NCBI RefSeq assembly: GCF_963921235.1
Contig: NC_086108.1
Location: 82,834,001-82,898,000, forward strand
From: Mobula hypostoma
Lineage: Eukaryota
Length of the DNA stretch: 64,000 nt
Reading direction: 5' to 3'
The notes under the pieces were generated by a model, which did not search any database, was not told the DNA's origin, and worked only from the letters and a program-made list of their open reading frames with translations. Positions 1-64,000 of this stretch are shown here, piece after piece. The stretch's first letter is position 1; each line of letters opens with the position of its first letter. Both the position numbers and the translations under genes were made by a program.

Positions 1-744
1 TGTGCTGCATGATTCTACAGCTCGAAGACTATAACCCTAAATGTGACAATCTCTCAGTGCTCTGCAGCAATATGGACAGTAAAAGTGTACTGCAAAATTA
101 GTCGCCAATACAAAAATCTGTACTGAATTTTGGAGCAAAACCCGTTCAATACTTCATTGCTTTTGACTGCTGAATACTCTGTTGTTCCATTAAATATAAA
201 CATTCGGAAGACAGATGTGCTATTTTCCGAACAACAAATTAAAATAAACTTTCATCATTCTTTCAGTATCACGTAAATTTGATTGTGTTTAGTGTTACTG
301 ATGTTAATCTAGTTACTTTTCATGTATGTTTTCAAATTAAACATGTTCTTCTGCTTCCCTGTTTTTTTGTGGTCTCCGTGTATTATCCATATAATAATTT
401 TGATACTCACACAACAGCTGAACCCTTTGGGACTCAATACTGAATTCAACACATTCAGATAATCATCCCTTCTCCTTTAAGCCAGAACTGACCTATCTTA
501 ATTAAGTTCTTTGACTAATAACATTATCCTAGTTTTTCTTTTTCCACTGATTCTAGCTGATTTGTTCAATATTGCCATATTCACTCTTATGTCATTTTTC
601 CAGCAAAGCTGATCAGAATATCATAGTTCTAACGCTGTTTTCCCTCCCCATTTCCTCACTAATCTTTCTCCATCAAATCTCCTCTGGAAAGGTATTCATT
701 ACCTTCACTTAGCGAGCTCTTGTGTCATTTGGGGTACATAGAGT

Positions 745-1048
745 CTGACAGAGGTACAACATGGATACAAGCCCTTTGGCCCACTGAATCCACACTAACC
801 ACCAACCGCCTACTCTAATCCTATATAGTCACTATAATGAAGCGATTATACGTTAATCCTCTTTTTTTATTCTCCAGCATTCTTATCAACTCCTCCCAGA
901 TTCTGCCATTTGTGTACACACCAGCAAATATTTTGAATGACGAATTAACCTATGAAACTACACGACTTTGGTATGTGGGAAGAAACCTGAGTACCCAATG
1001 GAAACCCACATGGTCATAGAGAAGAGGTGCAAACTCCATGCAGACAGC
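745..1048 (-). mobile_element. HE1-like V-SINE with CR1-derived tail, degenerate
   Basis: Reverse complement resembles the V-SINE core (GGGTTTCC..GGGTACTCAGGTTTCTTCCCACATACCAAAG) followed by a CR1-like 3' end. Confidence 0.6.
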
Positions 1049-1058
1049 TGATATTTTA

Positions 1059-1465
1059 AGACCATAAGACCATAGACAAAGGAGCAGAAGTCAGCCATTC
1101 GGCCCATCGAGTCTGCTCTGCCATTTTATCATGAGCTGATCCATTCTCCCATTTAGTCCCACTCCCCCCCCCCAGTTCTCACCATAACCTTTGATGCCCT
1201 GGCTACTCAGATACCTATCAATCTCTGCCTTAAATACACTCAATGACTTGGCCTCCACTGCCGCCCGTGGCAACGAATTCCATAGATTCACCACCCTCTG
1301 GCTAAAAAAATGTCTTCGCATTTCTGTTCTGAATGGGCGCCCGTCAATCCTTAAGTCATGCCCTCTCATACTAGACTCCCCCATCATGGGAAACAACTTT
1401 GCCACATCCACTCTGTCCATGCCTTTCAACATTCAAAATGTTTCCATAAGGTCTCCCCTCATTCT
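1059..1465 (-). mobile_element. CR1 LINE, 5'-truncated 3' end
   Basis: ORF 1091..1432 has the CR1 ORF2 C-terminus (FFSQRVVNLWNSLP..FKAEIDRYL); tail resembles (TCTTATGG)n. Confidence 0.92.
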
Positions 1466-1504
1466 TTTGCTTATGAAACAGTTACTGAACCAGTCCAAAG
1501 GACT

Positions 1505-1640
1505 GCACTAGTAACTCAGACATACCAGTTTAAATCCCACAATGGCAGGCAAAAAAAAAACAATCATTAGCACTGATGACAGAAAAGTTACCAAGCTGTT
1601 GTAAAAACACGTTCGGTTCACTTACATCCTTTAGGCCTTA
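1505..1640 (+). mobile_element. Ancient DeuSINE/SacSINE-like fragment
   Basis: TTGTAAAAACACGTTCGGTTCACTTACATCCTTTAGG resembles the conserved domain of this SINE group, recognised from memory. Confidence 0.4.
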
Positions 1641-1749
1641 AGCTTAGGGGGAGGCCATCTGGCAACCTTCAGACAGTCAGGACTATCATCACCGACATAA
1701 GTTGCAAAATTTGTTGTTTACCATGACGAATAACAAGGTAACAGCTATG

Positions 1750-2893
1750 TGTTCATAAGATATAGGAGCAGAATTAGACTATTTGGTCCATAGAGTCTGC
1801 TCCACCATTTAATCATGGCTGATCTATTTTTCCTCTCAGCCCCAATCTCCTGCTTCTCCCCATATCTCTTCATGCCCTGACCAATCAAGAACCTATCAAC
1901 CTCTGCCTTAAATATACATAAAGACTTGACCTCCACAGCCCCCTGTGACAACGAATTCCACGGATTCACCACTCTCTGACTAAAGGCATTCCTCCTTATC
2001 TCTGTTCTAAAAGGAGCCCTCTATTCCAAGGCGGTCCTTTGGTCTTAAACTCTGCCACCATAACAAACATCCTCTCCATGTCTACGCTGTTGAGGCCTTT
2101 GAGCATTTGATAGGTTTCAGTTAGTTCTGAATTCCAGTGAATACAGGCCCAGAGCCATCAAATGCTCTTCATATGACAAGCCATTCAATTCTGGAATCAT
2201 TTTCGTGAACCTCTTTTGAACCCTCTCCTGTGTCAACAAATCCTTTTTAAGAAAAGGGACCCAAAACTGCTCATAATACGCCAAAGTGAGGCCTCACCAG
2301 TTCTTTATGAAGCCTCAACATTACATCCTTGCTTTTATATTCGAGTCCACTTGAAATGAATGCTAACATTGCATTTGCCTTCCTCACCACTGATACAACC
2401 TTCAAATGAACTTTTAGGGAATCTCCCAAGTCCCTTTGCAACTCAGAGTTTTGAATTTTCTCTCCATTTAGAAAATAATCTATCCTTTGATTTCCTCTAT
2501 CCAAGTATATGACTGTATTACATCTGCCACTTCTTTGCCCATTTTCCTAATCTGTCTAAGTCCTTCTGCAGCCTTTCTACTTTGTCAAAACTACCTACCT
2601 TTCCACGTATCTTCACATTGCCTGCAAACTTTGCAACAAAGCCATCAATTCCACATCCAAATCATTGAAATAAAACATAAAAAGAATCAGTCCCAACACA
2701 GACCCCCGTGGAACACCACTGGTCACGCCAGCCACAGCCAGCCAGAAAAGGCTCCATTTATTCCCACTCTTTGTCTCCAGCCAAACAGCCAGTGCTTTAT
2801 CTTTGCTAGTGTCTTTCTTGTAATACCATGAGCTTGTAGCTTCTTAAGTAGCCTCACGTGCAGCACCTTGTCAAAGGCCTTCAGAAAATCCAA
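1750..2893 (-). mobile_element. CR1 LINE, decayed RT and 3' end
   Basis: ORF fragments LDFLKAFDKVLH, KANAMLAFIS..LVRPH, VNPWNSL..FKAEVDRFL. Confidence 0.92.
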
Positions 2894-3042
2894 GTTCGTG
2901 GACTGTTCAGAATGTTGATGATGGAGGGGAAATCTTAAGGATGAACAATAGTTCATTGAAAGTAGGGAGCAAACGATATCTGGCTGATAAAGGATCCAAG
3001 GGATATGGGAATAGTACTGGAAAACAGAGCTGAGAGAGATCA

Positions 3043-3248
3043 ACAGGAATTCTGCAGATGCTGGAAATTCAAGCAACACACATCAAAGTTGCTGGTGAAC
3101 GCAGCAGGCCAGGCAGCATCTCTAAGAAGAGGTACCGTCGACATTTCAGGCTGAGACTCTTCGTCAGGACTAACTTCGACGGTACCTCTTCCTAGAGATG
3201 CTGCCTGGCCTGCTGCGTTCACCAGCAACTTTGATGTGTGTTGCTTGA
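3043..3248. mobile_element. Miniature Penelope-like element made of inverted terminal (pLTR) pieces
   Basis: ~3070-3142 is the reverse complement of 3176-3248; same family as the ends of the GIY-YIG element at 7893-9572; candidate TSD GAGATCA at 3036-3042 and 3251-3257 inside a CR1 tail. Confidence 0.88.
3137..3170 (-). ncRNA. Degenerate minimal type-I hammerhead ribozyme motif
   Basis: Minus strand reads GUC-CUGACGA-AGAGUCUCAGCCU-GAAA-UGUC-GAC; stem II and the helix-III palindrome are mutated. Confidence 0.6.
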
Positions 3249-3374
3249 CGGAGATCAGGCTAGATATTGGTGACAAGCAGAATGGTTCTGTAATACCAGA
3301 ATGCATATTCCTAATTCTTGTTTTCTTGTGCTCTTATCGAGATTCTCTTCATTTCTACTTTTTAACAAGCAATG

Positions 3375-3530
3375 TCTTTGCTCTCTCAACTTCTTTGTAA
3401 CTTAAAACACACCTGTTTTGTCGGTTCTCCAGTTTTGATGCAAGCTCATTGACCTGAAGCACTACATCTGCTTCCTTCTCCCCAGATGCAGCCTGACCTG
3501 CTGAGTATTTCAGGTGCTTGCTATTTTCAG
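3375..3530 (+). mobile_element. Old Penelope-like terminal fragment
   Basis: CAGATGCAGCCTGACCTGCTGAGTATTTC matches the pLTR motif of younger copies. Confidence 0.55.
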
Positions 3531-6118
3531 TTTATACTAGTAAACATACAAATAATCTAAAACATATACATTTCAAAAATACTTAACTGAAAATAACAAT
3601 TCTGAATCATTTGAATTGCATCTCAAAATATATTTCTCTATGAAATCTCAAATTTTACATTAATGTTAATGTTAAGCAAGAATGGCTTCATATCCTTTTC
3701 TCCCTTCTCCTAGCTGCACATTAATGTATAACCTCCCAAATTCCTGCATATTTATAAATGTTCTGTTTAAGGACGCACTGAATCATCCACTCAATCGCCC
3801 CCTCATAGACATGGAGATCATATGAGCCTTTTTCTGTAGATTATGCATTTGTCCCCTATATTCCCTTGATGGTTTCTCTGTAATTTTTGCCAGCACGCTG
3901 ATGAGTGAAAACATATGTGGAAACAATGAGGTGATGATAATTTACTAAATAGTGAGGAAATATAATAGTTACACCTGGTTGACACCAGCATTTCTCATGA
4001 ATTTATAAGAGCCGCATCCAGAGTGGAATTGTGTAGCGGAAATTGCAAGTTTGGCGATGGTTGGTTACACCTCCATGGAGGATACACATTTTCTGCCAGC
4101 TCTGTTTCTTTAACCATTACTGTCCTACAAGCACATTATGCCAACTGGCTAGGATCATACTGTCAATCCCAACCATTACTGGCATTTAAGAGCTAACAAG
4201 TTCCAATACGGCAGCTCATTCAGTTAATTAGAAACTAATTTTCTTCAATTGTGATTAACCTTAAAATGACAGGGAAGTTTTGTTGGAAGAAAATAATAGT
4301 AAAAATATATAAAAATGTGTAGAAGAAAATGAAAAGGAATGTATTTTTGGTTAAGAATTGCATTTCTAGTGCTCAGTTTATTTTGAATTGCAATACAATA
4401 ACAATAAATTTCCTGCTAATTCATGAATGGTTTTAATAGATTTAAATGTATTTGTTTCAGTGTCACGAGTTGAAAATTATAAAGTGATTAACCTAACAGA
4501 ATTGAAAATTCTTGTTACATGCTTGGAGTTGAATTATTAATATCCAGGCTTAGAGTCATTGCAGTCTCTTCTTAAAACATTATTGGCATACTGCCTTATC
4601 CTTGTACTCAGCTCATCTCCAGATCTCACGTTTATAGTTCTAATGGAATCATCGTTAACTTATTGTTAGTCATATTTAATTTTTATAAAAATCAATTCCT
4701 GACAACCTATGCATTAAGAAATTTTTAAAACTGCATGTGATATTCACAAAACTTGGTAGTGCACCCCTTTTTTTTTAATAGATACTTATGCATTCTGTTT
4801 TAGTGTCATTGACCTCTCTTGCTGAAATATTTTCATGGAATATATTCCAGTTGATCATCAAAAGGGAAAAAAATACACTTAGCATATTATTAGTACCTGT
4901 GGCAATGTTACATCTGTGCACAGCTGCTTCTGGGTAAAAACTGATATGCTGTAGTTACAACATAACCCTGCTGACTTCAGTGAGGACTAATGAGAATATT
5001 TTAACAATCTTTTCCCCTTAGAATGTTATTTAGGGTTATTGCTTTTGTTTAAAAAAGAACATTATATTGTCATTTAGCATCTTTCATGGATTAGTACCAG
5101 GATTGAGTTGAATGTCAAGAACTCTGCTCACGTATATATTTCTCTGTCCCAGATATATGAAGCTAATTGACTCACTAGATACCTATAAATGATTTAATAG
5201 ATGTGCCTGTAAATGTCCCTTCATGTTGAAACACTGTGGCAGCTTGTGATGAAAGTAGGCCATCCTGACACTTAATATCTGTCCCATATGAAGATAACTG
5301 CCATTATATTAATATGACACTGACTATTCTGAGCTTACATTACAGAACATCAATGTGCTGTATTATGTAATGACTGAACCAACTCCTTTGATTCCCAGAA
5401 GGGTGGAAGTAACAAAAGTTAGAGGGTAGTCATCAATTATAAACATGGGCAATGACTTGAACTAGCGATGGCAAATCAGTTATGAAAAGAATAAATTGTT
5501 TTAAACTTTGGAATGTTTCAGAATTGTGTGAAATCCAACTGACGTGGCCAATCCAAGAATTTGTTTCCATTGTAGCCAAATATTCCAGTGCATGGATTTC
5601 CTGATCCAGGCATTAGATGTTCACTGTGAAGTTTTTATTTGGTATGTAACCTCCTTTAGTTCTTGACAACCAATGTACATATTCTCCACCACTGCTACTT
5701 CTCTTATTCTTTGCCATATCTTCCCATCAGGCAGGAGTGAACTTTTGCAGTCAATGTTCCCAGGGAACCATCTTCAACTTGCTTTTTATTTTTATACCAT
5801 CCTATTCACAAACACATCCTAACATCCATTCTGAAGAAACAGAATAAGGTTTATTATCACTGTCAAGGGTCCTGAAATTTGTTTTGCAGCAACAAGACAA
5901 GGAAGTTACCTTAAGTTACAAACATAAACAAATAATGCAAGAGATGAATAACAAGGTAGAGTTCATGGTTTTATGCACTGAGGATGTTGTTCTGAAAACA
6001 GAGTCTGAAGATCTACCAATAAAGTGAAATGGTAAGCAACATATTGGATTGATTTCACTTCACTTGCCTTCTCACCATCGCTATGTATACTGTACACCAC
6101 CTAGCGTCACTTTATATA

Positions 6119-6642
6119 CACCCAGTGGCCACTTTGTTAGGTACGCCTGTACATTGGCTCATTAATACAAATGTAGCAGCAATTCAATGCATAAATGCAT
6201 GCAGGCATGGTCAAGAAGTTTACTTGTTGTTCAGACCAAACAATGGGGAAGAAATGTGATCTAAGTGACTTTAAGCACGAAATGATAGTTGGTGGCAGGT
6301 GAGGTGGTTCGAGTATCTCAGAAAGTGCTAATCTCCTGAGATTTTCACATCCAACAGTCTCTAGAAATGAGAGAAAATGGTGCAAAAAAAAAATCCATGA
6401 GTGGCAGTCCTGTGGATGAAAATGCTTGTTAATGAGAGAGATCAGAGGAGAATGCCCATTCTGTTTCAAGCTGACAGAAAGGCAACAGTAACTCACATAA
6501 CCACGTGTTACAACAGTGGTGTGCAGAAGAGCAACTCAGAATACAACATGTTGAACTCTGAAGTGAACGTTCTACAGTAGCAACAGACCACAATCATACG
6601 CTCAGCAGTCAGGAGTTACCTAATAAAGTGGGCCACTGAGTG
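6119..6642 (+). mobile_element. Non-autonomous Tc1 DNA transposon (internal deletion derivative)
   Basis: TIRs CACCCAGTGGCCACTTTGTTAGGT and ACCTAATAAAGTGGGCCACTGAGTG, each flanked by TA; ATG at 6243 gives MGKKCDLSDFKHEMIVGGR, a Tc1 transposase N-terminus. Confidence 0.88.
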
Positions 6643-7149
6643 TATTTAACAGCTACTTGTGCATTGTTTTTTAAAGCATTGCTTTATATTTATTGTGTTT
6701 TCTTGTGCTTTTTGTGTTCTTTATGCTTGGTGTTTTTTAAAGCTGCATTTGGATCCAGAGTAACAATCATCTCATTTTCTCTATACTTATGTATTGTATA
6801 GCCAATAAACAATCTTGAATCTTGAAAATAAGGTTCAAATGTAAGTCAGACTGATGAGGAGTTTTTCCTATTTTCAATGTCTGTGATTGCTCCCAGCTAT
6901 TGGACAAACTGGCACCCTTTTATCACTGGAAATGAATTAGCGTCAAAATAATTCCCAAAATATTAAATTTAAGAACAAAAGATGCACATGTCAGTCAGCA
7001 TCTCACATCTGCTCTGTCGGTTACTAAGATCATGGCAGGCCTTCCCCTGTCCTTTCATGGGACAAACCTAACATCCACTCATCTTCTTTATATCCAAAAA
7101 TTTATCTATGCTCACCTTGAAAATATTCTGAAATTAAATCCCAGCAATG

Positions 7150-7231
7150 CAGTGATTCCCAACCTGGGGCCCACGGATCGCTCGTTTAATGGTAAGGCTC
7201 CTTGGCATAAGAAAAAGGTTGGGAACCCCTG
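7150..7231 (-). mobile_element. ~80-bp hAT (Charlie-like) MITE, copy 1
   Basis: Ends CAGTGATTCCCAACC and GGTTGGGAACCCCTG; reverse-orientation homologue of the copies at 9998 and 28037. Confidence 0.75.
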
Positions 7232-7322
7232 CTTAGGGCATAGAATTCCAATGATTTACAAGGTTCTGGGTGAAAATAATCTCTCCTCCTCCCAGTCATG
7301 AAATTACCATACCCATGCACTA

Positions 7323-7630
7323 GGGCAGCACAGTAGCATGGTGATTAGCACAATGCAGCACAGTGCCAGCTGTAAGATTAGGGTTTGAATTTCTGCCACT
7401 GTCTGTAAGGAGTTTGGATATTTTCTGTGACTGTGTGTGTTATCTCTAGGTGCACCAATTTCCTTCCAAATTCCAAAACCCTACTGGTCAGGGTTTATTA
7501 ATTGTGGGCATTCTATGTTGGTGCTGGAAGCATGGCAACACTTGTGGGCTGCCCCCAGCACAATGTTGATTGTTGCAAAGTGACACATTTCATTGTATGC
7601 TTTGATATACATGTGACAAATAAAGCTAAC
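7323..7630 (+). mobile_element. HE1-like V-SINE
   Basis: tRNA-like head (GGCAGCACAGTAGCATGGTGATTAGCAC..GGTTTGAATT), V-domain remnant, tail GTGACAAATAAAGCTAA. Confidence 0.7.
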
Positions 7631-7990
7631 CTCAGTTTCCCTTATTTTGCGACAGCAACTTCTGGTCGTAGACACACAACCAGGTGAAAACATTATCCTG
7701 CATCAATTCCATCCAGTTCCTATCAGAGTTTTGGACACTTCAGTGATAGCACTACTTCTTCATCTAAACTGAGAGGAAGATGGGTCTGGATTGTTTAATC
7801 TTTCCTCATAGGACAAACCCAAGTAATTATTCTGGTGAGCCTTCAGTACCCTCCTATCATAAGAACATCCTTGTCTTGATAGAGAGACCACTAACACGAG
7901 GAATTCTGCAGATGCTGGAAATTCAAGCAACATACATCAAAGTTGCTGGTGAACGCAGCAGACCAGGCAGCATCTCTAGGAAGAGGTACA

Positions 7991-8024
7991 GTCGACGTTT
8001 CGGGCTGAGACCCTTCATCAGGAC
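7991..8024 (-). ncRNA. Minimal type-I hammerhead ribozyme with intact core
   Basis: Minus strand reads GUC-CUGAUGA-A-GGG(UCUCAG)CCC-GAAA-CG-UC^GAC: both catalytic boxes, stem I GUC/GAC, stem II GGG/CCC, palindromic ACGU helix III. Confidence 0.85.
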
Positions 8025-8324
8025 GAACTGAAGGAAGAGCTGGTAAGAGATTTGAAAGTGGGAGTGGGAGGGGGAGATCCAAAATGATAAGAGAAGACAG
8101 GAGGGGGAGGGATGGAGCCAAGAGCTGGACAGGTGATAGGCAAAAGGGATATGAGAGGATCATGGAACAGGAGGCCCAGGGAGAAAGAAAAGGGGAGGGG
8201 GGGAAACCCAGAGGATGGGCAAGGGGTATAGTGAGAGGGACAGAGGGAGAAAAAGAAGAGAGAGAGATAAAGAATGTGTGTATATAAATAAATAACGGAT
8301 GGGGTACGAGGGGGAGGTGGGGCA

Positions 8325-8968
8325 TTAGCAGAAGTTTGAGAAGTCAATGTTCATGCCATCAGGTTGGAGGCTACCCAGATGGAATATAACGTGTTGTATC
8401 GGCTTCATCTTTACAGTAGAGGAGGCCATGGATAGACATGTCAGAATGGGAATGGGATGTGGAATTAAAATGTGTGGCCACTGGGAGATCCTGCTTTCTC
8501 TGGCGGAGCATAGGTGTTCAGCAAAACGATCTCCCAGTCTGCGTTGGATCTCGCCAATATATAGAAGGCCACATCGGGAGCACCAGACGCAGTATATCAC
8601 CCCAGCCGACTCACAGGTGAAGTGTTGCCTCACCTGGAAGGACTGTTTGGGGCCCTGAATGGTGGTAAGGGAGGAAGTGTAAGGGCATGTGTAGCACTTG
8701 TTCGGCTTACAAGGATAAGTGCCAGGAGGGAGATCGGTGGGGAGGGATGGGGGGATGAATGGACAAAGGAGTCGTGTAGGGAGTGATCCCTGCGGAAAGT
8801 GGAATGTTGGGGGGAGGGAAAGATTTGCTTAGTGGTGGGATCCTGATGGAGGTGGCGGAATTTACGGAGAATAATATGTTGGACCCAGAGGCTGGTGGGG
8901 TGGTAGGTGAGGACAAGGGGAACCCTATTCCTAGTGGGGTGGCGGGAGGATGGAGTGGCTCTGTCCAC
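8325..8968 (-). pseudogene. Penelope ORF C-terminus: post-RT linker and GIY-YIG endonuclease, frameshifted
   Basis: RVPLVLTYHP in 8630..8968 and FTCESAGVIYCVWCSRCGLLYIGEIQRRLGDRFAEH in 8325..8633. Confidence 0.92.
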
Positions 8969-9471
8969 CAGAGAAAGCAGGATCTCCTAGTGGCCACACA
9001 TTTTAATTCCAAACCCCATTCCCATTCTGATATGTCTGTCCATGGCCTCCTCTACTGTAAAGATGAAGCCACACTCAGGTTGGAAGAACAACACCTTATA
9101 TTCCATCTGGGTAGCCTCCAATCTGATGGCATGAACATCGACTTCTCAAACTTCCACTAATGCTCCACCTCCCCCTCGTAACTCATCCAGTATTTATTTA
9201 TATACACACATTCTCACACTCTCTCTCTCTCTCTCTCTCTCTCCTTTTCTCCCTCTGTCCCTCTCACTGTACCCCTTGCCCATCCTCTGGGCTCTCCCCC
9301 CCCCCTTTTCTTTCTCCCTGGGCCTCCTGTCCCATGATCCTCTCATATCTCTTTTGTCAATCAACTGTCCAGCTCTTGGCTCCATCCCTTCCTGTCCTGT
9401 CTTCTCCTATCATTTTGGATCTCCCCCTCCCCCTCCCACTTTCAAATCTCTTACTAGCTCTTCCTTCAGTT

Positions 9472-9507
9472 AGTCCTGACGAAGGGTCTCTGCCCGAAAC
9501 ATCGACT
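9472..9507 (+). ncRNA. Minimal type-I hammerhead ribozyme, inverted copy
   Basis: AGUC-CUGACGA-A-GGG(UCUCUG)CCC-GAAA-CA-UC^GACU; ACGU palindrome mutated to ACAU. Confidence 0.78.
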
Positions 9508-9619
9508 GTACCTCTTCCTAGAGATGCTGCCTGGCCTGCTGCGTTCACCAGCAACTTTGATGTGTGTTGCTGGAGAGACCACTCCCTGTTCTTGGTATTC
9601 CAGATGTGAGCTCCCCACA

Positions 9620-11300
9620 GTCCTCTGTAACTTCAACAAGAGGTTTCAATAGGTGGTAGTTGAATTCTTTTTCAATAAAGTCTAATGTGACATTTAGCTT
9701 CCCAATTGCTTACTGTATCTGCACTGTATTGACAATGATTGATCTGCCAGGACATTTAGATCCCGGTAACACCAGTACCTTTCAATTTCCTAACAAGTAC
9801 TCAAAGTAAAGGGTTGGCAATTCACAAATGAGATAAAGAGAAATTTTTAATCTTTATGTAAGATTTTATCATATTATGATCACTCTTCCCTAAATGCTCC
9901 TTGATCACCAGATTTTAACTAACACTTTCTCTTTGCACAATACTAGATCTGAAATAGCCAATACCCTTGTTAAATCCTCAGTATATTAATCTAGATATAG
10001 GGGATTCCAACCTTCATGCCATAGACCAATACCATTAAGTAAGGGGTCTGTGGACCCCAGGTTGGCAACCTCTGATCTAGAAAGTAATCTCTTATGCCCT
10101 CCATGAATTCATCCTCCAGACTATTATTGTTAACTGATTTCCTAGATGACATTCCCCATAATTATACTATTTTTTTTAAATGCACCTCTAGTTTCATGAT
10201 TTATACTATGTCCTTCATTACTACTACCGCCAGGAACCAAAGACAACTCTTATAAAGAGTTTCTGGCTGTTGTTTCGTAGCTCCACACAAATAATATACC
10301 TTCACTTTCTGAACTATGATCCCCTTTGTATCGCCAATATCTTGTTCTTTATTAACATGATTTCTTCTATTTTACCTGTCTCTTCTAAAAATTAAGTATC
10401 CTTGATATTTTAAATTCTCAAACTTACTTTGCAAGCACATCTGTGCAACAGCTAGTAGATTATACTCATTTACTTTATTCTAATTGGAGGCATAGTTTTG
10501 TGTTTGTACATTCTGTCCTGTCAGACTCAGGTCACTAACACCAATTTTGTTGTCTTTCACAATGGTCTTGACCTTTTTCCATTAACTTGGTACATTTTAT
10601 CTCACCTTTTCTGCAACCCTATTCAATGTTTTTAAGACATTTGTCACAGTTTAATGCAAATGAAGCCAGTAGAATGGCTTTTTTTTCCTTATACTGGTTC
10701 TAAATGCTTATGAACTGACAGCACTTTCCCTACTGCAATCTTTCATTAATTTTGTACTCTGATCCTATGAACAGAATACCAATTTGCATTTAGCTCAGGT
10801 AGTAATCTAAAGATTTTACCTTTGTTGTTTACCTTTTAATTGGAGTAGAAATACATTCAATGGAACTTCCTTCTATACCTTATCTTCATTGTTGTTTCCC
10901 ACATTGACCACAACAATCAACTTTACTTCTTCCACTCCAATTCTGGCAAGACCCACAGTGTTTAGGATGTGACTTCAGAGAACAGTGCATATCCCATCAG
11001 TATATAGTCCATATCACAATTACTTTCCTCTTCATTTTCCTCAATTCATTCTCCCCCTTGTATCATGACGCAGTGGCCAGTTTAGTCATCCTCCCTGCAG
11101 CCTGTATTTTACATAGCTGCAAAAACTCCTTATCTATTAGACAGGTTATATCTTCTGCTTCTGCCCACCTGCCTCAGTGATATCCGCACCCTCTAGTCAT
11201 TCTTGACGGACCAGTTCTACAGTCTTCAGGAAGAGGTGTTCCACTCTTCAGGAACAGTGTCTATTTCACTGTCCTCCCTGATAGTTTTAAATATCGAACT
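9620..11300 (-). mobile_element. Very old CR1-like LINE remnant
   Basis: Patchy similarity to the CR1 endonuclease region at 25400-26000 (e.g. CCCCATAATATT, TATCCTTGATATTT). Confidence 0.4.
9998..10074 (+). mobile_element. ~80-bp hAT MITE, copy 2
   Basis: TAGGGGATTCCAACC...GGTTGGCAACCTCTG with ATCTAGA on both flanks, matching the NTCTAGAN Charlie-type target. Confidence 0.75.
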
Positions 11301-11357
11301 CTCAACAACAGCTCATCAAGGTTCAGCCGGTATAGAGTCAGCTGGACATAGGGCTTA

Positions 11358-11452
11358 CCAGATAATCAGGTAACCAACTAGAAATGGTTAACTGAAATCA
11401 GCTGACTCTAGACTTCAGTGAACCATTTCTGGCTGGTTACCTGATCTTCTGG
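11358..11452. repeat. Inverted repeat (hairpin) with 39-bp arms and 17-nt loop
   Basis: 11358-11396 versus reverse complement of 11414-11452 match at 34/39 positions. Confidence 0.9.
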
Positions 11453-12229
11453 GGGGATACTTGAGTATGAATCAAATGAAAGGTAACAGTTAAACTAAAT
11501 TAAACAAATGTATATCTGAAATGAAATTACCCAAAGTCTGTTCCCCACAAAGCTCTATTGGCACTGTGCGTTGTTTTAGGACTTCAACACTGGCAAGCAA
11601 TGGACTCCAGTTAGGTACCCTGAAGCAGTTCACCTCTTCAAGTCTAACAAGACCTACTGGTGCGTCCGGGTTGGAATGAATCACATGGAAAGTCAAAGGC
11701 ACTGAAGCAGTGTTCTTTTTTGGACAACTGATTGCAGGCTCAGCATGTGCAATTAACTCTTGAATCCTCCTTATCTCAGTCACTACTGTCTCAACATACT
11801 TAGGGATGTGGCTCTGAATTGAAAGTTTATATAAATTAACCTGTCACTAAGTATAGGCTCTGTTCAACCCAGCAGTGCCCTGAATGACTACATGTACTGG
11901 CCATGGATTTCCATCCTTCTATCTCAGAACAGCGCATTTTTTACACTTCTAAATCAGATGCAACATTAATAGGCCCTATTACTACCACCAGTCATCAATA
12001 TCACTCAGACAAAAAATATCAAATATTTCATAGCAGAAAAAAAGCAGCATTGGTCATGAAAAGTGCAGGTTGAAGATCATTATCCAGTTTGGCATCTACT
12101 AATATGTAATATTTGAAACAATATAAGACATGATTCAATCTCTGAGACAGTGGCCATGGTCTCGTTGCCTCATTGGCTGCTCTCTGCCACTTAAAAGGCA
12201 GAAGCACTACCTGGTTCAATAGAAGTAGT

Positions 12230-12345
12230 TTCAGTCCTGATGAAAACGTTTCAGACCAAAACGTTGACAATTCCTTCATCCCCACCCCATCCCCCCCCCC
12301 ACCACAGATGCTGCTCAACTCGTTGAGTCCCTCCAGAAGATTGTT
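12230..12345 (+). mobile_element. Penelope-like terminal fragment starting at a degenerate hammerhead
   Basis: CAGTCCTGATGAAAACGTTTCAGACCAAAACGTTGAC..CACAGATGCTGCTCAACTCGTTGAGTCCCTCCAG. Confidence 0.7.
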
Positions 12346-12534
12346 CTCTTTTTCAATAAAATCACTCCTTTTGTATTTGTTGTTTTTAATTTGGAGGAAT
12401 GGAGAAGCCTTATATTATAGCATGACCACATATGAGGTTAGAATTTTTGTTTCAATAGGATAGTAAATGAGTTGTGTTTTATGACCAAAAGTAAGATCAT
12501 GTTTATTTATTGCTGAGGCAACTCCCATTCAAAC

Positions 12535-13577
12535 AGGAGGGCTCCTGTGCTGTGGAAGATGTCCTGCCTTTTCCCTGTGCCAAAGACGCCGCTCCCCAGC
12601 GGCCTCAATGACTACAGACCGGTGGCATTGACCTCCCACATCATGAAGACCCTGGAGAGACTTGTTCTGGAGCTGCTCCGGCCTATGGTCAGGCCACGCT
12701 TAGATCCCTTCCAGTTCGCCTACCAGCCCCGACTAGGAGTTGAGGATGCCATCGTCTACCTACTGAACCATGTCTACGCCCACCTGGACAAGCCAGCGAG
12801 CACTGTGAGGGTCATGTTTTTTGACTTCTCCAGTGCGTTCAACACCATCCCCCCTGCTCTGCTGGGGGAGAAGCTGACAGCGATGCAGGTGGATGCTTTC
12901 CTGGTGTCATGGATTTTTGATTATCTGACTGGCAGACCACAGTACGTGTGCTTGCAACACTGTGTGTCTGACACAGTGATCAGCAGCACTGGGGCTCCAC
13001 AGAGGACTGTCTTGTCTCCCTTTCTCTTCACCATTTACACCTCGGACTTCAACTGCCGGACGATGCTGAGGATGTTCTACAAGTCTGGGGTGGCCAGTGT
13101 GATCATGTTTGCTGCTGTGTGCTGTGGCAACTGTCTGAGGGTAGCAGACACCAACAGAATCAACAAACTCATTCGTAAGGCCAGTGATGTTGTGGGGATG
13201 GAACTGGACTCTCTGACGGTGGTGTCTGAAAAGAGGATGCTGTCCAAGTTGCATGCCATCTTGGACAATGTCTCCCATCCACTACATAATGTACTGGTTG
13301 GGCACAGGAGTACATTCAGCCAGAGACTCATTCCACCGAGATGCAACACAGAGCGTCATAGGAAGTCATTCCTGCCTGTGGCCATCAAACTTTACAACTC
13401 CTCCCTTGGAGGGTCAGACACCCTGAGCCAATAGGCTGGTCCTGGACTTCCTGACATAATTTATATATTACTATTTAACTATTTATGGTTTTATTACTAT
13501 TTAATTATTTATGGTGCAACTGTAATGAAAACCAATTTCCCCCGGGATCAATAAAGTATGACTATAACTATGACTAC
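12535..13577 (+). mobile_element. Rex1/Babar LINE, 5'-truncated, with internal deletion
   Basis: RT motifs DYRPVALTSHIMKTLERL, QFAY, FFDFSSAFNTI, GAPQRTVLSP; ends AATAAAGTATGACTATAACTATGACTA. Confidence 0.93.
12547..13434 (+). pseudogene. Rex1/Babar reverse transcriptase fragment: 295-codon open frame lacking the catalytic xADD-type motif
   Basis: YTSDFNC joins directly to RTMLRMFY; GTG start within a truncated element. Confidence 0.88.
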
Positions 13578-13931
13578 GCCTAAACTCTGCTTAGTTTGTC
13601 AATAATTCTGAAAAAGGAGGGTTAAATGATCTTTGTGCATTGCAATACATGTGGCATGCAATATTTATGACTTTATATTTCATTGAACTCTCTTCCCTAT
13701 GTGCATGAACTAATTTAAGAATAAAGCTGACATCTTGATGCGTTTGATTTTTTTTCAGCATCAAGATGTGAGTGGAGAGATGGAATATCTTTGTCAATTG
13801 AAGATCTCTAAAATGAGGTTATTGAAGTTCAGAAGTTGGTTTGTACTTTTCTTGCTGAAATTGGTCATGTTCTGCCAGATATCAGGCAAGGTTTTCCTAA
13901 TATTATTTATTTATTTATTTATTTATTTATT

Positions 13932-14238
13932 GGGAGTCTAAAACAAGAGGACACAGCCTCAGAATAGAGGGGCATCCTTTGAGAATGGAGATAAAGAGGA
14001 ATTTCTTTAGCCAGAGAATGGTTCATCTGTGGAATTTTTGCCACAGGCAGCTGTGGAGGCCAAGTCTTTATTTATATTTAAGGCAGGGGTTATAGATTCT
14101 TAATTGGTCAGGGCATGAAAGGATACAGGGAGAAGGCAGGAGACTGGGGATGAGAGGAAAATTGGATAGGTCTTGAAATGGTGGAACAGATTCGATGGGC
14201 CAAATGGCCTAATTCTGCTCCCATATCTTATGGTCTTA
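13932..14238 (+). mobile_element. CR1 3' end inserted next to the (TATT)n tail of a V-SINE
   Basis: GAGGAATTTCTTTAGCCAGAGA..ATCTTATGGTCTTA. Confidence 0.88.
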
Positions 14239-14239
14239 C

Positions 14240-14462
14240 GATACAATGCAGAATAAGCCCTTCTGGTCCTTTGAGCCACACTGTCCAGCTATTCCCTGAT
14301 TTAGTCCTAGCCTAATCATGGGACAATTTACTTACCAACCAGTACGTCTTTGGATTGTAGAAGGAAATTGGAGTACCAGGAGGAAACTGATGTGGTCATG
14401 GGAAGTGGGAAACGTATCTGGGTCACTGGTACTGTAAAGCATTGAGTTAGCCACTACACTAT
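14240..14462 (-). mobile_element. HE1-like V-SINE
   Basis: ACGTCTTTGGATTGTAGAAGGAAATTGGAGTACCAGGAGGAAAC is the reverse of the V-domain. Confidence 0.75.
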
Positions 14463-15329
14463 CATGATTTATTTGTTTGTTTGTTTATTTTTTACCATTG
14501 CTTTTTCTGGTTTTGTTCAGGTTGTCTTCTTTTCCCTATTGGTTGCCTTTGGTTTTGTGCAGTTTTTCATTACTTCTATTGTACTTCTTTGTTCTACTGC
14601 AAATGCCCGCAAGAAAATGAATCTCAGGGTAGTATGTGGTGACATATACGTACTTTGAGAGGCAACTTACTTTGAACTTTGAAAACATATGGGGTAATAA
14701 AATTGCTCTTTAAGTGTTTGATCTTTTTGATATATTGGAGTTTTGGAGGGGAGAGGCCTTCCCAGCGGCATATATTACAGTAAGATCACGGATAAGTGAT
14801 AGGAATATATTTATTCAAAGCATGTGAGGGATTGAATTATGGGTTGACTCATTGATGCTGCGTGCATATTTCAGGATTTGTTACTAAGAGCATAGGTTGG
14901 GGTGAAAACAACCCTTTAGTGATCAAAGCTTGCTAAAGCATAATGTAAGTTTTGGGGATCTTCCATAGATGCCTCAGTGAAATTGCAATGCAGGAGTTAC
15001 AGGGCTCATAAATGTATTTCATTCAGTCTACAGCAAATTATGATCACAAACTCTGCGTCTATCAACTTCATGAATCTTACACTGAAGCTTTGTATCCAAA
15101 ATAATTTGTATTAAATTATGATATTGACTGGGTAGAAGAGTCGCTAAGAATCATTACAAATTATTTATTCAAAATAACCCCGTTACAGTTGTTAGTTCAA
15201 GCATCATTGCATAACAACGTCTGAAAGCACTGGCTGGAGGCCAGTGCAAATCAAGATCCCACACTGTTAAATTCCTCTATACGGTATCATGATCCTTTGG
15301 CAGTAACCAAGAATTTACTGAAGGACTTA

Positions 15330-15584
15330 TTTTATGTATTTATTTACTTAGAGACACTGCATGGACCAGGCTGAATGAGCCACACCACCCAGCAACTCAC
15401 CTATTTAAAACTAGCCTAATCACAGGACAACTTGTTTGTTTACAATTATCCTACCAGCTGGAACATCTTTGGGCCGTGGGAGGAAACTGGATCATCTGGA
15501 GGAAACCCAAGCGGTTTGCAACGAGCATGTACAGACAGTGCTGGATTTGAACTCTGAACTCTGGAACACCGGAGCTGTAATAGT
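15330..15584 (-). mobile_element. HE1-like V-SINE
   Basis: CATCTTTGGGCCGTGGGAGGAAACTGGATCATCTGGAGGAAACCCA is the reverse of the V-domain. Confidence 0.75.
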
Positions 15585-15740
15585 AACACCTACAAAATGC
15601 TGGAGCAACTCAGCAGGCCAGGCAGCATCCATGGAAAAGAGTAAACAGTCGATGTTTCGGGCCAAGTAACTTTTTCAGGATTCTTGGTCCGAAACCTTGA
15701 CTGTTTATTCTTTTCCATAGATGCTGCCTGGCACTTCTCC

Positions 15741-15773
<33 letters not shown>

Positions 15774-15813
15774 GCTTTGAATCTCCAACATCTGCAGATT
15801 TTCTTGTGTTTGC
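15585..15813. mobile_element. Miniature Penelope-like element with inverted pLTR pieces and expanded (TG)n
   Basis: CCAGGCAGCATCCATGGAAAAGAGTAAACAGTC is inverted as GACTGTTTATTCTTTTCCATAGATGCTGCCTGG; hammerhead remnants at the centre. Confidence 0.85.
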
Positions 15814-16089
15814 ACACTCTAATCGTGATGCACATATGGAGTGGAGGGCATTGCTGAGTTATTTTATTGCCCTTTATCCAGATAATCCATTATTCTTCAC
15901 AAATAACATGAAGTGGAAGTTTAAGAGTAATCAGCTGCAGGTTTTAAAGTAATAATCTAAAGATTAGGAAGTAATAAATTGAAATTCGTGTATTAGTCTG
16001 AGTGAGACTCTGAAGGCTGTCAACTCCCAGCATCAATCCCTCAGCATAGTTCCCTCAAAAAAAATCTCCAGAAATTCAACCGGGATTTG

Positions 16090-16589
16090 TTTTACATTCC
16101 AGAAGAAAGTCCTGGATGCTGATCCCATAGACTGATCTCGCATTCAGGCAGAAGAATAAACGTGTGGCAATGTGTTTCAAAATAAAAGAGGATCTGGAAA
16201 CCTATCTGTAGTGCGATGGGGTTGAGTGACCCTCTTTATTCAATAAATTTGTCAGGGAAAAAAAACATTATTGTGCTGTATCTCAACTTATTTGTTCAGC
16301 GTGCATTCTTCGGCTATTTTAATGTTGTCACTCTGTCTTGTGCACTTAGAAGGCCTTGACAGATCATTCAATTCTCTCCATCATTTAAATGTTAAAAACC
16401 TTGGAAGGGCAGAAGAGATGTGTATATGCATTGGAAAATAATTTGATCTTTCACTAATGCAGGCACAAAGGTGAGGAAACAGTTGACCAGGGGTAATTCC
16501 TGAAAAAGGAAAAGGATTGGTAAGGGTTGGGGGTGGGGGGGGGGTGCTGAGTGGAGAAAGCTCGCGTAGGCGCGAACACGTGGACACAC

Positions 16590-16624
<35 letters not shown>

Positions 16625-17333
16625 TGAATTCGCATCCAGGTTTCATTTGCTAGTCATTGGCAGCAAATTGCATTCTATTTTGGAGAATGACTGCAAAGTT
16701 TGTCGCAGGTGATAATGGCTGAATTTGCAGGCACAAATTGAAATTTATGACATTGAAAATGAGTACCAAAAAAAAAATGCATTTTTTAAAGTAGACAACC
16801 TTCACATCCGAGGGCAAGCCGAGGAGAAATAGGAAAGCTTGATAGGTGCGCATTGTTGGGCACATTAGCGACAATAATGTTGTCGCTGGCGATGTAAATT
16901 GACGTGGTACATAGTCAATAGACACAGTTGGCTGCTCGCAAGTAGGGAAGTACTTAAGGAGTGTCACTGACAAATGAAATATTTTAGGGACTTAATCAGA
17001 ATAATGACTTTCATCAGGCGGTGACAAGTATTACTGCTTCATCGCACCTAAAGAGAAATATGATTGCATACATAGATTTTGTGATCAGCGCGCTTGTACC
17101 CCAGTGGCCCCTGTGAAAGGCAGGAGAAGGTGGCAGCCGGCGCCTCTGGCTCCCACTCGGCTGATAAATCGCTTCCCAGATACAAGGCGGACAAATCCCA
17201 ATCTGCGGCGTGCTGGGTTCATACAGCTCAGCAGCGGGCTGCCCGCTACTTCCAGCATAAACACTAATAAATCTCAGCACTTCCAGCCGCCATCAGTCAG
17301 GTATTGCTGGGAATGCGTTTGTGCAGAAGCTGA

Positions 17334-17335
<2 letters not shown>
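16090..17335. promoter_or_regulatory. Candidate conserved non-coding element / enhancer cluster, locally CpG-rich
   Basis: No recognisable TE; elevated CpG; TGACAG/TGTCA and TAAT motifs; conservation not tested. Confidence 0.4.
16593..16622 (+). repeat. (CA)n microsatellite
   Basis: Directly visible. Confidence 0.95.
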
Positions 17336-17364
<29 letters not shown>

Positions 17365-18230
17365 TTGGCTGTGAGAATTATGCTGGAAAACACACACACA
17401 CCCGAAAGAAGAAAAGTGGGAAAACGGGTGGCGGGAGAAAAGCACGGAATTAAACAGGGGAAATTTTACAAAGGCATTAGAAAGTTAATAAATAGTCGAG
17501 GGGCGGGGGGAGATAAAAAGCGGCAAATTATTTTAGAGAATTATCCAGTGAATAGTTGTCAAAAAGGTTGTATACAGAGGATAAAGGCAATGAAAGCTAG
17601 AAGTACAGAAATAAGAGAGATAAAAGAAGCGGGAGGAGTGGTAAATGATAAGGTACCAACGTAGAATGGGCTCACAAAATAACACACAGAGACCCGCTCC
17701 GGCCTCGACCACCCAGTTGTGGTCTGCACTTGTCACTCGAATCTGCCTGGCACGGGATGAGTGTACTCTAGGTCACTGAAGAGAGATCACCTCAGAGAAA
17801 CAGCCTTGCGTCCTGTTGGGTAGGAACAGGGGTAAAAATGGGATTTTGCTATTTAATCCCGTCCAAACCATTTTATCCCCTACAATACCCTGCACCCCTC
17901 ACCGTCAGCCACAGTCGGGAAAGCGACAGAGGAACACTGTAACATCGGGAATGTGAAAGACTTTGATAGTTGCTGCCGAAAAAAATGAAAATGGAATGAA
18001 ACAAAAAAAGGTAGATTGTGAGATAAATAGTCCGCGTGGAAATCAATTCTAGACTTTTTTTTCAAAGCGATGAATCTGGAGTAAATAGAGGGAAAATGGA
18101 TAAAAAAATAAAAAATAAAAATAAAACTGATGCAAAGCTTTGATGGAAGAAGAAAAATACAACAGATACATCTGAAGGAAACAGTGTAAAATGTGAAAGA
18201 ACAGCAAACTCAGTGACAAAATCCAGGAGA

Positions 18231-21200
18231 ACGAGGGGGGAGAGAGAGAGAGAGAGAGGGGGGGGGGCGGGAGAGAGAGAGAGGGGAGGGAGAGAGAGAG
18301 GAGAGAGAGAGGGGAGAGAGAGAGGGGAGAGAGAGAGAGAGGGGAGAGAGAGAGAGAGGGAGAGAGAGAGAGAGAGGGGAGGGAGAGAGAGAGAGGGGAG
18401 GGAGAGAGAGAGAGGGGAGGGAGAGAGAGGGGAGGGAGAGAGAGAGGGGAGGGAGAGAGAGAGGGGAGGGAGAGAGAGAGGGGAGGGAGAGAGAGGGGAG
18501 AGAGGGGGAGAGAGAGGGAGAGAGAGGGGGAGAGAGAGGGGGAGAGAGAGGGGGGAGAGAGAGGGGGAGAGAGAGGGGGAGAGAGAGGGGGGGAGAGAGA
18601 GGGGGGGAGAGAGAGGGGGGAGAGAGAGGGGGAGAGAGAGGGGGAGAGAGAGAGGGGGAGAGAGAGGGGGAGAGAGAGGGGGGAGAGAGAGGGGGAGAGA
18701 GAGGGGGAGAGAGAGGGGGAGAGAGAGGGGGGAGAGAGGGGGGAGAGAGAGAGGGGGAGAGAGAGGGGGGAGAGAGAGGGGGGAGAGAGAGGGGGGAGAG
18801 AGAGAGGGGGAGAGAGAGAGGGGGAGAGAGAGGGGGAGAGAGAGGGGGGAGAGGGGAGAGAGGGGGAGAGAGAGAGGGGGGGAGAGAGAGAGGGGGAGAG
18901 AGAGGGGGGGAGAGAGAGAGGGGGAGAGAGAGAGGGGGAGAGAGAGAGGGGGAGAGAGAGAGGGGGAGAGAGAGGGGGGAGAGAGAGGGGGGAGAGGGGG
19001 GGAGAGAGGGGGGAGAGAGAGGGGGGAGAGAGAGAGGGGAGAGAGAGAGGGGAGGGAGAGAGGGAGAGGAGAGGGAGGGAGAGGGAGGGAGAGGGAGGGA
19101 GAGGGAGGGAGAGGGAGGGAGAGGGAGGGAGAGGGAGGGAGAGGGAGGGAGAGGGAGGGAGAGGGAGGGAGAGGGAGGGAGAGGGAGGGAGAGAGGAGGG
19201 AGAGGGAGGGAGAGGGAGGGAGAGGGAGAGAGAAGAGAGAGAGGGGAGGGAGAGAGGGGGGAGAGAGAGGGGAGAGAGAGGGGAGAGAGAGAGGGGAGAG
19301 AGAGAGGGGAGAGAGAGAGGGGAGAGAGAGAGGGGAGAGAGAGAGGGGAGAGAGAGAGGGGAGAGAGAGAGGGGAGAGAGAGAGGGGAGAGAGAGAGGAG
19401 AGAGAGAGGGGAGAGAGAGAGGGGAGAGAGAGAGGGGAGAGGGAGAGGGGAGAGGGAGAGGGGAGAGGGAGAGGGGAGAGGGAGAGGGGAGAGGGAGAGG
19501 GGAGAGGGAGAGGGGAGAGGGAGAGGGGAGAGGGAGAGGGGAGAGGGAGAGGGGAGAGGGAGAGGGGAGGGAGAGGGGAGGGAGAGGGGAGGGAGAGGGG
19601 AGGGAGAGGGGAGGGAGAGGGGAGGGAGAGGGAGAGGGGGAGGGAGAGGGAGAGGGGGAGGGAGAGGGGGAGGGAGAGGGGGAGGGAGAGGGGGAGGGAG
19701 AGGGGGAGGGAGAGGGGGAGGGAGAGGGGGAGAGAGAGGGGGAGAGAGAGGGGGAGAGAGAGGGGGAGAGAGAGGGGGAGAGAGAGGGGGAGAGAGAGGG
19801 GGGAGAGAGGGGGAGAGAGAGGGGGGAGAGGGGGGGGAGAGGGGGGAGAGAGAGATGGGGAGAGAGAGAGGGGGAGAGAGAGAGGGGGAGAGAGAGAGGG
19901 GGAGAGAGAGAGGAGGGAGAGAGAGGGGAGGGAGAGAGAGGGGAGGGAGAGAGAGGGGAGGGAGAGAGAGGGGAGGGGGAGAGAGAGGGGAGGGGGAGAG
20001 AGAGAGGAGGGGGAGAGAGAGAGGGGAGGGGGAGAGAGAGAGGGGAGGGGGAGAGAGAGAGGGGAGGGGGAGAGAGAGAGGGGAGGGGGAGAGAGAGAGG
20101 GGAGGGGGAGAGAGAGAGGGGAGGGAGAGAGAGAGGGGAGGGAGAGAGAGAGAGGGGAGGGAGAGAGAGAGAGGGGAGGGAGAGAGAGAGGGGAGGGAGA
20201 GAGAGAGGGGAGGGAGAGAGAGAGGGGAGGGAGGGAGAGAGAGAGGGGAGGGAGGGAGAGAGATGGGAGGGAGAGAGATGGGAGGGAGAGAGATGGGAGG
20301 GAGAAGGGGAGAAGGAGAGGGAAGGAGACGGAGAGAGAGAAAGGGTGAGGTGGGAACAAGAGAGGGAGAGGGAGAAGGAAATGGGGAGGGAGAGCAAGAG
20401 GGAGAGAGAGGGGGAGGGATTGGAACTAGAGAGAAAGAGAGGAAGAGGGGAAAGAGGGAGAGGGGAGAGGGAGGGAAAGAAGAGAGCGAGAGGGAGAGGA
20501 GGAAAGAGGGAGGAGGGATTGGAGCCAGAGAGAAAGAGAGAGGAGAGGTAGAGGCGAGAGGGAGAGGGAGAGGGAGAGGGAGAGGGAGAGGGAGAGGGAG
20601 AGGGAGAGGGAGAGGGAGAGGGAGAGGGAGAGGGAGAGGGAGAGGGAGAGGGAGAGGGAGAGGGAGAGGGAGAGGGAGAGGGAGAGGGAGAGGGAGAGGG
20701 AGAGGGAGAGGGAGAAGGAGAGAGAGGGAGGGAGAGAGGGAGAGGGAGAGGGAGAGGGAGAGGGAGAGGGAGAGGGAGAGGGAGAGGGAGAGGGAGAGGG
20801 AGAGGGAGAGGGAGAGGGAGAGGGAGAGGGAGAGGGAGAGGGAGAGGGAGAGGGAGAGGGAGAGGGAGAGGGAGAGGGAGAGGGAGAAGGAGAGGGAGAA
20901 GGAGAGGGAGAAGGAGAGGGAGAGGGAGAGGGAGAGGGAGAGGGAGAGGGAGAGGGAGAGGGAGAGGGAGAGGGAGAGGGAGAGGGAGAGGGAGAAGGAG
21001 AGGGAGAAGGAGAGGGAGAAGGAGAGGGAGAAGGAGAGGGAGAGAGAGGGAGAGAGAGGGAGAGAGAGGGAGAGAGAGGGAGAGAGAGGGAGAGAGAGGG
21101 AGAGAGAGGGAGAAGGAGAGGGAGAGAGAGGGAGAAGGAGAGGGAGAGAGAGGGAGAAGGAGAGGGAGAGAGAGGGAGAAGGAGAGGGAGAGAGAGGGAG

Positions 21201-21795
21201 AAGGAGAGGGAGGGAGAGGGAGAAGGAGAGGGAGGGAGAGGGAAGGAGAGGGAGAGAGAGGGAGAAGAAGAGGGAGGGAGAAGGAGAAGGAGAGGGAGGA
21301 AGAGGGAGAGAAAGAGAGGAGAGAGAGATAAAGAGAGAGAGGAGAGAAGGAAAGGGGAGGGAGAGCGAGAGAGGGAGAGAAGAAGAGGGAAGTGGGAGAG
21401 AGAGGGAGATGGAGATGGGAAAGGAGGGGGGAGGGGGAGAAGGAGAGGGAGAGGAAGAAAAAGAGGTAGAGAAGGGTAAGAGAGAGAAAGAGAGGGGAAG
21501 ATGGAGAGGGAAGGAGAGAGAGGGAGGTGGGGAGAGAGGGGGAGAGATAGAACGAGAGTGAGGAGAGGAAGAGGGGAGAGGGTGAGGAAGATGGAGAGAG
21601 GGGAGAGAGAGAGAGGGAGGTGAGGAAGACGGAAATGGGGAGAGAGTGGGAGAGGGGACACAGAGAGGTAGAGGGAGAATGAGAGGGAGAGGGAGAAGGA
21701 GATAAGGAAGGAGAACAGAGTGACTGGGGGTGGGGGTGGGAAGAGAGTGAGAGAGGAGAAAGAGAGCACGAGTGAGAATGAGTGAGTGGGGGGGG
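18231..21795 (+). repeat. ~3.5-kb polypurine (G/A) low-complexity tract
   Basis: Almost only G and A; sub-arrays include (GGGAGGGAGA)n at ~19070-19220 and (GGGAGA)n at ~20560-20880. Confidence 0.97.
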
Positions 21796-22539
21796 GAACT
21801 AAAGACCACATGTAAGTGAACGAGGTATAAAGCATTCTGCTAAGAGGTTTAAATCTCATATGTTGAAAATTATGGCTCCCATGATGCCAGGAAAATGAAA
21901 ATCATCTTCAATTACTGCTAGGTTTAAGACATGATTATTTCATGTGCACGATATTAAGGAAATGACAGCGGAAATTCGTCAGGAGAAATTAATACTTAAC
22001 AGTTTTAACAAAGACTCCCCAGTGAGCCTTTTTCTCACCCGCTGTGACACAGCCATGCATTCCAGCCTACTTGTTAAATTCAAGTAACAGTGAGCGGATA
22101 TGAATAAAAGAATCTGTCATATTTAAACAGAAGGGGAAAAATGACAAAAAGGAGAAAACTGCTGGAGAAACAAGAGGAGAAATGTACAGGTCAAGGGCAA
22201 AAGCAGTCATGTATGCATAGGTGATTTTTAAGACCTTTTTTAGCCACTATACTGGTCATGGTATCTTTCTTCTCATATATTTTGACTTGATCCTATGCCA
22301 CTACTCTCCATCCGAACACTAAAAGAGAGCAAACCACCTTGTGAAAAAAGTTTGAGATTTAAAGCAATAGGGGTCTCTAATTGCTATTAATTTTAAGGTT
22401 GTTTCTATTTTTTCCTTTAACCACTCACCGCTTTTAAAATTTCATTAAGTATTCCTTCCTTCCAAAACTATTAATGCTGAACGATGATCACACCCTGAGG
22501 GCAGGGGACTGGGTGGTCGTTCCCTGAATCTCTGCTCCC

Positions 22540-23200
22540 TCGGATTTGAACTCAATTCTGACAAGAGGATAAGGATTATCATTTGGCCTGGCCAAAATAA
22601 AAAGGGGTTGGAGAAGAATATATTGTCATGAATTCACATCCAGCTCAAGAGGATGGGTATAAAGATATGCCGATATAGAATTAGAATGAATGAAACTGTT
22701 GAAATTTGATGACTACTCAGCTAGAAATGATGGCATTTAGTTACTGCTTGGAAAAGAAGGGGTATTCTGCACCCAAGGTTAGGCAATGAAGGTACTGAAT
22801 AATTAGCCTTCTCATCCACTGGAGGTGTTTCAGGGGAATGGGGATTAATAAAATGGTATTACTTACTGGAGTTTATAAGAATGAAAGTCGATTGCAGTGT
22901 GACATTTAAGGTAGATAGGTTGATGCTGTGATGTTTTCTTAGAATGGAGAGTCTGGAACCAAAGGGCTCTGTCTCGGGATAAGGGATTTGCCATTAAAGC
23001 AGAGAAAATTCTTAGGAGATTGTTAATTTCTGAAATCCTCCATCCCAAATTGGTATAATTTGTATTTTCAGACTGCATCTGATAGACCTTGGATACTTTG
23101 GGAATGAAGGAATGTGGAGAACTAGACAAGTTTCATTATCAGCCTTGACCTTAATTAGTGGCAGAGAAAACTCAAAGGGGGCCTAATTTGGAATACTGTG
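22540..23200 (+). mobile_element. Old CR1 fragment
   Basis: Degenerate 3'-end motifs (GAGTCTGGAACCAAAGGGC, ATCAGCCTTGACCTTAATTAGTGGCAGAG). Confidence 0.5.
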
Positions 23201-23234
23201 TGCAGATTTGGTCAGGTACCCACAATAAGATATC

Positions 23235-26200
23235 CATAAGAACATAAGATATAAGGAGTAGAGTTAGGCCATTCGGCCAACTGGGTCTGCTCCGCCATTC
23301 TATCATGGCTGATCCCAGATCCCACTCAACCTCATATACCTGCCTTTCCTTTGATGCCCTGATCAATCAGGAAACTATCAATTTCTGCCTTAAACATACC
23401 AACAGACTTGGACTCTACTGCAGTCTGTAGCAGAGCATTCCACAAATTCACTACTCTCTGGTAAAAACAATTCCTCCTCACCTCTGTTCTAAAGGGTCAC
23501 CAGTTCTGAGGCTGAGCCCTCTAGTTTTGGATACCCCACCAAAGGAAACATCCACTCCACGTCCACCCTATCTGGTCCTTTCAACATTTGGATAGGTTTC
23601 AATGAGCTCCCCAGGCATTCGTCTAAATTCTAGTGAGTACAGGCCCAAAGCTGCCAAATGGTCCTCATATGTTAACTCCCTTCATTCCCAGAATCATCCT
23701 CGTGAACATCTTCAGGACTCTCTCCAATGACAACACATCCTTTCTGAGATATGGGGCCCAAAAATGTTGACAGTACTCCAAGTGCAGCCTGACCAGTGTC
23801 TTATAGAGCCTCATTATTATCTCCTTGCTTTTATATACTATTCCCTTTGAAATAAATGGCAATATGATATTTGCCTTTTTTACCACAGACTCAACCTGTA
23901 AATTAACCTTCTGGAAGTCTTGCCTGAAGACTCCAATGTCCATCTGGACCTCTGATGTTTGAACCTTCTCCTCATTTAGATAATAGTTTGCATTATTGTT
24001 CCTTTTACCAAAATGCATTATTGTACATTTCCCAACACTGTGTTCCATCTGCAACTTTTTTGCCCATTCTTCCAATTTATCTAAGTCCTGCTGCATCATT
24101 TTGCTTCCTTAGCACTACCCACCCCTCCACCTAACTGCGTATCATCTGCAAATTTTGCCACAAAGCTATTAACTCCATCATCCAAATCATTGACAAACAA
24201 TGTGAAAAGTAGTGGTCCCATTACTGACCCCTGAGGAAGACCACTAGCCAAAAAAGTCCCCCTTTATTTCCACTCACTGCCCCCTGCCTGTCAGCTATTC
24301 CTCTATCCATGCCTGTATCTTTCCTGCAACGCCATAGGATTTTATCTTGTTAAGCAGTCTCTTCTGTGGCACCTTATCAAATACCATCTGAAAATCCAAA
24401 TGACATTCACTACCTCTCCTTTCTCCACCTGCTTGTTACTTCTTCGAAAAAGTCCTAACAGATTTGTCAGGAAATCTTTCCCTTTACAGAAACCATGCTG
24501 ACTTTGATTTATGTTATCATTAGTCTCCAAGCATCCCGAAACCTCATCCTCAATAATAGACTCCAACACTTACCCACCTATTGAGGTTAGGCGAACTGGC
24601 CTATAATTTCTTTTCTTTGCCTTCCTCCCTTCTTAAAGAGCAAAGTGACATTTGCAATTTTCTAGTCCTCTAGGACCATACCAGAATCAAGTGATTCTTG
24701 AAAGATCATGACCAATGCATCCATTATCTCTTCAGCAACCCCTCTCAGGATTCTGGTATGTAGTCCATTTGGTCCAGGGAACTTATCCGCCTTAAGACCT
24801 TTGAGTTTGCCTAGCACTTTGTAATAGCAATGGCACTCACTCCTGCTCTCTGACACTCTGACTTCTGGCACGCTGCTAGTGTCTTCCACAGTGAAGACAG
24901 ATGCAAAGTACCCGTTAGATTAATCTGCCATTTCTTTGTCCCCCCTTACTCCCTCACCAGCATTATTTTCCAGCGGTCAAATATCAACTCTTACATCCTT
25001 TTACTCTCATATAACTGAAAAAACTTTTAGTATTCTGTCAACTATTTAGTAAACTTTTTATATTATTGGCTAATTTGCCCTCATATTAATCTTTTCTCTT
25101 ACTATAACTTTTTTAGTTGCCTTTTGTTAGATATTAAAAACTTCTCAATCACCCAACTTCCCATTCAATTTTGCTATCTTATATGCCCCTGGCTTTTATG
25201 CAGTCCTTAACTTTACTTGTATGCCACAGTTGCCAAGCCCTGCCATTTGAGAACTTCTTCGTCCGTGGGACATATCTATCCTGTGTCTTGTGAACTACTC
25301 CCAGAAACTTCCGCCATCTTTGCTCTGTCATCATCGCTGCCAGTATTCTCCTCCAATCCATCTGGGCAAGCTCCTCTCTCACGCTTCTGTACCTCCCTTT
25401 GTTCCATTGTGACATTGATACGTGTGACTTATGCTTCTCCCTCTCAAAACTGCAGTATGAATTCAATCATATTATGATTACTGCCTCCTAAGGGTTCCTT
25501 TATATTAAGCTCCCTAATAAAATCTGGGTTATTACACAACACCCAATGTAAGATAGCCTTTCCCTAAAAAGACTCAAGTACAAGCTGCTCTAAAAAGCTA
25601 TCTCATAGGCATTCAACAAACTCCCTTTTGCAATTCGCCACCAATCTGATTTTCCCAATCCTCTTGTATATTGAAGTTCCCATTACAATTGTGACATTAC
25701 CTTTATTACATGCCTTTTCCAGCTTTCTTTGCAATCTCGACCCCACATCTTGGCTACTATTTGGAGTCCTATATATGATCCCCATAATGGTTTTTTAACT
25801 CTTGCAGTTTTTTAACTCCACCAACGAAGATTCAACATTCTCTGACTGTATGTCACCTCTTTCTAAAGAGGTAATTCCATCTCTTACCAACAGAGCCACA
25901 CCACTGCCCATGCCTTCCTTCCTGTCCTATCAATACAAAGTTTATCCTTTGATTTTAAGCTCTCAACAATGGCCTTCTTTCAGTGACGCCCACAACGTCA
26001 TACCGACCAATCTCTAATTGTGCCATGTGTTCACCCACTTTATTCTGAATGCTACGCGCATTTAAAAACAGCACCTTTAGTCCTGCATTCTTTGCCCTTT
26101 TGAATTTTGCCTCTGTGGTACAAGTTAACTCTTTGCCCTGTCTGCCATTGTACCCCAACCATTGACTTATCCTTCCTTACATTCATGTTACATCCATCAC

Positions 26201-26240
26201 CTACTTGTAAACCTGCTGGCTCATCCTCAGCTCTATCATC
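23235..26240 (-). mobile_element. CR1 LINE, nearly complete but decayed ORF2 (APE endonuclease and RT) with 3' tail
   Basis: KVLFLNARSIQNK, GIIYRTPNS, PGPNGLHTRIL, SQHGFCKGK, QQDLDKLEEWA, LVRLHLEYC in successive frames. Confidence 0.95.
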
Positions 26241-26254
26241 CTGCTATTATACTG

Positions 26255-27375
26255 GTTGCTATATCAGTAAGATTGAAAATGTGCCAAGAAAATTTACAAG
26301 TATGTTGCCAGAACTTGAGGAACTGAGTTACAGGTGTGGTTGAATACGAGGGGTGATTGATAAGTTCGTGGGCTAAGGTAGAAGGAATCAATTTTAGAAA
26401 ACCTAGCACATTTATTTTTCAACATAGTCCCCTCCTATATTTACACACTTAGTCCAGCAGAGTCGTGGAGCATACGGATCCTGGACCTGCAGTAAGTGTC
26501 CACAGCAGGGGTGATTGGTAAGTTCGTGGCCTAAGGTAGAAGGAGATGAGTCATACGGCTCTCATTAGATGCACATGCAGTTCAACGCTTTGATTGATAA
26601 TGCAGAAAGTTTGAAGTTAATAACTCATCTCCTTCTACCTCAGGCCACGAACTTATCAATCACCCCTGATGAGTTATTAACTGATGTGCTATTGACTTCA
26701 AACTTTCTGCATAATCACTCAGAGTTGAACTGCATGTGCATGTAACGAGGCCTGTATAACTCATCTCCTTCTACCTTAGGCCACGAACTTTTCAATCACC
26801 CCTGCTGTGGACACTTTCTGCAGGTCCAAGATCCGTATGCTCCACGACCGCTGGACTAAGTGTGTAAATATAGGAGGGGACTATGTTGAAAAATAAATGT
26901 GCTAGGCTTTCTAAAATTGACTCCTTCTACCTTAGGCCACGAACTTATCAATTACCCCTCGTAGGTTAACTTAATTCCTGGAAGTATAGGAGAATGAGGG
27001 GAGATTTGATAGAGGTATACAAAATTCTGAGGGTATAGATAGGGTAAATACAAGCAGGCTTTTCCTACGAAGGATGGGTGAGAATAAATCTAGAGGTCAT
27101 AGGTTAAGGGTGAAAGGTGAAGTGTTTGAGAAAAGCATGAGAGGGATCTTCTTCACTCAGAGGGTGGTGAGAGTGTTGAATGAGCTGCCAATGGAAGAGC
27201 TTCATTTGGTTTTGATTTTAACATTGAAGAGAAATGTGGATAGGTACATGAATGGGAGAGATATGGAGGGCTATGGTCCGAATGCAGGTTGATTGGACTA
27301 GGTAAATTAATAGTTCAGCATGGACTAGATAGGCTGATGGGCTTTTTTTCTGAACTGTAGTGTTCTATGACTCTA
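26255..27375 (+). mobile_element. CR1 (second subfamily) 3' part, interrupted by a mariner derivative
   Basis: RKFTSMLPELEELSY before the insertion and FFTQRVVRVLNELP after it; tail TTCTATGACTCTA. Confidence 0.9.
26347..26961. mobile_element. Palindromic mariner-derived non-autonomous element
   Basis: TA TSD at 26345-46 and 26962-63; TIR CGAGGGGTGATTGATAAGTTCGTGG; 26831-26896 encodes IRMLHDRWTKCVNIGGDYVEK*, a mariner transposase C-terminus, mirrored in the left arm. Confidence 0.93.
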
Positions 27376-27874
27376 AGATCAAAGGAACAAACTCAAAGTA
27401 ATAAAGGACCATACGACCTACTCATGGTAGCACTGAGGAGCCAAAACTGATATTAAATATGTGAAAATAAACCGTATTAAAATCGTTAATGGAACCAAAA
27501 TGTATCGCCTCATGAAATCTAGATGGTATGGATTCCAGAAAATGGAAGAAGGATAAGAGAATGAAAGGTGCAATTGAAAATATGTTTGGAAACAGAAATT
27601 GTCCTGAAGGAATGGAAGACGGACAAATATTGCAGCTCTTTTCAACATGGAAAGAGGACCAACCAAAACATCATAATCAGACTTCAAATGTAGATACATT
27701 TCTAAGAACACATTGAGTATGGGTCTATACAAGGAACTTTGTTCACTGCCAGATCCTGGATGGAAAAAGATACTCTAAAATGACAGAGTACACAAAGAAA
27801 TTCAGAACATTCAGGAAGACAGAAGATAGTATGAACCTATAGGGAAAATGACAACTGATTCCCAACTAAGCTGG

Positions 27875-28250
27875 TCTAATTTACCCATGTTTGTCCCATA
27901 TCCCTCTAAACCTTCCTATTCATGAACCTGTCCAAGTACCTTTTAAATGTTGCTCATGTGACCATTAGTTAAATGCTGTTTATGTACGTGCCTCAGCCAT
28001 TTCCTCTGGCACCTCATTTCATTCCAGCTTCTAGGTCAGGGATTTCCAACCCTTTTTATGCCATGGACCACTACCACTAACCAAGGGATCCATGGACCCC
28101 AGGCAGGGAACCCCTGCTGTAGCTGAAAAAGTTACCTCTCATGTTCCTACTAAATCTCTGCCCTCTCACCTTAAATCTGTGGCCACTAGTTCATGATTCC
28201 CCAAGCCTGGGGAAAAGTCTGCTTATTCACCCTATCTATGCTCCTCAAAA
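27875..28250 (-). mobile_element. CR1 3' fragment containing a hAT MITE
   Basis: CCCATATCCCTCTAAACCTTCCTATTCATGAACCTGTCC..CCCTCTCACCTTAAA. Confidence 0.75.
28037..28116 (+). mobile_element. ~80-bp hAT MITE, copy 3
   Basis: CAGGGATTTCCAACC...GGCAGGGAACCCCTG; flanks TTCTAGGT and CTGTAGCT resemble a decayed 8-bp TSD. Confidence 0.75.
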
Positions 28251-28469
28251 TTGACTGTTTGAAGAAAAATTTAAAAAAACAAAGAAAATAGACCATCTGG
28301 ATATGCAGATAGTGTTTGCAGGTTAAAAAATAGATATACTTATATGGATAAACAGGGAAAAATATAGAATATAAGGATAAATGGATTTTTCATCATCATT
28401 AGAATGTTGCTGGTACAGGTTTCTATTAATATAAAATGAATTAAAGACAGATAAAGATAGAATGACTGT

Positions 28470-28665
28470 TAACATAGAAACGTAGAAAACCTACAGCACA
28501 ATACAGGCCCTTCTGCCCACAAAGCTGTGCCAAACATGTCCTTACCTTAGAAATTACCTAGAGTTACCCATTCTGAGCTCCACGTACCTGTCCAGGAGTC
28601 TCTTAAAAGACCTTTTCGTATCCACCTCCACCACTGTCGCTGGCAGCCCATTCCACGCATATATC
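28470..28665 (-). mobile_element. CR1 3' end
   Basis: ACATAGAAACGTAGAAAACCTACAGCACAATACAGGCCCTTC tail. Confidence 0.8.
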
Positions 28666-29279
28666 TTCTAGGCATTTATATTTTAACAATAATAACAACA
28701 GCAACATATTTATAAAGCACTTTTCATACAGATAATATAGCCCAAAGTGCTTTACAATGGGGAAGGTGCAAACACGAAAGTAATATAAAAATAAACATGA
28801 AAACAAAAAGAAGATGGTAATTAAACACCCTGAGACATTTTTTCACGGCAAATATTTCTTGACCTGCTGAGCACCTCCAGCATTTTAAGATTTATTAAAT
28901 AAATAAAAAATGTGAAGTTTGCTGATCAAGTTTGTAAATTATGAGATAAAAGACAAAAAGATTTTATCTAGGGTAGATAGGCACTAGTGATCATTGAGGT
29001 GTGAAATCATGCTCATAGCCGAACAGGCCAGGCATACGTGAGAGATTCACTTTTGTGTGGCTGATATTTGCCTAGCAAGTTTCATGTACCTTATAACATA
29101 ACAGGACCTAAAATACACATTATCTTCATTGGAAACTGAGTTACAGGGATAGGCTGAGTATGTTAGGACATTTTTCCTGGAGCAAAGGAGAATGAGTGGA
29201 GATTTTATTCTGGTATACAGAATTATGAGGGGTATAGGCAGAACACAGGTTTCCCCCCTCCCCCTCAGGTAGAGTGCAC

Positions 29280-31680
29280 CTCTGTGGCCATTCCCTTTAA
29301 TACTGTTTTAGACACTGTTGTGGGGGATGACCTCCCAGGGGAATGCCATGGATACCAGGTTAACGGCACTGAGCATAGGTTTCGTGGTGCAGAGGGGAGC
29401 AATAGTGATAGGGGACTCTATAGTCACAGGAACAGACAGGAGGCTTTGTGGATGTGAACGGGACACCTGGATGGTATGTTGCCTCCCAGGTGCCAGGGTC
29501 AGGGATGTCTCAGATCACGTCCACAGCATTTTGGAGGGGTAGAGGGAACAGCCAGATGTCTTGGTACATATTGGTACCAATGACATAGGAAGGAAATGCA
29601 AATAATTCCTGAAAAGAGAAGCTAGAGAGCTAGGCAGAAAGCTGAGAAGCAGGGCCTCCAGGGTAGTAATTTCTGAATTGTTACCCGCACCAGTGAGGAT
29701 AGAAACAGAATGATTTGGCAGATAAATGCATGGCTGAGAAGCTGGTGCAGGGGCAGTGCTTCAGGATCACTTCTGGGGGAGGTATGACCTGTACAAAAGG
29801 GACGGGTTGCACCCGAACCCAAGGGGGACCAATATCCTTGTGGCAGGTTTGTTGGAGCTGTTAGTGAGGGTTTAAATGAATTTGGCAGGAGATGGGTATG
29901 GGAGTGAACAGAGTCAGGATAGGATGGATGGTAAAAGAGCAAAGATAGCACGCAGTCAGACTTTCAGGAAGGGCAGGCAGATGATAGGTCAAAATTAAGC
30001 CAGCAGGGTGAGTATCAGTGCATTAGGAATGCAGAATCAAAAAGGGCACCAATTATAGTACTCAAAGTGTTATACCTGAATGCACGATAAGAAGTAAGGT
30101 GGATGATCTTGTTACACTTTTACAGATCGTAAGGTATGATGTTGTGGCCATCACTGAATCAGGCTGAAGGATGGTTGTAGTCTAGAGTTGAATGTCCAAG
30201 GTTAGAAATTGTATCGGAGGGATAGGAAGGTAGGTAGAGGGGGTGGCATAGCTCTGCTGATAAAGAATGGCATCAAATCAGTAGAAAGATATGACATAGG
30301 ATTGGAAGATGTTAAATCCTTGTAGGTTGAGTTAAGAAACTACAAGGATAAAAGGTCCCTGGTGGCAGTTATATACAGGCCTCCAAACAGTAGTTGTGAT
30401 ATGGCTACAGATTATAATGGGAAATAGAAAAGGTGTGCCAAATGGGCAACTTTATGATAGTCATGGGAGGTTATAACATGCTGGTAGATTGGGAAAATCA
30501 GGTTGGAAATGAATCTCAAGAGAGTGAGTTTGCTGAATGCCTATGAGATGGCTTTTTAGAGCAGTTTGTCATTGAGCCTACTAAGGGATCATCTTTACTG
30601 GATTGGATGTTATGTAATGAACTGGAGGCAATTAGGGAGCTTAAGGTAAAGGAACACTTAGGAGGCAATGATCACTATATGATTGAGTTCAACTTGAAAT
30701 TTGGTAGTGAGAAAACAAAGCCTGACATAGCAGTATTTCAGGAAATTACAGTGGTATGAGAGAGGAGTTGGCTAAAGTAAATTGGATGGAGGTGCTAGCA
30801 AGGATGGCAGCAGAGCAGCAATGGCTTGAGTTTCTGGGAAAAGTGAGGAAGGTGGAGTATAGATGTATTCCAAAAACAAAGAAATATTCAAGTGGCAATG
30901 TTAGAGCATTGGCTGATTGATAGGAGGCAGTGAGTGGGAATAAAAGGATCCTTTTCTGGTTGGCTGTTAGTGACCAGCAGTGTTCCACATGGGTTTTAGA
31001 TTTAGATTTAGATTTAGATCTAGATCTAAATCTAAATCTAGGTTGGTGTTGGGACCATTTCTTTTTAAGCTGTATATAAACCATTTGGATGATGGAATAG
31101 GTGGCTTTTTCACCAAGTTTGCAGATGATACAAAGATTAGTGGAGGGGTTTGTAGTGTTGAGGAAACAGGAAAGCTGCAGAAGGACTTAGATTAGGAGAA
31201 TGGGCAAGAAAGTGGAAAATGAAATATGATGTTGGAAAATGCATGGTCATGCTTTTTTGTAGAAATGTACATGTGCAGCTCATTTTCTAAACAGGGAGAA
31301 AATGGATGAGGGGGAATCTCATTGAAACCTTTTGAATGTAGAAAGGCCTAGACGGTGTAAATCTGGAAAGGATGTTTCCCATGATGGGGGAGTCTAGGAC
31401 AAGAGGGGCGTACATTTGAAACAGATGTGGAGAAATTTCTTTAGCTAGAGGGTGGTGAATTTGTGGAATTAATTACGACAGGCAGCTGTAGATGCCAGGT
31501 CATTGGGTGTATTTAAGGCAGAGGGTGATAGGTTCCTGATTGGCCAGGGCATCAAAGGTTACGGGGAGAAGGCTGGGGAGTGGGGCTGAGGAGGGGAAAA
31601 AAGGATCAGCCATGATTGAATGGTAGAGTGGACTCAATGGGCCAAATGGCCTCATCCTGCTCCTATGTCTTATGGTCTTG
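29280..31680 (+). mobile_element. CR1 LINE with SGNH/GDSL esterase ORF1 remnant, APE, internally deleted RT and 3' tail; nested in another CR1 (29130-29275 and 31683-31950)
   Basis: AIVIGDSIV..VCCLPGARVRDV esterase motif; KFADDTK in 30980..31195; tail CCTATGTCTTATGGTCT. Confidence 0.92.
31003..31040. repeat. Perfect 38-bp palindrome of (TTTAGA)n/(TCTAAA)n
   Basis: TAGATTTAGATTTAGATCT|AGATCTAAATCTAAATCTA. Confidence 0.95.
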
Positions 31681-31974
31681 TGTGAGACTAGAACCAGAGG
31701 ACAAATGTTTAGGATGAAAAGTGGAATCTTTAAGGGGAATCTGAAGGGTAACTTTTTCAGTCAGAGGTTGGTGCGATTGCAGAATGAGCTGCCAGTGAAA
31801 ATGGTAGAGGTATGTTCAATTGTATAATTTAAGAGAAATTTGGTTAGGTACAAGGAGAGAGGGGTATGGAGAGATGGTCTAGGTGCAGCTAGATGGGACT
31901 AGGCAGAAATGAACCAGATGGGTAAAAGTCCTATTTTTGTGCTGTAGTAGTAACAGTGTAATCACCTGATTCAA

Positions 31975-32235
31975 TTTTATGATGTTCTCCTAAGGGTTTG
32001 TCTACTGGTGGATCCTCAGGTGGCCGATCTGGGATGCACATATTCTGGTGCAGTGGGGGCAAGAGCAAGTGGTGACGGTGGTTAGTGTTTGGGTCTTTTG
32101 GTTGTTCAGTCTCTTCATTTGCAGCTTCTACTTGTTCTCCGCGTCACAGTGAGGTCACTCTAATATAGAGCAGCTCCCTCTTGAATAGATTTCCTCCAGG
32201 TGTATCTACTGAATGCAATGTCTTCCCAGTAGTAG
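31975..32235 (-). mobile_element. RTE-like LINE 3' fragment
   Basis: Minus strand reads C-P-H-C-T-R-I-C-A-S-Q-I-G-H-L, resembling the C-terminal zinc finger of RTE ORFs. Confidence 0.55.
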
Positions 32236-32244
32236 TGAGACATA

Positions 32245-32405
32245 GATACTGGAATCAGAAAGGAAAAGCGAAATGCTGGAGGAACTCAGAGGGTCAGGTA
32301 GCATCTGTAACATCCAGATGAATGGTCTTGAGCCATGAAGTTGACTGTCCATTTCCCACCACAGATACTGCCTGACATCTTGAGGTCCTCTAGTATTTTA
32401 TTGCT
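32245..32405. mobile_element. Old miniature Penelope-like element with inverted ends
   Basis: AAATGCTGGAGGAACTCAGAGGGTCAGGTAGCATCTGT is inverted as ACAGATACTGCCTGACATCTTGAGGTCCTCTAGTATTT. Confidence 0.75.
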
Positions 32406-32646
32406 TATTTCCATTGTCAGCAGAATTCAGAGCTTTTGTGGCAAACTATGACCTTTTCTGTTCACTGGTAGATAAACTAGATGCATACTATGTAGAGAAT
32501 GGCAATGTGTAGACAATTAAATAGTTAAATACTTTGTGCACAATGTCAGCCAGCCACAGTTCTTCATGCTCAGCCTTATGGAAGATGAAGGAGATGGATC
32601 TTAACAGATTGCCATTAGTTTTTTTTCCCAATCAGTTCTGAATTTA

Positions 32647-32781
32647 ATGCTGCATTCATTGGGCCTTCGATCAGCTGTCACCTTGAACTGTCAGGGGTCT
32701 CTCAAGACATAAGTGTCTATCAGGTCAGACTACTGCAATGGCATCTGCCCAGCACACGGGAGAGAACTACGTCCCCCATTC
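32647..32781 (+). repeat. 135-bp direct repeat, copy 1
   Basis: About 9 mismatches to 33608-33742, counted by eye. Confidence 0.92.
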
Positions 32782-33124
32782 CACACCCACATTGCTCATC
32801 CCAAATGTCAGACTCTTCTTTATTATTCTATGGTTGCTAAAGCAAAATTCATGCCAACCTCTGGACAGGGGGTTGGTTTTTCACGAGTTTATCGAGGTGT
32901 TTGAGTACAAGGCTTCAAATCTTCTCTTCGCGTTTTAGTGTCTATACGGCCACACAGGCCTTGCATTCAATTACTGGACTGATGATAATTGACTAAAAAA
33001 AAGCATCCCTGTGCACATAATCCAGGATGCTTTATTTTACAGCAATTCATGATGGATGTGTTTTTAGGGGAGTAAGCACCACAGGATGAATCTTGTGGGT
33101 TCAGGCCATCTTCTATTCTTCTAT

Positions 33125-33505
33125 TCATCATCACCATTATGTGGTGTGTCGTATGACGTGGACAATCATGGTCTCATGACTGTGATTCTTCTTGGCAAAC
33201 TTTTCTACAGAAGTGGTTTGACATTGCCTTCTTCTGGGTAGTGTCTTTACAAGATGGGTGAACCCAGCTATTAACAATATTCCTCAGGGATTGTTTGCCT
33301 AGTGTTGGCCAGTGGTCGCATAACCATGGTGATATGTACTTGCTGTTCATACAGCCATCCACCACTTGCTCTCATGGCTTCTGGTGACCCTGATAGGAGG
33401 GGCTAAACAGATGCTACACCTTGCCCAAAAGTGACCTGCAGGCTAGCAGAGCAAAGGAGCACTTCACACCTCCTTTGGTGGGACATATCTCCACTCCGCC
33501 ACTTT
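33125..33505 (-). mobile_element. Probable RTE-related non-autonomous retroposon
   Basis: (GAT)n-like tail on the minus strand and AGAAGTGGTTTGACATTGCCTTCTTC, typical of RTE 5'-derived segments. Confidence 0.5.
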
Positions 33506-33607
33506 TGCTCTAGTCCCCACTCAGGAAGTCCTCTACAACAGAGGATGGTCTACATTGTGCACACACTTTAAAAGATACTATCCAGAGGATGCAGTAATTT
33601 CTGCTTT

Positions 33608-33742
33608 ATGTTGCATTCATTGGGCCTTTGATCAGCTGTCACCTTGCACTGTCAGGGATCTCTCAAGACATAAGTGTCTATCAGGTCTGACTACTGCAAT
33701 AGCATCTGCCCAGCACACGGGAGAGAATTATATCCCCCATTC
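33608..33742 (+). repeat. 135-bp direct repeat, copy 2
   Basis: See copy 1. Confidence 0.92.
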
Positions 33743-34049
33743 TATATCCTCCACTCTCTACTTACAAAGATCCATGAGAAATCTGAGCAGGGACATTCAT
33801 TTTTGTTGTTTACTGTTACAATGCATATTGGGTCGCAGAACATCTGGTGTCACAATGCACTTGGTCAGAATCCTATAGTGCATGTGATTTTGCAGTGTGT
33901 TTTGGACACTGTTTGCACTATGACATCAAGTATATTTATAATGATATAATATTATCAAAATTTGATACCAAATTTATCATGACACAAATTAGGGAACATA
34001 CAGTATACTGGCATTGTGCATCTCGGATGACAGCAGATGAAGTTTACTA

Positions 34050-35890
34050 ACATTGTAGAGGGCAAGGGCTACCTATGCACAAAAAAATTCAGGAACATCT
34101 GTCCGATACTGATCCCCAGCGCATGTGGCTGGGCTTCAGCTGCATTATCGACTATGGAAGGACAAACAGCATCGACTATTCCAGTGGTGCCTCCCTCCCT
34201 GAATCTCTAAAGAGGTTTTATGCATGCTTTAAGGCACGCAACACAACTCCAGCCATGAAAGCTACCTCCTTCCCAGGTGAGCAGCCATTGTCTGTAACAT
34301 CAGCCGATGAGAGAAGGACTCTGCAGAGAGTCAACCCCCCACCCCCCCAAAGGCTGCCAGGTCAGACACCTTTCCAGGTTAAGTACTCAGGGGTGTGCAC
34401 ACCAGCTCACTGGTGTCTTCATGAACACCATCAACACTTCGCTCTTCAAGGCTGCCATCCCCACATGCTACAAGTCAGCCACCGTCATCCCTGTACCAAA
34501 GAACTCTACACCTTCAGAACTAAGTGACTACAACGTGGTGGCACCTACGCCAATCATCACGAACTGTTTTGAATGGCTGGTAATAGCAAAAATAAAAAAA
34601 AAATTCTTGCCACAATGGATACTGAATAATATGCTTACCAACAGAACCACGATGCAGCTGGCCCTGACACGCTCAGGGAACAAAGGACACTGATATCAGA
34701 ATGCTGTTTCTGGATTTCAGCTCAGCATTCAACACTATTGGTCCCACAGAGCTCGGTGAGCAAACTCCTATTCCTCACTCTAAGTACATCACTGTGCAAC
34801 TGGGTGTTGGACTTCCTAACAGACCTCAGTTAGTCAGGATGCACAACTGTTTCTCCCTTCCCATTATCCTCACTACGGTTGTCCCTCAGAGCTGTGTGCT
34901 GAGCCCATTGCTGTACTCTCTACTTACAAATGACTGCACCGCCAAGCACTCCAGCCACCGATGATATGACATGGTCAAGTTCACCGATGATATGACAGCA
35001 GTGGGGCTAGTCACCATCATCGATGAGAGGAGGTGGAAGAGCTCGAGGCCTGGCGCCAGGCAAGTAACCTCCTCTTCATTGTTAACAAAACAAAGTAGAT
35101 AGTTATTGACCTCAGAACTTGCGCCACTCACACCCCACTTTACGTCGGGAGCACAGCGGAGGAAACAAGTAGCAGTTTCAAACTCCTGGGAGTGCACATC
35201 TCACACAACCTCTCATGGTCTCAGAACATAGTCTACACAATCACCAATGCCTCTACACTCCAAGGAGGCTGAAACGAGTTGGACTATGCACTTAAATACT
35301 TATGACCTTCCACAGATGTGCAGTAGAGAGCATCCTAACCTGCTGCATCACTGCATGGTGCAGAAACAGCAGTGAAAGCAGACGGGAAGGCCTCACATCG
35401 GGTAGTCAAAACTGCCCTACAATTCCTAGCACCAGCCTACTGGGCATCAAGGACAGATATACAGAAAGGTGCCAGAAAAAGGCTAGCAATATCATAAAGG
35501 ATCCCACCCACCAAGTTCATGGACTATTTGTCCACTGTCATCATGGAGGAGGCTATATAGCATCCAAGCCAGAATGGCCAGACTCAAAAACAATTACTTT
35601 CCCCAAGCAGTAAGGCTGATCAACACCTCTAACTACTAACCCATCCCTCCACAACCACCACCACCACTGCTTTATCATTTCCTGTCAGAGTCACCTTATG
35701 TACAGACACTCAAGTACCTAACATCACTTTATGTACATACAGTGTAATCAATTTATGTATATAAATTACCTTACGTATTTATATTTATCTTTTTTTATTA
35801 TTGTGTTTTCTTGTGCTGCATCAGATCATAACTAACAATTATTTCTTTCTCCCATACACTTGTGTACCGGAAAGAACACTAAACAATATT
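34050..35890 (+). mobile_element. Rex1/Babar LINE, decayed
   Basis: CYKSATVIPVPK, MLFLDFSSAFNTI, PQSCVLSPLLYSLLTNDC, RCAVESILTCCITAW. Confidence 0.92.
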
Positions 35891-36567
35891 AAATTTGGAA
35901 TTATGGTAAATACAATTGTGCAAACTGTTGCACTGTTTAGATAATACTCCTGTACAGCAAGACTCACTGTACGAATAGCCGGCCACTAACTTGATCAATT
36001 GCTTGAGGTGCAGAACTCTGGATACCCTTATCTGTGGCAAATGGATGGCAGTCAAGAGCACTTGATGAGGCCTGGAGTTCATTTCTATCGAAAGTCTTTT
36101 CTGCTATGGGAAGAGCTAACAACGACTCTAATCTATTTCTGAAGGCATGCGGAGACCTTTTGCCAAGCCAAAATGATTGAAGGCCATTTTCATGAGAAAA
36201 CCTTTAGATTGTTCCAATTCAGATGTAGAGGAATATGCATATACTGTATATGCACATGTGCGGATGAATGTATGTGAGATGCACTTCAGTGCATCTGTGC
36301 AGACACGTACTGTAGATGAACTGTCTCAGAGTTTGTGCATGAACATCGCTCTCACTTTTTACAATCTCCATTTTTCTAAGGATGCAAGAATATGGCCATC
36401 AAGTTCAGTTTTCAGTATGGCTAATACCAACAAGTGACAATCATAATCAGTGCTGCTTTATACTCTGTCAGCATATGGGGGTATAGATATCTAGATCTGT
36501 GCCTTGGCAACCGAATCATAGCAGCAATGTGCAAAGAGCCTTGGTGGGTCTTTCATATATTTAAATT

Positions 36568-38010
36568 AAGACCATAAGATATGGGAGCAGAATTAGGCCA
36601 TTCAGCCCATTGAGCCTGCTCCATTCCATCATAGCTGATTTATCATCCCTCTCAACTTCATTCTCCTTCTTTATTCCCACCCTTTGATGTCCTGACTAAT
36701 CAAGAACCTATGAATCTCTGATTTAAATATACTCAATGACCTGGCCTCCACAACTGCATGTGACAATGAATTCCACAGACTCACTGTCCATTCGCTAAAG
36801 AAATTTCTCTGTTCTAGCATGGATATCCCTATATTCTGAGACTCTCCCACTATAGGAAACATCCTCTCCACATCCACTCTATAAGCCTTTCAATATTCGA
36901 TAGGTTCTAATGAGATCCCCCTCACTCTACTAAACTTCAGCGAGTTCAGAACAAGAGCCATCAAATGTCCTTATACAGTAACACTTTCACTCCCAGTGTC
37001 ATTCTTCTGAACCTCTTCTGGGCCTTCTTTAATGCCAGCAGATTTTTTCATAAGGGGCCCAAAACAGCTCACAAAACTCCAGGTGTGGTTTGACCAATGC
37101 GTCATAAAGCCTCAGCTTTACATCTTTGCATATATATTCTCGTCCTCTCAAAACACTGCATTTGCCTTCCTTACCACCGACTCAACCTGGAAATTTCCCC
37201 GTAAGGAATCCTGCACAAGGAATCCCAAGTCCCTTTGCACCTCTAATTTTTCAATTTTCTCCCCATTTAGAAAAGAGTATACACCTTTATTCCTTCTATC
37301 AAAATGCATGAGCATAATCTTCCCAGCACTATATTCTATCTGCCACTTCTTTGTCCAATCTCCCAATCTGTCTAAGTCCTTCTGCAGACTCCTTGCTTCC
37401 TCAACACTACTTGCTCCTCCACCGATCTTCGTATCATCCTCAAACTTGGTCACAAAGCTATCAATTCTGTCATCATTGACATATAACATGAAAAGAAGCA
37501 GTCCCAACACAGAACATCACTCTAGTCATTGCCAGCCAACCTTTATTCCCACACTTTACCCCCTGGCAGTCTTCTATCCATGCCAAGTATCTTTGCTGTA
37601 ATACCATGGGTTCTTGTCTTGTTAAACAGTCTCATGTCAAAGGCCTACTGGAAATCCAAGTAAACAACATCCACTGGCTCTACTTTCTCTCTCTTGCTTG
37701 TTACTTCCTCAAAGGATTCCAACTGATCAGTCAGGCAAGATTTCTCCTTAAAGAAACTATGCTGACTTTGTCGTATTTTATCTTGCACCTCAAGTGCCCA
37801 GAAACCTCAACCTTAATAATGGACTCCAACATTTTCTGATCCACTGATATCAGGCTAACTGGCCTACAAGCTCCTCTTCTGTCTCCTTTCCTTTTTTAAG
37901 AGTGGAGTGGTACTTGTAATTTTCCAGTCCTCCGGAAACATTTCAGAATATGTTGTTTCTTGAAAAATCATCCCTAATCCCCCCATAATCTTTCCAGCCA
38001 CCTCTTTCAG
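36568..38010 (-). mobile_element. CR1 LINE RT and 3' end
   Basis: KFEDDTKIGG..LQKDLDRLGDW; RNFFSEWTVSLWNSL. Confidence 0.92.
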
Positions 38011-38489
38011 AGTTGGAATAAGTTACATGCCGACCCTTTGTCAAGTCAAATTTTATTTTTGCACCTTATCTAAACTTCTCATATATTTTAATTATGACTT
38101 TAAAATTCCACCATTAGACATGAATCATTCAGGATTTATACTTGTTACCTAGCAAACGAGATATAGGAGAATAGTGATCGATTGGTGATGGTTTACCATG
38201 GATGCATAATGAGATAATGGGCCTTTGAATCTCCAAGTCCAAAATAACACAATTATAGTAAACACATATACTTGCATGTTCATTTGATGACAGAAGTACA
38301 GTAACTGACACCCAAATCATGTAAGTTATTTCAGTAAATTCATGCAAATAAGCTCATATAAAAGTAACACCTTCAGACAGGAAATAAGACCTATTCAAGC
38401 AGCTGGGCATAAAACAGTCACTTCAGGTAGATTGAGAGTTAAAGGTATGATGCTCCACATTTCAGCTGCTGAGCACTCATTTCTCGCCT

Positions 38490-39470
38490 GGGTTGTATAC
38501 TCAGGACAAGCCCACTGCTCTACTCTGCATATACACATGACTGTGTGGCTAAGCATAGCTCAAGTACCATCTATAAATTTGCTGACGATACAATCATTGT
38601 TGGTAGAATCTCAGGTGGTGACAAGAGGGTGTACAGGTGTGAGATATGCCAACTAGTGGAGTGGTGCTGTAGCAACAACCTGGCACTCAACGTCAGTAAG
38701 ACAAAAGAGATGATTGTGGACTTCAGGAAAGGTAAGACGAAGGAACACATACCAATCCTCATAGAGGTATAAGAAGTGGGGAGAGTGAGCAGCTTCAAGT
38801 CCCTGGGTGTCAAGATCTCCGAGGACCTAACCTGGCCCCAACATATCAATGTAGTTATAAAGAAGGCAAGACAGCGGCTATACTTTATTAGGAGTTTGAA
38901 GAGATTTGGCATGTCAACAAATACACTCAAAAAATTCTATAGTTGTACCATGGAGAGCATTCTGACAGGCTGCATCACTGTCTGGTATGGAGGGGCTACT
39001 GCACAGGACCGAAAGAAGCAGCAGAGAGTTGTAAATCTAGTCAGCTCCATCTTGGGTACTAGCCTGCAAAGTACCCAGGACATCTTCAGGGAGCGGTGTC
39101 TCAGAAAGGCAGCGAACATTATTAAGGACCTCCAGCCCCCAGGGCATGCCCTTTTCTCACTATTACCATCAGGTAGGAGATACAGAAGCCTGAAGGCACA
39201 CACTCAGCGATTCAGGAACAGCTTCTTCCCCTCTGCCATCTGATTCCTAAATGGACATTGAATCTTTGGACACTACTTCACTTTTTTAATATACAGTGTT
39301 TCTGTCTTAGCATGTTTTTAAAAAATCTATTCCATATACGTAATTGACTTGTTTATTTTTTATTCTATTTATTTTTCTCTCTGCTAGATTATCTATTGCA
39401 TTGAACTGCTGCTGTTAAAAAATTTCATGTCACATGCTGGCAATAATAAATCTGATTCTGATTCTGACTC
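38490..39470 (+). mobile_element. Rex1/Babar LINE 3' kb, relatively young
   Basis: KFADDT ORF 38545..38772 continues in frame past one stop into 38776..39243 (KKARQRLYFIRSL..FRNSFFPSAI); tail AATAAA(TCTGAT)n. Confidence 0.94.
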
Positions 39471-40884
39471 AGGTGCCAGAAACATTCTTGAGAAATGCCC
39501 GATGAATTGGGTGGGAAGCTGGTTATATGTACTAGTTAAGAACAAATGAGTCTTTGATTGCAGTGTAGAAGTGTAAACACAGACGCATGCAAGGAGCATG
39601 TTCTGCCCAGGTGGCAATTGGATCCAACAGATTTCAAAGAGAAATCTGACAACACCCCTCCCCCACCCTCACATTGTTATCTTCTTATTTCCAGAGGATC
39701 AAGAACCCTTTCCCTGATTCAATGCACACAGTCCATCCAAGGGGCAGAGCTCATTAGTGTTCTGTTCTAAGTGACTAGGCTGCTGGCTCAAAGCATGAAC
39801 TGTTTAATTTCCTGCCCTTTCCACATCCAACGAGCTGCACTGAATACTGATTTGACACCGACCGCCCTTGAATGAGGCTCAAATCTGAAATATAGCTCAG
39901 GCACCCTGATACCGTCTGCAGGAGTAGATGCCACGTTGTAATATTTGGTGACTGTGTAGCCTTTCGGTGGATGTTGAAGCTTTCCTATGCCCCTGCCTCC
40001 CCATTGTGGAGAACTAACTGGAGGAGGTCTCTCTCAGACTTTTCTCAGTGAGAACAGCCTTTAATCTTCTTCAATTGTAACACCTTCCAAAGGCAGTTAC
40101 TGGGTTTAGACATTGAGTATGAATTAGGCAGCATGACTGAAAAATTTGTCACACTGGGTTAAATCAATGATAATTACCCTCTTGACATGAGTACTGTTAT
40201 TACTTTACAGCTTTGCAAACAGGATCAGGGACATGTGAAAACACATACAGGAGCCCGATCGATATATGGTGAAATATAGTTGGCCCTGTTTAAGGTATTA
40301 GATGGAGCTTTACAGCCTGTCTAGCCATTAACTACCATGCACTGACAAGTGTAAGTAGCATTCTCTAATACAGTCAATTCCTGTTAGGGTCATAAAGCAT
40401 TTGGCTGGAACATTTTATATACTTATCAGAATGAAAGTACGAATATACGTGTCCCTGCAGAACTACTGTCAGTAGCTGTTGAGATGCTGCATAGTCAAAG
40501 TGAGAAATTTCTCTCCTGTGCTTCATACTGGAGCCACATCTTGATGAGAAACCAATTTCCCAGCAGTTTCCCTTACACAGTCAAGCACCCTGTAGTTGAG
40601 CAGTTTCTATAACTTGTGAATGTGCATGTTGCCCAGAAGATATTAAACTCATTGGCATGTTAAGATCTACTACCTCAGGAACCAAGACAGGCACATCAAA
40701 AAGAATAGTTTTGCATCCATTTTGGTTGTAACCGAGGCTGTGACAATCCTCACAGACCTTCCATCATTTGGAGTCATTAGATTTTTGAGTAAGGCAATGT
40801 GCTTCTTTAAAATATGACAATGTGACAGGGCTAGATTGATGTCATAAGTCAGTTGTAGGCAGGGCATGTATCATGTATCAGCTG

Positions 40885-41362
40885 GAAGTCAGGCAGCTCC
40901 ATCATGAAGACTAGCGTCCCCACCGTCAAGGACACCTGCAAAAAGGCAAAGCGGAAGAAGGCAGCAGCATCCATCATTAAGGACCTCCACCATTCATGAT
41001 GTACTGTAGCCACTTCTCATTGCATCCATCAAAGAGGAAGTACAGAACCCTGAAGAAACACACTCAACGTCTAGAAACAGCTTCTTCCCCTCCGCACTCA
41101 GATTTGTGAACTAAATCAGCCATGATGGAATGATGGAGTAGACTCGATGGGCCAAGTAGCCTAATTCTGCTCCTGTGTTTTACAGTCTTATGGATCATAA
41201 ACCCATGAACACTACTGCACCTTTTGTTCTAATTTTGCACTACTTTTTTATAGCTTATGGTAACATAATAATTCTTTTTCATGTATTGCGATGTACTGCT
41301 GCCACACAACAACACATTTCATGACATATGTCAGTGATAATAAACCTGATTCTGATTCTGAA
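40885..41362 (+). mobile_element. Rex1 3' fragment with an inserted short CR1 tail (~41113-41195)
   Basis: AACAGCTTCTTCCCCTCCG; tail AAACCTGATTCTGATTCTGA. Confidence 0.75.
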
Positions 41363-41684
41363 CATCTGACAAGTAAGGCTGTGTATATTTTTGCCAAATA
41401 CAGGGGTTGCTCCTCTTATTCTTGGAGTTTAGAAGAAAAACTAATTAAGAATTAAACTAATAAAATTCTGATGGGTTTAACATCAGATGTTGAGAAGACA
41501 TTTTCTTCATATGGTGGTCCAAATCTCAGGGCACATATCTGGAATGAAAGATCATCTAATAAAGCAGAGACAAGGTGCAAAATCCTTTCTCAGCAAGTCA
41601 TGGATCTCTGCAGTTCTTTACCCCACAGTACCGTGCAGGCTGAATTATTGAATGTATTTAAGGCCAAGTCTGGCATTACCAAAG

Positions 41685-42110
41685 ATCACCACAGCACTGA
41701 AACAGGCCATTCTGCCTATCTAGTCTGTGCCAAAATATTAATATGCCTAGTCCCATTGATCTGTACTCAGACTGTAGCTCTCTATACCCCACCCATCCAT
41801 GTACCTACCCAAATCTCTCTTCAATGCTGCATCCATCACTTCGGCTTCACACTGTCACCACCCTTTGAGTGAAGAAGTTCCCCTCATGTTCCTCTTAAAT
41901 TTTTCACCTTTCACTCTTAAATCATTGACCTATATTTCTAGACTTACCCAACCTCAGGGAAAAAAGCCTGTGTGCATTCACCCTATCTATATCCTCATAA
42001 TTTTGTATACCTCGGTCAAATCTCCTTCATTCTCCTCCACTCTGGGGAATGAAGTCTGAACCTATTCAATGTCTCCCTGTAGCTAAGTCCTCAAGTCCTG
42101 GCAACATCCT
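41685..42110 (-). mobile_element. CR1 (second subfamily) 3' end
   Basis: RMLPGLEDL at its 5' edge; tail CACAGCACTGAAACAGGCCATTC. Confidence 0.8.
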
Positions 42111-43210
42111 TGACAGAGCTGAGCATGAGCCAGCAGGTTTACAAGTAGATGAGGTAATATGTAATATGAATGCAAGGAAGGTCAAGCCAATGATTGGGTA
42201 CAACTGCAGACAGAGCAAAGAGTTAAGATGTACCACAGAAGCAAAATTCATAAGGGCGAAGAATGCAGGACTGAAGGTGCTATATTTAAATATATCACCT
42301 TCCTCTCTGGAAGTTCCATCATACTGCTAGTGTCTTCCACAGTGAAGACTGATTTAAAATACTCATTCAGTTCCTCTGCCATTTCCTTGTCCCCCATTAC
42401 TACCGCTCCAGCATCATTTTCCAGTGGTCCAATATGAACTCTTGCCTTTCTTTTACATTTTATATATCTGAAGAAACTTTTGGTATCTTCTTTAATATTA
42501 TCATCTAACTTATTTTCATATTCCATCTTTTCCTTCTTAATGACATTTTTAGTTAGCTTCTGTCAGTTTTTTAAAAAATTTCCCAATCCTCTAACTTCTC
42601 ACTAATTTTTGCACTATTATATGCCTTTTTTTGTATTTTATGTTGGCTTTGACTTCTCTTGTCAGCCATGGTAGTGTCATTTTGCCTTTAGAATACTTCT
42701 TCCTCTTTGGGATGTATATATCCTGTACCTTCTGAATTGCCTCCAGAAATTCCAGCTATTGCTACTCTGCCATCATCCCTGCCAGTGTTCTTTTCCAATC
42801 TGTTCTGGCCAGCTCCTCTCTCATGTCTCTGTAATTTGTAATACCTATACATCTAACTTCAGCTTCTCCCTCTCAAATTTCAGGGTGAATTTGATTATAT
42901 TTTGATGACTTGCCCCAAGGTCTCTTTTACCTTAATCACCCTATTCAATTCCAGTTAATTGCACAACACCCAATCCAGAATAGCTGATCCCCCACACCCT
43001 TGCTACTGTTTGGGCATCTGACCATCAGTATCTTTTTACCCTTGCAGTTCCTTAGCTCTACCCACAATGATTCAACACTTTCCAACCCTACGTCACTTCT
43101 TTCTGATGATTCAGTTTCATTTTTTGCCAGCAGAGCCATGTCACCCCCTCTGCCTATCTGCCTGTCCTTTCAATACAATATGTATCCTTGGATGTTAATC
43201 TCCCAGCAAT
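42111..43210. mobile_element. CR1 ORF2 5' region with an internal inversion (42111-42293 plus, ~42300-43210 minus)
   Basis: CTTEAKFIRAKNAGLKVLYLN on plus; VESLWVELRNCKG and AEELNEYFKSVFTVED on minus. Confidence 0.85.
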
Positions 43211-43214
43211 GATT

Positions 43215-44890
43215 AGTGGCATTCAGATGTGGCAACGAAGTAAGGTATGGGAGATACAGGTAAGCCTCCAGAAAGCCACCTCAATTGTGAAGAAGCAATT
43301 CTGGACCAAACTGGTTTCACAAAAGGATGCTTGACAGCTGTGGCAGGGCTTTAATGCTGTTACCTCATACAAAGTAAAACAAAGGTTTCAGTCCCTGATG
43401 AGCTCAATGCTTTTGACAATCACTTTGACCAACAAGATACGGAAGGACCTTCAAAAACTCCCACAGCCTCGGCGACCCTGCAGTTTCAGTCTCTGAGGCT
43501 GACATGTGAACATCCTTCAGGAGGATGAACCCGCGGAAAGTATTTGGCTCAGAAGTGGTACCTGGCCAAGTACTTAAGACCTGTGCTGATCAACTGGCTG
43601 GAGCATTTACTGATATCTTTAACCTCTCACTTTGGCTATCTGAAGGCTTCAATTATACTGATGCCCAAGATGAACATGGTGACCTGCCTTAGGACTATTG
43701 TCCAGTAGCACTTACATCCATTATCATGAAGTTCTTTGAGAGATTTGTTGATGAAACATATCAATTCCTGCTAGAGGAGCAACTTGGATCTACACCAGTT
43801 TGCCTATCAACACAACAGGTCAACAGCTGTTTCATTGGCTCTTCACTCAACCCTGGAACATTTGGAAAGTGATGATGCATACCTGGATGCTCTTCACTGA
43901 CTACATTTCTCAATTCAGTTCTATCATCTCCTCAAAACTAATCAATAAGCTTCAAGACCTTGGCCTCAATACTTCCTTGCACAATTGGATCCTTGATTTC
44001 CACACTTGCAGACCGTAGTCAGTTCAGATTTGCAAAAACATTTCCTCCACAATCTTCATCAGCACAGGTTCACCACAAGGTTGTATGTCTAGCTCTCTGC
44101 TCTACTCACTTTGACTGTGAAGCTAATCAGAGCTCCAATGTCATATTTAAGTTTGCTGATGACACCACACACTTGTTCACCAAATCAAACAGATGAGAAT
44201 ACAGGAGGGAGATTAAAAATATGGCTGAGTGGTACCACAACAACAACTTCTCACTCAGTGTCAGAAAGACGAAGGAGATGATTATTAACTCAGGTGGAAG
44301 AAACCAAAGGTCCATAAGCCAGAGGATCAGAGGTGGAGAGGGTCAGCAACTTTAAGTTCCTTGGCAGCTATCATCAGTGATTGCGACTATCCAAGCCATG
44401 CTCTCTTCTCGATGCTGCAATTAAGGAGGTGGTACAGGACCCTCAGGTGCTATAACACCATGTTCAGAATCACCCCTTCAATCTTCAGGCTCTTGAACCA
44501 AAGGGACAACTTTACTCAACTTCCCTCACCCCAGCATTGAACTGCTCCCACAACCTATGCACTCACTTTCAAGGATTCTTCATCTCAGGCTCTTAAAATG
44601 TATTTATTTATTTATTATAGATATATTTTTTGTATTTACACAATTTGCTGTCTTTTGCACATTGGTTGTTTTTCCATTGTGTTGTGTACATGCTTTCATA
44701 GATTCTATGGGTGCCACAGTGGCGCAACCCTATTACATCTCGGGATGTCGGACTTTGGAGTTCAAGTCCAGTGTCCTCTGTAAGAAGGTTTGCTTCTTTT
44801 TATTTACTGTGAATGCCCTCAGGAAATTGCAACTCAGGTTTGTATACGATGACATATATATTTTAATAATAACATCTATTTTGAACTTGA
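43215..44890 (+). mobile_element. Rex1/Babar LINE, heavily decayed
   Basis: [32 protein letters not shown]. Confidence 0.85.
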
Positions 44891-45789
44891 AAATTAGATC
44901 ACCAACTGGTTAGAACAGTTAGAACTGCCAACTGGCCCATTCCTGTTCCTATTTTTAATGTTCTTTTCTATTCCCCTCTTCATAAAATGCAAATCTTGCT
45001 TTTCTGATTCTTTCATCATTTCCAAATTTTCAGGCTGCTTACCTGACGTTCAAGACAAGATAGGTAGAATTTTTAACTAAATCATAAACACAAAAAAAAT
45101 TGTGCATCAGGACTCAAATTTAACTTAATACCTTGCGTAGTGAAGCTTTTGCCTTTGTTCCACGCAGAAAGTTTATTCCACAACTATGGATTTCATCATT
45201 CTTTCTAACAGTGGGCTAGCACCGAATCAGACTGTTTGTAATCTTGATATTCTATATGGAGTTGTTCCACAGATCAAATATCACACCAACCATGCCAATA
45301 TAATCCTGCTTATTTCCAGTTTAACATATTGGCTATATGGGCCCTTTATCAACCCATGTGTTGTTGAAATTCTGATCAATGACTTGTAACTCTTAGACTT
45401 GGTTGCTCCAATGCCTTGCTGACTGACAGCATTCACTCAGTGTTTCTTCCCAACTTACTTACATGGGCTCTTAGCTCCCAGTGGAGCATAGGCCATCGAC
45501 ATCCTCCTGTCTCCATCATCCTCTGGAGTGATGGTATGGTTGGAGTTCACCAATCCATCTGCTGTACGGGGGATTGGCCTACAAGGCATCACAAAGCCCT
45601 GTTAACTGGCCTTACCCATTTCCACCTCTCAATACTATCATTCCCTCAAAACTAATAAATAAGTTTCAGGACCTTGGCCTCAATACTTCCTTGAGCAATT
45701 GGATCCACACTTGCAGACCCCAGTCAGTTCGGATTGGGCAAAAACATTTCCTCCACAATCTCCATCAGCACAGGTACACCACAAAGTCA

Positions 45790-46085
45790 GAAAGTGACTG
45801 TTGGCCCTTCAGCTCAACATGTTGAAAATGTCTGTCCATGGGATCACGTTTGCTTGCATTTGGCCCATCTCCTCCCTCTAAGCCTTTTCTATCCATTTAC
45901 CTGAGTAAATGCCTTTTAAATAGTGTGATTTTACCCACCTCTACCACTTTCTTGAGCAACTGATCCCATTTTGCCACCAACATCTGTGTGAATAAGATGC
46001 CCCTCAGTTCCCTTTTGAATCTTTCCCCTCTCATATTAAACCAATGGTGTCTAATTTTAGAACCTTCTATCCTGGGAAGAAGACT
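45790..46085 (-). mobile_element. CR1 3' fragment
   Basis: RGERFKRELRGILFTQ..FKRHL. Confidence 0.75.
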
Positions 46086-46099
46086 GCTCAGGACATGCA

Positions 46100-46350
46100 G
46101 GAGGTTGGAATTCAATTCCGGCACCGTTCTGTAGGGTGTCTCTGCACATCCTCCCCATGGAGTACATGCGTTTTCCCAGGTGCTCCAGTTTCCTCTCACA
46201 GTCCAAAGACGTACCAAATAGGTTAGTTGGCCATTGTAAATTGTCCCGTGATTAGGTTAAGGTAGAATCGGGGATGTGAGCTTGCTGGGGCAGCTCGGCT
46301 TGAAAGACTGGAAGGGGCTTCTCCATGTTGTATTGCTAAATAAATAAACT
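46100..46350 (+). mobile_element. HE1-like V-SINE
   Basis: TTTTCCCAGGTGCTCCAGTTTCCTCTCACAGTCCAAAGACGTAC V-domain; (TAAA)n tail. Confidence 0.82.
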
Positions 46351-46796
46351 TCATAAAGCCATAAAGAGAAAACAAACTGAATAATAGCTAGCGAATAGTA
46401 TAAAATAGCCTACAAAAAGCATTTTCAGATATTAGAGAGTAAAAAAAGAGGCAAGAGTGGATATCAGGCCGATGGAAAATGACACTAGAGAGGCAGTACT
46501 GGGGAACGAAGAAATGGTGGACTAAATATTTTGTGTCAGTTTTCACTGTGGAAGTCTCTGGCAGTATGCCAGAAATTCGAGTGTGTCAGAGGGCAGAAGT
46601 GAATATAGCTGTTATTACTAAGGAGAGGGTGGATAAGCCACTTGGACCAGATGGTGTACACCTCAGTGTTCTGAAAGAAATGGCTGAAAAGATTGTGGCG
46701 GCATTAGTAATGATCTTTCAAGAATCACTAGGTTGCAAGAGTGTTAGTGTCACTCATCTGTTTAAGAGGGGAGGGAGACAGAATGGAAATTATAGG

Positions 46797-47392
46797 TGAA
46801 ACAACCTGGTTTCCTTGGCTGCATTAAGTCTAGTGAAGACAATCTCTGGCCCTGCCAAACTTGAGGCGCGCTCAATCCCACCCCAGACATTGGTTTGTGT
46901 GGACGCTGTGTTCTGTAACAGACAGTACACTGTATATGATTAAAGGAATTATATTTATGAATCTTAACTAAAGGGTTAGTAAAGAATAACAAAAAGGGCT
47001 CATTCTAATTAAACAGTTAAATGTGCACAAGTTGGAGCTCATCTTGAACTTCTCTATCACTCACACGCTGGGCCCTCGGTCAGCGTGAAAGCACATACCA
47101 CCTTCCGAACATCGCTTGCGATCCATCTTGAACAAACAGGTCTCCCACCTGATCATATGTTACGACAGGTCTTCCCCAACATCTCCTCTCTTCATCTCCT
47201 CTTGAACAAAAGCCCCAAGCCCAGTCTTAGTGTCCCTCACCAGAAAAACCTCCCCTTAATCCGACCATGTGGATGACACATTTCTCCTCTCTCTTATCTT
47301 CAACATTAACCCAAACAAGCATGAAAACAGATAATACTACCAAAATTAAATACATACAGCATAACAGTAAAAATATGAACTAGGGCATTACA
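46797..47392. mobile_element. Solo LTR (596 bp), probably Gypsy-type or ERV
   Basis: Termini TGAAAC...TTACA; 4-bp TSD TAGG at 46793-96 and 47393-96; splits the CR1 GNYRP codons. Confidence 0.82.
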
Positions 47393-47784
47393 TAGGCAAG
47401 TTTAATGCTTGGGAAGATGTTGGAATCCATTATTAAGGATGAGCTTTCAGGGTACTTGGAGACATATTTGTAACTAATATTTGTAATCCAGGGAGCGTGA
47501 AGCGCAGAATCAAATATCACTGTGATGATTGTACGTTCCAGTATGAATCGTCTGGCAACAATAAAGTATAAAATATATGATAAAATAGGCCGAAGTCAGC
47601 ATAGTTTCCTTAAGAGCAAATCTTGCCTGACAAATCAGTTGGAATTATTTGAGGAAATCACAGGCAAGATTGACAAAGGAGAGTCAGTGGATGTTGTTTA
47701 CTTGGATTTTCGGAAGGTGTTTGACAAAGTGCCATACTTGAGGCTACTAAACAAGGTAAGAACCCATTGTATTACGGGAAAGAT

Positions 47785-48055
47785 GCCAGATTCCCCCTTC
47801 TTCAGCCTTGTATCTCTTTCACCAGTCAACTGTGATCCATCTCCCTCCTGGTTTCACCTATCACCTTGTGGTTCTCTCACCCCTCTCCCACCTCTTAACT
47901 CTACTCCCCATCTTCTTTCTCCAGTCTTGCCGAAGACTCACGGACGAAACATCAACTGTACTTTTTCCCCATAGATGCTGCCTGGTCTGATGAGTTCCTC
48001 CAGCATTTTGTGTGTGTTGCTTCGATTTCCAGCATCTGCAGATTTTCTTTTGTTT
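47785..48055 (+). mobile_element. Penelope-like terminal fragment inserted in CR1
   Basis: Degenerate hammerhead CAGTCTTGCCGAAGACTCACGGACGAAACATCAACTG, then AGATGCTGCCTGG..CCAGCATCTGCAGA. Confidence 0.82.
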
Positions 48056-49289
48056 GGGTAGAAGATTGGCTGACCGGTGGGAGACAGAGTGGGAATAAAG
48101 GGGGCCTTTTCTGTTGGGCTGCTGGTTATTAGTGTTGCTCCACAGGGGTCAATGCTGGGTCTGCTTCTTTTCATGTTAAATATTAATGATTTGGATGATT
48201 GAATTGATGTTTGTTGGCCAAGTTTGCAGATGATATAAAGACAGGTAAAGGATCAGGCAGTGTTGAGGAAGCAGGGAATGTGCAGAAGGTTTAAGACAGA
48301 TTCAGAGAATGGACAAAGAAGTGGCAGGTGGAATATAGTGTAGGGAAATGTATGGTCATGCACTTTGGTAGAAGGAATAAAGTCACAGACTATTTTCTAA
48401 ACAGGAGGAAAATTCGAAAATCAGAAGCGCAAAGTGATTTGTGAGTCCTCGTGCAGGATTTCTTAAAGGTCAACTTGCAGTTTGAGTTGATGGTAAGGAA
48501 GGCTAATATAATGTTAGCATTCATTTCAAGAGGACTAGAATATAAATGTATGGACGTAATGCTGTGGCTTTACAAGGCTTGGCTAGACCAGACTTGAGAG
48601 CAATTTTGGACTCCTTATGTAAGATGTACTGGCATTGGAGAGAGTCCAGAGGAGGCTCACGAGAATGGTTCCAGGAGTGAAAGGGTCATCATATGAGGAG
48701 TGTTTGATGGCTCTGGGCCTGTACTTGCTGGAGCTTATAACAATGAGGAAGGATTTTATTGAAACCTATCAAATATTGAAAAGCCTAGACAGAGTGAATG
48801 TGGAGTCTTGGATCAGAGGGCACAGCCTCAGAAGAGAGGGTCAGCCATGTAGAACAGAGATGAGGAGGAATTTCTTTAGTCAGAGAGTGGTGAATCTGTG
48901 GAATTCGTTGCCACAGACTCTGGGGAGGCCAAATCAATGGATATATTTAAAGTGGACATTGATTTTGATATGTTCTTTATTAGTCAGGGTGTTACGGGAC
49001 GAAGGCAGGGGAATGGGGTTGAGGAGGATAATAATTCAGCCATGATGGAATGGCAGATCAGACTTGATGGGCCAAATGACCTAATTCTGCTCCTATGTTT
49101 CATGATCTTATGGTCTCGTTTGGGATTATAAAATATTGCAGGTGATTGACATTCTAATGCAACAACAGAAATAGCATTTCTCTTGCTGGTGATTGAGTCT
49201 GAAATATATAAAATTACATTGATAATAGAGTACAAAAGTGGCTTCTTGATTGACCTGGTGCATTCCAGCTATGAATCATGTGAGTGCTC

Positions 49290-49940
49290 CCCCATCCAAT
49301 GTCGGAAGGAATGGAAACCCAGGAAACTGAGTTTATCATTAGTTCTGGGGAAATTACTGATATCTATCATCAGAGATAGAGTATCTAAACACTTGTCCAA
49401 GTATGAGCAGATCAAAGGTTAGCAATGCCGGACTGTGTCTTACTAACCTAGATAAGGTACTTGAGGCCACTAACATGGTGGAGAGGAGAATGTAACATAA
49501 ATGTTTTGTAAAGCATTTAATAAGGTACTACATTGGATATTATTACCACAAATAAGGTATATGGATCTAGTGCTGTTGCTTGGTTTGGAGACAAAGAACA
49601 GGAATAAAGGGAGCATCTGTTATTGGTAGGTTATATCAATGGACTTTTTCAGGTTACTATACAGAACAGTGGCTTAGCAAATGGGATAGGGAGCTGTAAC
49701 TTCAAGTTATTGGACTTCATTAAACTGAAAGCAAAGAATTGATTGATAATGTAAAGCTGTACCAAATTGAGCTCCCTGCTGGGGGAATATGAGGGCATTG
49801 GTTTTTTGAGAAGAGTCAGTCATATCATTAAAGGCTTGCAGATCAAGTGGCTATTGGAATGCAAGTTTCAAATTCAAGAATGGGGAAGCCATTCTTCAGT
49901 TACAGAACCTTGATTAGATCTAATATGAGTATTATGATTT
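49290..49940 (+). mobile_element. Ancient CR1 remnant
   Basis: LSLVLGKLLISIIRDRVSKHL; AAAGCATTTAATAAGGT resembles KAFDKV codons. Confidence 0.55.
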
Positions 49941-51279
49941 GGGGTCTTAATCCCGCTTCACAAACTTCCTTGTGGTGTGTTAATGTACACTGCTCTACAA
50001 GAAACAAAGTTTAAGACAGTCTTGTTTGAGAGGGTAATATCTTCAGAGATTTGAAATTTTATAACCAGGAATTCTCAAAGACTTGAAGAGCTTTAATTTG
50101 AGAACCTAACAATTATTCAAACTCCTGCAAGAGTACTATACTTACAACCAACATCCCATTCAAAATTGGACAGCTAACCTTCATCCTCACAGCTAAATTC
50201 CAAACCAGCATCTCGACATATTGAGCTACCACAGGGTAAAGATTTACATCCTCTTCGAGCTGACTGCATAGTTTTGACTTCAGCAGGAAAGGAATGGCTT
50301 TAAACCGGCTGACCTATCCAGAGAGACAGAACTTCGGATCTTGGCCGAAATTCAGATCTTGCAGATTAAACAGTGGCTCCAATGTAGAATGTCACTTCAC
50401 CTAAGTCATTATACATTACAAAAAAAAACATGCTCTTGCCCTTTCAAATAAACACATAGTTCATAACTGAAGCTCTTTTATAGGTTGATAACTGGTTTAC
50501 TTTAGTGTCGATAGTGTGAGGTCAGTTTATTTTGAGGCTTCCAATTTATTGTAAATTTAATCTTTTCTTGGCCAAAACTGCAGCATGTTGATAAAAGCAA
50601 TGGCATCTTTACTTTTTTTTGGTTCCAACAAACACTGCTAAGAGCTTTCTTTGTTTGGATATGTATTTGTTCCTCCTACCTGCTCGAGGCAAACAAATGA
50701 AAGTAACGTAAACCACCTTAAAAGCAGACTAATGGATCCTGGCACAAACAAATGGTTTATTCACTAGCAGAATTTAATCCTTTCCGCATCTTTATATTCA
50801 GATTAAAGCCAAAAGAGGATTTAAAGAAGCCAGTGCTGTCTTGCAAAGAGGTAAAAAAGGGTAAAAACATACCTCTCTACTTAACCTATAATTTTGTTGT
50901 CTTGAATAAACATTAAGAATAAAGAGGGTACCAGTTTAACCTTTCAAACAATTTACAGCTTAGAAAATTTACCTTCTTTGTCTGCCTACAGACCTTTGGA
51001 AAAAAGAGTAATTCCAAAAAATGCTTAAAAAGATTTTTGATATCAGAGGAATAACATAGTATGATGCATACGCATGCATACTTATGCACATTCCTGCATT
51101 GCAAGCACATGTATTTACAATTATACATATACATACACTTACATTGACACTTTATCAACTAGATCTATATAGACACACACATGCACAAACAAACTTAAAT
51201 TATAAAATACTGGTGCAGTGAAAGGGGATTTTATTTTAGTCTGCTTAAACTCCACAGCTCAAAATGTTGAAAGGAGGTT

Positions 51280-52240
51280 TATTAAGGGATCTGCTGAAGT
51301 GTATATTAGACCCGTCCCTAGTGGGGGTCTGTGTTAAATTCCATCATCAGAGCCTATTACTGATCCATCAAGCACCCCTATAATTCTGTCTAATGGCCTC
51401 ATTTCCCTAAGTGTCACTTGTGTCACTCAGCGAGGTTGTGCTGATTTTGTGCAGCAACATGCTGGGACTAGGTACTGTTTACAGTGGAGAGAGAGAAAGA
51501 AAAAATCAATGATACCCCTACATGAAAAAAAAGCATTTAGGCCTGTAGCAGGGGACAGAAAAAACTATCCAATACTCCATTAGCTGTCCACTCTATTAGT
51601 CACTTCAGTCAATCTGAAGTCTTTGATTGAAGGTTGAGGAGAGACCTCGAAAAAAGTAAAAGAAAGCATATGACAGAAAATTTGTTGGTAGATTGAAGGG
51701 TTTATTATAAAACATATTGCCATTAAAGCAGTCATAAAACTGGCAAATAAAAATGGATTATTGCATTAAAAGTTCCAGCAGTTCCTTTAGCTGGGGCTGA
51801 TAGAAGGTAGTTTGGGGGAGGTGGTCTTTTTCACTCTCTCTCGCTCCCTCTGTCTCTCTTTCTCTCTCTGCCTTCATACCGTAAATACAGCAGGACCCCT
51901 TCAGGCTATTGGCACCCAGGCTCTCATTTCTATAGTGGATAATTGACTCTGTTCAGCAGATAATTCATAGCTTGCATATGCCGGCTAATACATCAGAGCT
52001 CAGAGACTCAGGAGAGCCGGGAGCGGAGACAGAGAGGGCGAGAAAAAATTCAGATGATAAATGGCTGCATTACTGGTTTATGAATGAATTATGTCCAGCA
52101 AATACCTTGAGCAGGAGAGTCTGTCAGCTGTTATCTGTACTAATCTGGGACAAAATATGACTATTTTCACATTAAAAAGAAAAACCTGCACAGGAATTAA
52201 ATCGAACAATCGGGCCATTAAAAATGTATGTTGGAGCAGT
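51280..52240. promoter_or_regulatory. Candidate conserved non-coding element / enhancer cluster
   Basis: Lies in a ~2.7-kb TE-free island; dense homeodomain motifs; conservation not tested. Confidence 0.42.
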
Positions 52241-52886
52241 TTTTTTTTGTAAAGGTTTTCCCATTTATCAAGGCAGCTTCAGTTTTCATGTAGCCATCAC
52301 TTAAAACAGATCAGGATTACGAAGATATAACATAGAAGAGCTACGACTCCTCCTCACTGAAATATACAGGCTGGATAAACTTTCTTATAATACCATTTAT
52401 TTTTATATCAAGTTTGTCAAAATGATGACTGAAACCATGAAGGGCAAGGGATTTTTTTTTTCCCTATTGGGCACACCGTGGAAGCACAAACTGTGAGACT
52501 GTTCTCCAAACTGTGAGACTATTGCATTTGCAGCTTCACCATTATCTCCAGTTCTCGGGGATCAAAACTAAGCTGCTGCTTCTTTTGAAGGATGCTAAAC
52601 TTTTCAGATATGGTCTGCCTAAATATAAGATTGATATCAATTTCTTACCTTTCAGTGGTGAATACTTAATCTTTCCACTTCCTAGGATTTTACTCAACTA
52701 AGTTTTCCTCTTGAACAAGTCAAAGTTTTTAAAATGTAAAAATATTCATGTTAGACACTCACCTTTTTAATCTATTTCTTTTGAGTTACATATAAAATTA
52801 ATAACTGTATAACTGCTAATATTATTTGATATGTTAAATTAATACTCAGGTTAAGTATTTTAATCCATTAAAATAATAATCAGCTA

Positions 52887-53648
52887 CAGTGCCTACAAAA
52901 AGTATTCACTGCCCTTGGAAGTTTTCATGTTTTATTCTTTTTTTTTTACAACATTGAATCACAGTGGATTTAATTTGGTTTTTTTGACACTGATCAACAG
53001 AAAAAGACTTTCATGTCAAAGTGAAAACATATCTCTACAAAGTGATGTAAATTAATTACAAATATAAAACACAAAATAATTGATTGCACAATTACTCACT
53101 CCCTTCAAGTCAGTATTTATTAAATACAGCTTTGACAGCAATTACAGCCTTGAGTCTGTGTGGATAGGTTTCTATCAGCTTTGCACATCTGGACACTGCA
53201 ATTTTTCCCCATTCTTCTTTATAAAACTGCTCAAGCTCTGTCAGATTGCATGGGGATCATGAGTGAACAGTGCTTTAAGTCCTGCCACAAATTCTCAATT
53301 GGCTTGAGGTCTGGACTCTGACTTGACCACTCCAGGACATTAACTTTGTTGTTTTTAAGCCATTCCTGTGTAGCTTTGGATTTATGCTTGGGGCCATTGT
53401 CTTGTTGGAAAACAAATCTTCTCCCAGATTGCAATTCTCTTGCAGACTGCATCAGGTTTTCCTTCAGGGTGATTGACTTAACTGCACTCCAAAGGATATT
53501 CAGTGACTTGGAAATTTTCTTGTATTCATTTCCAGACTTGTGCTTTTCAATAACCTTTTTTGCAGAGTTGCTTATAGTGTTCTTTTCTCTTCATAGTGTA
53601 GTTTTTCCAGGATACTGACTCACCGGCAGTTGGACTTCCTGATACAGG
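52887..53648 (-). mobile_element. Tc1 transposon, deleted; one end retained
   Basis: TA|CAGTGCCTACAAAAAGTATTCAC terminus; ORF 53231..53452 [26 protein letters not shown] covers the DD34E region. Confidence 0.92.
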
Positions 53649-53719
53649 AGCTCCAAAATACTCTCTATATCATCACCTACAAAACATCTCACTTGATTGA
53701 CACCTGATCAGTCACTGAT

Positions 53720-54025
53720 CCCTCTACCACTAATGCATAATGGCTGCAGTGTGTGCCATCTACAAAACACACTGTAGTTACTCAGCTTGGTTACTCTGGC
53801 AATTCCCAAACCTACAAATTCTACCAGAGAGTGAAAAGAAGAGTGAGTAGATGCATGGGAACACTACTGTTAGCAGGTTCCCCTCCAAGTTACACATCAC
53901 CCTGACTTAGAGATACTGCAGTTCAAGAAGATTACTCAGCACCACCATCCCAATGGGAGTTAGGGATAGGCAATGAATGCTGGCCTTGGCAGAGATGCCC
54001 AGACCTCAGAAAATAAATTAAAAAA
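53720..54025 (+). mobile_element. L2-like LINE 3' end
   Basis: TAGGGATAGGCAATGAATGCTGGCCTTGGCAGAGATGCCCA tail. Confidence 0.6.
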
Positions 54026-54213
54026 AAGCAGAAGGTTTAAAGGGTCTATCAATGTCTCAAGCATCTTGAAATTCATGACTATTGGTCATCTTTCATAGAC
54101 TACACCGTAGCAATCATTGATGCTTTTCACAGTAATAGTGGTGTGTGGGCACTGTGGAGCTGGCACGCGAGTTACCATCTCTCATTATCTGGCTGCAGTC
54201 TATTCTTACCATG

Positions 54214-54482
54214 AGGTAGCACAGTAGCGTAGTGGTTAGCACAATGGTTTACAGCTAGAGCGATCAGGATTCAGCTCCCTCCGTTGCCTGTAAAGTGTTT
54301 GCCCGTTCTCCCCGTGACTGGGTGGGTGGGGCTCCGATTTCCTCCCACTGTCCAAAGACATATTGGTTGGTGGGTTAATTGGTTATTGTAAGTTGTTCTG
54401 TGATTAGGCTCGGATTAAATTGGGAGATTGAAAGGCTGGAAGGGCCTATTCTGCACTGTATCTCAATACGCAAAGTAAACAA
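54214..54482 (+). mobile_element. HE1-like V-SINE
   Basis: GCACAGTAGCGTAGTGGTTAGCAC head (A box); GCTCCGATTTCCTCCCACTGTCCAAAGACAT V-domain. Confidence 0.85.
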
Positions 54483-55444
54483 ACTCTCTATCTTCTGATC
54501 CCATCAGCTGAAACCTGTGTAGGGGATCTCAGTTGAGGAAGTCACAAGGATATGCCATGGTGAGCTGCTGATCTCACAAGTGGAGCCTATCTGAATCTTA
54601 TAAAGCAGAAGAGCTTCAGTGCGATGCAAAAACAGTAGTAGGCCCTTGGACATCCTACAGTAGTCATTCCAGTCATGGCTAATCCGATTTGTGACTGAGC
54701 TCCACTTTCTAAGCCACACTTACCCAGTCTCACCTGTGTAAGTTATTCCTTTCTTCATCATTATCCATTAATCTTCCTATACATTAGCACCTATTTCACT
54801 ATCTTTCACCCATTTTTTATTATATATATATAAAAGAATTCTACCTTTCATGCCATCCACTTTCCTTAGCAACCATTTTCTTTTCCTCGTTGGCTCTCCA
54901 TTCCTGTCTATTTAGGTGCCCACACTAAGGTCACTCCTGACTCTGCTCTGAACTCGTGCTCCAAATGCTGATGATTAAACTCCCTTTAGAAGGAATTGGA
55001 ATTTGAGGTTTTGCTCCTGTGAGGAGTTTCTCTTACCACCTTTAAAAGCCGCAACTCCAGTCCTAAGAGTGCCACAGTGAGGAAAATATGCTGTTTAGTG
55101 TACTAGTTACCAGACTCAGGGTCATAGAGGTAAAGTGAGCCAAGCAATAAGATTGAAAAGCTTAACTCACTGAGCCCTGAGATACTTAACACTGTTGCAA
55201 AGTGTTGCTAGTGGCATGCATGGGCACCCAACCTGGGTCCTTAGGAAATGGAAGTCCTGGTTGCCTCAAAACTATCTAATTTTCATACCTTAAGCAGCTT
55301 GAACATGATGGGAGAGAAGATTGGCAAAGAATCCTTCAACCTGAGGTGTGAAGCCTATTAGATAGCAATTAATGTTTCACGTGCTTCAGCAATGGCAAGC
55401 TCCCAAACCAGCAAAAGCACAGCAACACTGTCAGGAAGAAGATG

Positions 55445-56192
55445 GATTGTTTCATGATATGGTATCATGACAACATTTCCTTCAACGTTAACAAAATGAA
55501 AGAGCTGTTCATTGAGTTCGGAAAGGGGCTGGTGCACATGCTCCTGTCTACATCAACGGTGTTGAGGTTGAGAGCGCTTCAGGTTACTAGGAGTGAACAT
55601 TACCAGTAGCCTGTCCTGTGCAGCCATACTGATATCATGATCTAGAAAACTCATCAATACCTCCACTTCCTCAGGAGGCTGAAGAAATTTGGAATGCGCC
55701 AGTCAGCTCTTAACAATTGTTAATTGATGCACCATAGAAAGCATCCTGTCTGCATACATAACAACTTGGCATGGAAAATGCTCTGCACATGACGGCAAGT
55801 AACTGCAGAGAGTTGCGAACACAGCTCAGCGCTTCACGGGAACCAGTCTCGCCTCTATGGACTTTTATATATACTTCTCATTGCCTCAGCAAAGCTGGCA
55901 GCATAATCAAAGGACCCACCCATCCCAGACAGGCACAGGTACAAAAGCACATACCATCAGGCTCAAGGACAGGTTCTATCCTTCTGTTACCAGACTCTTG
56001 CATGGACCTCTTGTACGATTAGGATGGCCTCACCATCTACCTCATTATGATTTTGCAGTTTATTGTTTACCTGCACTGAACTTTTTTGTTAGCTTTTACA
56101 TTGTATTCTGCATTGTTATTGCTTTACTTTATGCAAGACAAGTTTTTCGCAGTTCCTTGGTACATATGATAATAATAAACCAATACCAATCA
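55445..56192 (+). mobile_element. Rex1/Babar 3' fragment
   Basis: KAHTIRLKDRFYPSVTRLL; tail AATAAACCAATACCAAT. Confidence 0.8.
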
Positions 56193-56406
56193 GCTACTAA
56201 CCATCTATAACAAAGATGACTTTACTGGAGATAGAAAATACATGAAACTTAATTTCAAGTTAGTGCTTCAATGTAATCTGCGCTAAAGCATCATACAAAA
56301 TTTAAGGCAAAGGAAGCCATTCAAACCATTATAATTGTACTGCACACCTAACCTCACTTTTGAACAGTGGATATTTAAGTCTGTAAGTCATGGCTCTTTG
56401 AATATG

Positions 56407-56742
56407 AATAGAACATAGAATAGTACAGCCCAGTACAGGCCGTTCAGTCCACAATGTTGTTCCGATCCTCAAACCCTGCCTCCCATATAACCCCCCACCT
56501 TAAATTCCTCCATATACCTGTCTAGCAGTCTCTTAAATTTCACTAGTGTATCTACCTCCACCACTGACTCAGGCAGTGTATTCCACGCACCAACCACTCT
56601 GAGTAAAAAAAACCTTCCTCTAGTATCCCCTTTGAACTTCCCACCCCTTACCTTAAAGCCATGTCCTCTTGTACTGAGCAGCGGTGCCTTGGGGAAGGGG
56701 CACTGGCTATCCACTTTATCTACTCCTCTTAATATATAATGA
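56407..56742 (-). mobile_element. CR1 3' end
   Basis: TRGHGFKVRGGKFKGD..RVVGAWNTLP..FKRLLDRYM. Confidence 0.9.
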
Positions 56743-56899
56743 ATCCGAATACATTTCGTGTATTTATAGCACGATGGCACCAAATAGCAGCATTAGTAGA
56801 AGGGATGCAGGACCATCAAAGAATATTATCTGATAGGTCCAATAGTAGACCACAATCCAGAAGTTATACCTTCAAATACAGTACCTTAAGGTAGTCACA

Positions 56900-57620
56900 G
56901 CTGGGGAAGGTAGTGGGGGTAGCCTCCCTCTATCTATTAAATAGCCCCAAATAGCCTCTGACACCCAAATTTAGCTTCTAGCCTTCACGTGTGGCTTTGT
57001 TACTAAGCTTGGCAAAATTGTTTCTACTGAGGAGGGAAGAAAGCGTGTTACTGGTGCCTTAAAACCAGTCGCTTTGGGTAGATGAGGCTTGTCAGCTGTA
57101 GTTGGCGGCTCATCTCGGAGGAAGAATACTCTTGATCTCCAACTTCTGCTGCCTTTCGGTTATACCCACTCATGGAGGCAGCTTTGGGAGTAAATCCCAA
57201 GGAAAAATCTGGAGCTTGAGTGTTAACAGGAGTCCTATGTTGAGCTCAACACTGATTGGAAACTCCTGCAATACTGCAGGTGCCAAATTGTATTGGTCTC
57301 TGCTGTTCCTTTGGATTCATCAGCTGGATAGAGAGGGGGAGTCTGCTGCATGGGCAACAGTTTGCTCTCCATACCATAATGCCCAGGCTTCCATATTGGT
57401 CTACATATCTCAATACCTCAACTAGTATGCAATATCCATGATATACCTCGACCAAAGGAGGGCCTCACATTCAAAACCCACTGTGGAAATGTGTAACGGC
57501 TTGGCTGGAGCCATGAGGACCATGAGAACTGCTAGTTTGTTGTAGGAAGACATTTTGTTCTTTAATAACCTCCAAGGAAGACACCATTCTACACCCAGCT
57601 GATCAGAAGGAACATTGAGC
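56900..57620 (+). mobile_element. Probable RTE-related retroposon remnant
   Basis: Resembles RTE 5'-UTR-type sequence (GGTGCCTTAAAACCAGTCGC..GGAGGAAGAATACTCTTGATCTCCAAC); family uncertain. Confidence 0.4.
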
Positions 57621-58399
57621 AATATTTGGTACTAATGTCACAGTAAATAGCAGCTGAAGATGAATACTTTACTTCAACCATGTGTATGTGGTTACTGAAC
57701 ACCGTATATACTTCATCCAAATCCCCTGGCTTGATACTAAATAAGGATTACCTTAATTGTTTGCTCACAGAACTTACTGGTCATCCATCTGGAGGGTAAC
57801 TTGGTTCCTATGGATATGCAATGCCTCTCCTTTTTTTCCATCTCCTCTATCAAGAAATATTTCCAGTGTACCATCTAATAAACCTGGAGTCTGCTCTCCT
57901 TCATGTTATGTCATTTGTCCAGATCAGATTCACTTCTACGAGAGTACCAGCACCCGTAACACCCAAATATATCTCCTCTTTAAATGGTGGGAACTAACTA
58001 TGACTATTGCTGGCTACACATGACTTTAGACCCCCTATTAATGCATGCAGACAGTGAACTGTTGGGTGGGTATTAGGTGAACACATCAACAAATCAAAAA
58101 CAAGGTTGCATAAAGGAATCTAATGCTATTAGCTTACATGGATAAATTGTGATATCCACATTGACGTTCATAGTACTATCCAGTTTGGACCTCATTATTC
58201 TTACTTGCTATGTTTGTTGACTCTTGATTACAAAACTTCTAAATATTATCAGCAATCTAGGGATTAAAGTTACAAAACCAAGAAAAATATCCCAAACTTT
58301 TCATACAGTTATGTCTATTGTAACCCATGTTTTATCTAGAGGTTAATGTATTGTCTAATGTTTAAGTGTTCAGTTAATATTTCATTGGTTTATAATTCC

Positions 58400-59610
58400 T
58401 AGGTGTCAATATCTGTGAGGATCTAACCTGGTCCCAACATATTGATGCAGCTACAAAGAAGGCAAGACGTGACTATATTTCATCAGGAGTTTGTGGAGAC
58501 TTGGTTTGTCACCAAAACACTCGAAAACTTCTACAGATGTACTGTAGAAGGCATTCTGACAGGCTGCATCGCCATCTTGTATGGGGGTGGAGCTACTGCA
58601 CAGGATCAAAAGAAGCTAAAGAAAGTTGTAAAATTAGTCAACACACACAAAATGCTGGTGGAATGCAGCAAGCCAGACAGCATCCATAGAAGAAGCACAG
58701 TCGACGTTTCAGGTCGAGACCCCCATCCTGAGACCCTTAGAGGTTCCATCTTCCTCTCACCCCAACCCTCCCTCTCCACTGACACTACCAGCCTCCCTCC
58801 CCCTCCCCCTTCTGATCCCAGCTCTCGTCCGTGCCGGGTTTTTACCATGCCCTCCGATCTTCCACTCTGAGGCAGAGTGCTCTGTCCTCAGTAAGGGCCT
58901 CACCTTTGTCCCCTTTCGCCCCACACCTCAGCGAGTTCCATGTGTGCCATGACGCTGAACTCTTCTTCTGTCGGCTCCAACTTTGAGCCTACCTCTTCGG
59001 CAAGGACTCTCCCACCCCCACCGATGAACCCTTCTCCCATCTTCAACCCTCCTCCTCTTCATGGACACCCCGCTCTGGTCTTCTGCCTGCTCTGGATCTC
59101 TTTATTGCTAACTGCTGACGGGACATCAACCATCTTGACTTCACCGCACCTTGTTCCAATTCCAACCTCACTGTTCCTGATGAAGACTCTCAGCCTGAAA
59201 CGTCGACCGTGCTTCTTCCTATGGACGCTGTCTGGCCTGCTGCATTCCACCAGTGTTTTGTGTGTGTTGCTTGAACTTCCAGCATCTGCAGATTTCCCCG
59301 TGTTTGCGTTTGTAAAATTAGTCAGCTCCATTGTGGGTACCAGTATCCAAGGCATCTTCAAGGCGCGGTGCCTCAGAAAGCCGATGTCTATTATTAAAGA
59401 CCACCATCATTGTGGACATAACCTTTTGTCATTGTTACCATCAGGAAGGAGGTACGGAAGCCCAAAGGCACACTATCAGTGATCCACTAACAGCTTCTTC
59501 CTCTCTGCCATCCGATTTCTAAATGGACGTTGAACCCATGAACACTATCTGACTTTTTAAAATTATTTCTGCTTTTGCTCTACTTATTTAACTTAACTAT
59601 TTAAATAATA
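58400..59610 (+). mobile_element. Rex1/Babar 3' fragment split by a Penelope insertion
   Basis: FYRCTVEGILTGCI..KKVVKLV|SSIVGTS; homologous to the uninterrupted copy at 38800-39290. Confidence 0.9.
58641..59309 (+). mobile_element. Internally deleted Penelope-like element with inverted ends and 15-bp TSD
   Basis: TSD TTGTAAAATTAGTCA at 58626-58640 and 59310-59324; N-terminal ORF remnant (CRVFTMPSDLP..VLSKGLTFVP); hammerhead remnants at ~58699-58725 (-) and 59173-59207 (+). Confidence 0.92.
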
Positions 59611-59617
59611 GTTTGAA

Positions 59618-60927
59618 TGACTGTTATGGCTGATGGATGGTTGTAGCTGGGAGTTAAATGTCCAAGGTTACACATTATATCGGAGGGATAGGAAGGCGGG
59701 TAGAGGGGGTGACGTGGTTCTGCTGGTAAAGGATTGCATCAAATCTGTAGAAAGATGTTACATAGGATTGGGAGATGTTGAATCCTTATGAGTTGAGTTA
59801 AGAAACTGCAAGGATAAAAGGGCCCTGACGGCAGTTATATTCAGGCCTCCAAACAGTAGCTGGGATGAGACCACAGATTACAACAAGAAATAGAAAAGGT
59901 GTGTCAAAAGGGCTATGTTATGATAGTCATGGGAGATTTCAACATGCAGGTTGATTCAGAAAATCAGGTTGGAAATGGATCTCAAGAGAGTGAGTTTGTT
60001 GAATGCCTATGAGATGGCTTTTTAGAGCAATTTGTTGTTGAGCCTACTAGGCAATCAGCTATACTAGATTGGGTGTTATGTAATGAACCAGAGGCGAATA
60101 GGGAACTTAAGGTAAAAGAACCCATAGGAGGCAGCGATTACAATATTATAGAGTTCAGCTTGAAATTTCTTAAGGAGAAAGTAAAGTCTGACATAGCAGT
60201 ATTTCAGTGGAGTAAAGGAAATTGCAGTGGTATGAGAGAGGAATTGGTCAAAGTAAACTGGAAGATGTGACAGGAATGACAGCAATGGTGAGTGTTTCTG
60301 GGAAAAATGAGGAAGGTGCGGGATAGATGTATTCCAAAACCAAAGAAATACTCAAATGGTAAAATAGTACAACCGTGGTTGACAAGGGAATTGAAAGCTA
60401 ATGTAAAACCAAAAGAGAGGGCATACAACAAAGCAAAAATGAGCAGAAAGATAGAGGATTGGGAAGCTTTGAAAACCCTACAGAGAGCTACTAAAAGAAT
60501 CATTAGGAGGGAAAAGATGAAATATGAAAGCAAGCTAGCAAACAGTATCAAAATGGATAGTAAAAGCTTTTTCAAGTATGTAAAAAGCAAAAGAGATTAG
60601 AGTGGATATATGATTGCTAGACAATGAGGCCAGAGAAATAATAATGGGGGACAAGGAGATGACAGATGAACTAAATGAGTATTTTGCATCAGTCTTCACT
60701 GTGGAAGACACTAGTAGTGTGCCAGATGGGGGGGGAGAGAGGGGGGAGGAGAGAGGGGGGAGGAGAGAGGGGGGGGAGAGAGGGGGGGAGAGAGGGGGAG
60801 GGGGGGGAGAGAGGGGGGAGAGGGGGGGAGAGAGGGGAGAGAGGGGGGAGAGAGGGGGGAGGAGGGGGGAGAGAGGGGGGGAGGGGGGGAGAGGGGGGAG
60901 AGGGGGGGGAGAGGGGGGGGAGAGGGG

Positions 60928-60967
<40 letters not shown>

Positions 60968-61875
60968 GGGGGGGGGGGGGGGGGGGGGGGAGAGAGGGGG
61001 GAGGGGGGAGGGGGGGGAGAGAGGGGGGGAGAGGGGGGGGGAGAGAGGGGAGAGAGGGGGGAGAGAGGGGGGAGAGAGGGGGAGAGAGGGGGAGAGAGGG
61101 GGAGAGAGGGGGAGAGAGGGGGAGAGAGGGGAGAGAGGGGGAGAGAGGGGGGAGAGAGGGGGAGAGAGGGGGAGAGAGGGGGGAGAGAGGGGAGAGAGGG
61201 GGAGAGATGGGGGAGAGAGGGGGAGAGAGGGGGAGAGAGGGGGAGAGAGGGGGAGAGAGGGGGAGAGAGGGGGAGAGAGGGGGAGAGAGGGGGAGAGAGG
61301 GGGAGAGAGGGGGAGAGAGGGGGGGAGAGAGGGGGGGAGAGGGGGGAGAGAGGGGAGAGAGGGGGAGAGAGGGAGGAGGGAGAGAGGGGGAGAGAGGGGG
61401 GAGAGGGGGGGGAGAGGGGGAGGAGAGGGGGAGGAGAGGGGGGGAGAGGGGGGGGAGGGGGGGGGGGGGGAGGGGGGGGAGGGGGGGAGAGGGGGAGAGG
61501 GGGGAGAGGGGGGGAGGGGGGGAGAGGGGGGAGAGGGGGGAGGGGGGAGGGGGGGGAGAGGGGGGAGAGGGGGGAGAGGGGGGGGGGGGGGGGAGAGAGG
61601 GAGATCCATTTAGAACAATGCTGAGAAATTTCTTTAGCCAGAGGATGGTGATTTTGTGAAACTTATTACCACAGACAGCTGTGCAGGCCAGGTCATTGTG
61701 TGTACTTAAGGCAGAGCTTGATATGTGTTTGGTTGGACATGGCATCAAAAGTTACGGGGAGAAGGCCGGGGAGTGGGGCTGTGGAGGAGGGGTAAAAAAA
61801 AAAGGATCAGTTATGATTGAATGATGGAGCAGACTCAACAGGCGAAATGGCCCAATTCTGCTTCTATGCCTTCCT
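59618..61875 (+). mobile_element. CR1 LINE: APE region and 3' end with a G/A tract in place of the RT
   Basis: DELNEYFASVFTVEDTSSVPD, then the tract, then PFRTMLRNFFSQRMVIL. Confidence 0.9.
60729..61604 (+). repeat. ~875-bp G-rich polypurine tract
   Basis: (GGGGGAGAGA)n-like units and a long poly-G run at ~60930-60990. Confidence 0.97.
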
Positions 61876-64000
61876 GTCATATTTAATATACATTTACCAC
61901 TGTAATTCATTTGTTTATTTTCTTCTATATTTATCATGTATTGCATTGTACTGCTGTCACTAAGTTAACAAATTTCAGGACAGATGACGGTGATAATAAA
62001 CCTGATTCTGATAATAATGTTGATGTTGATAGTTTAATGTCCACTATTTAATTAATCATGTTTAGAATTGTTGGCAACTGATTCTATTAAGATTTGAAAG
62101 TTTATTCATTGTAGTTAGCAGAAATGTTAATAAATGAATATAGGACAATATTGTTAAAATAAATCATAATATGAAAGATTCAAACTACTTATGTTGGTAC
62201 AAGAGTTGAGATATTAATCTCCTGAAGGCACTTACTTTAAATTTATTACGTTTATAACTTAGAGCATCATTGATTACATGGCAGAGAGAAGAGAAATAGT
62301 ACGAATAAGAGTTGAAAATTTTCAGAAGAGGTCTGTGCGAAAACTGGCTTTTCTAAAATAATATTTTGCTTTTAAAAACAACCAAATGCATTTACATAGC
62401 ACCTTTAACATAGCAACATATTAAGATACTTTAGAGGAGCCTAATTATGCTCAAATTGATCGATTCAAGACAAAACATAGATAAATAGATAAGCAAATGC
62501 TTGATCAAAGCACTACATTCTACATTTGCAAATTTTATGAATAAAGCCCATAAAAAAATTCTGGTCGAGGCAATGCTCTCTCAGACCCTCCAATTATGAC
62601 GCAAAGATCCTTGCTTGCTCTTCCATCCTCAGGACCACCTAACTCTGCTCTCCACATACCATTATGCTGCATTGGCACATATTGGCTATTAAATTGAATA
62701 GCTTTCTTTTTTTTTTGCAGCAGAACTCCCTCCAGTAAAATCCCAGCTATTTGAAGAGATATTCATATAACAAACACATTTTTATGAGCAAAGATCATAA
62801 AAATGCTGGGAGGAGTTGCTTTTTAAGCAACAACCTCTCATTCATGAACACATATGTAAATGACCATGCTCAAACGTATGCTTACGCAAGCTAACATGCA
62901 TACACGAATCTCCCCAGTAATGTAAAGTGCTATTGCTCTAGCCTTATGGCACTACCTCTTAGTAACACTGCAACATTATTATTTTCTCAACCATCATTAC
63001 TAGCGATTTCAGAAGGTGACTAACTCATTAACTTTTCACACTAACAGGCAGAGCAGAGGTTTTGCGGTTCCTGGTGATCTGAATGTTGCAGTTAAATATA
63101 CACTATGCAGATGCCTTCAATCCAGAATATCACGGTACAATGTACTTACCTTCATCCTACCTGATCAAAGACTTTTTTGGTTTTAAGTGAAATCACAGTG
63201 ACTAGGATTTGCATGCTACCCATGATTGATAAGTTGTCACAATCAACAGCTTTTCCTTAAAAATATGCCTTTGCTCTTTAAAATTTCAAGAAGGATTCAT
63301 TGGTAGTAACAAGATTTTGCAGAATATTACTTCTGTCTCTGAACTTACCCTAATGTTATTCTAGGATATGGCAAAAACCACACTGTTATCATCACTCTTA
63401 TTAGCTGCTATTTCCTTAGCCATCAAAAATTCTGTAAAATAGATTGGCTTCTTGAACACGCACTCAAGAGTTTCACATTAGTCATAAAACCAATATATAA
63501 GCCCTTGTTTTGTGATACACTGTGATATTGGAGTTGCATCATATATCAGCCGTAAAATTTGCTGCCAGATTCCATGTATCTAGAACTAGCTATTTAAACA
63601 ATGTCATGGAGATCTGGAAATTCAGTGGTCATAGTTGAATTTCCATTTCACTCTACCTTCAACTAAGCATCTACCCATCAAGACAACATTTCACACAAAC
63701 CTCTAATAATACTCTCTTGGTATTTTGCCCGTGGAAGCAGATGGTTAAAGAACCGGGATTTTTAAAATATATTTCCTGGAGTTTCTTTTTGCATTTTAAA
63801 GGAGGTTCTGAAGCATTTTGCTCTGTACATTTGCTGGTTTTTGCCATTGCAGTTTTCCACTTGTAAATTTATTTTCCTCTTCTGCTAAAACTTTGCTTAA
63901 TTATTCCTAGTTGCTATTGACTTTTATCCACTGCCTCAAGCAAACAAAGCAGTTAGTAGAAGAGAGAGTGGGCTGAGATCACAAGTTTACATTTCCTGAC

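What the first reader, a model, noticed from the sequence alone, without database searches (positions are those of the whole stretch)
7991..8024. Intact minimal hammerhead ribozyme in a Penelope-like terminal repeat
Seen: the minus strand reads GUC CUGAUGA A GGG-UCUCAG-CCC GAAA CG UC GAC, with both catalytic boxes, stems I and II, and a palindromic ACGU in place of helix III. Established: Penelope-like elements carry minimal type-I hammerheads that cleave efficiently only as dimers through this palindrome. Inference: this is the only copy in the window likely to be still catalytically competent. The second copy in this element (9472-9507) is antisense and has a broken palindrome, so a partner would have to come in trans.
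Basis: partly seen in the sequence, partly recalled or inferred. Interest (0 to 1): 0.72.

Follow-up and report, generated by a model that had tools for sequence, protein, structure and literature searches.

The report
Fossil hammerhead in ray Penelope retrotransposon
The 34-base hammerhead ribozyme motif is really there, but it is an ordinary, already described part of a broken Penelope-like retrotransposon that is very abundant in the genome of what is likely a ray, and this copy is predicted to be masked by its own inverted twin and so likely does not cut in the animal.

Summary
Confirmed: 7991-8024(-) is a minimal type-I hammerhead (core, extra A after A9, G10.1-C11.1, 4-bp stem II, ACGU palindrome). 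It is the only descriptor hit in the window; chance 2 of 150 and 0 of 150 simulations. It lies in the 3' pseudo-LTR of a 5'-truncated, frameshifted Neptune-type Penelope-like element whose closest homologues are in Mobula and Hypanus rays. The unit is a head-to-head inverted pair with an 11-bp target duplication and a tail at one end. All of this is published PLE anatomy.

'Intact and competent' is overstated. A private change at 8025 (family letter in 96-98% of depth) cuts stem I to 3 bp. The active fold is a minor state in native context. In a read-through RNA, 33 of 34 bases pair with antisense arm b. Same-strand copies could serve as cis partners. Published min-HHR dimers cleave poorly. 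Covariation over 12 window copies was not significant.

One lead: 5 of 14 copies begin within 8 nt of the ribozyme's 5' edge, next to an acceptor-like AG (post hoc, hand-read).

The parts
7991..8024 (-). Minimal type-I hammerhead motif (copy a); predicted cleavage between 7994 and 7993
8025..8025 (-). Private substitution that opens the 4th pair of stem I and removes the second AG of the acceptor-like site
   Evidence: table 3 (family letter in 96.4, 95.7, 98.3 and 98.5% of depth); copies b and c carry the family letter
8026..8045 (-). Pyrimidine tract and YAG directly 5' of stem I. Predicted to pair with the CUGAUGAAGG core (anti-ribozyme fold); also resembles a 3' splice acceptor (weak)
7893..8960 (-). 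Arm a: 5'-truncated PLE copy (end of RT, Zn-linker, GIY-YIG, 3' pLTR, hammerhead, tail)
7893..7922 (-). PLE tail, about 30-35 nt, present at this end of the unit only
8328..8828 (-). Frameshifted remnant of the C-x4-CxxC linker and GIY-YIG endonuclease (two Cys between the IY and YIG motifs)
   Evidence: GIY-YIG E=0.018; 69% identity to a Mobula protein, E=1e-56
8964..9572 (+). Arm b: inverted 5'-truncated copy without tail; 41 substitutions in 581 aligned columns against arm a
9473..9506 (+). Hammerhead copy b; palindrome broken, stem I 5 bp, stem II 4 bp
7882..7892 (+). Left target-site duplication, 11 bp
9573..9583 (+). Right target-site duplication, 11 bp
3043..3250 (.). Second inverted unit (c minus with tail, l plus without), 7-bp duplication; c starts at the ribozyme's 5' edge, l about 2 nt before the cleavage site
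58641..59309 (.). Third unit (e minus without tail; N-terminal PLE ORF piece joined to copy d plus with tail), 15-bp duplication
15580..15812 (.). Fourth inverted unit (g minus, h plus with tail), decayed; no clear duplication found

Best explanation
This is a minimal hammerhead ribozyme motif in the 3' end of a truncated, frameshifted Penelope-like retrotransposon copy, one of at least 13 such ends in this 64-kb window; it is likely a fossil that has so far escaped decay by chance and likely does not cut at this locus, because folding predicts that it is masked by nearby sequence and by its inverted twin. In the active ancestors the motif would have worked as a double hammerhead. Two copies in a tandem transcript would pair through ACGU/ACGU (helix III) and swap stem I strands, probably helped by the element's own protein, and would cut after GUC at low efficiency (inferred from the literature, not shown here). 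Target-primed reverse transcription then left two 5'-truncated cDNA copies joined head to head between 11-bp target duplications, one ending in the tail and one not (anatomy shown; mechanism inferred). The arms have since diverged by 7%. At about 3.5% change per arm, the 23-34 sites of the motif survive unchanged with probability 0.29-0.44, so one good copy among several young ones needs no selection.
For: Motif and chance control. PLE identity: GIY-YIG remnant 300 nt upstream in sense; 10 homologues, 9 annotated from Mobula/Hypanus rays, most of them carrying the RT YIDD motif and GIY-YIG; frameshifts by tblastn. Anatomy: inverted arms, one-sided tail and target duplication in 3 of the 4 units examined, the fourth with tail asymmetry but no clear duplication. 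This matches PMC8557442 (passages) and the opposite-strand dual min-HHRs in PMC4209133. High copy: 13-14 ends in 64 kb; summed depth at 8025 is 1.1-1.8 x 10^5 times that of the unique flank (the tool warns this is not a copy number). Selection on the motif in master elements: in all 4 runs, loose ends pile up at 7988 and 8024, the two edges of the ribozyme, so other subfamilies keep the ribozyme and differ on both sides, with a 5-bp CAGUC/GACUG stem I. A distant PLE relative, L015, has the same architecture with different stems and an AUAU palindrome (1 of 31 loci). Decay and masking of this copy.
Against: Nearest-neighbour folding ignores tertiary core contacts and proteins, and the Anolis PLE hammerhead cuts only with protein (PMC11167929), so a poor predicted fold does not prove inactivity. 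A transcript starting between the arms (about 8510-9470) would escape masking by arm b. Covariation over the 12 window copies was not above shuffles (64.9% of cells paired against 65.3%; 330 of 500 shuffles as high), although it beat all six slid registers. No phylogeny was built, so 'Neptune' rests on the linker motif. No raw RNA reads were available.
Confidence: 0.86

Rival explanations
1. This copy is an active, possibly co-opted ribozyme that cuts a minus-strand transcript at 7994/7993 with a partner in trans or in cis (copy c or e).
For: All core letters, G10.1-C11.1 and the palindrome are kept. On paper, an a-c heterodimer pairs all four helix III positions (one G-U) with 5-bp stems I. 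The family is abundant in the two runs guessed to be RNA, so trans partners probably exist.
Against: The private change at 8025 shows ongoing decay. The active fold is a minor state and arm b masks it. Survival is expected by chance. The a-c dimer scores -5.8 against -24.1 kcal/mol for the best fold. No host coding exon was found among 223 long ORFs scanned. In Anolis no RNA-seq reads began or ended at the PLE hammerhead site (PMC11167929).
Confidence: 0.07
2. In this family the motif matters mainly as a structural landmark rather than as a nuclease: its 5' edge is where reverse transcriptase stops or switches template, or where an intron of the element ends. This is compatible with the best explanation for this copy.
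For: 5 of 14 copies start 100-107 nt from the untailed end, within 8 nt of the ribozyme's 5' edge (P about 2e-4 under the most favourable exponential null, about 2.5e-3 after allowing for window choice); 8 of 14 start in it or just before it (P=0.018). Copies d, g and i begin at UCC directly after the position of the AG that follows a pyrimidine tract in long copies. In D. virilis Penelope the intron ends at the 5' end of helix I (PMC4209133). Hammerhead cleavage was dispensable for insertion in vitro (PMC11167929).
Against: Boundaries were read by hand, post hoc, n=14, and j may simply continue into a diverged subfamily. The AG is also part of stem I. Six of the 21 YAG sites in arm a, this one included, have 12 of 15 pyrimidines. 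The pile of loose ends at 8024 is at least partly explained by another subfamily plus the private change at 8025. No splice joint at 8023 or 8027 is among the 15 joints shown of 1929.
Confidence: 0.3
3. The motif belongs to a non-LTR retrozyme (tandem non-coding repeats with a hammerhead in each unit, making circular RNA).
For: Retrozymes derive from PLE pLTRs and occur in a chondrichthyan (10.64898/2026.07.22.740005).
Against: No head-to-tail repeat of the unit is seen here. The copies are inverted or dispersed, and this one is attached to ORF remnants.
Confidence: 0.02
4. Chance match to a short degenerate motif.
For: Rfam finds no hammerhead; the minimum-energy fold is not a hammerhead.
Against: Descriptor chance rate 2 of 150 and 0 of 150; the position in a PLE pLTR is as published; the motif is conserved between subfamilies.
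Confidence: 0.01

Closest known systems
[quoted passage not shown]
   Same: Type-I topology, no helix III beyond a palindrome at 15.1-16.1, extra nucleotide between 9 and 10.1, G10.1-C11.1, location in the pLTR, mostly solo truncated copies, and dual copies on opposite strands (100-700 bp apart in the paper, 1.45 kb here).
   Different: Host is likely a ray; the parts and supplement files searched name bony fishes, coelacanth, Xenopus and reptiles, with no shark or skate entry. Stem II is 4 bp (7-8 bp in S. mansoni). This copy's stem I has decayed to 3 bp.
Neptune-clade EN+ Penelope-like elements (as described in Craig et al. 2021, PMC8557442; passages read)
   Same: C-terminal GIY-YIG with two Cys between the motifs, CX2-5CxxC linker, 5' truncation, inverted copy, 30-40 bp tail at one end, variable target duplication.
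   Different: A dead fragment. No ray ORF of 801 aa or more was among the 46 long homologues, best 49% identical. No tree was built.
PAc (Poseidon) hammerhead of Anolis carolinensis (Frangieh et al. 2024, PMC11167929; parts 1-2 of 4 read)
   Same: Hammerhead about 100 nt upstream of the two insertion ends that bound the tail; an AUG about 25 nt before the cleavage site.
   Different: PAc is Poseidon clade and was assayed (protein-assisted, dispensable in vitro). Here the AUG frame stops at about the untailed end, and nothing was assayed.
Lunse, Weinberg and Breaker, RNA Biol 14:1499 (PLE hammerheads cleave as dimers)
   Same: Dimer model as summarised in the review PMC6765202 (passages).
   Different: The paper is not held, so I could not check whether it lists this ray family.

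Membership tests
PLE minimal type-I hammerhead (min-HHR) | Core CUGANGA ... GAAA ... UH | tested here: met
   8021-8015, 8001-7998, 7995-7994
PLE minimal type-I hammerhead (min-HHR) | Extra nucleotide between 9 and 10.1 and a G10.1-C11.1 pair | tested here: met
   A8014; G8013-C8002; features from PMC4209133
PLE minimal type-I hammerhead (min-HHR) | Palindromic 15.1-16.1 in place of helix III | tested here: met
   ACGU 7998-7995
PLE minimal type-I hammerhead (min-HHR) | Helix I (4-5 bp in the S. mansoni families, 2 bp in D. virilis) | tested here: met
   3 bp in this copy, 5 bp in copy b and in the other subfamily
PLE minimal type-I hammerhead (min-HHR) | Covariation in stems across copies | tested here: inconclusive
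   12 decayed window copies: not above shuffles, above slid registers. Subfamily boundaries coincide with ribozyme edges. L015 shows changed stems and palindrome.
PLE minimal type-I hammerhead (min-HHR) | Lies in the pLTR of a PLE, in sense | tested here: met
   300 nt downstream of the GIY-YIG remnant on the same strand
PLE minimal type-I hammerhead (min-HHR) | Self-cleavage as a dimer | not testable with these tools
   No assay; only contigs and no raw RNA reads were offered. Folding disfavours the active state.
Neptune-clade EN+ PLE | RT followed by C-terminal GIY-YIG with two Cys between GIY and YIG | tested here: met
   Window remnant and ray homologues
Neptune-clade EN+ PLE | CX2-5CxxC linker between RT and EN (shared with Nematis) | tested here: met
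   C-x4-CxxC in the 8328-8828 frame; definition from PMC8557442
Neptune-clade EN+ PLE | 5' truncation, inverted partner copy, one-sided tail, target duplication | tested here: met
Neptune-clade EN+ PLE | RT phylogeny groups with reference Neptune elements | not tested
   No named reference set was at hand
Non-LTR retrozyme | Head-to-tail non-coding repeats with a hammerhead in each unit | tested here: not met
   Inverted and dispersed copies, attached ORF remnant
Rfam hammerhead families | Covariance-model match | tested here: not met
   No hammerhead family up to E=5 (window) or E=10 (101 nt)

The most novel reading that the evidence does not exclude
In this ray PLE family the 5' edge of the hammerhead is a fixed junction of the replication cycle: an intron's 3' splice site abuts stem I (as in D. 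virilis Penelope), or reverse transcriptase stalls and switches template there. A large share of the roughly 10^5 genomic copies would then begin exactly at the ribozyme. The family would be a very large natural record of how PLE inverted insertions form, and would show the motif acting as a splicing or RT landmark in a vertebrate Neptune element rather than as a nuclease.
Probability: 0.3. Interest if true: 0.55.

Novelty: new member of a known kind. Interest (0 to 1): 0.2.

Why it matters
The flagged copy matters little. Minimal hammerheads are described in the terminal repeats of canonical PLEs across animals, and one well-kept copy among 13-14 in a window is expected from neutral decay. 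What PLE hammerheads do in vivo is still open (PMC8557442 says so; PMC11167929 found them dispensable in vitro). A ray family this abundant, with sharply readable junctions, makes one part of that question testable by computation alone: whether cDNA 5' ends fall at the cleavage site, at the ribozyme's 5' edge, or anywhere. I found no paper stating such clustering or describing this ray family in seven answered literature searches, but subscription papers, Lunse et al. among them, and repeat databases were not searchable.

Tried and rejected
No whole genome is held, so there was no genome-wide census.

Rfam: no hammerhead hit.

More family copies were sought in public collections. Viral contigs gave one chance phage match, 0 hits and no protein relative. 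Metagenomes gave 0 pattern hits and 29 distant PLE loci. Of the 31 loci held, 1 carried a descriptor hit (L015). Prokaryote genomes gave 1 match with no family flank, which fails the descriptor.

Sequencing runs: no RNA holder is on record, and all runs are kept as contigs, so RNA 5' ends at the cleavage site could not be looked for. No loose-end pile at 7993 is among the 24 rows shown of 5318, which is too few to say there is none. A contig of organism B runs from the unique flank 27 letters into the element with 5 differences in 321. This hints that the insertion predates the split of A and B, but it is below the tool's 31-letter bar.

Host gene: 223 of the 225 ORFs of 62 aa or more that passed a complexity filter (581 ORFs of 45 aa or more in all) were scanned against Pfam; 2 more went. 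Only transposon domains and two weak stray hits appeared, so the transcribed strand is unknown.

One search used a mis-registered structure string and is discarded; one search is the correct count. No covariance model was built. Earlier scan findings: none returned.

The idea that the AUG inside CUGAUGA starts the long ORF was dropped: that frame stops at about the untailed end in copy a.

Full report
Observation. Allowing 3 mismatches gives two matches, this one and 9473-9506(+), and none in 100 shuffles. A structural descriptor (core, optional extra nucleotide, stems I and II of 3 bp or more, palindromic helix III) gives one hit on both strands of the window, this copy. Relaxing stem II to 2 bp adds copy c at 3167(-). 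Markov controls gave a hit in 2 of 150 and 0 of 150 simulated windows. Stem II is 4 bp with a 4-nt loop, and the scissile bond is 7994/7993. Rfam does not recognise it.

What it sits in. A stop-to-stop frame at 8328-8828(-) carries a C-x4-CxxC linker and a GIY-YIG domain with two cysteines between the motifs. Nine of its 10 longer homologues are annotated from the rays Mobula hypostoma and Hypanus sabinus (best 69% identity, E=1e-56), and most of the sequences fetched show the RT YIDD motif. So the window is likely from a myliobatiform ray and the element is an EN+ Penelope-like element. The linker points to the Neptune clade (PMC8557442, passages); no tree was built. The ORF is frameshifted. 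The insertion runs from 7893 to 9572 between 11-bp target duplications. It consists of arm a (8960 to 7893, minus, with a tail of about 30-35 nt) and arm b (8964 to 9572, plus, no tail), which differ at 41 of 581 aligned columns. Three more inverted units have the same one-sided tail (3043-3250 with a 7-bp duplication, 58641-59309 with a 15-bp duplication, 15580-15812 with none clear); a fifth short one lies near 32270-32430. A profile that leaves out the ribozyme finds 13 pLTR ends at E<1e-5 and one at E=0.002, while the reversed-window control gives nothing below E=3.5. Laying four public runs on 7500-8950 brought 286,521 and 271,710 contigs from two DNA runs. Summed depth at 8025 is 1.1-1.8 x 10^5 times that of the unique flank (the tool warns that this is not a copy number).

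What is known. PMC4209133 (parts 1-2 read) describes minimal hammerheads in PLE pLTRs with exactly these marks: an extra nucleotide after A9, G10.1-C11.1 and a palindrome at 15.2-16.2. It reports thousands of solo copies per genome, pairs on opposite strands, no cleavage as monomer and low cleavage as dimer or trimer. PMC8557442 (passages) describes the inverted 5'-truncated copy and the one-sided tail, and calls the hammerhead's function unclear. PMC11167929 (parts 1-2) shows that the Anolis PLE hammerhead cuts only with the element's protein, is not needed for insertion in vitro, and leaves no read ends in RNA-seq. The preprint 10.64898/2026.07.22.740005 (parts 1 and 3 and passages; supplements not seen) found cleavage in 1 of 9 Xenopus retrozyme dimers. 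Lunse et al. is not held and is known to me only through the review PMC6765202 (passages). PMC2377424 and PMC6431247 were read as passages.

Was the ribozyme under selection? In master elements, likely yes. In all four runs loose ends pile up at 7988 and 8024, the two edges of the motif. Other subfamilies therefore share the ribozyme but differ on both sides, and their 5-bp stem I (CAGUC/GACUG) still pairs. A distant relative, L015, has the same plan with other stems and an AUAU palindrome (1 of 31 loci). Against this, covariation counted on the 12 window copies is no higher than shuffles (64.9% of cells paired against 65.3%, 330 of 500 shuffles as high), though higher than all six slid registers. 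Decayed genomic copies are a poor set for this test.

Is this copy competent? Likely not in vivo.
(1) Position 8025 differs from the letter carried by 96.4, 95.7, 98.3 and 98.5% of family depth, which shortens stem I from 5 to 3 bp.
(2) The bare 34-mer forms stem II (P 0.998) but its core mispairs. With 20 nt or more of native upstream sequence, the pyrimidine tract or downstream sequence captures the core: P(stem I) is 0.02 or less and P(stem II) 0.01-0.23.
(3) The a-a double hammerhead scores -14.3 kcal/mol against -24.3 for the best dimer fold and -20.2 for two monomers.
(4) A minus-strand transcript through the unit makes antisense arm b first and is predicted to fold into a hairpin of 553 arm-to-arm pairs, in which 33 of the 34 ribozyme bases are paired to arm b, with P above 0.998 at the two core positions checked.
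(5) Survival needs no selection: at 3.5% change per arm, 23-34 sites stay unchanged with probability 0.44-0.29.
Caveats: these models omit tertiary contacts and protein, and a transcript starting between the arms would escape point 4. No host exon was found, so whether such transcripts exist is unknown.

A lead beyond the finding. Reading the 5' junction of each of the 14 copies by hand, 5 start within 8 nt of the ribozyme's 5' edge and 8 start in it or just before it (P about 2e-4, or 2.5e-3 after window choice, and 0.018, under the most favourable exponential null; post hoc). Copies d, g and i begin at UCC, right after the place where long copies have a pyrimidine tract and AG. In D. virilis Penelope the intron ends at the 5' end of helix I, 46 nt of exon after the start site (PMC2377424). 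So the edge may be a splice acceptor or a template-switch point. Against: n is small; j may continue into another subfamily; the AG is also part of stem I; the tract is no richer than five other YAG sites among the 21 in arm a; and the 8024 pile is at least partly a subfamily effect, though its long (median 98-139) and poorly agreeing (0.37-0.45) ends resemble those at the true element end 7893. Only copy l starts near the cleavage site. I put this at 0.3.

Verdict. A real but ordinary PLE minimal hammerhead: a new member of a known kind, in a dead and partly decayed copy. Interest 0.2. The junction-clustering lead would deserve about 0.55 if a genome-wide map confirms it.

Noticed in passing
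window 58770-59175 (+): An N-terminal PLE ORF piece (LSKGLTF motif, frameshifted) is joined directly to the 5' edge of hammerhead copy d inside a unit with a 15-bp target duplication: an internal deletion or template jump that lands on the ribozyme.
   Followed up: partly
window 3165-3185: Junction of unit c/l: one arm starts at the AG or UUAG before stem I and the other about 2 nt before the cleavage site. Both arms share a GACGG variant, so they likely came from one template.
   Followed up: partly
window 8026-8042 (-): The upstream pyrimidine tract is predicted to pair with the CUGAUGAAGG core in copy a, and copy b loses its stems in the same way once 10 nt or more of upstream sequence are included: a possible built-in off state of this subfamily.
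   Followed up: partly
window 16000-18230: About 2 kb of apparently non-repetitive, CpG-richer sequence with a 218-codon open frame (17008-17661 +) that has no Pfam hit; it looks like a promoter or conserved non-coding region.
   Followed up: no
window 18230-22000 and 60600-61700 (bounds approximate): Long, strongly skewed (GA)-rich simple-repeat tracts.
   Followed up: no
window 26345-26963: Near-perfect inverted repeat (arms of 114 and 128 nt, 91-96% complementary), MITE-like or another inverted retroelement pair.
   Followed up: no
window 53234-53590 (-): Tc1/mariner transposase fragment (HTH_SB, DDE_3).
   Followed up: no
window 12517-13431 (+), 34668-34961 (+), 38473-39240 (+), 2726-3082 (-): LINE-type reverse transcriptase fragments; unit c/l is inserted at the edge of the last one.
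   Followed up: no
L015 about 1580-1622 (-): Minimal hammerhead with a 7-bp stem II and AUAU palindrome, about 1.2 kb from a distant PLE RT and on the opposite strand.
   Followed up: partly
proteins P0003, P0005, P0006: Ray gene models named mucin-2, divergent protein kinase domain 1C and chitinase domain-containing 1 match this PLE's ORF, and the two whose sequences I read (P0005, P0006) consist almost wholly of it: annotation contamination or exonisation.
   Followed up: no
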